Shown here piece by piece: positions 1-64,000 of a stretch of DNA of 64,000 bases. Below the pieces are notes generated by a model, which was not told where the DNA came from, did not search any database, and saw only the letters and a program-made list of their open reading frames with translations. Origin of the DNA: Macrostomum hystrix (lineage: Eukaryota; Animalia; Platyhelminthes); NCBI GenBank assembly GCA_950097015.1, contig CATNEN010000039.1, positions 13,144,001 to 13,208,000 on the forward strand, written 5' to 3'. The stretch's first letter is position 1. Each line of letters begins with the position of its first letter. The translations under genes were made by a program, and so were the position numbers.

Positions 1-3000
1 CATTCTCTGTCACTCTGCTCATTCTCTGTCACTCTGCTCATTTTCTGTCACTCTGCTCATTCTCTGTCACTCTGCTCATTCTCTGTCACTCTGCTCATTC
101 TCTGTCCCTTCTGCTCATTCACTGTCACTCTGCCCATTCTCTGTCACTCTGCTCATTCTCTGTCACTCTGCCGATTCTCTGTCACTCTGCTCATTCTCTG
201 TCACTTCTGCTCATTCTCTGTCACTCTGCCCATTCTCTGTCACTCTGCTCATTCTCTGTCACTCTGCTCATTCTCTGTCACTTCTGCTCATTCACTGTCA
301 CTCTGCTCATTCCCTGTCACTCTGCTCATTCTCTGTCACTCTGCTCATTCTCTGTCACTCTGCTCATTTTCTGTCACTCTGCTCATTCTCTGTCACTCTG
401 CTCATTCTCTGTCACTCTGCTCATTTTCTGTCACTCTGCTCATTCTCTGTCACTTCTGCTCATTCACTGTCACTTCTGCTCATTCTGTCACTCTGCTCAT
501 TCTCTGTCACTCTGCTCATTCTCTGTCACTCTGCTCATTCTCTGTCACTTCTGCTCATTCACTGTCACTCTGCTCATTCTCTGTCACTCTGCTCATTCTC
601 TGTCACTTCTGCTCATTCACTGTCACTCTGCTCATTCTCTGTCACTTCTGCTCATTCACTGTCACTCTGCTCATTCTCTGTCACTCTGCTCATTCTCTGT
701 CACTCTGCTCATTCACTGTCACTCTGCTCATTTTCTGTCACTCTGCTCATTCTCGGTCACTCTGCTCATTCTCTGTCACTCTGCTCATTCTCTGTCACTC
801 TGCTCATTTTCTGTCACTCTGCTCATTCTCTGTCACTCTGCTCATTTTCTGTCACTCTGCTCATTCTCTGTCACTCTGCTCATTCTCTGTCACTCTGCTC
901 ATTCTCTGTCACTCTGCTCATTTTCTGTCACTCTGCTCATTCTCTGTCACTCTGCTCAATCTCTGTCACTCTGCTCATTCTCTGTCACTTCTGCTCATTC
1001 ACTGTCACTCTGCTCATTCTCTGTCACTCTGCTCATTCTCTGTCACTCTGCTCATTCTCTGTCACTTCTGCTCATTCACTGTCACTCTGCTCATTTTCTG
1101 TCACTCTGCTCATTCTCTGTCACTCTGCCCATTCTCTGTCACTCTGCTCATTCTCTGTCACTTCTGCTCATTCTCTGTCACTCTGCCCATTCTCTGTCAC
1201 TTCTGCTCATTCACTGTCACTCTGCTCATTCTCTGTCCCTTCTGCTCATTCTCTGTCACTTCTGCTCATTCTGTCACTCTGCTCATTCTCTGTCACTCTG
1301 CTCATTCTCTGTCCCTTCTGCTCATTCACTGTCACTCTGCCCATTCTCTGTCACTCTGCTCATTCTCTGTCACTCTGCTCATTCTCTGTCACTTCTGCTC
1401 ATTCACTGTCACTCTGCTCATTCACTGTCACTCTGCTCATTCTCTGTCACTCTGCTCATTCTCTGTCACTCTGCTCATTCTCTGTCACTCTGCTCATTTT
1501 CTGTCACTCTGCTCATTCTCTGTCACTCTGCTCATTCTCTGTCACTCTGCTCATTCTCTGTCACTTCTGCTCATTCACTGTCACTCTGCTCATTCTCTGT
1601 CACTTCTGCTCATTCTCTGTCACTCTGCTCATTTTCTGTCACTCTGCTCATTCTCTGTCACTCTGCTCATTCTCTGTCACTCTGCTCATTCTCTGTCACT
1701 TCTGCTCATTCACTGTCACTCTGCTCATTCTCTGTCACTTCTGCTCATTCTCTGTCACTCTGCTCATTTTCTGTCACTCTGCTCATTCTCTGTCACTCTG
1801 CTCATTCTCTGTCACTCTGCTCATTCTCTGTCACTTCTGCTCATTCACTGTCACTCTGCTCATTCTCTGTCACTCTGCTCATTTTCTGTCACTCTGCTCA
1901 TTCACTGTCACTCTGCTCATTTTCTGTCACTCTGCTCATTCTCTGTCACTCTGCTCATTCACTGTCACTCTGCTCATTCTCTGTCACTCTGCTCATTCTC
2001 TGTCACTCTGCTCATTCTCTGTCACTCTGCTCATTCTCTGTCACTTCTGCTCATTCACTGTCACTCTGCTCATTCTCTGTCACTTCTGCTCATTCTGTCA
2101 CTCTGCTCATTCTCTGTCACTCTGCTCATTCTCTGTCCCTTCTGCTCATTCACTGTCACTCTGCTCATTCTCTGTCACTCTGCTCATTCTCTGTCCCTTC
2201 TGCTCATTCTCTGTCACTTCTGCTCATTCTGTCACTCTGCTCATTCTCTGTCACTCTGCTCATTCTCTGTCACTTCTGCTCATTCACTGTCACTCTGCTC
2301 ATTCCCTGTCACTCTGCTCATTCTCTGTCACTCTGCTCATTCTCTGTCACTCTGCTCATTCTCTGTCACTCTGCTCATTCTCTGTCACTTCTGCTCATTC
2401 TCTGTCACTCTGCTCATTCTCTGTCACTTCTGCTCATTCACTGTCACTCTGCTCATTCTCTGTCACTCTGCTCATTCTCTGTCACTCTGCCCATTCTCTG
2501 TCACTCTGCTCATTCTCTGTCACTCTGCTCATTCTCTGTCACTCTGCTCATTCTCTGTCACTCTGCTCATTCTCTGTCACTTCTGCTCATTCACTGTCAC
2601 TCTGCTCATTCTCTGTCACTCTGCTCATTCTCTGTCACTCTGCCCATTCTCTGTCACTCTGCTCATTCTCTGTCACTTCTGCTCATTCTCTGTCACTCTG
2701 CCCATTCTCTGTCACTCTGCCCATTCTCTGTCACTCTGCCCATTCTCTGTCACTCTGCTCATTCTCTGTCCCTTCTGCTCATTCTCTGTCACTTCTGCTC
2801 ATTCTGTCACTCTGCTCATTCTCTGTCACTCTGCTCATTCTCTGTCCCTTCTGCTCATTCACTGTCACTCTGCCCATTCTCTGTCACTCTGCTCATTCTC
2901 TGTCACTCTGCTCATTCACTGTCACTCTGCTCATTCTCTGTCACTTCTGCTCATTCACTGTCACTCTGCTCATTCTCTGTCACTCTGCTCATTCTCTGTC

Positions 3001-6000
3001 ACTTCTGCTCATTCACTGTCACTCTGCTCATTCTCTGTCACTCTGCTCATTCTCTGTCACTCTGCTCATTCTCTGTCACTCTGCTCATTTTCTGTCACTC
3101 TGCTCATTCTCTGTCACTTCTGCTCATTCACTGTCACTCTGCTCATTCTCTGTCACTTCTGCTCATTCTCTGTCACTCTGCTCATTTTCTGTCACTCTGC
3201 TCATTCTCTGTCACTCTGCTCATTCTCTGTCACTCTGCTCATTCTCTGTCACTTCTGCTCATTCACTGTCACTCTGCTCATTCTCTGTCACTCTGCTCAT
3301 TTTCTGTCACTCTGCTCATTCACTGTCACTCTGCTCATTTTCTGTCACTCTGCTCATTCTCTGTCACTCTGCTCATTCACTGTCACTCTGCTCATTCTCT
3401 GTCACTCTGCTCATTCTCTGTCACTTCTGCTCATTCACTGTCACTCTGCTCATTCTCTGTCACTCTGCTCATTCTCTGTCACTCTGCTCATTCTCTGTCA
3501 CTCTGCTCATTCTCTGTCACTTCTGCTCATTCACTGTCACTCTGCTCATTCTCTGTCACTCTGCTCATTCTCTGTCACTTCTGCTCATTCACTGTCACTC
3601 TGCTCATTCCCTGTCACTCTGCTCATTCTCTGTCACTCTGCTCATTCTCTGTCACTCTGCTCATTCTCTGTCACTCTGCTCATTCTCTGTCACTTCTGCT
3701 CATTCACTGTCACTCTGCTCATTTTCTGTCACTCTGCTCATTCTCTGTCACTCTGCCCATTCTCTGTCACTCTGCTCATTCTCTGTCACTTCTGCTCATT
3801 CTCTGTCACTCTGCCCATTCTCTGTCACTCTGCCCATTCTCTGTCACTCTGCTCATTCTCTGTCCCTTCTGCTCATTCTCTGTCACTTCTACTCATTCTG
3901 TCACTCTGCTCATTCTCTGTCACTCTGCTCATTCTCTGTCCCTTCTGCTCATTCACTGTCACTCTGCCCATTCTCTGTCACTCTGCTCATTCTCTGTCAC
4001 TCTGCTCATTCTCTGTCACTCTGCTCATTCTCTGTCACTTCTGCTCATTCACTGTCACTTCTGCTCATTCTGTCACTCTGCTCATTCTCTGTCACTCTGC
4101 TCATTCTCTGTCACTCTGCTCATTCTCTGTCACTTCTGCTCATTCACTGTCACTCTGCTCATTCTCTGTCACTCTGCTCATTCTCTGTCACTTCTGCTCA
4201 TTCACTGTCACTCTGCTCATTTTCTGTCACTCTGCTCATTCTCTGTCACTCTGCCCATTCTCTGTCACTTCTGCTCATTCACTGTCACTCTGCTCATTCT
4301 CTGTCCCTTCTGCTCATTCTCTGTCACTTCTGCTCATTCTGTCACTCTGCTCATTCTCTGTCACTCTGCTCATTCTCTGTCACTTCTGCTCATTCACTGT
4401 CACTCTGCCCATTCTCTGTCACTCTGCTCATTCTCTGTCACTCTGCTCATTCTCTGTCACTTCTGCTCATTCACTGTCACTCTGCTCATTCACTGTCACT
4501 CTGCTCATTCTCTGTCACTCTGCTCATTCTGTCACTCTGCTCATTCTCTGTCACTCTGCTCATTCTCTGTCACTTCTGCTCATTCACTGTCACTCTGCTC
4601 ATTCCCTGTCACTCTGCTCATTCTCTGTCACTCTGCTCATTCTCTGTCACTCTGCTCATTCTCTGTCACTCTGCTCATTCTCTGTCACTTCTGCTCATTC
4701 TCTGTCACTCTGCTCATTCTCTGTCACTTCTGCTCATTCACTGTCACTCTGCTCATTCTCTGTCACTCTGCTCATTCTCTGTCACTCTGCCCATTCTCTG
4801 TCACTCTGCTCATTCTCTGTCACTCTGCTCATTCTCTGTCACTCTGCTCATTCTCTGTCACTCTGCTCATTCTCTGTCACTTCTGCTCATTCACTGTCAC
4901 TCTGCTCATTCACTGTCACTCTGCTCATTTTCTGTCACTCTGCTCATTCTCTGTCACTCTGCTCATTCACTGTCACTCTGCTCATTCTCTGTCACTCTGC
5001 TCATTCTCTGTCACTCTGCTCATTCTCTGTCACTCTGCTCATTCTCTGTCACTTCTGCTCATTCACTGTCACTCTGCTCATTCTCTGTCACTTCTGCTCA
5101 TTCTGTCACTCTGCTCATTCTCTGTCACTCTGCTCATTCTCTGTCACTCTGCTCATTCTCTGTCACTCTGCTCATTCTCTGTCACTCTGCTCATTCTCTG
5201 TCCCTTCTGCTCATTCTCTGTCACTTCTGCTCATTCTGTCACTCTGCTCATTCTCTGTCACTCTGCTCATTCTCTGTCACTTCTGCTCATTCACTGTCAC
5301 TCTGCTCATTCCCTGTCACTCTGCTCATTCTCTGTCACTCTGCTCATTCTCTGTCACTCTGCTCATTCTCTGTCACTCTGCTCATTCTCTGTCACTTCTG
5401 CTCATTCTCTGTCACTCTGCTCATTCTCTGTCACTTCTGCTCATTCACTGTCACTCTGCTCATTCACTGTCACTCTGCTCATTCACTGTCACTCTGCTCA
5501 TTTTCTGTCACTCTGCTCATTCTCTGTCACTCTGCTCATTCTCTGTCACTCTGCTCATTCTCTGTCACTTCTGCTCATTCACTGTCACTCTGCTCATTCT
5601 CTGTCACTTCTGCTCATTCTCTGTCACTTCTGCTCATTCACTGTCACTCTGCTCATTCTCTGTCACTCTGCTCATTCTCTGTCACTCTGCCCATTCTCTG
5701 TCACTCTGCTCATTCTCTGTCACTCTGCTCATTCTCTGTCACTCTGCTCATTCTCTGTCACTTCTGCTCATTCTCTGTCACTCTGCTCATTTTCTGTCAC
5801 TCTGCTCATTCTCTGTCACTCTGCTCATTCTCTGTCACTTCTGCTCATTCACTGTCACTCTGCTCATTCCCTGTCACTCTGCTCATTCTCTGTCACTCTG
5901 CTCATTCTCTGTCACTCTGCTCATTCTCTGTCACTCTGCTCATTCTCTGTCACTTCTGCTCATTCTCTGTCACTCTGCTCATTCTCTGTCACTTCTGCTC

Positions 6001-9000
6001 ATTCACTGTCACTCTGCTCATTCTCTGTCACTCTGCTCATTCTCTGTCACTCTGCCCATTCTCTGTCACTCTGCTCATTCTCTGTCACTCTGCTCATTCT
6101 CTGTCACTCTGCTCATTCTCTGTCACTCTGCTCATTCTCTGTCACTTCTGCTCATTCACTGTCACTCTGCTCATTCTCTGTCACTCTGCTCATTCTCTGT
6201 CACTCTGCCCATTCTCTGTCACTCTGCTCATTCTCTGTCACTTCTGCTCATTCTCTGTCACTCTGCCCATTCTCTGTCACTCTGCCCATTCTCTGTCACT
6301 CTGCCCATTCTCTGTCACTCTGCTCATTCTCAGTCCCTTCTGCTCATTCTCTGTCACTTCTGCTCATTCTGTCACTCTGCTCATTCTCTGTCACTCTGCT
6401 CATTCTCTGTCCCTTCTGCTCATTCACTGTCACTCTGCCCATTCTCTGTCACTCTGCTCATTCTCTGTCACTCTGCTCATTCACTGTCACTCTGCTCATT
6501 CTCTGTCACTTCTGCTCATTCACTGTCACTCTGCTCATTCTCTGTCACTCTGCTCATTCTCTGTCACTTCTGCTCATTCACTGTCACTCTGCTCATTCTC
6601 TGTCACTCTGCTCATTCTCTGTCACTCTGCTCATTCTCTGTCACTCTGCTCATTTTCTGTCACTCTGCTCATTCTCTGTCACTTCTGCTCATTCACTGTC
6701 ACTCTGCTCATTCTCTGTCACTTCTGCTCATTCTCTGTCACTCTGCTCATTCTCTGTCACTTCTGCTCATTCACTGTCACTCTGCTCATTCTCTGTCACT
6801 CTGCTCATTTTCTGTCACTCTGCTCATTCACTGTCACTCTGCTCATTTTCTGTCACTCTGCTCATTCTCTGTCACTCTGCTCATTCACTGTCACTCTGCT
6901 CATTCTCTGTCACTCTGCTCATTCTCTGTCACTCTGCTCATTCTCTGTCACTTCTGCTCATTCACTGTCACTCTGCTCATTCTCTGTCACTCTGCTCATT
7001 CTCTGTCACTCTGCTCATTCTCTGTCCCTTCTGCTCATTCACTGTCACTCTGCCCATTCTCTGTCACTCTGCTCATTCTCTGTCACTCTGCCGATTCTCT
7101 GTCACTCTGCTCATTCTCTGTCACTTCTGCTCATTCTCTGTCACTCTGCCCATTCTCTGTCACTCTGCTCATTCTCTGTCACTCTGCTCATTCTCTGTCA
7201 CTTCTGCTCATTCACTGTCACTCTGCTCATTCCCTGTCACTCTGCTCATTCTCTGTCACTTCTGCTCATTCTGTCACTCTGCTCATTCTCTGTCACTCTG
7301 CTCATTCTCTGTCACTTCTGCTCATTCTCTGTCACTCTGCTCATTCTCTGTCACTTCTGCTCATTCACTGTCACTCTGCTCATTCACTGTCACTCTGCTC
7401 ATTCTCTGTCACTCTGCTCATTCTCTGTCACTCTGCTCATTCTCTGTCACTCTGCTCATTCTCTGTCACTTCTGCTCATTCACTGTCACTCTGCTCATTC
7501 TCTGTCACTTCTGCTCATTCTCTGTCACTCTGCTCATTTTCTGTCACTCTGCTCATTCTCTGTCACTCTGCTCATTCTCTGTCACTCTGCTCATTCTCTG
7601 TCACTTCTGCTCATTCACTGTCACTCTGCTCATTCTCTGTCACTTCTGCTCATTCTCTGTCACTTCTGCTCATTCACTGTCACTCTGCTCATTCTCTGTC
7701 ACTCTGCTCATTCTCTGTCACTCTGCCCATTCTCTGTCACTCTGCTCATTCTCTGTCACTCTGCTCATTCTCTGTCACTCTGCTCATTCTCTGTCACTTC
7801 TGCTCATTCTCTGTCACTCTGCTCATTTTCTGTCACTCTGCTCATTCTCTGTCACTCTGCTCATTCTCTGTCACTTCTGCTCATTCACTGTCACTCTGCT
7901 CATTCCCTGTCACTCTGCTCATTCTCTGTCACTCTGCTCATTCACTGTCACTCTGCTCATTCTCTGTCACTCTGCTCATTCTCTGTCACTCTGCTCATTC
8001 TCTGTCACTCTGCTCATTCTCTGTCACTTCTGCTCATTCACTGTCACTCTGCTCATTCTCTGTCACTTCTGCTCATTCTGTCACTCTGCTCATTCTCTGT
8101 CACTCTGCTCATTCTCTGTCACTCTGCTCATTCTCTGTCACTCTGCTCATTCTCTGTCACTCTGCTCATTCTCTGTCCCTTCTGCTCATTCTCTGTCACT
8201 TCTGCTCATTCTGTCACTCTGCTCATTCTCTGTCACTCTGCTCATTCTCTGTCACTTCTGCTCATTCACTGTCACTCTGCTCATTCCCTGTCACTCTGCT
8301 CATTCTCTGTCACTCTGCTCATTCTCTGTCACTCTGCTCATTCTCTGTCACTCTGCTCATTCTCTGTCACTCTGCTCATTCTCTGTCACTTCTGCTCATT
8401 CACTGTCACTCTGCTCATTCACTGTCACTCTGCTCATTTTCTGTCACTCTGCTCATTCTCTGTCACTCTGCTCATTCACTGTCACTCTGCTCATTCTCTG
8501 TCACTCTGCTCATTCTCTGTCACTCTGCTCATTCTCTGTCACTCTGCTCATTCTCTGTCACTTCTGCTCATTCACTGTCACTCTGCTCATTCTCTGTCAC
8601 TTCTGCTCATTCTGTCACTCTGCTCATTCTCTGTCACTCTGCTCATTCTCTGTCACTCTGCTCATTCTCTGTCACTCTGCTCATTCTCTGTCACTCTGCT
8701 CATTCTCTGTCCCTTCTGCTCATTCTCTGTCACTTCTGCTCATTCTGTCACTCTGCTCATTCTCTGTCACTCTGCTCATTCTCTGTCACTTCTGCTCATT
8801 CACTGTCACTCTGCTCATTCCCTGTCACTCTGCTCATTCTCTGTCACTCTGCTCATTCTCTGTCACTCTGCTCATTCTCTGTCACTCTGCTCATTCTCTG
8901 TCACTTCTGCTCATTCTCTGTCACTCTGCTCATTCTCTGTCACTTCTGCTCATTCACTGTCACTCTGCTCATTCACTGTCACTCTGCTCATTCACTGTCA

Positions 9001-12000
9001 CTCTGCTCATTTTCTGTCACTCTGCTCATTCTCTGTCACTCTGCTCATTCTCTGTCACTCTGCTCATTCTCTGTCACTTCTGCTCATTCACTGTCACTCT
9101 GCTCATTCTCTGTCACTTCTGCTCATTCTCTGTCACTTCTGCTCATTCACTGTCACTCTGCTCATTCTCTGTCACTCTGCTCATTCTCTGTCACTCTGCC
9201 CATTCTCTGTCACTCTGCTCATTCTCTGTCACTCTGCTCATTCTCTGTCACTCTGCTCATTCTCTGTCACTTCTGCTCATTCTCTGTCACTCTGCTCATT
9301 TTCTGTCACTCTGCTCATTCTCTGTCACTCTGCTCATTCTCTGTCACTTCTGCTCATTCACTGTCACTCTGCTCATTCCCTGTCACTCTGCTCATTCTCT
9401 GTCACTCTGCTCATTCTCTGTCACTCTGCTCATTCTCTGTCACTCTGCTCATTCTCTGTCACTTCTGCTCATTCTCTGTCACTCTGCTCATTCTCTGTCA
9501 CTTCTGCTCATTCACTGTCACTCTGCTCATTCTCTGTCACTCTGCTCATTCTCTGTCACTCTGCCCATTCTCTGTCACTCTGCTCATTCTCTGTCACTCT
9601 GCTCATTCTCTGTCACTCTGCTCATTCTCTGTCACTCTGCTCATTCTCTGTCACTTCTGCTCATTCACTGTCACTCTGCTCATTCTCTGTCACTCTGCTC
9701 ATTCTCTGTCACTCTGCCCATTCTCTGTCACTCTGCTCATTCTCTGTCACTTCTGCTCATTCTCTGTCACTCTGCCCATTCTCTGTCACTCTGCCCATTC
9801 TCTGTCACTCTGCCCATTCTCTGTCACTCTGCTCATTCTCAGTCCCTTCTGCTCATTCTCTGTCACTTCTGCTCATTCTGTCACTCTGCTCATTCTCTGT
9901 CACTCTGCTCATTCTCTGTCCCTTCTGCTCATTCACTGTCACTCTGCCCATTCTCTGTCACTCTGCTCATTCTCTGTCACTCTGCTCATTCACTGTCACT
10001 CTGCTCATTCTCTGTCACTTCTGCTCATTCACTGTCACTCTGCTCATTCTCTGTCACTCTGCTCATTCTCTGTCACTTCTGCTCATTCACTGTCACTCTG
10101 CTCATTCTCTGTCACTCTGCTCATTCTCTGTCACTCTGCTCATTCTCTGTCACTCTGCTCATTTTCTGTCACTCTGCTCATTCTCTGTCACTTCTGCTCA
10201 TTCACTGTCACTCTGCTCATTCTCTGTCACTTCTGCTCATTCTCTGTCACTCTGCTCATTCTCTGTCACTTCTGCTCATTCACTGTCACTCTGCTCATTC
10301 TCTGTCACTCTGCTCATTTTCTGTCACTCTGCTCATTCACTGTCACTCTGCTCATTTTCTGTCACTCTGCTCATTCTCTGTCACTCTGCTCATTCACTGT
10401 CACTCTGCTCATTCTCTGTCACTCTGCTCATTCTCTGTCACTCTGCTCATTCTCTGTCACTTCTGCTCATTCACTGTCACTCTGCTCATTCTCTGTCACT
10501 CTGCTCATTCTCTGTCACTCTGCTCATTCTCTGTCCCTTCTGCTCATTCACTGTCACTCTGCCCATTCTCTGTCACTCTGCTCATTCTCTGTCACTCTGC
10601 CGATTCTCTGTCACTCTGCTCATTCTCTGTCACTTCTGCTCATTCTCTGTCACTCTGCCCATTCTCTGTCACTCTGCTCATTCTCTGTCACTCTGCTCAT
10701 TCTCTGTCACTTCTGCTCATTCACTGTCACTCTGCTCATTCACTGTCACTCTGCTCATTCTCTGTCACTTCTGCTCATTCTGTCACTCTGCTCATTCTCT
10801 GTCACTCTGCTCATTCTCTGTCACTTCTGCTCATTCTCTGTCACTCTGCTCATTCTCTGTCACTTCTGCTCATTCACTGTCACTCTGCTCATTCACTGTC
10901 ACTCTGCTCATTCTCTGTCACTCTGCTCATTCTCTGTCACTCTGCTCATTCTCTGTCACTCTGCTCATTCTCTGTCACTTCTGCTCATTCACTGTCACTC
11001 TGCTCATTCTCTGTCACTTCTGCTCATTCTCTGTCACTCTGCTCATTTTCTGTCACTCTGCTCATTCTCTGTCACTCTGCTCATTCTCTGTCACTCTGCT
11101 CATTCTCTGTCACTTCTGCTCATTCACTGTCACTCTGCTCATTCTCTGTCACTTCTGCTCATTCTCTGTCACTTCTGCTCATTCACTGTCACTCTGCTCA
11201 TTCTCTGTCACTCTGCTCATTCTCTGTCACTCTGCCCATTCTCTGTCACTCTGCTCATTCTCTGTCACTCTGCTCATTCTCTGTCACTCTGCTCATTCTC
11301 TGTCACTCTGCTCATTCTCTGTCACTTCTGCTCATTCTCTGTCACTCTGCTCATTTTCTGTCACTCTGCTCATTCTCTGTCACTCTGCTCATTCTCTGTC
11401 ACTTCTGCTCATTCACTGTCACTCTGCTCATTCCCTGTCACTCTGCTCATTCTCTGTCACTCTGCTCATTCACTGTCACTCTGCTCATTCTCTGTCACTC
11501 TGCTCATTCTCTGTCACTCTGCTCATTCTCTGTCACTCTGCTCATTCTCTGTCACTTCTGCTCATTCACTGTCACTCTGCTCATTCTCTGTCACTTCTGC
11601 TCATTCTGTCACTCTGCTCATTCTCTGTCACTCTGCTCATTCTCTGTCACTCTGCTCATTCTCTGTCACTCTGCTCATTCTCTGTCACTCTGCTCATTCT
11701 CTGTCCCTTCTGCTCATTCTCTGTCACTTCTGCTCATTCTGTCACTCTGCTCATTCTCTGTCACTCTGCTCATTCTCTGTCACTTCTGCTCATTCACTGT
11801 CACTCTGCTCATTCCCTGTCACTCTGCTCATTCTCTGTCACTCTGCTCATTCTCTGTCACTCTGCTCATTCTCTGTCACTCTGCTCATTCTCTGTCACTT
11901 CTGCTCATTCTCTGTCACTCTGCTCATTCTCTGTCACTTCTGCTCATTCACTGTCACTCTGCTCATTCACTGTCACTCTGCTCATTCACTGTCACTCTGC

Positions 12001-15000
12001 TCATTTTCTGTCACTCTGCTCATTCTCTGTCACTCTGCTCATTCTCTGTCACTCTGCTCATTCTCTGTCACTTCTGCTCATTCACTGTCACTCTGCTCAT
12101 TCTCTGTCACTTCTGCTCATTCTCTGTCACTTCTGCTCATTCACTGTCACTCTGCTCATTCTCTGTCACTCTGCTCATTCTCTGTCACTCTGCCCATTCT
12201 CTGTCACTCTGCTCATTCTCTGTCACTCTGCTCATTCTCTGTCACTCTGCTCATTCTCTGTCACTTCTGCTCATTCTCTGTCACTCTGCTCATTTTCTGT
12301 CACTCTGCTCATTCTCTGTCACTCTGCTCATTCTCTGTCACTTCTGCTCATTCACTGTCACTCTGCTCATTCCCTGTCACTCTGCTCATTCTCTGTCACT
12401 CTGCTCATTCTCTGTCACTCTGCTCATTCTCTGTCACTCTGCTCATTCTCTGTCACTTCTGCTCATTCTCTGTCACTCTGCTCATTCTCTGTCACTTCTG
12501 CTCATTCACTGTCACTCTGCTCATTCTCTGTCACTCTGCTCATTCTCTGTCACTCTGCCCATTCTCTGTCACTCTGCTCATTCTCTGTCACTCTGCTCAT
12601 TCTCTGTCACTCTGCTCATTCTCTGTCACTCTGCTCATTCTCTGTCACTTCTGCTCATTCACTGTCACTCTGCTCATTCTCTGTCACTCTGCTCATTCTC
12701 TGTCACTCTGCCCATTCTCTGTCACTCTGCTCATTCTCTGTCACTTCTGCTCATTCTCTGTCACTCTGCCCATTCTCTGTCACTCTGCCCATTCTCTGTC
12801 ACTCTGCCCATTCTCTGTCACTCTGCTCATTCTCTGTCCCTTCTGCTCATTCTCTGTCACTTCTGCTCATTCTGTCACTCTGCTCATTCTCTGTCACTCT
12901 GCTCATTCTCTGTCCCTTCTGCTCATTCACTGTCACTCTGCCCATTCTCTGTCACTCTGCTCATTCTCTGTCACTCTGCTCATTCACTGTCACTCTGCTC
13001 ATTCTCTGTCACTTCTGCTCATTCACTGTCACTCTGCTCATTCTCTGTCACTCTGCTCATTCTCTGTCACTTCTGCTCATTCACTGTCACTCTGCTCATT
13101 CTCTGTCACTCTGCTCATTCTCTGTCACTCTGCTCATTCTCTGTCACTCTGCTCATTTTCTGTCACTCTGCTCATTCTCTGTCACTTCTGCTCATTCACT
13201 GTCACTCTGCTCATTCTCTGTCACTTCTGCTCATTCTCTGTCACTCTGCTCATTCTCTGTCACTTCTGCTCATTCACTGTCACTCTGCTCATTCTCTGTC
13301 ACTCTGCTCATTTTCTGTCACTCTGCTCATTCACTGTCACTCTGCTCATTTTCTGTCACTCTGCTCATTCTCTGTCACTCTGCTCATTCACTGTCACTCT
13401 GCTCATTCTCTGTCACTCTGCTCATTCTCTGTCACTCTGCTCATTCTCTGTCACTTCTGCTCATTCACTGTCACTCTGCTCATTCTCTGTCACTCTGCTC
13501 ATTCTCTGTCACTCTGCTCATTCTCTGTCCCTTCTGCTCATTCACTGTCACTCTGCCCATTCTCTGTCACTCTGCTCATTCTCTGTCACTCTGCCGATTC
13601 TCTGTCACTCTGCTCATTCTCTGTCACTTCTGCTCATTCTCTGTCACTCTGCCCATTCTCTGTCACTCTGCTCATTCTCTGTCACTCTGCTCATTCTCTG
13701 TCACTTCTGCTCATTCACTGTCACTCTGCTCATTCCCTGTCACTCTGCTCATTCTCTGTCACTTCTGCTCATTCTGTCACTCTGCTCATTCTCTGTCACT
13801 CTGCTCATTCTCTGTCACTTCTGCTCATTCTCTGTCACTCTGCTCATTCTCTGTCACTTCTGCTCATTCACTGTCACTCTGCTCATTCACTGTCACTCTG
13901 CTCATTCTCTGTCACTCTGCTCATTCTCTGTCACTCTGCTCATTCTCTGTCACTCTGCTCATTCTCTGTCACTTCTGCTCATTCACTGTCACTCTGCTCA
14001 TTCTCTGTCACTTCTGCTCATTCTCTGTCACTCTGCTCATTTTCTGTCACTCTGCTCATTCTCTGTCACTCTGCTCATTCTCTGTCACTCTGCTCATTCT
14101 CTGTCACTTCTGCTCATTCACTGTCACTCTGCTCATTCTCTGTCACTTCTGCTCATTCTCTGTCACTTCTGCTCATTCACTGTCACTCTGCTCATTCTCT
14201 GTCACTCTGCTCATTCTCTGTCACTCTGCCCATTCTCTGTCACTCTGCTCATTCTCTGTCACTCTGCTCATTCTCTGTCACTCTGCTCATTCTCTGTCAC
14301 TTCTGCTCATTCTCTGTCACTCTGCTCATTTTCTGTCACTCTGCTCATTCTCTGTCACTCTGCTCATTCTCTGTCACTTCTGCTCATTCACTGTCACTCT
14401 GCTCATTCCCTGTCACTCTGCTCATTCTCTGTCACTCTGCTCATTCTCTGTCACTCTGCTCATTCTCTGTCACTCTGCTCATTCTCTGTCACTTCTGCTC
14501 ATTCTCTGTCACTCTGCTCATTCTCTGTCACTTCTGCTCATTCACTGTCACTCTGCTCATTCTCTGTCACTCTGCTCATTCTCTGTCACTCTGCCCATTC
14601 TCTGTCACTCTGCTCATTCTCTGTCACTCTGCTCATTCTCTGTCACTCTGCTCATTCTCTGTCACTCTGCTCATTCTCTGTCACTTCTGCTCATTCACTG
14701 TCACTCTGCTCATTCTCTGTCACTCTGCTCATTCTCTGTCACTCTGCCCATTCTCTGTCACTCTGCTCATTCTCTGTCACTTCTGCTCATTCTCTGTCAC
14801 TCTGCCCATTCTCTGTCACTCTGCCCATTCTCTGTCACTCTGCCCATTCTCTGTCACTCTGCTCATTCTCTGTCCCTTCTGCTCATTCTCTGTCACTTCT
14901 GCTCATTCTGTCACTCTGCTCATTCTCTGTCACTCTGCTCATTCTCTGTCCCTTCTGCTCATTCACTGTCACTCTGCCCATTCTCTGTCACTCTGCTCAT

Positions 15001-16978
15001 TCTCTGTCACTCTGCTCATTCACTGTCACTCTGCTCATTCTCTGTCACTTCTGCTCATTCACTGTCACTCTGCTCATTCTCTGTCACTCTGCTCATTCTC
15101 TGTCACTTCTGCTCATTCACTGTCACTCTGCTCATTCTCTGTCACTCTGCTCATTCTCTGTCACTCTGCTCATTCTCTGTCACTCTGCTCATTTTCTGTC
15201 ACTCTGCTCATTCTCTGTCACTTCTGCTCATTCACTGTCACTCTGCTCATTCTCTGTCACTTCTGCTCATTCTCTGTCACTCTGCTCATTTTCTGTCACT
15301 CTGCTCATTCTCTGTCACTCTGCTCATTCTCTGTCACTCTGCTCATTCTCTGTCACTTCTGCTCATTCACTGTCACTCTGCTCATTCTCTGTCACTCTGC
15401 TCATTTTCTGTCACTCTGCTCATTCACTGTCACTCTGCTCATTTTCTGTCACTCTGCTCATTCTCTGTCACTCTGCTCATTCACTGTCACTCTGCTCATT
15501 CTCTGTCACTCTGCTCATTCTCTGTCACTCTGCTCATTCTCTGTCACTTCTGCTCATTCACTGTCACTCTGCTCATTCTCTGTCACTCTGCTCATTCTCT
15601 GTCACTCTGCTCATTCTCTGTCCCTTCTGCTCATTCACTGTCACTCTGCCCATTCTCTGTCACTCTGCTCATTCTCTGTCACTCTGCCGATTCTCTGTCA
15701 CTCTGCTCATTCTCTGTCACTTCTGCTCATTCTCTGTCACTCTGCCCATTCTCTGTCACTCTGCTCATTCTCTGTCACTCTGCTCATTCTCTGTCACTTC
15801 TGCTCATTCACTGTCACTCTGCTCATTCCCTGTCACTCTGCTCATTCTCTGTCACTCTGCTCATTCTCTGTCACTCTGCTCATTCTCTGTCACTCTGCTC
15901 ATTCTCTGTCACTTCTGCTCATTCACTGTCACTCTGCTCATTCTCTGTCACTCTGCTCATTCTCTGTCACTCTGCTCATTCTCTGTCACTCTGCTCATTC
16001 TCTGTCACTTCTGCTCATTCACTGTCACTCTGCTCATTCTCTGTCACTCTGCTCATTCTCTGTCACTTCTGCTCATTCACTGTCACTCTGCTCATTCCCT
16101 GTCACTCTGCTCATTCTCTGTCACTCTGCTCATTCTCTGTCACTCTGCTCATTCTCTGTCACTCTGCTCATTCTCTGTCACTTCTGCTCATTCACTGTCA
16201 CTCTGCTCATTTTCTGTCACTCTGCTCATTCTCTGTCACTCTGCCCATTCTCTGTCACTCTGCTCATTCTCTGTCACTTCTGCTCATTCTCTGTCACTCT
16301 GCCCATTCTCTGTCACTCTGCCCATTCTCTGTCACTCTGCTCATTCTCTGTCCCTTCTGCTCATTCTCTGTCACTTCTGCTCATTCTGTCACTCTGCTCA
16401 TTCTCTGTCACTCTGCTCATTCTCTGTCCCTTCTGCTCATTCACTGTCACTCTGCCCATTCTCTGTCACTCTGCTCATTCTCTGTCACTCTGCTCATTCT
16501 CTGTCACTCTGCTCATTCTCTGTCACTTCTGCTCATTCACTGTCACTCTGCTCATTCTCTGTCACTCTGCTCATTCTCTGTCACTTCTGCTCATTCACTG
16601 TCACTTCTGCTCATTCCCTGTCACTCTGCTCATTCTCTGTCACTCTGCTCATTCTCTGTCCCTTCTGCTCATTCACTGTCACTCTGCCCATTCTCTGTCA
16701 CTCTGCTCATTATCTGTCACTCTGCTCATTCTCTGTCACTCTGCTCATTCTCTGTCACTTCTGCTCATTCACTGTCACTCTGCTCATTCTCTGTCACTCT
16801 GCTCATTCTCTGTCACTTCTGCTCATTCACTGTCACTCTGCTCATTCCCTGTCACTCTGCTCATTCTCTGTCACTCTGCTCATTCTCTGTCACTCTGCTC
16901 ATTCTCTGTCACTCTGCTCATTTTCTGTCACTCTGCTCATTGTATGTCACTCTGCTCATTGTATGTCACTCCGTCACT
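1..16978. repeat. 19-bp satellite array (consensus CATTCTCTGTCACTCTGCT) with 17- and 20-bp variant units; runs off the left edge
   Basis: Continuous tandem units with recurring variants (CATTCACTG, CATTTTCTG, CACTTCTG, GCCCATT, TCCCTTCTG). The array decays at ~16940-16978. Confidence 0.99.
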
Positions 16979-17616
16979 CTCTGAAAATTGCAGGCCATGG
17001 TGTACTATACTGCTTTCATTGTCTTGAAACTAGCTAAGGCACATTATTTTATTAGTCAGTACAAAATTCAATCAAGCGATTGGTTGATTTTGACTGGAAA
17101 TTCGGAAATTGCCAAATTTCTTGGATTAGAAAGCTTATACAGAACTGATTTTGCCTTCACACCTCCTCCGCACGGTAGAATATCATCCGCTGTTTAAGTG
17201 AAAAAAAAACTGAAAATATCTTACTTGCATGTTAGATATAGAAAATACAGTGGAGAGAAAAATACTAATATGAACAGCTCACTGAAAATATTTAGGGCTG
17301 TACTGCAGAGAACAGGCCTATATCAAATAATATCTTCGGCAATATACCCCAGCTATTATAATGCGGATATCATCCCTCAATCCTTTTCAAATCCGTTCCT
17401 CACCCGGCAACACTGCCGCTCAAGGGAAAACGCACTTTTGTCTATACGATTCGCATGCATAATGGATGACATCCAGATGGATGGGCGCGCTGAACAGCCT
17501 GTGGCTGAGCATGAGCTAGTGCGTCTGCATTTTCACTGCTTACAGATTGCACATCCTTGCAGGGAAATATTTTTGTTATAATGGGATTTATAACCTGTCT
17601 TTCTGGGATTTAAAAT

Positions 17617-18385
17617 CTCACCTGGCTCTCACCCTACTCACCTGTCTCTCACCTTACTCACCTGTCTCTCACCCTACTCACCTGTCTCTCACCCTACTCA
17701 CCTGGCTCTCACCCTACTCACCTGTCTCTCACCCTACTCACCTGTCTCTCACCCTACTCACCTGTCTCACCCTACTCACCTGTCTCTCACCCTACTCACC
17801 TGTCTCACCCTACTCACCTGTCTCTCACCCTACTCACCTGTCTCTCACCCTACTCACATGTCTCTCACCCTACTCATCTGTCTCTCACCCTACTCACCTG
17901 TCTCACCCTACTCACCTGTCTCTCACCCTACTCACCTGTCTCTCACCCTACTCACCTGTCTCTCACCCTACTCACCTGTCTCTCACCCTACTCATCTGTC
18001 TCTCACCCTACTCACCTGTCTCTCACCCTACTCACCTGTCTCTCACCCTACTCACCTGTCTCTCACCCTACTCACCTGTCTCTCACCCTACTCACCTGTC
18101 TCTCACCCTACTCACCTGTCTCTCACCCTACTCACCTGTCTCTCACCCTACTCACCTGTCTCTCACCCTACTCATCTGTCTCTCACCCTACTCACCTGTC
18201 TCTCACCCTACTCACCTGTCTCTCACCCTACTCATCTGTCTCTCACCCTACTCACCTGTCTCACCCTACTCACCTGTCTCTCACCCTACTCACCTGTCTC
18301 TCACCCTACTCACCTGTCTCTCACCCTACTCACCTGTCTCTGACCTGACCCTACTCACCTGTCTCTGACCTGACCCTACTCATCC
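17617..18385. repeat. 20-bp minisatellite (CTCACCCTACTCACCTGTCT)
   Basis: Direct tandem units. Explains ORFs 17547..18368 and 17858..18343. Confidence 0.97.
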
Positions 18386-21300
18386 ATCTCTAGCTTTATT
18401 ACCAGTCCATTACCAGCGGTGTCACTCAAATATCACAAACTTTTCCTTCGCACCTCATTCATCATCATTCCCTAACTCAAAACCGAGCTGTCAATCAGCA
18501 TATCGACTATATCGATGCCAGAGTCTAGCTGGAAGCGTATGACCAGTTTATCAGAGGACCTTCCACATCAGTAGTCAGGAGCATAATTCACGCGAGCCTC
18601 GATACAGAGATCGATAGCAAATGCGATTAGGAATTTCACGACAGCGAAGTGAGCCAGATGGAGCTAGGGCCAAGGCACAGATCAATATCTTGCGACTAAA
18701 GCCTAATGTATCCTAGGGACTCGCTACATACAGACTATATACCTGTATAATGCATGAATACTAATCAGGAAAGAAGCAATTTATCTTACCTTCAGTTTTA
18801 TTTCGCTTCGATTTCTCTTACAAAGCATGTATTTAATTATTCTCTACTCGTGAAATTGAAAATAAAAAGCGCATAACTGTCATTTCTCAGACAGTCGGGC
18901 AGAGCAGATATCTCCACAGCCAGATATATTATGTATAGATATATATATAAGCCAAGGATAATAAAACCGTGAGGCAGGTGAGAACAGGCTACGAAGATTG
19001 AATACTGGATTGGGTGACACAGTCGCGGAAGAGTAAGATTTTTAAGGGAGGAAAAACAACAAGCGCGCGCGGGCCAGTGAGATGGGGTCTGAGCTCAGCA
19101 ACAGGCTATAAGGTAGGAGGGCAAGGACAACCCCCGCTTGCTATTTAGCCTGAAACCAAGCGACTGGAAATCCCACTCAATCCTGCCCGACCCATCCCAA
19201 TGCTCCACACGGCGCCATCCCCGCGTCTTCAAGTAGGACAGAGAACTGAGATGCGAGAGCCACTAATTTAGCAGCGTCTTTTAAAAAGAGAGAGAGAAAA
19301 GACAGACAGTCGCAAAGGCAGAAGCAAGGTAAAAGATGGAGCAGGTAGGGGGGGTTGGAGGACGCGAATGAGCCAATCCACAGTTAACACCTGGTCCTTA
19401 TATCCGTTGCGCTTATAGACTTGTAGATAGTATTATTATAATTAGCTAGAAGCATATAATTAACGGACGTCGACAGTTTGAAATTGAGACAATATACAAC
19501 TTTACAACACAAACAATACAATTACAAATGAAAGCGTCTCCGTTCACACATTTCGCTACATATAGGATTGTCTTTCTATATTTTTTTCTTGTCGCTGTTG
19601 TCAATGGCCTGAACCTGACTATAGACTCCGACCTAGATAATTATTGAGACACGATTAGACTGAACCCGGGACACATAAAGATCTTTTAGTGAGCTGTTCG
19701 GTCCATAAAAACACACACACACATATATCCCTAGCAAATTAGGGATAACAAGAAGATGAAAGAAAGAATAGATTCTTTAAAGATGAAGATAATGAAGCCA
19801 TTTAATGAGGCTTTGCTATTTTTATCATAAAATCTGTTTGAAGAAAGTTGTTTCAAAAAAATAAATGTTTTTGTTATAATAGTACAGATACGCTCGAGAG
19901 AAAACTCTAATTTCATGACCCCCCATTGCTACTTAAAGTAGACAATGTCGAAAAAAACACTCGTAACACAAGTTAGCGATGATTCGCAATTAATTTTTTT
20001 TGTGCAGAGTTTTTTTACCCAACGAAAACAACAAATTAACACGAAGATGATGAAACTAAGCGTTTATTATTGAATTAAAGCATTTTGCTCATACGAGTAA
20101 AAATAAAAACAAACAAACAAAAACAATTTTCGCATTCGCATTTTTTTGATAGATAAAATACAGGCTAGAGTTAAAAAAATAAGAACAAATAGAGGCTGCC
20201 TAACAACCCGGATGCGCAAGGCTAAAATGATTTGAAAACATTTGAAATCCCGCCAACCGAAAATAAGAAGACGCTGATAATTAAAACAAATAAACATAGT
20301 TAGCAGAGCAATAATGTTAAAAACAAAAAAAAAACTAAACACAAAACCAGAGTCAGTAGGGATATGGAAAACAATTAAGAAATGTTTTAATTATCTATCT
20401 ATCTTTTTAATTTTAACAATTTTTTTGCAAAATGATGATAATAATGTCCTTAACTGCCAGACTTAGTAAAGTAATCACTTTAGTTAGTAACACTTTTATA
20501 ACGAAACTCTTATAGAAATAAAAAAGCCGGAAAATTTACGAAATATGGATATTTAAGAAAATCCGGAAAATTCACGACAACCGGAAAATTGAAGAAAACC
20601 CGGAGAGTTTAGGTAAACCCCGAAAGTTACATGAAAATAAAAAAACGTTATTTAGATGTTTAGATTTTGCAGTATTCACATATTGACCTAAACCCAATGT
20701 GTCCTACATCAGAATGACATTTAAAAGTAGCTCTGGTCAGAAATAAAAGTGAATGTAAAATTAGCAAAATACATTAAATCTAGCGTCAGTTATACTGTAC
20801 TCAGGTAAATAAATTACTCGATAGTAGTCAAATAATGCACTGCTTATTGATTATAGGTGGTTAGAACAGCTGGCCAATTATGTAACTAGAGGCATAAACT
20901 GCTATTGACAAACAAAACTAGGTCAAGGTTATGAAAAAAACGGGGGGAAAAAGAAGTCCGATGAATAAAAAACTGATTTGATTAGTTGAAGGCGGCTCCA
21001 AGTTGCTGCACAAGAAGTGGGTTTCAAGCAATGGAGCAGCCAGTGTTTCAAGTTAACATTATTCAGTTCAATGCCAAATTCAAGCCGAATCATAGTGGGT
21101 CAACCAAACGCCATAAACGGTAAAAACACTAAAAGTCACAACAATAGCGCAACACTACTACTCAGTAGAAAAAGTAGTGTAGCAAGCAGTAAAGTCAAGT
21201 AAATTTCAGGGCAGCGCCGGAAGAAGACAGAAAAATGAATAGAAGAAAAAAATTGCAACCAAGAAAATAGAGATATAAATATAACGGTACAGGAGACAAA

Positions 21301-21493
21301 AAGGCAGTTTATCATCGTTGCAACTAGGCGAACAGATTTGCAACTGACACAATAAATAGCAATTTGCAAACTAGTTAGGGACTTTAGTTCCACACGGGAA
21401 GCAACCGAGGACAAGGATAAAAACAAACAAAAATAACTAACTGTTCGCGAAATGAAAACAATTCAAAAAGTCATCATTGAAGTCAAGTGGCGA

Positions 21494-23427
21494 TCAACGC
21501 TTCGCATTTGCAGTCAGAGCCGCAACAGAGGGCCGCTGCTGCTGCTGCTGTTGCTGCGACTGTGGCAATTGTGGCGCAGCCCTGGGCATGTGAAACCAGT
21601 GCATCAGACCGGCCTCAACCAGTTCCTCTTGAACAAATCGCCAAGGCTGCTGCTGCGAGTCACTGCCTGCCAGTTGATGGTCTCTGGCGTACAGGTACAC
21701 GCACGGCTGGCCGACATCGTTAAAGTACATTACCTGGCATTTCACCCGCCTGTTAGTCAGGTAGCCCAGGTGAACAGCCCGGCTGATGGTGTCCAACTGA
21801 CTGTCGACATCGTCGGCTGCCGATGTACCGGACAGCTGCAGGACGGGGCTAACGTAGGCCAAGTGAGCTTCGACAGCTTGGAATGGCAGGTGCATCATCT
21901 CAGTGCTGAGGGCGGGAGCGGGCCGGGTAAGATTAGACAATTATATATAGACTGTTGGATAATGAGGCCAATCTAGTGAGAGATGGGATGAGACTGTTGG
22001 ATAATGAGGCCAATCTAGTGAGAGATGGGATGAGACTGTTGGATAATGAGGCCAATCTAGTGAGAGATGGGATGAGACTGTTGGATAATGAGGCCAATCT
22101 AGTGAGAGATGGGATGAGATTGTTGGATAATGAGGCCAATCTAGTGAGAGATGGGATGAGACTGTTGGATAATGAGGCCAATCTAGTGAGAGATGGGATG
22201 AGACTGTTGGATAATGAGGCCAATCTAGTGAGAGATGGGATGAGACTGTTGGATAATGAGGCCAATCTAGTGAGAGATGGGATGAGACTGTTGGATAATG
22301 AGGCCAATCTAGTGAGAGATGGGATGAGACTGTTGGATAATGAGGCCAATCTAGTGAGAGATGGTCAATAAAAGCAAAATCCGTAGTCACTAACCGAATC
22401 TGTTTCAAGCATCCCACAGGCATTTTCTCGTAGCCGCCCCAGTCCAGGTACTTCATCAGCACCGCGTCCTCTTCCGGGAACACGTCGGCGATGATGGCCC
22501 GGTGCCAGCTGTCGCCGAATGGAGCGATACAAACAGCGCCAGGATTCACAGGCCTTGGTAGGCAGGGTGGCGGCTGAGAATTCGAACCACCGACCGCGCC
22601 GCCGCCGTAGTGACGCTTAATTAGGGCGTCCATCTTTTCCAGGTGATGAAAGCTGGGATGAGTCGGCTGCTGCAGGAAGACTGTGGTACCGCGCGACATG
22701 GCGCACACGGTCACATCTATTGTGGCACCAACCGGCAGACTGAGCTGTGTAACAATGATTGAGATTGGTTGTATAATTAGCACCATTATGTACGAATGGA
22801 AGCCTGAACTACTGTTATTAGTAGTCAGCTAGTAGTAGTATGTGACTTCACTAGTGACTAGGACAGCTAACATTGCTCTGTGTAAACCTCGACTTTACTG
22901 AGCGGAAAATTTTAGCCCGTGTTCTGTATTTTTATGGCGATTGAATGAATATTTTATATTTTAGATACAGAAAAATGAAAAAAAATTGGGTATTTAAAAT
23001 GTCCCCCTGAATTAATTAACAATTTTAATAATAATAATAATAATTGATTACACCTGCCCCAATTGAGTCAGATGTGCAGCCGATAGCACAGCCGCAGCTA
23101 ATGCGCGGCGCATCTGAAGGCTGCGTACAGCTGTTCAGTCCATGGACTGGGGGACGCCACACCCACCCATCAATCATCCCAGCTAATGCTGGTACCCATT
23201 TAACAGCTGGGTGAACTGAAGCAATGCAGAGTTAAGTGTCTTGCTAATTGTTTAAGTGGAGTCGGGAATCGAACCCCCGACCTTCAAGTCGTGAGTCCGA
23301 CGCCCTAACCACTAGGCTACAACCTCTACAACCCCTGGTATTAGTACTGTTAAAGACTGCGTAGAGTTGCTCAGTCCGAGGACCTACAGACCGCTAATAT
23401 TTAGCTTGACAGTAATTGCGTTTTTAA

Positions 23428-23475
<48 letters not shown>

Positions 23476-25740
23476 CTACATTTATCTGAATTGACTTTTT
23501 ACAATCGAGCAGTGTACACAAACTACGAGTATAAATCCCAAAAACAAGTACAAATCATCTCTATGAGAAGATATAAAATATTCTTTAAAAAACTAAAAGT
23601 ACAATTCGCGAACCTTAGCATTGTCGGAAAGATGAATGAATGAATTGTACAGTGTACAATGGCTCCCTAACTAAAAGCAAACAAACTAGAATTAGATAAT
23701 AAAACTAGAGGCATTGAAAAGAAAGCCTTAGTGACTGACCCTGCCCTGGCTTGTAAGCACGTTTAACTAGCGTGCAAATTAATTATAACTGCAACAATAT
23801 AAAAAATGCACTGCACTGTAACACTGGTAAGGGGAGGGAATGGTACGTTAAGATAAGGTTAAGAGCCGCGGAGGGGTAGAAAATGTTCGCAAGCCCAAGT
23901 TTAGTCAGGCAGGGGTGGCCTTTGCACTTTTTCTTTAACTAATATAGCGAGTGCGGACAGAGGAACAGCGAAGGACAAAGACAGACCAGACCAGAGCCTA
24001 GGAGAAGAAAAAATGAAACTAGGACCGACCCCTCTGTCTTTGCAGAAACTTTTTTTCTAGAACTTTTAAAGGCCTCGTACTGCGATTCCGATTCTAAGAT
24101 GAATAGGAAAGAAGGGCCAGTTCTTTGCTATATTTGCTCTTAGATGCACTGTTCCATTCTATTGTACAGAAACCGGAAAAATAGCATTTATGGGAGGGGC
24201 CAAAAAAAGCAGAAAAGCAAAGCCTAGAGGGCACCAGTATTAGCGAATCAGCAACACCGCCAGCTATTGCGCGGCGCATCTGAAGGCTGTTCAGTCCATA
24301 GACTGGTGGGATGCCGCACCCATCCCTTAATTACCTCAATGCCTCAATACCTGTTCTAGTCTAGTCGGGGGTCGAACCCCCGACCTTCAAGCAGTGAGTC
24401 AGACGCTCTATCTAACCACTAGGCCACAGGAACAGCTAGTAGAACCTCATATTTTTCAGGCTTTGTAAGAAATATTAAACATTTTCCTCTACTTTAGCAG
24501 ACGTCGCTTAAAGCAAAAAAATTAAAAGATAACAACTGAAGTTAAGAAGAGTTTAACTCATTTAATATTGCAGTCATACCTGAACCATTGTGGGTTGCAG
24601 GGCCGGATTGCGCTGTATAGGCACAGCGGTGTTGATTGGCTTCACATCCAATTCTGGAAATCGCTTCTTAATCACCTGCAGGGCGCTCTTGACACAATCA
24701 ACTGGGCCTGCAATTTACACAATGAGAGGCTATGTGCAACATAGAAACAATATAGTCTTATGCATATAAATATGACTCATATTGACGTCCTAGGTTGATC
24801 CTCATATTTATAGCCGCTGATATCCTTAGATTGGTCCTCATATTTATAGCCGCTGATATCCTTAGACTGGTCCTCATATTTATAGCCGCTGATATCCTTA
24901 GACTGGTCCTCATATTTATAGCCGCTGATATCCTTAGACTGGTCCTCATATTTATAGCCGCTGATATCCTTAGACTGGTCCTCATATTTATAGCCGCTGA
25001 TATCCTTAGACTGGTCCTCATATTTGCACCCACTGATATTCTAGATTGGTCCTCCAAATTGGCAGACTGTCCTCTGTTTGTGAAGGCAAAATCTTACCTC
25101 GAATGTTAACAACTTGAGTCTTCTTGTCGAAGAAATTGCGACTAATCCACACGGAAGCGCCGGATTTGCTCCTGATGTAGCTGATGTTTCTGCCACCGGT
25201 GCCAACCATTGAGCCGCCTAGACGGTTTGGTATGAGAAACTGGTGCACAATGTCGCCTTCATCGCCGGGTACTGGGGACGCACCGCGGACAATGCTTCTA
25301 TGCTTGAGTTTTTTCTGATTATTATCAGCATTATTATTATCATTGAGATCGATTGCTTGAGCCAAATTTGAGTCGGAATGACGACCGCTGTCATTTTCAT
25401 CGATTTCATCTTCATCTTCATTGGACTGTTGAAACTGCCGATTCTTGGCCAGCCAGTTGCTGACCCGATGATCAACGGTGGTGGTTGCTGACGGCTCGGT
25501 AGACTGACTGGCAGCTGTCACAGTCATGCTGGTAGCTTTCAACTCGCTGACAACATCGGCCACAACTTCGCCATCATCAGGCAGATTGTTATTCACTAAA
25601 TCGTTGTCATTGTTGTTGTCGCCACTGCCACTAATAATGCATGTGCTAACAGTGTTAGCCATAGTTGTATTGCCTGTTGGCAATGGTTTAGTACCAGCCT
25701 CACTACTAGCTATATTTGATTCATCGATTAGCTCTGTCAT
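21494..25740 (-). CDS. AKAP1: AKAP1/spoonbill-like KH + Tudor domain RNA-binding protein; exons 25740-25098, 24707-24580, 22744-22395, 21905-21494
   Basis: KH domain with GxxG loop (FLIPNRLGGSMVGTGGRNISYIRSKSGASV..G|PVDCVKSALQVIKKRFP) followed by an extended Tudor domain (FLQQPTHPSF..CIAPFGDSWHRA..YLDWGGYE..LKQIR|TEMMHLPFQAVE). All junctions are GT-AG and frame-consistent. The N-terminus is uncertain. Confidence 0.85.
21949..22363. repeat. 42-bp minisatellite (~10 copies) filling the last AKAP1-like intron
   Basis: Unit AGACTGTTGGATAATGAGGCCAATCTAGTGAGAGATGGGATG; near-identical copies. Confidence 0.97.
23053..23319 (-). mobile_element. tRNA-derived SINE, family B (CORE-like body)
   Basis: Minus strand shows A box TAGCCTAGTGG and B box GGTTCGATTCC, then GCAAGACACTTAACTCTGCATTGCTTCAGTTCACCCAGCTGTTAAATGGG, which resembles the MIR/CORE-SINE core. 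Related copies at 24258-24427 and 58855-58992. Confidence 0.8.
23429..23475. repeat. (CA)n microsatellite
   Basis: Direct reading. Confidence 0.97.
24258..24427 (-). mobile_element. SINE family B copy, internally deleted
   Basis: Shares GCGCGGCGCATCTGAAGGCTG and the tRNA-like head (GTCGGGGGTCGAACCCCCGACCTTCAAG) with the 23053 copy. Confidence 0.75.
24795..25053. repeat. 36-bp intronic minisatellite (~7 copies)
   Basis: Unit CTGGTCCTCATATTTATAGCCGCTGATATCCTTAGA. Explains ORFs 24758..25057 and 24795..25109. Confidence 0.95.
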
Positions 25741-27784
25741 GATCTTTCAGATGTGTACTGTATTGTTTAGAACTTTTTTAAATAGATTCACTAGCAAAAT
25801 AAGCTCTATTTGCTGAAATATATTTTTTATGAAATTTCATTTTAAGATGTCAAAGTGAATAAAAGCATGATAATTCATTTACTGTTTTAATCACAATAGT
25901 TCGACTTAAAATGAACATACTCTGCAGTTGTACTGCAAAAAAAAGTACAAAAAATATTTTTTTGCTAATATAGATAAAATCAATATATAGTTATGGTTGC
26001 AAAATTGCAAATTGGCAGCCATACAGATTGTAAGAATGTGCCAATAGATATAAAAAATAATATAAAAGGTTCTGAATATTAACAGAAGCAGCTTTCAGTC
26101 AATCAAGCCCATAGACAGGAAGGTACAACAAGGTAGTCTTTGCTACAGAATATTCTAGCACACACATTCATTGTAATGGGTCAAGTTGCACTATGTGCAC
26201 AATCACAGTGCAAAGTGAGGTCTGCATGAGGTAATCATTGGGCAATATACAGTGCACAATTAGCACATGTTTAATTTCCACAATGCTTTGTGTCAAAAAT
26301 CACAAATATATATTTAATGTACATTTTCAAATTTTAAAGTTCATCATATTTTGTAAAAATCATTTAAATATACTGTGACAATTTTACTTATTTGTCTTTC
26401 TAGAAAACATTTGTTTTGCATTTTATTCTTTTATATTTAATTAGACACTGTTACTTATATTTCAAGCTGATATATAATATTTTTATCTAATATACATTAA
26501 GTAAGATATATTACAATATAATACCAATTTACTAATTTCTTTATAGTGTACCTTTTTGTGTACCCTATTGGAGCCAATAGGGGTTTTTGTGGACAGCGTC
26601 TGGCGCGCTTGTGAAAAATTGCCAATCTAGAAAGAATTACTGTCTGCACGGCCGCGCCTTGTGTGTGTAAAGTTGTCATAAGTATGTAGATGTATAACAA
26701 ACAGTGTGCCCTTGTGCCCCTACATGAATACATACTCCGCAGTGCCTGAGTGCGAAAAGACAACCTTAGCTGTTCTAATTATAGAAATACACTACAGACA
26801 TCAAAAAAGGTCATTTGGTATATGTGTCCATATTTTTGCGAAATCACCACATACCTGTTCTATTTTTAGAAATACACTATGGAGATCAAAAAAGGTCTTT
26901 TGACATTTTTTGTGAAATCAATTACTACATTGAGTCAGACTGAAAATATATAGCAATTGTGGATTTGCGCTCTTTTTCTTGAATGCGCACTGCGCGCCTC
27001 GCAGGAGTGTCTACAGCTTTTTTAATTTGCTCTATTAGGGTTTGTATAAATGTGCCCATTGAACTTGAATGTAAAACTTTTACTACTTTTTAAAGTTCTG
27101 AATAAGCAAGAATGGCCCCTTTTGCATTTTGCCATATTTTTACAGCCTATCGAGCTTTCATAATTTATTTGCTTAGATTTACTGAGCCAAGCAAGGCTAA
27201 CAAATACTGATAAGCAAATAGCCTATACAATTAAAACATAGGGCCTAAGACCTAAAAGATATTAGGCCCCTACAACAATTGATTGATTGAATATGTGAGA
27301 TTGACTAACATATATTTTTGCTTGTTGAAATATTTTTCATTGTAATATAATAATGTTTGAGCATATTACATTAGAAGTTTTATGCACAGAAATAATATTT
27401 TGTTTCTGTTTATTTTCTTGACATGACACTTGACAAGAACACTTGACATTCATTGTCTTTTGCCTTTGAATTCAACACTTCCCAAAATGTTTCATAACTA
27501 AGGTGTTAAAGGTAGTCAGTTAGTCAGCTCCCAAATTAATTGAAAAATACCAAATCCAAAAGACTATGATACCATTTACCAACATACCATTTGGCATAAT
27601 TCTCTAAATTTGATCATGCCCTTTGAAATTTGATATTGCTATGACATACTGGTGACACAAAAAACCTAGGCTTAATTTAGAAGAATTAGTTTAGACTTAA
27701 AACAAGTAGGCCTAATACATCTATACTTTTATAGCTTAGGCCCTAGTGCCTGCCCTGATATTGCAAAAGTTCCATTATCAGAAA

Positions 27785-28281
27785 GGCAGTGCTTATCCCC
27801 ACGGTACCGTAGAAATAATTTTTGTCTTATTCCTACGGTACCATGGGAATAATTTCCTGCTTATCCCCATGGCACACTGACGAGATAGCTGTCCTATCTT
27901 CAACATATTCCGTGGGAATAATTTCCTGCTTATCTGCACGGCACACTGACGAGATAGCTGTCCTATCATCTATCTTTTTATCATGACTGCAATTTTCCTT
28001 TTTTCTTCCGGTTTTTAAAAGCAAGTAAACAAATTAAAGTTTTCTGCTTTTTTCGCAATTAGTTAACCAATACGGTGGCTTTTTTAAGTAGATAGGACAG
28101 CTATCTCGTCAGTGTGCCATGTGGATAAGCAGGAAATTATTCCCACGGAATATGTTGAAGATAGGACAGCTATCTCGTCAGTGTGCCGTGCGGATAAGCA
28201 GGAAATTATTCCCATGGTACTGTAGGAATAAGACAAAAATTATTTCTACGGTAGGGGCCTACCGTGGGGATAAGCACTGCC
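27785..28281. mobile_element. Non-autonomous foldback/MULE-like element with ~185-bp TIRs and 9-bp TSD
   Basis: Termini GGCAGTGCTTATCCCCACGG...CCGTGGGGATAAGCACTGCC. TATCAGAAA is duplicated at 27776-27784 and 28282-28290. The TIRs contain internal sub-repeats. Long TIRs with a 9-bp TSD are typical of Mutator-like elements. Confidence 0.85.
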
Positions 28282-29413
28282 TATCAGAAATAGGCCTAAA
28301 TTTTTAATTAGATTGAATTTACAAATTCAATTAAAATCTGCATTTCCATGCTTATTTAGGGGCCTATCAACACTGAACAAGGCAAGAGGCCTATTGTCTA
28401 ATTTTAAACTGAGAGGTTTTCTTATAACTAAAGGGCCATTATGACATGTGGCCATGGTGTTCAGAGTCAGAGGCCATTTTGGGCCATTTTAATTTAGGCC
28501 CAGTGACAATGTGAAAAATTGATTATAAAGGCAGATTTAAATCAGAGCCATACAAGCTCGAACTAGCTAGCCATGCCCATAGGGGTAGGGGCCTATAGGA
28601 GCATATTGAAAGAGATAACAACCGAACAAAGCAAACAAAAATAAAATAGACTAGAGTACTAGACTAGAAATTAGATGCTGTAGCAGCTTAGCTCATAGAC
28701 CTAGTCATATAGATATTATGTATTTTGCAGAGATAATATATAATAATAAAGAGACTCGCTGAAAGTAAAAATTTACTAGGGCCTACGATTTTTTGCTGGA
28801 GTCGGTAGGCCTAGACAAAGATAAGATTAATTTTTAGAAAGCACAAATAAAGTTCACAACTTCAGAAGATGTCAAGTTCCAAAGGGCACCTTGTCCGATA
28901 AAACTACTTTGATTGCGTACATTGCATGTTAACTAGGGGCCTATTGTTGACCAATGAAAATTGTCGACATAGCAAATCGCACAAAGAGCTAGGGGCCTAT
29001 CGTTTTAGCCAAATTTTGTCCTGCTTTTGACGAAATTGCAATATGAAAACATTTACTCACGCAAGTAACGATGCATACAATTTCAGCAAATCAAGCGACA
29101 CACAGTTTCACAGTGATGTTGAAGTAAAGTAAAGTAAAACTTGATTTCGTGGCCCTTGCAATTCTTTTTTCTGATGGTAAATTTGAACACCCTGTCATTT
29201 TATTTTACAAGCTGCATTTGCATGGCTCAAAGCTATACGAGTTACTAGTTGGGCCTTAGAGACAAATCTTTGTTGTAGATGCAGTGTTCCTGTATCCCAA
29301 AAGCACAGATACGGGCGTCAGCAATTAGCAGCAGTTTGAAGTGCTGTTTAACTATTTATGGCCGACTTCTACTACATGATTTCAGTTTGGCAGTTTTCAG
29401 CCTGCAGTGGCAT

Positions 29414-29531
29414 GGCAACGGGCATCAAGCAACGTTGGACCGGTTCTCGTCCGATCACTGAAGTTAAGCAATATTGGTTTTGGTTAGTATTAAAATAGGT
29501 GACCGCCTGGGAATACAAAATACTGTTACCT
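29414..29531 (+). pseudogene. Degenerate 5S rRNA copy
   Basis: Colinear with the 5S at 30301 (ACCGGTTCTCGTCCGATCAC..GGTGACCGCCTGGGAATAC..T-run), but the 5' part is rearranged and box C is mutated (TATTAAAATAGG vs TACTTGGATGGG). Confidence 0.85.
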
Positions 29532-29729
29532 TTTTATAAGCATTATAATAAGCAAAGAATGCATAACAATTGCATACGCAAAACGAGCGAGCCAGAGAGA
29601 CTAGTTTTATACTCAGTCTGCGTGATTTTCTTAGCATAGCTGCTTCTGCTCTTCAAGTTCTTTTTCAGCTCTGCTGCATTATTCTCATTGATTATGTTCT
29701 AGCTATTATATAATGCTAAATTTCTGTGA

Positions 29730-29890
29730 TCTTGGCTCTTTCCAAAAATATCGACCAGAGAGCTATACGTGTATCGCACTATCAACCTGACGTAGGCTGT
29801 AGCTAGTTGCATAATTTTTGCCTGCTCTCCCCGGCATCGAGTACTTGCAGTAAGGTACCCTTGGCCAATACTAAAATGCCTTCGGGACGC
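29730..29890 (+). ncRNA. Candidate Sm-class small RNA with an anti-SL segment (SmY-like; unidentified)
   Basis: Sm-type site AATTTTTG at 29813-29820 lies between predicted hairpins (TGTAGC/GTTGCA before it; TCCC.GGCAT/ATGCC..GGGA after it). 29839-29859 is complementary to the neighbouring SL exon. Boundaries are estimated. Confidence 0.4.
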
Positions 29891-29943
29891 CCTAGCTAAA
29901 ACAATAGTTAATTGGCGAGGCGAAATTTGATTATCGAACCTTT

Positions 29944-30065
29944 GCCGAATTCAGTCGGTCTCTTACTGCGAAGACTCTCTTTTTTGCATGGTAAGACACC
30001 GTGCGGATCCAATTGATCGAGCGATCTGCTGTATTTTTGACAAGCCGCACCCAGACTGCGGCTGC
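29944..30065 (+). ncRNA. Spliced-leader (SL) RNA gene
   Basis: Leader ends ...GCATG|GTAAGA (terminal AUG typical of flatworm SLs, donor at 29991). Stem I is CGGTCTCTTAC/GTAAGACACCG and contains the donor. Stem II is GCGGATC/GATCTGC. Sm site ATTTTTGA at 30033-30040. 3' hairpin AGCCGCA/TGCGGCT. The leader core CGGTCTCTTACTGCGAAGACTC matches my recollection of the Macrostomum SL. Confidence 0.88.
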
Positions 30066-30300
30066 CTAATAAAACTAAAATACAAAAGCTAGTGGTGCCT
30101 GCCGTAGAAAAGTACACAAATTTGCAAACTTGATAAAGCTTCGCTGCATGATTACTCTTTCATTGGTTGCTTGCAATTCTTATAGTTGCCAATCAAAAAT
30201 ATATTGTTTTCAAAGATTGACTGATTGATTTGTCCAACCAATATTACAATATACTCGACTGAATTGAGTATATATGCCAGTTTGGCCGCTTCCAGCCAGT

Positions 30301-30419
30301 GGCAACGGCCATACCACGTTGAAAACACCGGTTCTCGTCCGATCACCGAAGTTAAGCAACGTTGGGTTTGGTTAGTACTTGGATGGGTGACCGCCTGGGA
30401 ATACCAAATGCTGTTGTCT
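30301..30419 (+). rRNA. 5S rRNA
   Basis: Canonical metazoan 5S: CGGCCATACCACG..CTCGTCCGATCACCGAAGTTAAGC..GTTAGTACTTGGATGGGTGACCGCCTGGGAATAC. Terminal stem GGCAAC/GTTGTC, T6 Pol III terminator, TATA-like element ~30 bp upstream. Confidence 0.97.
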
Positions 30420-31173
30420 TTTTTGCCTTTTCTACCAATTAACAAAAACCACAGACAGCACAGGTCTGGCCTGGCCTAGCCGGGTCTCATTAAATATTTT
30501 GGGTCCACTCTAAAAATCACTTTACTGCAGCATGTACTCGTAAATGGTCAAGAAAAATACATGCGCGATCTATTACATTCAGATATAAAAATATATCAAA
30601 AGAATCGATACCTGATCGAGCTAGGTACTTGTAATAGCTGTTTCAGGTATTAATTTTAGCTTATAATAGTTTCATAACATTTTCCGTCTCTTTGCGACCT
30701 TAATTATAGCGTACTTGTTGACTTGCCAAGTACGATATTCATATACTACCATAAGTAACTTTAGCCACCACAATAGGAGTCCGTAGACATTAGCGAGTGC
30801 TTCCTGCATTTATCAGCTTTTTTCTCGGAAACTGTTGATTTAGACAGCCTTAAATTTTACGCGAGTATTCGAGTAATTGTATTTATATTGGACATATAGT
30901 CAGATAAAAACACCTAGTTTGTTTTTCTGCCAAGCCTACGATATAACAATATAAAACTGAAGGTCGAAGGCGATTGGTCAGACGACGATAATCCTTGGCG
31001 CTCTCTGCCAATTGGCGTCGAACCATCGATCGGTCTAGATTCCGATTGGCTTCGATTTTAGACGAAAGGGCAAATATTTTGGCCAAACTGCTATACCAAC
31101 AACTGTTCTAGAACTGAAAAGTTATTGACTTGTTTTCTAGCTTACCCGAATAATTTTTCTTAGTAGCTGTAGG

Positions 31174-32683
31174 ATGATCGATTCAATGCCCAACTCATCG
31201 AGATCGTTTAACGTCAGTAATGGACCCATAAAGTACTTCAATTTAATTGATATTTTGGTAAGTTTATCGAAGAAAATAACTTTTGTTAGAAAAAACTACT
31301 GGCATGATAAATAAAGAGCTAAATCAACCATTAATATGCCAACAGAAACCAGACCTCGAATCATCAGGGCCCCAGCCGTTTCCAACTCAACAACCAGTTG
31401 ACACTGAGACTGAACAGTCACTGCTTGCTGTCACTTGCCTCACCTGGCCATACCTGAAGTCAATCAGTTTCGCGCTGCTAGCGATCTGCCTAGTCTCTAT
31501 CAACCTGATTGTCGTGCTGGGTAATACGCTAGTAGTTCTAGCTGCTTGCACCTCGGCTAAGCTGCAGAACGCCCTAACGAGTACGTTTGTGGTGAGCTTA
31601 GCGCTGAGCGACCTCCTACTCGGCGCTGCTGTGCTACCGTTCTCAACTGTGCACCAGCTTCTGCTCAAACACTGGGTCTTTGGCAGTCGCTGGTGCCAGA
31701 TTTGGCTAGCAACTGATGTCTGGACCTGTACCGCATCCATTCTCAACCTGGTGATCATCAGTCTGGACCGCTACTTCAGCCTTTGCCATCCGTTGAAGTA
31801 TCCCAAGCTGATGAACCGTCGAAGAGCTCGAGCCATGGTGGCTGGTGTTTGGATACTGGCCAGCGCCATCAGCCTTCCAACCTTGCTGGCTGGTTCCGCG
31901 TCAAATCAGCATCAGGAAACTGGCAGGTCCAATGTGACAAACACCGAGACCAATGCTGAAACATCTGTCACTGGCTGCCTTCGACTGGGTCCAACCTGTA
32001 CAATCGCTCAGAGTGAGAGAGGCTACATTGTCTACTCCGCTCTCGGCTCATTCTTCATTCCATTGCTGGTCGTGACCTACCTGTACGCCAGAATTTGCAG
32101 CGTTGTACATCGAACTCTGCGAGCTGGACGAATGGGCACAGTCACTGTACAGGCTAGACGACAGTACGGAGAGCTAAGAGTGCACAGAGGTGGCGGTGGC
32201 GCTGTCGGGGGCAGCGGGGGCGGTGGCGCCAGCGGCGGCGATGTGACGGGCGCTCCGCTATTCTCGGCTCGCTACGGTCGCGAGCTGAAGGCCGCCCGGA
32301 TGCTGGCCATCATCTGCGTGGCCTTTGTCGGCTGCTGGGCGCCGTTCTTCTCAGTCTACCTGTCCGGAGCCGCCTGTCCTGGCTGCGTTGCGCCGCGAGT
32401 GTTCGACTTCTGCTTCTGGCTGGGCTACTTGAACAGCGCCCTGAATCCATTTATCTACGCTTTATTCTCTGCTGACTACCGGCGCGCGTTCAAGGCGTTG
32501 ATTGTGCGACTGTGTCGGGCTAGAAGAATTCCCAGCTTTCGCGTTGGCGACCGCGGAGGTTACAGAAGTGGCGGCGGCGGCGTCGGCAGCAGAATCGGCG
32601 GAGTTGCTGGCAATGTTGAAGTCAACAGTCGGGCTGTCCTTCGCAGCGGATTTGTGTCCTGTTCAGCTGAAACCCATGCCTAA
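31174..32683 (+). CDS. Biogenic amine GPCR, alpha-type octopamine receptor-like; probable exons 31174-31257 and 31346-32683
   Basis: Seven TMs: GN in TM1, LALSD in TM2, TM3 Asp in WLATDVWTCTASILNL..SLDRY, TM5 YSALGSFFIP, ICL3 LRVHRG, TM6 CWAPFF, TM7 WLGYLNSALNPFIY. The inferred 88-bp GT-AG intron adds an N-terminus with NSS/NVS glycosylation sites (less certain; alternative ATG at 31304). Confidence 0.9.
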
Positions 32684-33849
32684 ATGCGGCGCATGCAATG
32701 AAACTACAGCTTTGAATCACCCTTAAAACAACCAGAAATTAATAACGTTTCGCCATTATTGAAAACTAATTTATAAAATACATTTTTTGCTTAGTTTACC
32801 CGTTTAATCGCAAGTATATTCAGTTTCTAGCTTAAATACTAATTGGACTCTGTCATTCTTATGCTTCTCGGAAAAAGATGCTTGGAACCGCGATGAAGGG
32901 TCGCTTCAAATCTCGTCCACGACGGATTAACCTGCAGAAACGTGCCAAAGAGCTACCTTTCTGACCATGCTTAACTACCTATCGACTTATTTTCTACTTA
33001 TCAATCATTTTCATGCTGGATTTCGGAATCTGGTTGAGTCAGGAATTCCCAGAGATTGAATGAACACTCATTTAACAGCTTTGCTTAGAGACCAGGCGAA
33101 CCGTGAATCAGTTATCCGGAGTGGAATATGATGAACTAACTGACTAGTGGCAGCATGAGTTAATTGGAAGGCTCCATCATGCCTCACTAGATTCATGCTG
33201 CAGCGCTTGGTGCATCGATGTAGGGGATCTTGGAGGAACAATTCTTTCAGCTTGCTTTGGCTAGATCATCGAGATGTGCTCCAAGTAGGAGGAAGAAAGT
33301 AGTTGGCTGAGTGCCAAGTTGCTTCTACAGCAGTGCCTGTCCTTCCTATTCTATCTGTTTCTTCCTATCTATTAAGTCTAAGCAGTCAAGTGAGCATTAA
33401 TTCACCGAAGATACATACCCTGCTCTCCTAACGCTTTCTATATTTATCTTTTTCTGGCAGATCCACTGTGGCATATGTCCGTAGATAAGGAGGGAGCGTG
33501 GTTCGAATCTTCGAAATTCCCAAATCTGATTATCGACAACACTGTTTGAAGACTATTGAAGTACTTTTGTGCTGTGTTCCTCTTCTAAAAGTGGATCGAA
33601 ATATGTACTTTTGGACTGGCCGTCTTTAGTCACGTAGACTGCTACAGCGAAATTCAGATTTGAATCGTTCAGATCGCCGATGCAGTGGCATGCAAATGAA
33701 AAAAGAAGAATTCAAGAACATTAGGTTTCGCGTTTTGACGAAATATGAAATTAATTGTTTGTTTTTCTAGTTTAATTTAATTTCGTAATAATTTCTAAAC
33801 GGACGGGAAGGCAACGAAAAGTCAGTTGTGTCTCAAGCTATTAATGCTG

Positions 33850-34890
33850 CTATTCTAGATACGATTCCAGCTTTGATTATTACTACGGCTGGGCTCCTGC
33901 TTCGATTGTAGCTCCGATTCCTGCTGCGATTCTAGATATAAATTATTCTGCGATTCTAGTAACGACCCCTGCGGCGGTTCTAGCTACGATTCCTGCAGCG
34001 ATACTAGCTACGATCCTTGCTGCGATTCTGGCTACGATTCCTGCTTCGATTCTGGCTACGATCCTTGCTGCGATTCTGGCTACGATTCATGCAGCGATAC
34101 TAGCTACGGATTCTGCTTCGATTCTAGCTACGACTCTTGCTGCGATTCTATCTACGACCCCTGCGGCGATTCTATCTACGACTCTTGCTGTGATTCTATC
34201 TACGACCCCTGCGGCGATTCTAGCTACGGATTCTGCTTCGATTCTAGCTACGACCCCTGCGGCGATTCTAGCTACGACTCTTGCTGCGATTCTATCTACG
34301 ACCCCTGCGGCGATTCTAGCTACGACTCTTGCTGCGATTCTATCTACGACCCCTGCGGCGATTCTAGCTACGACTCTTGCTGCGATTCTATCTACGACCC
34401 CTGCGGCGATTCTAGCTACGACTCTTGCTGCGATTCTATCTACGACCCCTGCGGCGATTCTAGCTACGACTCTTGCTGCGATTCTAGCTACGACCCCTGC
34501 GGCGATTCTATCTACGACCCCTGCTTCGATTCTATCTACGACCCCTGCTTCGATTCTAGCTACGACTCTTGCTGCGATTCTATCTACGACCCTTGCGGCG
34601 ATTCTAGCTTTGACCCTTGCGGCGATTCTAGATACGATTCCTGCTACGATTCTAGCTGGGCTCCCTTCTGCAATTCTAGCTTGGACCCTTGTGGCGATTC
34701 TAGCTACGATTCCTGCTACGATTCTAGCTGGGCTCTCTTCTGCGATTCTAGCTTGGACCCTTGTGGTGATTCTAGATACGATTCCTGCTACGATTCTAGC
34801 TGGGCTCCCTTCTGCGATTCTAGCTTGGACCCTTGTGGCGATTCTAGCTACGATTCCTGCTACGATTCCTGCTTCGATTCTAGCCACAAT
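33850..34890. repeat. 24-bp minisatellite (GCGATTCTAGCTACGACCCCTGCG-type)
   Basis: Tandem degenerate units. Explains the repeat ORFs on both strands. Confidence 0.93.
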
Positions 34891-35789
34891 TACTGGTTCT
34901 TTTCTAGCTACTGTTATAATTTTCAATGAGAAGTAAATCTTTCATAGAAAGTTTATCTCGTGTCAATTATCTAAATTAAGTGTATAATCTGCCCATTATA
35001 AAACTACTGCCGGGAGTTTCACAGCAATTGGGAAATACTATTGAAGACTTTGTACTCTTAAGAGCAATGAATTAGCATAAATTAGCTGACTAAGCTTTTA
35101 TGCCTCGACGAGCTTTCATTCCGTGAGTCGCTTGATAGAAAAAAAACGGTATAATATTTATGAGCCCAAATATGATTTTTGGACAGGTCTTGCTACTAAA
35201 TTATGAAATAATATTTAGTTAAGCAGTGAATAATAGTAATAAAGTAATTTAGTTTATATGGGTTTGTAACTGCATTATCTTTGGCGCTCTTGAATATAAA
35301 TATTAATTTACGAGTATATTTAACAAGTAGCGAAGATGTTTTACTATTCCGTTGGTCTCATTAAGTATAAAATGCATAATTTATGCTAGCAAACTAGTGA
35401 TTTATAACTGCTTCGATACTTCATCTTACTTCAGGGCTTGCTACGGAAATGCAATATAAACTGTGTTATGATAATTTGCGAAGAATAGAAAAAACATGTT
35501 TTTCATCTGCTAGCCCTTGCAACTATGCCTGTCGTACAAGAACAGGTAGAAATGCGTAACACTAGTAGGAGCCTGTGATTAATGGGATAAATCATAAATA
35601 TATTTTCGGGACTGGGACTGAAACGGAAGTTGAATTGAGATCAATATGGTCGTAGAAACTGCAGGAGGTTTAGAGGTAAACAAGAAAGAAATTAAACTAA
35701 AAAAGCCAATTGGAGAGAATAAAAACACGTAAAGATAAACTATACAAACTTGTAGGATAATCTACAAGCTCATATGATAAAAAAACGGC

Positions 35790-36975
35790 GATCTGATTGA
35801 CTAAAATACTCGAAGACGAAGTATGAACTAAAAACTCGTAGGATAGACTAAACATTCATTGGAAAAAACCAAAAACCCGTTGGATAAACTAAAATAGTCA
35901 TTGGTTCAACTGAAAACTCGTAGGATTACCTAAAATTCTCGTATAAAAAACTTAACTCCTCGTAGGATAAACTAAACACTCGTAGGATAAACTAAACACT
36001 CGTAGGATAAACTAAAATGCTCGTAACTAAAATACTCGTAGGATAAACTTAAGACTCGTAGGATAAACTAAAATACCCGTAGGATAAACTAAAATACCCG
36101 TAGGATAAACTAAAATACCCGTAGGATAAACTAAAATAATCGTAGGATAAACTAACATACCCGTAGGATAAACTAAAATACCCGTAGGATAAACTAAAAT
36201 ACTCGTAGGATAAACTAAAATACCCGTAGGATAAACTAAAATACCCGTAGGATAAACTAAAATACTCGTAGGATAAACTAAAATACTCGTAGGATAAACT
36301 AAAATACCCGTAGGATAAACTAAAATACTCGTAGGATAAACTGAATACTCGTAGGATAAACTAAAATACTCGTAGGATAAACTAAAATCCCCGTAGGATA
36401 AACTAAAATACCCGTAGGATAAAATAAAATACTCGTAGGATAAACTAAAATACTTGTAGGATAAACTAAAATACTCGTAGGATAAACTAAAATACTCGTA
36501 GGATAAACTAAACACTCGTAGGATATACTAAACACTCGTAGGATAAACTAAACACTCGTAGGATAAACTAAAGACTCGTAGGATAAACTAAACACTCGTA
36601 GCATAAGCTAAAGACTCGTAGGAATAACTAAAGACTCGTAGGATAAACTAAACACTCGTAGGAATAACTAAAGACTCGTAGGATAAACTAAACACTCGTA
36701 GGAATAACTAAAGACTCGTAGGCTAAACTAAACACTCGTAGGATAAACTAAACACTCATAGGATAAACTAAACACTCGTAGGATAAACTAAACACTCGTA
36801 GGATAAACTAAACACTCATAGGATAAAACTCGTAGGATAAGCTGAAATGCTGGTAGGATAAACTAAAATGCTCGTAACTAAAATACTCGTAGGATAGACA
36901 AAAATACTCGTAGGATAAACTAAAATACCCGTAGGATAAACTAAAATACTCGTAGGATAAACTAAAATTCTCGTA
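35790..36975. repeat. 20/21-bp minisatellite (CTCGTAGGATAAACTAAAATA)
   Basis: Tandem units: a 21-bp block followed by a 20-bp block. Confidence 0.95.
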
Positions 36976-37661
36976 TTTTTACTCGTGGGATAGACAAAAT
37001 GACTGATTGGATACACTAAAAGAATTTTATTTTATCCTACGAATTCTCGTAGAAATGAATTTTATGTGCAAAAAAGTTTCTGGATAAAGTGTTAAGTTTT
37101 ACATATTGATTTTTGTTCGATTACATTTTTGAAATTTAGCCTTTTACCACTATAATAAAATTGTATCTTATTCTATAGCTCCAAGCACTTTCTTCTAGTC
37201 CTTCAGAATTGTTTGCAGCAATTAAATTCCTAACATTCCAAAGCCTGTCCGAGACAGCGCAACCTTTCCCATTGTTCAACTGTACACCAAACACAAGGTT
37301 TGGTGAATAGTGGCATCGCAAATTGAGTTACAATTTGGTTGTTGTTGGCAATGTCAAGCCTATAATGCGAATGGAAGAGAGAATGCACGTCAGAGTCGGA
37401 GCAGGTAGAATTATGCGTACATTGCCTTCTTTTCGTTTTATTGTGTGTGGGCTCAGTAAACACACATACAGTAAGCGCATTTGCTTTTCGAGTTAAGTAG
37501 GCAGAAAAAATTAGTTTGACCCCTTCAGCTCTTAAACAATGAGTAGGGGGGGGCGATTCTTGTTATAAACTTCTAGAAGTGGGTGGCAGTTGCGCACAGA
37601 AACACATGAGAGCAGGACAAAATTGTCAATTTTATCATTTTAAAAAGTCATCAACGATCAA

Positions 37662-40600
37662 ATGGCGACAATCAGCGTCATTTTAAAGACAATTATTCTG
37701 CTGACACTGATTGACATGAGTTTGGCAGCGGACGCCGGCTCAAGCAGTCAGCAGCTGTCAGTCGGCGCGGCTGTGGGCATCTCGGTGGCCGTCAGTGTTG
37801 TCGTGTGCGCCGTGATTGCTTGCATTATAATCTGCCTGCTGGTTCGGTATCTGAGGCCTGGAAGAAGAGATGGAGCTGCACTAGCGGGAGATGGTGCGTT
37901 CGATTTAGGGAATTTATTAGTTCAAGGCACAAGCGTCTGACTCACTCGCCTAATTATTTCAAACATGAAATATTGTTGGTATCACAAATTTTTATGCGAA
38001 ATGGTCACTCTGAAAGAGTCACTCTCTAGTGGGGTGAGTAGCAGAGTGGTTAACGCGTTTGTCTCTCGCACCAAGGTCCCTGAGCTCGATTCCGCGACAA
38101 GGCCTCATTCATTTGGGGCCGTCAATAATGTGAACGTCAGGGCAGATGTGCACACCTGTGTGATCGTGTGCCTGCGTACAGTATCCGTGTGCCTGTGTGC
38201 TCAGGAGTCAGCAAAATGGACATAATTGCCTCCTTGCTGGCAATAAATCTAGTGTCACTAAATGATGTGCCATTACCTGCTGCTCTCCTGCTATTATTAT
38301 CATTAATAAGAGTCACACTGAAAAACTGAAAGAGCCACTCTGAGAGAGCCACTCTGAAAAGAGCCACTCAGAGAGTCACTCTGAGAGAGCCACTCTGAGA
38401 GAGTCACTCTGAGAGAGCCACTCTGAGAGAGCCACTCTGAGAGAGCCACTCTGAGAGAGCCACTCTGAGAGAGCCACTCTGAGAGAGCCACTCTGAGAGA
38501 GCCACTCTGAGAGAGCCACTCTGAGAGAGCCACTCTGAGAGAGCCACTCTGAGAGAGCCACTCTGAGAGAGCCACTCTGAGAGAGCCACTCTGAGAGAGC
38601 CACTCTGAGAGAGCCACTCTGAGAGAGCCACTCTGAGAGAGCCACTCTGAGAGAGCCACTCTGAGAGAGCCACTCTGAGAGAGCCACTCTGAGAGAGCCA
38701 CTCTGAGAGAGCCACTCTGAGAGAGCCACTCTGAGAGAGCCACTCTGAGAGAGCCACTCTGAGAGAGCCACTCTGAGAGAGCCACTCTGAGAGAGCCACT
38801 CTGAGAGAGCCACTCTGAGAGAGCCACTCTGAGAGAGCCACTCTGAGAGAGCCACTCTGAGAGAGCCACTCTGAGAGAGCCACTCTGAGAGAGCCACTCT
38901 GAGAGAGCCACTCTGAGAGAGCCACTCTGAGAGAGCCACTCTGAGAGAGCCACTCTGAAAGACCCACTCTGAAAGACCCACCCAAACGAATGCAGGCAAC
39001 CACTTTGAGCAGCAGTACACGAGTGCCAGCGGCAGTCGCAGTCTACTATTTGTAGAGGAGGGCAGCGGTGCGACCGCCAACGCTGGCCTTGACCCGATGC
39101 GTCACAAGAGCAGCAAACACCAGTCCAAGGATAAAGAATATGCAAGTTTTTAGCAATTTCAGTTTTTTTTCATTTTCAAGTACAGCTAAGCTTAAAAGTA
39201 CTTTGACTTGTGTTGATTTTCCAAATTACTTTTGCCCCATCACTCATTACTCATTCATTAATTTTGCATCGTTAAAGACACCCAGGTGGGCTTTCTACCT
39301 AGATTAATGGGCACCAGTAAAACTGTGAATGACAGTTTAAGCAAACTTGACAAATGGCCTACTCGCCTTCGTTACTACCCAAGGAATGTTATGATAAATC
39401 AGTGCTAAGAGACTCCTACCCAAAAGAGCTAAGGCTAGAAGTCGAGGTTCCTTAATTTCATATCTGGTAGAAACTTTCTGCGAGCAAAAGTAAATTTCAT
39501 TTCTATATCTATAATCTTTGTTGCGATGCCATTCTAGGAATGTCACAAAATCGCAGTTAAAGTGGCTTCTCCAGACGACCTTCGCTTCAAGGTGTGCCGC
39601 AGCAGCGAAGGGGCTATTCTGGTGGCTACGGATCCAGCAGCTGGCTCGAAATGCAGCAGAGATGGCATCAGAGAAGGTCAGTGGCTCAAGGGGGTGTGAT
39701 TGGCAGAGAGACTAACGTTATTAAGCTTCACAAGTGTCCAGTATTGCGTCAGTAACCCACAGTCCTGCTGCAATTAACCATCAGGTGATCAGATAATTGG
39801 TGTTTACGTGGACATCAAATCGGCGGGCGGTGGCGCCCACCCCAAGGAGGTCAGCGAGCTGCTCAGCTTGGCCAGCGACTACCCGCTGGTGGTAGAGTTC
39901 GCACACAGCGGACCAGTTGTGCGCGGCCCTTCCGCTGACAATCCAGCCAGACGGTCTAAACTCAGCAGCGCCGAAGCTGTCCTTCGTCGACATCGAAATC
40001 GGCAATCGGCTGTTGACGTAGTTGACGGACCGTCTACAGAAGTGACAGCCAGTCAGCAGATTGACGAACAGCCGCAGGAGCGGCAGAGACAGTCGCGAAA
40101 ACTGTGGTCTGCTCCGCCGCCACCGGAAGACCGAGACAGCCATTTCTCCATCCAGGATCGACGAAAACGACGCCGGAAGCAGCAGTTGGCGCAGACGACA
40201 GACACCCTGCAGGAGGAGCCGCAGCCGTGGTTTGAAAGGCTGTGTAGTCTGCATTCCGAGGCTAAAATTGACGACGGTGAATGGGTCTGGATGCCGAATG
40301 CGCAGCTCGTTGTGCTGCCCGAGTCGGATGTCACATCAGAATCTGAGGCTGATGAACAACTGGACGACACGGCACTGATAGAGGAGCAAGCTATTGCCGT
40401 GTTCTCAGCCAGCCTGATGGACAGTGCTCCGCGAAGGTTTGCAACGCCGCCGGCTGTTGTTGGCCTCGTTGAACGAGTGTTCGATCACTACGAATTGGAG
40501 GAGCAGGACGTTGTGCCGGACATGCCACCGCCGTCAGAGCTCCGACCAGTGATTGACAGCTGCACACAGTACGACGGGGCAGAGTCTCAAATGGTGGACA

Positions 40601-41395
40601 GTTGCGAGCTAGAAGAAGTGTGGGAGAGTCTGCAGAATCACGTTGTCTGGCCCGAACTGGCGGGCTGGCAGTCGCTGCCAAACTGCAAAGTTCAAGGTCA
40701 ATTCGGTGAGTGACAGGTGTGACAGACATTTGAAGACAGACACAGATAGTGAGAGCAGATAGGAAGGCAGCTAACAATCCGCATGAACACTTCCAGTGGT
40801 GTCCGTGCCGGTTACCGAGGAGGACGAGGACAGGGAGCTGGCCGTTTATCTGGCCAGCGCGGCCGTCGGAGTCTCGTCAAGTTCAGCATCATCATCGTCG
40901 CGAACTATCCAGGAGGACGCAATGGTGGCAACGGTAGCGCCGTCGGCCCAGTGCCTGCCGCCTCGTCAGCGCAGCCAAGAGGATCAGCAGCTGCTGGAGC
41001 TGTCTCGCAGCATGGCACTGCGCGACGTTGAAGTTGCCACCGTCATCCTGCTGGATGCGGAGGCGCGCCGACGTCAGCAGATGGAGCTGGAAGGCGACCA
41101 TGGCGAGCTGAGCAGCGGGAGGTCTACGGTGCAGGAGGAGTGTATCGACCCCATCCTGGCTCCTGACAGAAAGGCTCTCTCTGGTGATCAGGTTGAACGA
41201 GATCTGCGCAACTTGATGCACGTCAATGACAGCGACTCGGCCGACGAGGACCAGGTCGATGACGAAGACTTAGCCGTCGTCGAGGCATTGATTGACGACT
41301 TTGAGCTGGCTGCGGCGGAATGGAAGGCTTCGCATTCGCTGAATATGGATCGTCATCCGGAAGATACTGAGGATCTGGACACGGACGAGTTCTGA
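37662..41395 (+). CDS. Uncharacterised type I membrane protein with a cytoplasmic PDZ-like domain and acidic tail (~678 aa); exons 37662-37893, 38996-~39141, ~39538-39676, 39785-40705, 40797-41395
   Basis: Signal peptide, then TM segment VGAAVGISVAVSVVVCAVIACIIICLLV. Introns 37894-38995, 39677-39784 and 40706-40796 are phase-1 GT-AG and join the frames. The exon 2/3 junction is ambiguous (GC donor at 39142 or weak GT at 39146). The spliced product reads GAILVATDPAAGSKCSRDGIREG|DQIIGVYVDI..EVSELLSLASDYPLVVEF. Confidence 0.65.
38030..38280 (+). mobile_element. tRNA-derived SINE, family A (internally deleted)
   Basis: Head TAGCAGAGTGGTTAACGCGTTTG..GAGCTCGATTCC. Body shared with the copies at 58505, 60612 and 61381. 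Confidence 0.8.
38331..38980. repeat. 15-bp minisatellite (GAGAGCCACTCTGAG), highly homogeneous
   Basis: About 40 near-perfect units ending just before the acceptor at 38995. Confidence 0.97.
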
Positions 41396-42149
41396 TTGAG
41401 CATTGCTTGATTTGCACTTTTCTGTGTCGACAATTACAAAGGTGAAACAGCAGAGCTATTTTAGTGTGAGCCGTAGAAAATATATTATTTTATTTTCTAT
41501 TTTCTTTTATTTAGTTATTTTTGTACTTAAATTACTTCATAATTTAATAATTATTGATCATAAAAATTTTTTTTTCAAAATATTTTCTACGGTTTACTTT
41601 CTTTTCGACTCGTTTTGTTTTATTATCATTCATATTATTGTTATCTAATTGTTTAAAATATACTTTTGCTTTATGTACTAACTTTTTCTCATGCTATACA
41701 GTATTAATATTCTTTGTAACTATTATAGTGTAAATGAAAAACTGCTTTGAAAAAAATACTCTGATAAAATCAGTAGAAATTGTAAAAACACTTTATTACT
41801 GCATGTTCGTTGTTAAAATTTAAACCTACTGGATAATTATCTATATTAGAATTTTTTTCATGTGCTAAATCTCAAGTATTAATACTGCTTTTTGCATCCA
41901 ATTTAATAAATTGAAGAGAGCATGGCAGCAATGGCCGCAAGTGGCGGCTGGCAGAGATGTCTATGGTAAAAAGTCTCTCCCTGTGTTAAAACCATTTTTG
42001 CGTTCATTCTTAGAAAAGTCGCGTTTAATTTGAGAACCATTGACTGTGCCTTTGCACACAACCATTACCATGCCTTATCAGAGAATTTCCAACGAGAAGT
42101 ATGACTTGATTGTGCCGGCAATTGAGAGGGTCGATGTGGTTAGCGGCAT

Positions 42150-42780
42150 TTCTGCAATGCTCAGCGTGAATGTAAAGACAGTTTACGCCATTCGACGGTA
42201 AGAAGCACGTCAAGTTGACTGACAAAATTGTGGAATTCCTGAGCAACCGGGTTGAACAAAACCCGCTGTTGACACTGTTGCAGATGCGGACTGCCCTGGC
42301 TGAGCAGTTGGTGCTGAGTTTCAGAACATCGACCAGCGCCTAACACGCCATCTATATGGATTAGTGCGGATTTAACCTCTGGATGTCCAGGCAGCAGGGT
42401 CGACCACCACTTCGAATGGCTGCATGCACGCACAGCGTGGCGCCACTGTCAACATGTGTCTGGCCATCTCGACTACTGAGGGCCTGCTGAACTAAATGTT
42501 CCTGGCAGAGACGATGACTGCAGATGAACTTCAGGGAGTTCCTGAGCCAGCTTATTGACAATGCTGTTAACACCCTGGAGGCTGATGGGAACTGTGTGAG
42601 CATCATGGACGGCGCACCCGTGCACAGCGAGGCTCGGGTGCCACCTGCATATGCTGGGCGTGTGCTGCTGAAAACGCTGCCTCCATTATTCACCGTTCCT
42701 CAGCCCGACAGAGCAAGGCCATCAGCTGCTTCAAGGCCAGCATCAAGAACCAGCTAGCTGACCCCGCTGTTCAGGCTGAA
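42150..42780 (+). pseudogene. Degenerate IS630/Tc1-type DDE transposase fragment
   Basis: Across frameshifts and a stop it reads IYMD*CGFNLW (~42349), IMDGAPVH, LPP/YSPFLSPTEQ..FKASIK, i.e. the three catalytic DDE motifs. TIRs were not identified. Confidence 0.7.
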
Positions 42781-43868
42781 TTGTCCGGTCCGCCTGCGGA
42801 CCGCCACCTAGTGGCGAGTGGCAAGTTTTCTGAAATTGAACGCAAAATCCTGCAGAAAAGCCATAGACAAAAAGCGAAGCCAGTGAAAATATATGGCAGA
42901 AGGGACTCTTAAATTGAACGCAACTTTTCTGAACTAAAACGCAAAAAGCTATTTATTACGTCCATAATTTTGACAGCCGAGAAATCGATGCGAAAAATAT
43001 ATTTCCTTTGTTTAACTGTGATGATTCGAACAGGTTTTTTTCCAATAAATGACTACATTTTCCAGTGAAAAAATAAACAAGTTTAAATAAGCGCGCCATA
43101 TTACTTTAATTGGCTGCTTGTGAGTAGCATGATAAGGAGCTGGCGATTTCTATTGATATTATTAGACGCACATAATTATTAAATAATCAGCGAGCGAGTT
43201 GAATTGTTAAGTGTGACTGTAAAAGTGTCGATTTTTGGATCATTTGGGCAGAATTTCGGGAGCAGAAGAGAAAAAAATTGTTAAAATTGCATCAAAATAT
43301 TTAACCCGTAAATAAAATCTACTGGGTGATTTGAGATTCGGGTTCAAAGCGACTCAACAAAAGCAACCAAATGGTTAAAACAAAAAACCTAGAAGAAAAG
43401 TCCCATCTAGAAAAAAACTAGTTAAAGCGTGATTGATTTTTCGAAAATGTAAGTTTTTTAAAAAGCATTGCACTTTGGGACCAATTAAAAAGTTTTAGTA
43501 ATTTTTAGCTAAAAGCTTTTCGAACTTGTTAAACAGGTTATTGAACCTGTTAGACATGTTATGTAATGAACCTGTTCTACAGAGTTAAAAAAACACAGCC
43601 TATAAGTTGACTTCCGGTAAAAATTCGAACATGTAAATTTTTAATGGTTAGAAAGTTAGTTAAAATGTTTAAATAAATACTTTGTGACTGAAAATAATTA
43701 TGTTCCGCAAGCTTAAATAGATTGGAAAACTAAGAAAAGCAGAACAAAATGTGGAGATTAGCAAAAGAATCAATCAAAACAAAAAACTGGCATATGAAAA
43801 ATGTTCTGTTACATTCAACAACTTGTGAAGCAGTGTGTAAAGTAAAACGATCAGCTGACGGCTGGCCT

Positions 43869-46800
43869 TCACAGAGCCTGGAACATTTTGCTCTTTTCTG
43901 AGAATGAGGACGGATTCATCTTGACTTGGGTGCGCCGATTATTCCCAATCTTTGCCCGGATCTCCTCCAAGCTGACATTGCCGACTGGGTCTTTGGCGGC
44001 TGCTGCTGTCGCTGCTGCTGATTTACCTGATGACGAACCGTTCATGCTGTTACTGACACCAGCTTGCTGCTCCTGCTGCTGCTGCTGCTGCTAATGAAGA
44101 TAAAAATGTAAATTATTGAACGAATGAATGAATGAATGCTCTGATTAATTAAATGTTCAAGTACACCTTTGGCTATCAAATGAAGCATTAAATACGAGGG
44201 CTATCCCAAAAGTAAGTTTCGGTCAACAATAAAAAGCGAACACTTTGAAGGAAAGTCTTAAAACTTTAACAGTAGTCAAAAACAGGTCATAGTTACTCCA
44301 CAAATTTGCCGCCAAGGTCCACGCACTTTTGCCAGCGCCGTACCCACGCTAGAAAGGCAGCATCGCAGCCGCCGGTTGCCAGATGCCGCAAAGCTGATGA
44401 AGCATTGTTGCTTATCTGCTCCACAGAGGCAAAATGTTGTCCACGGAGGCTCTCCTTCATTCTGGGAAATATATAGAAGTCCAAATCAGGTGAATAGCGT
44501 GGCTGTGCCAGGACCTCCCAGTTCCAGGACTCCAGGAGCTTCTCCACTCTTCTGGCGCGGTGCACAGGTGCGTTGTCGTGGTGAAAAATCACGCCTCTCT
44601 CCAGCAAACCAGGCCGCTTTTTCCTGATGGCTGGCCTCAATTTTTCTTGCAGTACCCATCGGTAATATTCTGCATTCACCTTGGTGCCGATTGGCACTGG
44701 CCAGTCCACCAGGACCCATGGATGTCAAAGAAGACTACGTGCATCACCTTCAAGGAGCTCTGCTTCCGTTGAACCTTCTCAGGACTCGCTGATTCCCTTG
44801 GAAGCCACTGTGCTGACTGGCGCTTGAGCTCAGGATCCCACTCGTAGACCCATGTCTCGTCTCCTGTCAGAGTTCTGCTGAGAAAGTTGCTTCCCTCTCG
44901 ATTAAACCGTCGAAGGTGCTCTTGCGCCAGGGTCACCCTCTCCTTCATTTGGTCCTCAGTCAGGAGATGAGGCACCCACTTTGCGAAGATCTTCTGCATG
45001 TTCAGCTGCTCAGTAAGAATGCGATGCACTGTGCTGTGAGGAATGTCCAGGAGGTCCTGATCGATCTCATTGCAAGTCAATCTGCTGTCCACAGTGACTG
45101 CAGCTCTGACACGCTCTGCATTTGCATCAGTGGCGGCTGTTCTTGGCCTTCCAGACCGCTCTTTGTCTTCCATCGACAGCCTGCCTCCTTGAACTTCACG
45201 GACCCATTTCCGAACCGTTTGAATTGATGGAGCTCTTCATGAATCTCTGATGTTGATTTGCCAGCCAAACTGAAAACTTGATGATGCTTCTGACGTCGTA
45301 TCGTGTGAACGAAGCCGAAGTGGCCATCTTCGCAAACGAAGCTGTGTTTTACTTGTGAGACTGCATTTGCTTTGAAACTTTTGGTGCCTTTTGCCATAGA
45401 CATATAGATTCAGGAATGACTAACCGCGTTTGCCAAAAATGCACTTAAGAAAATTTATAATGCAGCGAAACTTTTTTTTTGGGATAGCCCGGCCTCGTAT
45501 CTATGTTTTGTTATACTAGAGTCTAGCTTTTTTGAAAGCTAGTTCATTATAAACTTTCATGAGATCTAGATTAACCAAGTCTTGTTTAAAAATTAACAAT
45601 TACTTTGAAAGCCAGACTGACTTATACATAGGAGAAATTGTTCTGCCCAATTCATAGCCACATGTACACACACAATTGTGTATCCAAGCATTTCAACACT
45701 AGCAAAGCATTGCAAAGTCAATCAGGCGTATCAAACAGTGGAAAATTTATGCAGAATTAATTATAAACAATTCAGTCAACACAAGGTTTGGAAAATTGCA
45801 AAAATAAAGCCAATTTACTGGAAAAGTCCTTCACCAAAATAGACACAACTGTTGATATGTGAAGCCTATGTGTCATATTATTATTATTGTATGTTTTTAA
45901 TATATATATTTGTTATGAAACGCATAAGCCGCTAAGCACACACACACATTGCAACACTATTAAAGCAAAGGTTAAGCTTTGATTTAATTTGCTAAAGCTA
46001 AGCAACTGAATTGCTCAGTGAATTCGTGTGCGCATGTACAGTCAAACCACACCTTATGCATGAATAATGAATTAGGCTTGTTCAGCCAAGGGTCAATGAC
46101 TAACTGTACCATTTATTTTATTGCGCATTGTCGCGGCGTGGTCACTGCATAGGGAGTGAAATGAGATTCGCAAGGAACCCTCCCGCTCTGGAGCAAAATG
46201 TTTTCAGCTAGTTCAATTTGGGACATACGCCTTGTGAGTGTACAGAAAAAGGTATTCGCAATTATAAAACTCCTATTACTGCCCATGCATTCAAATCCAC
46301 TTACTGCTGGACAGTGCCTAAGAATGCTGGAAATTCGCTGATTGGCAAAGTTTAACTACCCAAAAATAGGAAAATAGTAGGCAACCTAAAATCTAGGAAC
46401 AAGAGACTTTCTAACAAAAACTAAAACTGTAGAGAGAGAGAGAGGCAACCTAAAACTGTAGAGAGAGAGAGAGGCAACCAAAAACTGTAGAGAGAGAGGC
46501 AACCTAAAATCTAGGAACAAGAGACTTTCTAACAAAAACTTAGAAAGGTAGAAGACAACCGAAAACTGGAGAGAGAGGGAAAGGCAACCTAAGACTGGAG
46601 AGAGAGAGAAAGGCAACCTAAGACTGGAGAGAGAGGGAAAGGCAACCTAAGACTGGAGAGAGAGGGAAAGGCAACCGAAAACTGGAGAGAGAGGGAAAGG
46701 CAACCTAAGACTGGAGAGAGAGAGGCAACCTAAAACTGTAGAGAGAGAGGCAACCTAAAACTGTAGAGAGAGAGGCAACCTAAAACTGTAGAGAGAGAGA

Positions 46801-48004
46801 AAGAGGCAACCTAAAACTGTAAGGAGAGAGAAAGAGGCAACCTAAAACTGGAAGGAGAGACAAAGAGGCAACCTAAAACTGTAAGGAGAGAGAAAGAGGC
46901 AACCTAAAACTGTAAGGAGAGACAAAGAGGCAACCTAAAACTGGAAGGAGAGACAAAGAGGCAACCTAAAACTGTAAGGAGAGAGAAAGAGGCAACCTAA
47001 AACTGGAGAGAGAAAGAGGCAACCTAAAACTGTAGAGAGAGAGGCAACCTAAAACTGTAGAGAGAGAGGCAACCTAAAACTGTAGTGAGCGAAAGAGGCA
47101 ACCTAAAACTGTAGTGAGAGAAAGAGGCAACCTAAAACTGTAGTGAGACAAAGAGGCAACCTAAAACTGTAGTGAGACAAAGAGGCAACCCAAAACTGGA
47201 AGGAGAGACAAAGAGGCAACCTAAAACTGTAGAGAGAGAAAGAGGCAACCTAAAACTGTAGTGAGACAAAGAGGCAACCTAAAACTGTAGTGAGACAAAG
47301 AGGCAACCCAAAACTGGAAGGAGAGACAAAGAGGCAACCTAAAACTGTAGAGAGAGAAAGAGGCAACCTAAAACTGGAGAGAGAAAGAGGCAACCTAAAA
47401 TTCGAGTGACAGCGGCTACCTAAAATTGTAGAAAAAGTTTAGTCCAAATCTAGGAACGAGAGAGGCAGAGAGAGAACAGCAGAAATTTAGCACTATAAAA
47501 ACTGGTCAGCACTGGTTAGGTGTGGCGTCCCTACTTAAAATTAAGAGCTGGCCAGCAAAGTAAAATTAAAAAGCTCCTATTGAAATGAGTGGGAGCTAAA
47601 ATACAGAACTATCCATAAAGCTTGAAGTGAACTTCAAACCAGATATGAAAAGATAGGTTCTTTTTTAGGAAAAAAAGTTTCTTTCCTAAAGACAGTCAAG
47701 AAAACCGTGCTATTTTTCTTCTTTAAATAATGAGTCGCTGTTCAAATGGCAGGAGAAGATTGTTTTAAAGCCACGGAGAACGGACAGCTGCACGCCTCGA
47801 TAAGAAATGATTGATCGATCGCCCCGGCCCAGATCAGGTATCGCCCGAGGCCGATATGGGCCGGCCCTGGCGATCACCGCTCTGTATCGACTTTCTAACG
47901 ACCCCCTCACGGTTCCTGAGCTGTGCGATTTGCAATCGGCATCGCTTTTAACCTGCCTGCCTACAAAGTGGGCCAGTTAGTATAGGTGAGACTCACTCAG
48001 GCAA

Positions 48005-48093
<89 letters not shown>

Positions 48094-49890
48094 CGAATGT
48101 AAAGAAACCACGCACACAGAGTAGGAATCTCTCTTAATTGCAAGTTGAATCTGTCGACCAATATTTCGGCCCTTTCTGGGCCTTCGTCAGGGTCCGTTTA
48201 TTTGAAGAGATAGATAGATGGATAGAAATTTAAATAGCTGATTTTCTAAGAACAGACGGGAATGCTTTTGTAATTCTGAGAGAAAAATCACGGAAATAGC
48301 TTATTCAGACAGGCAGGAAACATGAAACCAATGCGCGGCCAGACAAAACGTGACTTGATACCGAAAAAAAGATTTTTCAAATCGATTTCACGCTAGAATT
48401 TGAGACAGGACAGAACGGGCTTCAGAAAAGCCTAAATTGGTGCTTCCGTTATGCCGATAAGTTTTTTAGATAAAAAATAAGCATATATTAATAAAAATAA
48501 CTGCTGAATGTGCCAATTAAAGCAATTAAAGCAATGAAGCAAGATTGTGTTATAATTTAATATCGAAACTCGAAAATTACATATAAGTAGGTAAGCTTTT
48601 CAAAAACCACATAAGCTTGGTGCAGGGCAATACCTCAGACTCTGGTGGGATCAATTCCTGATCGACAGCATTAAAATCACTGCCCTCATTTTCAGGTGGG
48701 TCTTTGTTAGACAACTCGACAGCTGCTTCGTCTTCCACAGTCGGCGCTTCGTTTTGCTCCTGTTGCTAATGACATAATGATTTCATAGTGCGGGAAATTG
48801 TTTTCTTTTACGTAGTTTTTATGCTTTATACTTAAACGATAACGATTAAGGAAAAGTATAAAAACAAAAATATTGACAATTTTACAAAAAAAGCTTACTA
48901 CTGCTTCCTGATGAATCTCTTGCTCCTCTTCGATGGCGCCCACTGTCGTCGGCTGGGTGTGCGGAGTGTTGAATAAAACTACATCTGGCATGCTCGAACT
49001 GATGGCGATTTGATTCTCTTTGCAGTATTTGTAAGTCTCCATGTCGACAACTAGCATCGTGACAGACTGGGCCGTTTCTTTGACAATTTCGACCACTCTT
49101 TGGTGTGACAGATCCTCTGAAAAAATGTTTTTGTAATGTGGTTTACAACTGGTTACCACATTGTTACCAGTGGTAACAACTGGTTAACAAAAATATCATA
49201 ACTTCAACAATAAATTGGTTCTGAAACATGACGAAGTTGAATTGGAAATTCACATTAAAAGGAGACAATATTTCTTTTAGTGCTATTGTGAGTTTAAGAA
49301 AATTTAACACTCGAGTCTTTACACCAATCAACTCGCAGAAACACATTTTCATGATGCATTTTTAATACAGCAAAGAAGTAATCGTGTTTTATATAAAATT
49401 ATATTTTTTAGCTGTAATAAAAAATATTTCCTAAAAGTAAAATAACACAAGTTAAAAAAATAAGAAACTAAAATGTATCCTGATAAATGTTTCTCAGCAT
49501 TTTGGGAATTTCGTCAATCTTTATATTAAAGCTATTTTGTTAAAAAATGAAATATTACTATATTATATTAATTTTGACATTATTAGCATTATATTATGCA
49601 TTAATTAATGCAAAAGTAAAAAGCAACTGAAATAGTTTAGTACAATACTTAATAATTGGATTGCATTGATAATATGATGACAACCTACCAACGTTGATGC
49701 CATTGACTTCGACAAGATAGTCCTTCGCTTTTAGGCCACCGTGTTCAGCCGGGGAGCTGGGATCGACTTTCCCAATGTACTGCCCTGCCTTGCCCTTCTC
49801 AGCGTGAAGATTGAAACCATAGCCGACAAACGTTGTCCATTTCTTCAGGTGACAAAGACGAGGAGGAGACAAGAAACTTGGAAATGACAT
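43869..49890 (-). CDS. NHERF1: NHERF/EBP50-family single-PDZ scaffold (~257 aa); exons 49890-49689, 49116-48899, 48765-48634, 44090-43869
   Basis: PDZ domain [57 protein letters not shown]. The C-terminus [21 protein letters not shown] resembles the EBP50 ERM-binding tail. All junctions are GT-AG and in frame. Confidence 0.88.
44195..45497 (-). mobile_element. Full-length but defective mariner transposon in NHERF intron 3
   Basis: TA TSDs (44193-94, 45498-99). TIRs CGAGGGCTATCCCAAAAGTAAGTTTCG and its degenerate inverse. Transposase motifs WVPHLL, TGDETW, HDNAPVH and YSPDL are split over three frameshifted ORFs (45403-44293). Confidence 0.93.
46380..47430. repeat. Purine-rich ~26-32-bp minisatellite (GAGGCAACCTAAAACTGTAGAGAGAGA)
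   Basis: Tandem variable units. Confidence 0.93.
48005..48093. repeat. (GATA)n microsatellite
   Basis: Direct reading. Resumes at ~48207-48225 after an insertion. Confidence 0.97.
48156..48194 (-). ncRNA. Minimal type I hammerhead ribozyme motif (Penelope-like element type)
   Basis: Minus strand: GACC-CTGACGA-A-GGCCC-AGAAA-GGGCC-GAAA-TATT-GGTC. This gives stem I, the CUGANGA core, a 5-bp stem II, GAAA and a palindromic vestigial stem III (ATAT). Confidence 0.72.
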
Positions 49891-52243
49891 TATAAAGCTA
49901 GTCGGATATCCAGTGAAAGTTTTGGGAAACTAGATTTTACTTAAATTTTTATAATGGCAGCGAGAAAAGTTTAACAAGTTTAGGCGAGTGGAGAGCAGAA
50001 CCTATGGTATTGGAGGAAAGTGTTGGAAGTTAAAAACTAGCTCTGACTCTTTACAATAGAAATTATTAAGCAATCAAAAATAATTATATATTATAAAAAA
50101 TTTTTTGCTAAAACTACAAGGAAAAATTCTAAAACTCTATTTTAAAAAAGAGAAAATGCCTTATTATTTGTTATAAGTTTTACATTGTCGTTATTACCAT
50201 TAAAGTTATCGTGCAAATAAATTGCAAGAACCACAAGAAGATGGTATTCGTCCTTAAGGTATGCTTCTTAAAAAATGCTTAAGGTACCATAAAATATCCT
50301 CAGTTGGGAGATATAGATACTTTGACAGAGCTTGTTCGTCCACTGCCGAATAAATATATCAAGCAAGGACTACTATACTAGCTAAAATTAAAAGTACGAA
50401 CTGCGCATCGTTAGGTTGGGCAGTAAGGAAAGGAACCATGAATATATGAGAATCATAGATGAGTTAGGAGATGATCGAAATCATGACTGCTAATCGATGA
50501 TTTTGATTATTAGTGGAAATGCCATGTCGAAAATCTGAGCAATTGCATTTTCACAACGCCGAATTTTACAACCTCGAAATATCAACGTCGAAATATTAAC
50601 GGTTCTCGTTTGCTAAATTCATTCCATTTGGAAAACCACCTGTAAAATTTAAAGTAGCACATGGTGAATTTTGACACTAGACACTTGTTTTTGCTATTAG
50701 CTATGAATAAAAAATCGCTGGAACGACTAGGCTATATTTCTTAATCATTTAGAGGCACTCTGATCGAATCAATACAAATCTTGTAGTAAATGAAATATTC
50801 ACACCCGCGTAAATTTTGCATATCAAGAACCCGCACTTCCACTTCTATTGTAAATGATTCAATTGATATTAACTAACCCCTTTGCTAAAAGGTTTTTGAT
50901 TGAGAAAGTATATTTTCTAGCTTAGTTTTCGTACGGTTTTTTCCGCAGGAATTTGGTACTTTTCTATTTGTATTTTGTATGCCATTTAAAATCTTATTTA
51001 TTTAGCGATTTGTGCGTCACAAAGTAAAGAAACATATTACTCTTTTAATGCAAACATAATATGAATATGATTGAGTAGACGACACAATAATTTTAATGAA
51101 AAATCTCATAACACATCACACATTTTTATATATTCATATTTAATATATTTTAAATTTTAAAATTTAAATTTTTTATATCTTAAATTCATATATTTTAGTA
51201 AAATTAACTTTGCCGAGTAAATACATAAGATTATACAATTATAGTACATACATACGAGTATTTAAATGAAGTAAAGAAAATTTTAACAAAAGATTTAAGG
51301 AAATCTAAGTAAACATGTTTTACAAAAGAAAGATAGCTGTAGATTTGAAAAAAAAGAATGACAATTTATAGGGTAAAAAAGAAAAGGTTAGTATCGCTAC
51401 GATAGTAGAATGAATATAGGTGTAGGTATTGCTCATTATTTAACTATAATATATGAGACGTAAAACTCATGTTAAAGTATATTAAAAAATTATAAATATA
51501 AGTATAATTACGCAATAAAACAAAGTTTCAAATTGAATGACTTAGAACGGAAAATTTTTGTTTTCCTTAAAGAGAAATAACAATTAGTGAGTTGAAATAT
51601 TGCAAATATTAAACAACATGTACATCAATATAACCGCTTAATGGGTACATGTATCAAATTGATCGTCTGCAATCCACAATTATATAATATAATGAAAAGT
51701 GAAGAAAAAGCTGCAATTATTGGTTTTTGCTTAACATGCAATATTAAAACAAGAAATATTAAAACAATACAAACGCTATGAAAAACATAATTTCGGCTAG
51801 AAAACGACTCATTTACTATAAAAATGTTAGATTATTTAATTATTTAAGATTGCGGTTCATTGGTGTCGTGTCCATGAGCTGAAATAGGGAATTTAAGTGG
51901 ATGGACGGGTTGGTCCAGTCCATGGACACAATACTCTGGGGCAAAACTGGAATACGTGTCATTTTATATCAATCTTTCGTTTCTGATCTCAACTTTGTAG
52001 TTCCTTTGTTTTACAATAAGTTAAAAATTGTCGAATTCAAATGCAAAATGTTTGAACGCAATTATCCAACAAATTAAGAACGCAAAACTTACTTAATTTA
52101 ACCATATTATTTCCAGACTAAATTTAAACAGCGCTTAGATGATACCATGAGAATAAGAAATGTGTTTGAGTTTAACTAGTGACTCGGAGTTAAAGATACT
52201 GTAATTTCTCTTATTAAAAACTGTTTATTCACGTTTGACATCC

Positions 52244-52467
52244 TTAGCCTTTGAACACGTCAGGCGCCGAGAACAGAATGGCACAGGTGGATACAACTGT
52301 GAAGCAGGAGAACATTATCAAGCAGAGCCGGTCAACGACTCTGGCTGCAAACTTCCATTCGCTGGAGATTTCACTGTCGGCAATGTCGTCAGAGATTTTC
52401 TTTGTTATGATGCGCAGCTCGTTGATAACAGCAGTCAGGTCGTTTCGAGTGCTGCACTGATGATGTA

Positions 52468-52501
<34 letters not shown>

Positions 52502-52834
52502 ACAACCATTTGACGGTGACGGCATACCAACGCCGATGTAGTTTTGAAAATAGTTCGGCGGTCCAGACGACAATCCGCCGCCGACGCCGCCGCGGATGTC
52601 ATCCTCCAGGTCGAGCACGTTCGCCAGCAGCGACTTCGAAGAGCGTTCTCGGAGTTCCAAGCCGCCACCGCTGATGCCGCCGCAGTAGCCGCCGCATTCG
52701 CGACTTCGCCTTCGGCGCACAGCGAAAGAGTCGGGCCTCGATGACGGATGCTGAAGTCCGGACGCCTCGCGAGTACTGGTTGGATTTCGCATGCAGAGCA
52801 CAGTGGCCAGGTAAGTGCAGATGAGCTTTTTAAC
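52244..52834 (-). CDS. nAChR last exon (intracellular loop with polyQ, TM4, stop)
   Basis: AAG|[56 protein letters not shown]. Confidence 0.92.
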
Positions 52835-55800
52835 CTTGATGGCGGAAGTTGCGTTGTTAATTAGAAATCTATGGGTGGTCTCAAGATATCTCAAGATAGA
52901 TAAAACAAAAATGAGGATGTGAGGCAGTCAAACTCAATTCTCAGCTTCTTAATTCTCTGGCTATGGGGGAACTGGACACGAACTGGCCACTAGGGCCACA
53001 ACCTGGGATTTAGTGGGTTGCAATTGGGGGATTTGGTGGGTTACAACTGGGGGATTTAGTGGGATGTCACTGGGGGATTTAGAGGCCTGCCATAAGGGGG
53101 ATTTAGAGGGCCGCTACAAGGAGGATTTGGAGGGTCATCACAAGGGGGATTTGGAGGGCCATCACAAGGGGGATTTGGAGGGCCATCACAAGGGGGATTT
53201 GGAGGGCCATCACAAGGGGGATTTGGAGGGCCATCACAAGGGGGATTTGGAGGGCCATCACAAGGGGGATTTGGAGGGCCATCACAAGGGGGATTTGGAG
53301 GGCCATCACAAGGGGGATTTAGAGGGCCGCTACAAGGAGGATTTGGAGGGCCATCACAAGGGGGATTTAGAGGGCCGCCACAAGGGGGATTTAGAGGGCC
53401 GCCACAAGGGGGATTTGGAGGGCCATCACAAGGGGATTTGGAGGGCCATCACAAGGGGGATTTAGAGGGCCGCCACAAGGGGGATTTGGAGGGCCAAAAG
53501 GGGGATTTAGAGGGCCGCCACAAGGTGGATTTGGAGGGCCAAAAGGGGGATTTAGAGGGCCGCCACAAGGGGGATTTGCGAGTGTCGGCCAGTCGCCACG
53601 GTGGATTCAGTTGGTCGCCATCTGAGATATCCCGGTATTAGGGATATGAGGACCATGGGGTATTGTTTTTACTAGTTTATTAATACTAATTTGTTACTGT
53701 CTAACTAACTGTTCAGGTGGAGATAACAAATTTGATTCTTTACATAAAAATTTCGCAATCAACAAACCCTGACTGACTGACCCAGTTTGGCACTGGATGC
53801 GATTCAGCGTCTCTGTGGTGATAGTTGAGCACGATCACGGTGAATACAACCGATAGGCTACACATGATCATTGTGCAGGCAAAGTACATGCCTGCGTGGA
53901 TTGCAAGGTTAAAAGCGCTTTGTTATAAATTGTTATTCATTTTGGATATTTTAGGAACCAACACGAACCCTGGTAAAGTACACCCGAGCATGATAAAAGT
54001 GAAGTAATGTTTGCACCCCACATGGCATTGATGAAAAATGGTGAATATGTGTTCTAGCTCTTAGCCTAGATTTGTTTAAGGGGCCACTTTACTTGCAGCA
54101 GTTGGCTAAAATAGATTTCAAGCATGAAGTATGTGGCACAGGAATGAGAAGAAACCCGTTTTGGTGGGAGAAATCGTTCCGAAATGCATGTCGACAACTT
54201 TTTTTCTGTGCCTGTGTAAATTTGTGATGGACAGTCGAGGGTTTAGCATTGCTCATTTAGCCACCAGGTGTTCTCAAATTCACGAGAAAGCTTATCAGGC
54301 AAGTCATACTTGATGACTAGTAATTTTCTTCAACACCGTGAAAATAAACGACTAATATATAACCTTTCTTACGATACGCAAAACAAAAAACATTGAACAA
54401 GCAAATAAAAAAGGAAGGAACTACTACGAGTACATCTCTAGAAATTAAGCACCGAAACCCTGTTCGGGTCCGTCACTGGGGGGATTTGAGGGCCGCCAAT
54501 AAGGATTTGAGCGCCGACACCAGGGTATAGAGGCCCGCCACTGGGGATTTGGAGGGCCACTGGGGATTTGGAGGGCCACTACTGGGGATTTGGAGGGCCA
54601 CTGGGATGTGGAGGGCCACTGGGGATTTGGAGGGCCACTACTGGGGATTTGGAGGGCCACTGGGATTTGGAGGGCCACTGGGATTTGGAGGGCCACTGGG
54701 GATTTGGAGGGCCACTACTGGGGATTTGGAGGGCCACTGGGATTTGGAGGGCCACTGGGGATTTGGAGGGCCACTACTGGGGATTTGGAGGGCCACTACT
54801 GGGGATTTGGAGGGCCACTGGGATTTGGAGGGCCACTGGGGATTTGGAGGGCCACTACTGGGGATTTGGAGGGCCACTACTGGGGATTTGGAGGGCCACT
54901 GGGATTTGGAGGGCCACTGGGGATTTGGAGGGCCACTACTGGGGATTTGGAGGGCCACTGGGATTTGGAGGGCCACTGGGGATTTGGAGGGCCACTAGGA
55001 ATTTGGAGCGCCACTAGGGATTTGGGCCAAGTTTGCCAAAATTGGAGATTCAGAGGCCGCCACTGGGGGATTGGAGGGCCACATGCGAATATTTTGGTGG
55101 CTTGCCCCTTCACTACCACAAATCTCTTTGACTAATTGACTAGACTAAAAGACAAAACTAGGACGAAAGTCCCCAGCCAATCCTCACCAATGACCGGCAC
55201 AGCGTCCGAGGTTGGCGGCATGGCCTCGGCCACCATCATAAGAAACACGGTTAGCGACAGCAGTATTGTGACTCCTTCGGTGCGTTCACGAAACAGAAGA
55301 CACAAAATCGATTTTAGAAAGGGTGAATTGGGGAGGGGCGCAGGTTAACTTAAATTTTAAATCGGTGCTTTTTGAGGCAGTAAATTAAATAAATGATTAC
55401 AAAAAACAAGTGCATGGTTGGTTATGATCCCGAAACGACGGCTCGCACAAAAAATGTTTTTTGTTTCTAGAAAACATTAAATTTTTCTATATTAAGATCA
55501 TAATCTTGTGTTTCTTTATAGTAAATCAATGCGTTTACTACGAAATTTTAACCAAAATTAGTTTTAAACAAAATTTAAACAGCTTTTCAATACGGAAGTA
55601 AATCGAACTCAAGTTATTATTATTTATTTTGTTGCGAGAAAAATGAGTCACTAAACCAAAAATAATGAAAATTGTTCGGAAAGAGAAAACAGACTAGACT
55701 ACATTACACCCGTCACGGCTCAGGCAGTTAGGAATTGATGGACACACTGCGCAGGTGCTGAAGGGTCTCACCAATGAGCGGGACTGCTTCGGACGTCTGA

Positions 55801-58800
55801 GGCATTGCGTCGGCCACCAACAGTTGAAACATGGTCAGCGACAGCATGATTGTCACGCCTATAGCCAATGCGAGGTACGCGTTTTTTAACCATTTCGTTT
55901 TTTTACCATGCTGAAGATGCTTCTTGTAGAAACATATTTTCAATAGAAAAATTACGAGGTAGATAGATGAACATGCAGTGCATTCAACAACTAGATTAAC
56001 AATCAAAGTGCTTAACTCTGGTGCCGAAGATAGTTAGGTTAAAATCAACGGCTGGACAATATGTATCGAAAAAGCTAAGCTAGTCGAATCCTCGCAATCA
56101 TATTCGGGCTGCTGAATATGAAGCTTTAAGAATATGAGAGATAAGACACGGGAGAGATGAGACAGAGGAGAGATGAGACAGAGGAGAGATGAGACAGGGG
56201 AGAGATGAGACAATGGGGAGAGATGAGACACGGGAGAGATGAGACAGAGGAGAGATGAGACACGGGAGAGATGAGACAAGGGAGAGATGAGACAAGGGAG
56301 AGATGAGACAAGGGAGAGATGAGACAGAGGAGGAGAGATGAGACAAGTGGGAGAGATGAGACAAGGGGGAGAGATGAGACAGACAAGAGACGAGACAGTC
56401 AAGAGACGAGACAGTCAAGAGATGAGACAAGGGAGAGATGAGACAGAGGAGGAGAGATGAGACAAGTGGGAGAGATGAGACAAGGGGGAGAGATGAGACA
56501 GACAAGAGACGAGACAGTCAAGAGACGAGACAGTCAAGAGATGAGACAAGGGAGAGATGAGACAGAGGAGGAGAGATGAGACAAGTGGGAGAGATGAGAC
56601 AAGTGGGAGAGATGAGACAGAGGAGGAGAGATGAGACAATGGGGAGAGATGAGACACGGGAGAGATGAGACAGAGGAGAGATGAGACACGGGAGAGATGA
56701 GACAAGGGAGAGATGAGACAAGGGAGAGATGAGACAAGGGAGAGATGAGACAAGTGGGAGAGATGAGACAAGGGGGAGAGATGAGACAGACAAGAGACGA
56801 GACAGTCAAGAGACGAGACAGTCAAGAGATGAGACAAGGGAGAGATGAGACAGAGGAGGAGAGATGAGACAAGTGGGAGAGATGAGACAAGTGGGAGAGA
56901 TGAGACAGAGGAGGAGAGATGAGACAAGTGGGAGAGATGAGACAAGTGGGAGAGATGAGACAGAGGAGGAGAGATGAGACAAGTGGGAGAGATGAGACAA
57001 AGGGGAGAGATGAGACAGACAAGAGACGAGACAGCCAAGAGATGCGACAGTCAAGATATGAGACAGGCGAGTTGGAAGGGACCAGTGTCAGAGGTTGCCG
57101 AACCCAGTTTTAGGTGATGGATGAGTGATGGATTATCAGAGAATATTTTGAAGTGGATGGTGCACGCACCCAGTGAGATTTTCTCTCCAGCATCCGGCGG
57201 TAGGATGAAGGTGAGCAGCGCCATAGACGAGATGAGCACACAGGGGATGATGAGGTTAAATCCATAATAGAGTGTCCGCCTACGAATGCGAATCTGGTAG
57301 CGCAGATCAATGAACGGGTGCGGACAGCAGTCGTAGATGATGGCGGACCGTTCGCAAGGCATGCCTGCAACAATTGTTTTGTTTTTCTATCGAGGCCTTT
57401 CAAATAATTAACGATTTCTACATTTTAATTATTGATTTCTTTATCTATTAAAGTTATCGCCAGTTTAACGAATTTGGAGTTAAATAATTATTAAAGCTAG
57501 TGTTTCATTAAGCTTTGGATTTCCTATTGATAGGTCTGACAGATCGTTGAATATCTTGACGATGCGGATATTCTGGATTTCCATGGCGATTGGTTGAGCA
57601 GCTTAGGAGATTCAGAGAAAACTGAAACTTTTGGGGTGAGTACAACTGATGTAAGGTGAGATTTAAATCTTGGTTTCGAGAATGATATTTGCCAAATAAT
57701 TTTTTAAGCATTAAAAACAGCATGCTAGCTAGACCATGCATGAACTAGATGTGACAAATAGTACAATGAACAGTGATTGTAAGTGCTCATCAAGCAGATA
57801 CCAGCAAAATCATGCAAATTTCCAGCATGCCAAAATAGACAAGGTTGCACTAGGGTGGTGATTCTAATAGGTTATTTTAGTGTTGCAAAGTAATAAATAA
57901 TAACCAACACCTAGTAGGTACATGGTGCTTTAGAGCAGTGACGAAAGTACACGCATTACAGATTGTGATAAATTAGCAAACAATGATTTCCTATATTCAT
58001 TAAAACATTTTATAACCATGCGCGCATTCGTTTCGGGATCATTTCCACCAAGACTTCTTTAAACAAAGACTTCTTTTAACGAAGAATTTCAGCAACTAAT
58101 TCGGCCCGGCCTTACCAAAGCTGACCTTCTCGCCAGCGTCTGGTGGGATTATGAAGCTGAGAAGTGCCAGGCAAGCCAAGAATGAACAGGGGGCTATCAA
58201 ATTGAAAATGTAATACAATTTTCTGCGCCGGATGCGCAGAAAGAATTCTAGGTCAATGAATGGGTAGGGACAGCAGTCGTACAGGTTGCTGTGACGGATG
58301 CCCGGCACCTCTGGAACATTGTTGTCGACGCGAATGAGGCAATTAGGTGAAACTTTTTGTTACAAAATACGAGTAACTTTGGAGTTTATCTGCATTTTTG
58401 AAGACAACTAAACTAAGGGGATGGAGTGTCGGAATTTAAGGTTGGTGGTTCGATTTCCGTCTACACCGGATAATAATACCATTAATTTTAGGAGGGTTGC
58501 GGGCAATGACGCAGCATTTAGTGACACTAGACCCGCAGCCAGCGAGGAGGCAAAACTGACTGCTGAGCACACACACACACAGATACCGTACGCAGGCATA
58601 CGCTAACACAGGTGTGTACATCTGGCCTGACTTTCTCATCGTCAGGAAGTTTACACTCTCACTGTGTCTTGGAGGTTGGCCCTCAAGGGGTGTAAATCGC
58701 ATGACAAGCTCCCAAGCCTTCTCTCTGCGGCTGCGCCCGAAATAAATGTGGCCTCACCGCGGAATCGAGCTCTGGGATCTTTGTGCGAGAGACAAACGCG

Positions 58801-61800
58801 TTAACCGCTCTGCCACTGACCCCCCTGTCTCCACTGGAACAATTTGTGTCCGCTAGCAAAACACACTTAACTCTGCATTGCTTCAGTTCACCCAGCTGTT
58901 AAATGGCTATCATCTTCAGCTGGGGTAATTGAGGGCGGGTGTGGCGTTCCCACAGTCCATGGACTGAACAGTCGTACGCAGCCTTCAGATGTAATCAATT
59001 CTAATCACTGATAAGACAGAAAGAAAACAGCGTTTCATTTCCCCGAAATTTCTAGAGCCGAGGATAGTAAAGGAGATTAGAAATATCGGTTTTGATAAAA
59101 ATACAAATTTTCAATTAACTGAAACACAAATTAACCCTGTTCCATTTTTTGTTAGTCCATTCAACAACAAGACGATGTTTAGTTTTAGATGTTTTAGAAA
59201 TGGACAGGAAAATTTGTTCAAACGTAAACCTGAAATTTCACTGCCCAAACAAGCTCAAACACGACTCTTTCACTACTCAGCTTCTAAAATCTGATTAATA
59301 ATTCAAATCTGATCGACCAAGTTGTTCCATGTCAAGATTCGATCCGACGGACTTCGAGAAAAACGGTTCGCAGGATTAGCCAACAGGTACGTCAGTTCAT
59401 CGATCAACAGTGCATGCCTGCTGCTCAGCCAAAAATGATTGATTGATTATGGAACAGATGTGACAGCAACACGTTGGGTTTCGATGACGAAAGCAGCTTT
59501 AAATAAAAAATTTTTTCAGAAAACGTCGACAATCAGATTGACATGTCAGAGTGTTAGACTGATCGAATAGATTAATCGAAGTTGGGATGTTGTAAACTGC
59601 CAACAAGCTGTCTAATTATTTATCTTAGTCCAATAAAAAAACGGCACGCGATATTTCAACCTGACCATAATGGAAGTCAACATGGACTGCAGACTTCGAT
59701 TTTACGAGTGTACTATTAAACGGATCATTGCACTGGGATATTCAGACACGGCACACCTGTAGAACACACCTTGTACAGTTCATTATTTGGAATGAAAGTA
59801 TGAAAGTAAAGTTTCAGATAGACTATTCGAGTTTTTATTGCACTGTGGCCCGGTTGCAAATTAAACTTTTATTACTGGGTCGGATGTTTCATGATGATTT
59901 ATAATAATGTATGTAATAATGATGCTGTATGATATTCCCGTCCGTGAAGTTTCATGAAACTTTCATAAAAAACTGTCAGTACTTCTTTATGAACATAGAA
60001 ACCAAAAGGTGTTTTACAGAATAAATGATAAAAAGACTAGAATCAAACCTTCCAGACTCCACTCTCCGCTCGGTACATAATTTGAGATGTCACCCTCGCC
60101 ATTCACTGAGCAGTTCAACGGATCATTGAGCCGCAGCTCAGTAGTGCTAAGGCTCTCATTGCTGCACTTGAACCTCAGATCAACCGTGCCACCATCGTAG
60201 GTCCAGGAGCCGAATTTCAGTTTGCAAACCTGCGTGTCGAATGGAAACCAGGTGATGTCGATTTTGCAGGTAGAGCGGAACATGCCGGGCGGTACAAACG
60301 ACATGGAGCCGGTGTGGTCGATCACAACGTTCGTTGGATACGTGGCGTCGAATTTCTCATCCGCACTGTGGTTTAAAACAAATATTTAGAGACGAGAACT
60401 TCCACTGATTGAGATCTGTTCATGCACGTGAAATTCTAGACTTTTTTATCAGAAGCGTTAATGCGACTTCGCTGTCAAGCTTCGGATAACACATCTAGCT
60501 CGTACAATGCCAAGTTTAGGCACATCCGACATTGCTGCTGATTTTAAGTTCCACATAATGTAATTCGCTATGTTACATATTATATTATAATTGCTGGAGG
60601 GCTGCGTGAAATGACATCATTTGGGGACACTAGACCAGCAGCCAGAAAGGAGACAAGTCTGCCCATTTTGCTGACTGCTGAGCGCACACGCGTACAGATA
60701 CGGTTCGCAGGCATACGTTCACACAGGTGTGTACATCTGGCCTGACTTTCTCATCGTCAGGCAGTGTACACTCTCACTGTGCCTTGGAGGTTGGCCCTCA
60801 AGGGTGTAAATTGCACGACAAGCCCCCAAGCCTTCTCTCCGCGGCTGCGCCCGAAATAAATGGGGCCTCGCCGCGGAATCGAGCTCTGGGACCTTGGTGC
60901 GAGAGGCAAACGCGTTAACCGCTCTGCCACCGCTAATTAGCAAGGTTTATCACAACTTGCCTGTTATACAGAAGAATGTCGGGCTTCCATACACGCTTGG
61001 GATCAACGTTGATCTTCTTGACGCCGCCATACTCTTCCGGATTCCACACGAAGTGGTAATCCGTCCAGCTCTGAAATTAATTTATTATAGTATTTTAAAG
61101 CCTTAAGGCCGGTAGTTGTAGCGTGCCTTCTGCTTCGATAAAATCTTTAAAACCCTTCAAGGTTGTGAATATAAAAAATTACAAGTTGATAAAGAGACCT
61201 TGCAAAGACTACATTTAAATTTAATATTGTAAAATGATTACAACGAGATTTAAGCGAACCATTTAGTACGACTAGGAATTTGCAAGTAGCTCGAAATTTA
61301 GCTTTAGCAAAAACTGCAGCGTTCTAAGATTGGACAAACTATATAGAACTTTTCTTTAAGAAAATTCCTTGGTGTTAAAACGGTTAACGCGTTTGCCTCT
61401 CGCACCACGGTCCCTAAGTTCGATTCCACGGCGAGGCCACATTTATTTGGGGCGCAGCCGCGGAGAGAAGGCTTGGGGGCTTGTCGTGCAATTTACGCCC
61501 TTGAGGGCCAACCTCCGAGGCACAGTGAGAGTGTACACTGCCTGACGATGAGAAAGTCAGGCCAGATGTACACACCTGTGTCAGCGTGTGCCTACGTACG
61601 GTATCTGAGTGCGTGTGTGCTCAGGAGCCAGCGAAATGGGCAGAACTGCCTCCTCGCTGGCTGCGGGTCTGGTGTCACCAAATGATGGGTGACATTTGAA
61701 TTGTAAAAACTGAGTAAATTTTACTGTAAAGTAAACTGTAAAGGCGTATTGGAAAACAAAATGCAACATTATAGTGTTTGTTGTGGCAGTTGCCTACTCG

Positions 61801-63290
61801 CTAAAGGGTTTCACATAGAAATACATTTTTGCGCGAAAAAACTCTTCTGATGGAAGCGGTGGGGTGCAGGGTAAAACTCGGATTTTTACGAAAAACAACA
61901 TTAAGAAGACGAAACCATTCATAAAGTATACTTTTAGCGACAGTCACTTCATTATTTATCATTACTTACTAAATTTTAATAATAAAAATGGTAACTTTAG
62001 TAAGCGCAGAACAGAAGTGGATAAATATTCATTGCATAGTGATTGCAGCAAACTCACCAGATCCAACCAGATGTTAGCAAACAGTATCTGGTTTTTCTCA
62101 TCCTACATTATTTGGATAAAGGACAAGGATGCAAGGTTTGGATTAGCATGCTGTAGTAAGGTTAGAATATATGGTTTTAGTAAATTCAGCAGCAACAGAC
62201 ACTTGACAACCGACAGAATGGGGGAAAATGGTAGGTTAAACGCCTAAAATTCTGTTCCTAAGCAGCCGAGAAACAAACTATAATATTGGTTTTGATTCAG
62301 TTCTGTAGTTTTGTGAATCGAATATTAACTCTGAGGCAAACATGACAGGTTAGCAATGCAGTGGCTTTAGATAAAACAAATATAGACTGAAGTTCTGTGT
62401 GTCCAATATACTTTTAATAGGTGTCGTGCAGGTAAAATGCGAGCCAAATATAGCCATAATGGGTTGCTAAATATTGTTTTGTCCCAAAGGGAAGAACGAC
62501 CTGAATGATTTCTGCCTCGCTCCCAATAGTACAGAAGGGAGTTAAGAAAGGGATCAATATGACGATTTCGATGTTTTTTTTTATTGTAAAAGCAACATCA
62601 TGCTATTGTTTTATCATGATGCAAATCCGAATATAGCAAATGGGATTCTAAGCATCAGATAGAGCAGGGGTCGGCAAACTCCGGCCCGCGGGCCAGATGC
62701 GGCCCTCGAAGCTCCCAAATCCGGCCCGTTGCCCCTTCTGACATCTACAGTGTCCTGTTTCATCTCTCTCGTATCTAATCTCTCCCGTGTCTCATCTCTC
62801 CCGTGTCTAATCTCTCCCGTGTCTAATCTCTCCCGTGTCTCATCTCTCCCGTGTCTCATCTCTCCCGCGTCTCATCTCTCCCGTGTCTCATCTCTCCCGT
62901 ATCTAATCTCTCCCGTATCTTATCTCTCCCGTGTCATATCTCTCCCGTGTCTCTTCTCTCCTGTGTCTCATCTATCCCCTATCTCATATTTATACATTCA
63001 ATGCGGCCCGCTGTCGTCTTTTAGGCTCTCTCTTTGGCCCGCCAGCAAATAAGTTTGCCTACCCCTGAGATAGAGAATTTGGTGGCTAATTTATCTATGC
63101 AAGGCTTGGATCACTCAAAGGAACGCACCAAACAGACTCAGATTTAGTGACCAAACGAAAAATGGTGATCAAGACTAGTGGACTTGCACAATTCTATTAT
63201 AGAGCAAAAAAGCAATTTATGACGAACGAATTGACCACAACGCACTGTGTCCAGCCACATGTTGGTGTAAATTATCTGCAATCTTTCGTC
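52244..63290 (-). CDS. CHRNA7: Nicotinic acetylcholine receptor alpha subunit, alpha7-like, 5'-partial (exons 1-2 lie beyond the window)
   Basis: [12 protein letters not shown] (loop A), Cys loop [22 protein letters not shown] (loop B), YDCC (loop C), GEK ring, TM1-TM4, [14 protein letters not shown]. Exon sizes 45/110/195/87/110 match the conserved alpha7-group layout. The symbol is family-level only. Confidence 0.93.
52995..53580. repeat. 27-bp G-rich minisatellite (GGGGGATTTGGAGGGCCATCACAA-type)
   Basis: Tandem units in nAChR intron 9. Confidence 0.95.
53782..53891 (-). CDS. nAChR exon 9 (TM3: [30 protein letters not shown])
   Basis: 110 bp, CAG| acceptor and |GTCAGT donor. Confidence 0.92.
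54475..55082. repeat. 19-26-bp G-rich minisatellite (GGGGATTTGGAGGGCCACT)
   Basis: Tandem units in nAChR intron 8. Same core as the 53-kb array. Confidence 0.95.
55188..55274 (-). CDS. nAChR alternative exon 8b (TM2: [29 protein letters not shown])
   Basis: 87 bp, AAG| acceptor and |GTGAGG donor, phase 1-1. Confidence 0.9.
55772..55858 (-). CDS. nAChR alternative exon 8a (TM2: [29 protein letters not shown])
   Basis: 87 bp, TAG| acceptor and |GTGAGA donor, phase 1-1. Confidence 0.9.
56134..57068. repeat. ~16-19-bp purine-rich minisatellite (GAGATGAGACACGGGA-type)
   Basis: Tandem units between exons 7b and 8a. Explains the SHL/CLISP ORFs. Confidence 0.95.
57170..57364 (-). CDS. nAChR alternative exon 7b (loop C + TM1: [27 protein letters not shown])
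   Basis: 195 bp, CAG| acceptor and |GTGCGT donor, phase 1-1, open. Confidence 0.92.
58116..58310 (-). CDS. nAChR alternative exon 7a (loop C + TM1: [27 protein letters not shown])
   Basis: 195 bp, CAG| acceptor and |GTAAGG donor, phase 1-1, open. Confidence 0.9.
58505..58825 (-). mobile_element. SINE family A copy
   Basis: Reverse complement of the tRNA-headed element at 61381 and 38030. Confidence 0.85.
58855..58992 (+). mobile_element. SINE family B body (head missing)
   Basis: CACTTAACTCTGCATTGCTTCAGTTCACCCAGCTGTTAAATGG..CAGTCCATGGACTGAACAG..CAGCCTTCAGATG, inverse of the 23053 copy. Confidence 0.8.
60049..60365 (-). CDS. nAChR Cys-loop exon
   Basis: 317 bp, CAG| acceptor and |GTTTGA donor. 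[36 protein letters not shown]. Confidence 0.93.
60612..60930 (-). mobile_element. SINE family A copy
   Basis: High identity to the 58505 copy. tRNA-like head at the right end. Confidence 0.85.
60961..61070 (-). CDS. nAChR exon 4 ([37 protein letters not shown]), GC donor
   Basis: 110 bp. Ends AG|GCAAGT and joins 60365 in frame to give YNSADEKF. Confidence 0.9.
61381..61686 (+). mobile_element. SINE family A copy, inverted relative to the 60612 copy
   Basis: CGGTTAACGCGTTTGCCTCTCGCACC..AAGTTCGATTCC (B box) plus the family body. Confidence 0.85.
62058..62102 (-). CDS. nAChR alternative exon 3b ([15 protein letters not shown])
   Basis: 45 bp, TAG| acceptor and |GTGAGT donor, phase 0-0. Confidence 0.9.
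62665..63067. mobile_element. hAT (Charlie-like) MITE with an internal 16-bp minisatellite
   Basis: TIRs CAGGGGTCGGCAAAC / GTTTGCCTACCCCTG. 8-bp TSD AGATAGAG at 62657-62664 and 63068-63075. Subterminal GCGGCCC motifs. Confidence 0.9.
63246..63290 (-). CDS. nAChR alternative exon 3a ([15 protein letters not shown])
   Basis: 45 bp, AAG| acceptor and |GTGCGT donor, phase 0-0, loop D Trp. Confidence 0.85.
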
Positions 63291-63464
63291 CTTTGAATAA
63301 TTGATGGATAGGTGCGAATAACAGGTATTTTACATTGTTCAAGCAAATCTGACCAGGTTATGTAAACAATAACAAATCACAAACAAGAAGATGAGCTAGA
63401 AAAATATTAGCAATACTGTTTTGGGGCTTATATAAACATTCTTTCACTTATTTCCAATTTCCAA

Positions 63465-63591
63465 CCTATCTATCCATCTATCTATCTATCTAACTATCCA
63501 TCTATCTATCTATCTATCTATCAATCTATCTATCAATCTATCAATCTATCAATCTATCAATCAATCTATCTATCTATCAATCTATCTATCC

Positions 63592-63630
<39 letters not shown>

Positions 63631-63695
63631 AATCTATCAATCTATCTATCAATCTATCTATCTATCAATCTATCTATCAATCTATCAATCTATCA

Positions 63696-63726
<31 letters not shown>

Positions 63727-63847
63727 CATCTATCTATCTATCTATCTATCTATCCATTTATCTATCTATCTATCTATCAATCTATCTATCAATCTATCAA
63801 TCTATCAATCTATCAATCAATCTATCTATCTATCAATCTATCTATCC

Positions 63848-63894
<47 letters not shown>

Positions 63895-64000
63895 AATCAA
63901 TCTATCTATCTATCAATCTATCTATCAATCTATCTATCTATCAATCTATCAATCTATCAATCTATCTATCTATCTATCTATCAATCTATCTATCAATCTA
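63465..64000. repeat. (TCTA/TCAA)n microsatellite array; runs off the right edge
   Basis: Direct reading. Confidence 0.97.

Follow-up and report, generated by a model that had tools for sequence, protein, structure and literature searches.

Three tandem exon pairs in an alpha7-type nicotinic receptor gene of Macrostomum hystrix and the probable use of one copy of each

Whether a receptor gene that carries three of its exons in duplicate uses one copy of each pair at a time, how old such pairs are and how a copy would be chosen are the questions raised by a 64,000-nucleotide stretch of the Macrostomum hystrix genome (the window). Judged from its sequence, the gene, which lies on the minus strand, is an alpha7-type nicotinic acetylcholine receptor (nAChR) alpha-subunit gene (alpha7/alpha6-type), which bears out an earlier note that had read it as an nAChR gene. 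The family was assigned because the Pfam domain Neur_chan_LBD was matched by the fused exon 5/6 (E = 1.6e-23) and Neur_chan_memb by exon 7b and by exon 10 (E = 2.8e-10, residues 112-186), because human alpha7 chains were the best solved relatives of the exon 5/6 region (E about 4e-26), and because a Cys-loop in exon 5/6 and vicinal cysteines in 7a as well as in 7b could be read straight from the sequence.

Exon 3a (63246-63290; GTGCGT donor), the divergent copy, encodes 15 residues of loop D and the beta2 strand, and exon 3b (62058-62102; GTGAGT donor) is the canonical copy; both are 45 nt long and in phase 0. Exon 7a (58116-58310; 195 nt), the derived a-type, spans loop C with its vicinal cysteines, M1 and M2 positions -1' to 4', and is followed by the canonical b-type exon 7b (57170-57364; 195 nt). 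Exon 8a (55772-55858; 87 nt) encodes M2 from position 5' on and the first part of the M2-M3 linker, and 8b (55188-55274; 87 nt) is of the canonical type. All six paired exons are bounded by an AG acceptor and a GT donor, and the reading frame of the flanking exons runs through each of them without a stop. The copies lie 1143 nt (3a-3b), 751 nt (7a-7b) and 497 nt (8a-8b) apart, and the equal lengths and phases, splice sites and spacers first described for these pairs were confirmed to the base. The remaining exons are single, with one match each in the window: exon 4 (60961-61070; 110 nt), whose downstream intron is of the GC-AG type (donor GCAAGT), the fused exon 5/6 (60049-60365; 317 nt), which holds the Cys-loop, exon 9 (53782-53891; 110 nt; M3) and exon 10 (52244-52834; acceptor position inferred), which encodes the cytoplasmic loop, M4 and the stop codon. 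The exon sizes of human CHRNA7, the best solved relative, are 45, 110, (80 + 168), 195, 87 and 110, as in Macrostomum; however, all exons of the human gene are single, and exons 5 and 6 are fused and carry an insert in Macrostomum.

The two copies of each pair differ strongly at synonymous sites, as had been claimed. The pS between copies was near saturation (exon 3, 0.90; exon 7, 0.76; exon 8, 0.47), and the identities were 60% (nucleotide) and 53% (amino acid), 60% and 61%, and 76% and 68%, respectively. The cross-matches of 7a with 7b (tblastn, E = 1.5e-25) and of 8a with 8b (E = 2e-9) were far beyond chance, and that of the 15-residue exon 3 pair was modest (E = 1e-3). Five paralogues were found in the M. 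hystrix genome. The a-then-b order is repeated in those on contigs C11, C24 and C37, and in other species, which rules out the pairs being haplotype or assembly artefacts.

Among the five paralogues, the exon copies clustered by type, a with a and b with b. For 7a, 7b, 8a and 8b, pN was 0.02-0.17 compared with a pS of 0.45-0.89, and dN/dS was in every case 0.15 or lower; 7b and 8a were present in all five (dN/dS of 0.06-0.15 and 0.02-0.11, respectively). These substitution ratios show that 7a and 7b, and likewise 8a and 8b, are all under strong purifying selection, which supports the view of the exon 7 and exon 8 duplicates as maintained. The 3b peptide is near-identical in all five paralogues (pN 0-0.05), whereas 3a was found only in the gene under study and in C24, is poorly conserved between these two bearers (pN 0.31) and differs from 3b with a pN of 0.29; it is the weakest case of the six exons.

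It is very unlikely that each pair has a single spliced exon, its partner being a dead duplicate that is still open by chance. A 45-nt frame would be free of stops by chance in roughly half of cases, 3a is missing from three of the five paralogues, and paralogues do shed copies: C7 retains only 3b, 7b and 8a, having lost 7a and 8b, and in the 7a of C37 an in-frame stop has arisen and the cysteine pair is gone, which shows the fate of an unused copy. Against this stand the low dN/dS of the four exon 7 and 8 copies across saturated synonymous distances, the 94% identity of 7a to its M. lignano counterpart (78% for the constitutive exon 4 and 90% for exon 5/6), the retention of the a-type exon 7 in three phyla, and a C24 3a peptide that recurs unchanged in an M. 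lignano model.

The gene probably carries three tandem alternative-exon cassettes, one copy of each of which enters a given mRNA. In their build the three pairs look like mutually exclusive exons, as the earlier note had proposed, and we infer mutual exclusivity in this gene from sequence and from gene models of its relatives. The M. lignano orthologue models P0159 and P0476 contain 7a and then 8b, without 7b or 8a, and match this gene at 94 of 105 residues in exon 5/6, 60 of 64 in 7a, 28 of 28 in 8b and 36 of 36 in exon 9; the NCBI model of the C24 orthologue (P0157) contains only 7b and then 8a. That one gene's models hold 7a with 8b and another's 7b with 8a is a further point against dead duplicates. 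The six RefSeq isoforms of Lineus longissimus (X1-X6), each of 480 aa, differ in which version of exon 3, exon 4 and exon 7 they contain, exon 7 being of either the b-type or the a-type, and there are crustacean RefSeq isoforms with the second exon 7 type only.

In two runs, whose RNA nature was judged from the run size and the 8b junction only, contigs break precisely at the donor of 8b (55187); beyond it they have another 237 and 388 letters, consistent with splicing on to exons 9 and 10. One RNA-like contig over 8a is ambiguous: it breaks at 55857, which is not the expected junction but lies one base into the exon, and has 24 letters more. Contigs covering 7a and 7b continue into the flanking introns. 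No junction of exon 6 with 7a or 7b, of an exon 7 copy with an exon 8 copy, or of exon 2 through an exon 3 copy to exon 4 was found in the reads or contigs for this gene. The exclusivity and the eight isoforms proposed earlier were thus not established by the RNA-like contigs, which give only the 8b-to-downstream junction.

A sizeable share of transcripts with both copies or neither, the exons being partly ordinary cassette exons, above all exon 3, is unlikely. Such transcripts would escape nonsense-mediated decay (NMD), because all lengths are multiples of 3. Bombyx alpha6 makes 3a, 3b, 3a + 3b and exon-3-less transcripts (PMC2045683, PMC1919356), exon 3 is skipped altogether in several RefSeq and insect models, and contigs in which the 8a-8b spacer is joined to 8a and to 8b could stem from a single molecule. 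Both copies are also read in tandem in several database models (P0001, P0154, P0155, Capitella, Owenia and insects), which are probably prediction artefacts. However, a second exon 7 or 8 in the transcript means an extra membrane helix, which should disrupt the topology; all Lineus isoforms have one length, and there are clean M. lignano models with one copy each.

With single-copy use as the preferred reading, the means of choosing a copy was considered. The arithmetic of the earlier note held: steric hindrance was ruled out because the spacers are 497-1143 nt, and frameshift or NMD policing because the exon lengths are multiples of 3. Incompatibility of U2 and U12 sites was likewise excluded because the donors of the cassette exons are all of the U2-type GT. 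The further claim that an active mechanism is needed went beyond this, being an inference; transcripts with both copies or neither are reported from insects (PMC2045683, PMC1919356), and no docking or selector signal was seen.

Equal-length tandem exons that need a way to choose one are also found in Dscam1, 14-3-3zeta and ATE1. A choice of the Dscam type, in which exclusivity is enforced by the pairing of a docking site in an intron with either of two selectors, is quite improbable here, although the spacers are roomy enough for such elements. Unlike in those genes, no docking or selector element was detected in the introns. Among the five paralogues, no intron sequence was kept at matching positions other than shared SINEs, and the best inter-intron duplex energies were within those of shuffles (z of -1.3 to +1.6). 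In just two cases did the longest helix score above the shuffle maximum, by 2-3 units, and each of the two was A/U-rich. All three tests are weak without orthologous introns.

Inverted repeats are present in the introns. A SINE-like repeat in intron 4-5 (60615-60931) and its inverted copy in intron 3b-4 (61371-61687) flank exon 4 with arms of 317 nt that are 89% complementary. A third copy lies at 58515-58807, and the same element is found in introns of the paralogues C11 and C7; it is probably incidental. A minisatellite in intron 7b-8a (56130-57085) has an inverted copy in the 3a-3b spacer (62751-62989), and another direct copy lies beyond the window, upstream of 3a (L039, about 1018-1429). 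The inverted minisatellites, with the inverted SINEs around exon 4, could form pre-mRNA duplexes that decide whether 3a is looped out, and arms of 230-250 nt with 76-84% complementarity do bracket 3a. Such looping is extremely unlikely: the elements are repeats present elsewhere in the genome at very high contig depth, and C24 keeps its 3a/3b pair without the minisatellite or such inverted repeats. The larger minisatellite copy in intron 7b-8a would compete, but pairing with it would loop out five essential exons.

Our best guess at the mechanism is regulated competition between weak acceptors, in which cell-type-specific splicing factors would pick one copy. It is considered the most likely because steric hindrance, U2/U12 incompatibility and NMD were ruled out and no competing RNA pairing was found. 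Two-exon cassettes of nematodes, such as that of unc-32, offer a precedent for a regulated choice of this kind (PMC3585155).

The closest described likeness is with insect nAChR alpha6 (Dalpha6; mutually exclusive exons 3a/3b and 8a/8b/8c), which belongs to the same alpha7-like subfamily and has exons 3 and 8 duplicated. The insect exons 3 and 8 are 45 and 87 nt, as in Macrostomum, and their lengths are likewise multiples of 3, hence without NMD policing. To our knowledge, an exon 7 pair as in Macrostomum has not been described for insect alpha6. There are two exon 8 copies in Macrostomum and three in insect alpha6, and one insect exon 8 variant shares A-D-A-x-P-Q-T-S-E-A with 8a. The alternative exons of insect alpha6 are ancient and have been conserved (PMC1919356, PMC6393475). 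In a tree of exon 8 sequences, flatworm 8a joined the insect variants (88/84), but a flatworm-only origin of the exon 8 pair was not rejected (AU p = 0.10). The 8a type is the only exon 8 type in trematode proteins, and 3a resembles neither insect exon 3 variant.

Exon 7 pairs occur elsewhere. The alpha7-like gene of Lineus longissimus and gene models of Capitella teleta and Owenia fusiformis have a- and b-type exons 7 with the same signatures (a-type including R-R-R-K-L-Y and b-type including ..E-K-I-S-L), and alternative or tandem exon 3 copies are also present; in Lineus, unlike in Macrostomum, exon 4 is swapped too. In Capitella, Owenia and contigs L075, L076 and L082 (host contigs from metagenomes), the order is that of Macrostomum, with the a-type upstream; in L075 and L082, 7a and 7b are separated by no more than about 80-90 nt. 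A second exon 8 was not seen in the Lineus, Capitella and Owenia models or in L075 and L082. The exon pairs of these three species are known from database annotations, and no paper on them turned up in a literature search.

All 19 of the a-type exon 7 units fell on one side of a branch (98/85), where M. hystrix 7a groups with those of annelids and the nemertean, and 7b formed a clade with trematode exon 7 (99/98). The M1 half alone supported the a-type branch at 94/93. Over the full 64 columns, AU tests did not reject an exon 7 duplication inside the flatworms (p = 0.315 and 0.26); on the M1 half only, chosen post hoc, p was 0.041. The grouping shows, at the level of the exon tree, that 7a is homologous to the a-type exons of annelids and the nemertean and is not flatworm-specific, and the exon 7 pair looks very old.

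A pancrustacean alpha7-like gene (barnacles, decapods, an isopod, termites, locusts, stick insects and a planthopper) also has a tandem pair of exon 7 units, together with as many as four exon 8 units; its derived exon 7 copy, unlike that of Macrostomum, is the downstream one. This duplication, in crustaceans and hemimetabolous insects, appears independent, because the two copies fall within the arthropod sequences (91/98) and away from the spiralian a-type. Newly recognised here are the 7a-type exon beyond flatworms and this separate pair. The choice between deep ancestry and convergence, posed in the earlier note for the insect-like 3/8 pattern, is thus answered in part: the flatworm has its exon 7 pair in common with annelids and the nemertean, and the pancrustacean pair is separate; the exon 8 tree leaves room for a flatworm-only origin, and exon 3 is too short to tell. 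The clearest answer on ancestry concerns exon 7, the pair outside the insect pattern.

As for function, exon 3 choice would alter the beta2 strand and loop D, and exon 8 choice would alter M2 positions 8', 13', 15', 16', 17' and 20', together with the beginning of the M2-M3 linker. A separate swap of the complementary face, the principal face and the pore had been envisaged, but exon 7 would not mainly change the principal face: 7a and 7b have an identical loop C core (Y-D-C-C-P-x-P-F-I-D-L), and the a/b differences kept across phyla are in pre-M1/M1 and the first M2 residues (1', 3'), which are mainly what exon 7 choice would alter. As predicted from these positions, the subunit would thereby be tunable in gating and permeation, and less so in its ligand site.

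The C39 gene, an alpha7-type subunit gene on the minus strand, carries tandem copies of exons 3, 7 and 8. Exon boundaries were placed from the reading frame and the splice signals in the sequence, and searches were run per exon or with database proteins. In transcript order, all on the minus strand, the window holds exon 3a (63246-63290, 45 nt), exon 3b (62058-62102, 45 nt), exon 4 (60961-61070, 110 nt), a fused exon 5/6 (60049-60365, 317 nt), exon 7a (58116-58310, 195 nt), exon 7b (57170-57364, 195 nt), exon 8a (55772-55858, 87 nt), exon 8b (55188-55274, 87 nt), exon 9 (53782-53891, 110 nt) and exon 10, which ends at the stop at 52244. Exon 2 lies beyond the window, at positions 1478-1626 of the DNA piece L039. 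The three pairs described in the earlier note were confirmed, with AG acceptors and GT donors in all six exons and partners of the same phase. The spacers given for 3a-3b, 7a-7b and 8a-8b (1143, 751 and 497 nt) were exact, and the remaining exons gave one match each, as expected if all others are single. DNA identity between the copies is 60% for exon 3, 60% for exon 7 and 76% for exon 8, and the strong synonymous divergence claimed within the pairs was borne out by synonymous differences near saturation. The intron after exon 4 begins with GC at 60955-60960 (A-G/G-C-A-A-G-T) and is a GC-AG intron. The cytoplasmic loop encoded by exon 10 includes a run of approximately 12 glutamine codons (window 52400-52440), and two long minisatellite arrays are present in the intron between exons 8b and 9 (window 53000-55100).

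The encoded protein is an alpha7-type (alpha7/insect alpha5-7/ACR-16-like) nAChR alpha subunit. The ligand-binding domain (Pfam PF02931) matched exon 5/6 with E=1.6e-23, and the transmembrane domain (PF02932) matched 7b and exon 10, with 7a recovered as a 64-residue piece just below the curated cut-off. Exon 5/6 encodes the Cys-loop, with two cysteines 13 residues apart, and the vicinal cysteines of loop C (Y-D-C-C-P), the hallmark of alpha subunits, are present in 7a and 7b alike. The best solved relatives were human alpha7 chains (E ~4e-26), with other subunits at 4e-18 or weaker, and the named relatives were all alpha7-like, alpha6 or acr-16-like. The exon sizes of human CHRNA7 equal those of the C39 gene.

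The regions altered by the swaps were located using M2 numbering, for which we take the conserved lysine of alpha7 as position 0'. Exon 7 ends at 4' of M2; 7a and 7b differ at 1' (V/I), at 3' (F/L) and throughout M1, while the loop C core is identical in both. Both Macrostomum copies read P-F-I-D-L where other spiralians have Y-I-D-I-T; therefore, the ligand-binding loop evolved in step in the two copies, and the contrast between them lies in the membrane. Exons 8a and 8b differ at 8', 13', 15', 16', 17' and 20' and in the linker, including the pore-facing positions 13', 16' and 17' and the outer ring at 20'. The loop D tryptophan is kept in 3a and 3b, with differences around it. The proposal that three modules can be swapped separately thus holds, except that the second is M1 plus the inner mouth of the pore and not the principal binding face.

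Paralogues of the C39 gene were found on four contigs of the same genome (C24, C11, C37 and C7), and their exon copies cluster by type. The C24 paralogue has all three pairs (3a/3b, 7a/7b and 8a/8b), as C39 does. C11 has 3b only, together with 7a/7b and 8a/8b; C37 has 3b only, 7b with a decayed 7a, and 8a/8b; and C7 has single copies throughout (3b, 7b and 8a). Among the paralogues, 7a, 7b, 8a and 8b show pN of 0.02-0.17 against pS of 0.45-0.89, with dN/dS of 0.15 or less where dS was measurable. Purifying selection therefore acts on each copy of exons 7 and 8, and for these two exons the claim that the duplicates are maintained was upheld. Exon 3a is the weak case among the copies. It is present in C39 and C24 only, and these two differ from each other as much as from 3b (pN 0.31), although the C24 3a peptide is identical in a model from M. 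lignano. The 7a copy of C37 (contig L033, ~8087-8270) is interrupted by an in-frame stop and no longer encodes the cysteine pair, whereas its M. lignano counterpart, the protein P0154, keeps an intact 7a. The C37 copy is a decayed pseudo-exon, a recent and lineage-specific loss of one alternative exon that illustrates the fate of a copy no longer under purifying selection. The C7 paralogue (contig L035) is compact, with introns of 92-619 nt in the part covered, and its combination of a 7b-type and an 8a-type exon is the same as in trematode proteins.

Evidence on exon use came from gene models and from sequencing runs. The M. lignano orthologue models P0159 and P0476 match the C39 gene at 94 of 105 residues in exon 5/6, 60 of 64 in 7a, 28 of 28 in 8b and 36 of 36 in exon 9; they read 7a followed by 8b and lack 7b and 8a. 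For the orthologue of C24, the NCBI model has the opposite set, 7b followed by 8a, and lacks 7a and 8b. Further M. lignano models read both copies, some with pieces of intron in between, and these look like prediction artefacts. Two sequencing runs from one study, of unrecorded kind, cover the C39 locus; their contig sets of ~50 Mb, against a genome of 220 Mb, suggested RNA. Run contigs were placed on window 55100-61099, where repeat joints dominated the joint listing and no exon-exon joint inside this interval was readable among the joints listed. In both runs, a contig spans part of the 8a-8b spacer and 8b and stops at 55187, which is the donor plus one ambiguous base. These contigs continue for 237 or 388 letters past that point, as expected of exon 9 (110 nt) and part of exon 10. 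A contig over the 8a-8b spacer and 8a breaks at 55857, one base inside 8a, with 24 further letters that fit no clean junction, and is ambiguous. In the two runs, the contigs over 7a and 7b run on into the introns on both sides. The RNA shows 8b spliced to downstream sequence and nothing beyond that. When exon 5/6 was searched against short protein fragments derived from transcripts, one fragment from M. lignano was returned, and no Macrostomum piece spanned a junction. The orthologue and paralogue gene models, each with one copy, are better, though indirect, evidence on use.

The earlier note had also argued that neither steric hindrance nor NMD explains how one copy is chosen, and both arguments stood. 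Steric hindrance is excluded by spacers of 1143, 751 and 497 nt, and NMD by exon lengths of 45, 195 and 87 nt, all multiples of 3, so that double or null inclusion keeps the frame. U2/U12 incompatibility was excluded by six ordinary GT donors (GTGCGT, GTGAGT, GTAAGG, GTGCGT, GTGAGA and GTGAGG) and by acceptors that are all AG; none of the donors resembles the U12 donor consensus. Dscam-type choice, in which docking and selector elements pair, was considered and set aside. Among the paralogues, no intron sequence was conserved at matching positions and only SINEs were shared, in what is a weak test without orthologous introns. Duplex energies between whole introns fell within those of dinucleotide shuffles, and the longest inter-intron helices scarcely exceeded them, those that did being A/U-rich; with neither a conserved docking site nor a duplex or helix clearly above shuffles, the result gives no support to such pairing, at the low power that these comparisons have without orthologous introns. 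Several acceptors of the duplicated exons have poor pyrimidine tracts. With the other mechanisms eliminated, the most likely explanation, although this is a guess, would be that weak acceptors compete with one another and tissue-specific factors regulate the outcome. Some insect transcripts carry exon 3 doubled or lack it altogether (PMC2045683, PMC1919356), and strict exclusivity should thus not be assumed.

Long inverted repeats are present in the C39 gene. A SINE-like repeat of ~320 nt occurs as inverted copies at 60615-60931 and 61371-61687 (89-90% complementary), one on either side of exon 4 in the pre-mRNA. Inverted repeats placed in this way can promote skipping of the exon or back-splicing, and a third copy at 58515-58807, in the intron between exons 6 and 7a, could compete for pairing. 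No tRNA gene was found in these repeats by ARAGORN, and the same SINE is also present in introns of C11 and C7. A minisatellite with a unit of ~13-16 nt (G-A-G-A-G-A-T-G-A-G-A-C-A-like) occupies much of the intron between 7b and 8a (56130-57085). It recurs inverted in the 3a-3b spacer (62751-62989) and in direct orientation upstream of 3a (L039, ~1018-1429), so that the copies bracket 3a. Contig depth over the minisatellite ranged from thousands to hundred-thousands, which indicates a high-copy repeat. The C24 paralogue has the 3a/3b pair without inverted repeats, and the long inverted repeats of the C39 gene, both SINE-like and minisatellite, are regarded as incidental. Elsewhere in the window, ~16-17 kb at positions 1-17000 has very uniform composition and extreme strand skew (GC skew -0.55, AT skew -0.57), and is presumably a long satellite array. 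Two adjoining open frames of 138 and 165 aa on the minus strand (44293-45173) have a mariner/Tc1-like look with an H-H-D-N-A-P-V-H motif, and are probably a broken transposase. Further minus-strand open frames at 48577-49890 resemble, by appearance, PDZ-domain exons of a neighbouring gene (G-Y-G-F-N-L-H motif).

The exon pairs are a real feature of the C39 gene, which represents in flatworms the alternative-exon design known from alpha6/alpha7, with an added exon 7 cassette. Insect alpha6, the target of spinosad, is the textbook example of pick-one exons diversifying a receptor. Its tandem copies of exons 3 and 8 are of equal length, phase and splice sites, and the C39 gene has the same anatomy; it differs in the extra exon 7 (M1) cassette. 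Neither splicing of Macrostomum nAChR genes nor an alternative exon 7 (loop C/M1) of alpha7-type genes was described in the papers found by literature search. The "exon 7" pair of Bombyx alpha8 is a different exon that covers TM2-TM3.

When 7a was searched against 1.8 billion protein representatives, the top matches were proteins with two matched stretches, which are gene models with tandem exon 7 units. They came from M. lignano, the annelids Capitella and Owenia, a barnacle, an isopod, a lobster and a prawn, and, among insects, stick insects, termites, a katydid, a locust, a planthopper, a kissing bug and an aphid. The first annelid unit shares the marks of 7a, namely a lysine after the arginine triplet and a hydrophobic residue replacing the glycine before F-N-L, and it ends ..E-K-V/L-T/S-F/C, like 7a, instead of ..E-K-I-S-L. 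The second annelid unit comes close to 7b of flatworms. In the nemertean Lineus longissimus, five RefSeq isoforms, each of 480 residues, differ by swaps of exon 3, exon 4 and exon 7 (b-type, the canonical copy, or a-type, the derived 7a-like copy); the last 11 residues of its a-type exon 7 are as in Macrostomum. Two isoforms of Tubulanus differ in exon 3, and in Capitella the exon 3 units are also two in tandem. Many alpha7-like UniProt/NCBI models from M. lignano, Capitella, Owenia, crustaceans and hemimetabolous insects read two exon 7 and up to four exon 8 units in tandem (including P0001, P0154, P0155, P0163, P0171, P0160-P0178, P0005 and P0006). Because tandem units would add membrane helices, these models are probably annotation errors from unrecognised alternative exons.

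Animal host contigs from metagenomes showed the whole layout. In two of them, L075 and L082, exons 4 and 5/6 are followed by an a-type and then a b-type exon 7 separated by ~80-90 nt, by a single exon 8, and by exons 9 and 10; two candidates for exon 3 were present in L082 as well. In the annelid-like host contigs L075 (6674-7141), L082 (9733-10192) and L076 (532-1024), the exon 7 copies lie ~80-110 nt apart, and steric exclusion is worth testing there, unlike in Macrostomum. A further group of host contigs, apparently from one kind of worm, has one gene with only an a-type exon 7 and another with only a b-type (L050, L051, L053, L055 and L057 versus L042, L043, L054, L058, L062 and L068), as if the cassette had been replaced by, or resolved into, two genes.

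In a tree of 73 exon 7 units, all 19 a-type units fell on one side of a branch with support of 98/85. The flatworm 7b units and trematode exon 7 formed a clade (99/98) nested in the canonical group. Units from arthropods, the second copies of crustaceans and insects among them, clustered (91/98) apart from the spiralian a-type, and the derived copy is downstream in arthropods; therefore, the arthropod pair looks independent of the spiralian pair. The a-type is upstream of the b-type in Macrostomum, Capitella, Owenia, the database protein P0002 and contigs L075, L076 and L082. Because of the branch support, the common a-before-b order and the common end motif, we consider it probable that 7a had a single origin before the divergence of flatworms, annelids and nemerteans. 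The alternative, a duplication inside flatworms, was not rejected by the AU test across all 64 columns (p=0.315 and 0.26) and was marginally rejected on the M1 half (p=0.041), a partition chosen after seeing the data. The exon 7 cassette, which public annotations show in several phyla, is probably of ancient origin in Spiralia.

The history of the other two cassettes was less clear. In the exon 8 tree, which had 28 columns, flatworm 8a joined trematode exon 8 (81/83), and the a-type of exon 8 is thus at least as old as the split between Macrostomum and trematodes. It also joined insect ..A-D-A-L-P-Q-T-S-E-A.. variants and 8c-like forms (88/84), and a flatworm-only origin was not rejected on these 28 columns (AU p=0.10). 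Exon 8 is single in L075, L082 and the Lineus isoforms. For exon 3, which is too short to resolve, no signature common to 3a and either insect variant was found; the 3a core Q-I-I-Y-T-N-M-W recurs in a gene of one animal contig, L066. Besides its 3a-like exon 3, this gene has an exon 7 of the a-type, with T-S-E-A in exon 8, which would fit the idea that the three a exons together mimic a separate subunit gene ("a-a-a" versus "b-b-b"). This idea was rejected as a rule, since L049-like contigs join an a-type exon 7 to a b-type exon 8, and M. lignano models join 7a to 8b.

A broader reading, which we put forward tentatively and with some doubt, is that the alpha7-type gene of the spiralian, perhaps protostome, ancestor was already multi-cassette. 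Flatworms, nemerteans and annelids would have kept the pick-one choice at exon 7 for more than 500 million years, with the pair split into a-only and b-only genes in some lineages, and the A-D-x-x-P-Q-T-S-E exon 8 of flatworms and hemimetabolous insects would come from one ancestral second pore exon. If true, few mutually exclusive exon systems maintained in a neurotransmitter receptor would be older, and the conserved core of this one would be an unstudied variant of M1.

The C39 locus places the alpha6-type pick-one design outside arthropods. With steric hindrance, U12 incompatibility and NMD all excluded, the gene offers a clean case in which to study how cassettes of two exons remain exclusive. 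The third cassette (loop C and M1), seemingly absent from papers, sits unremarked in public models from flatworms, annelids, a nemertean, crustaceans and many insects, and the locus flags many database proteins with tandem copies that are read as errors. Should the a-type M1 exon have the age that the tree suggests, it would mark a conserved functional split in alpha7-type channels, in gating, assembly or sensitivity to lipids or modulators.
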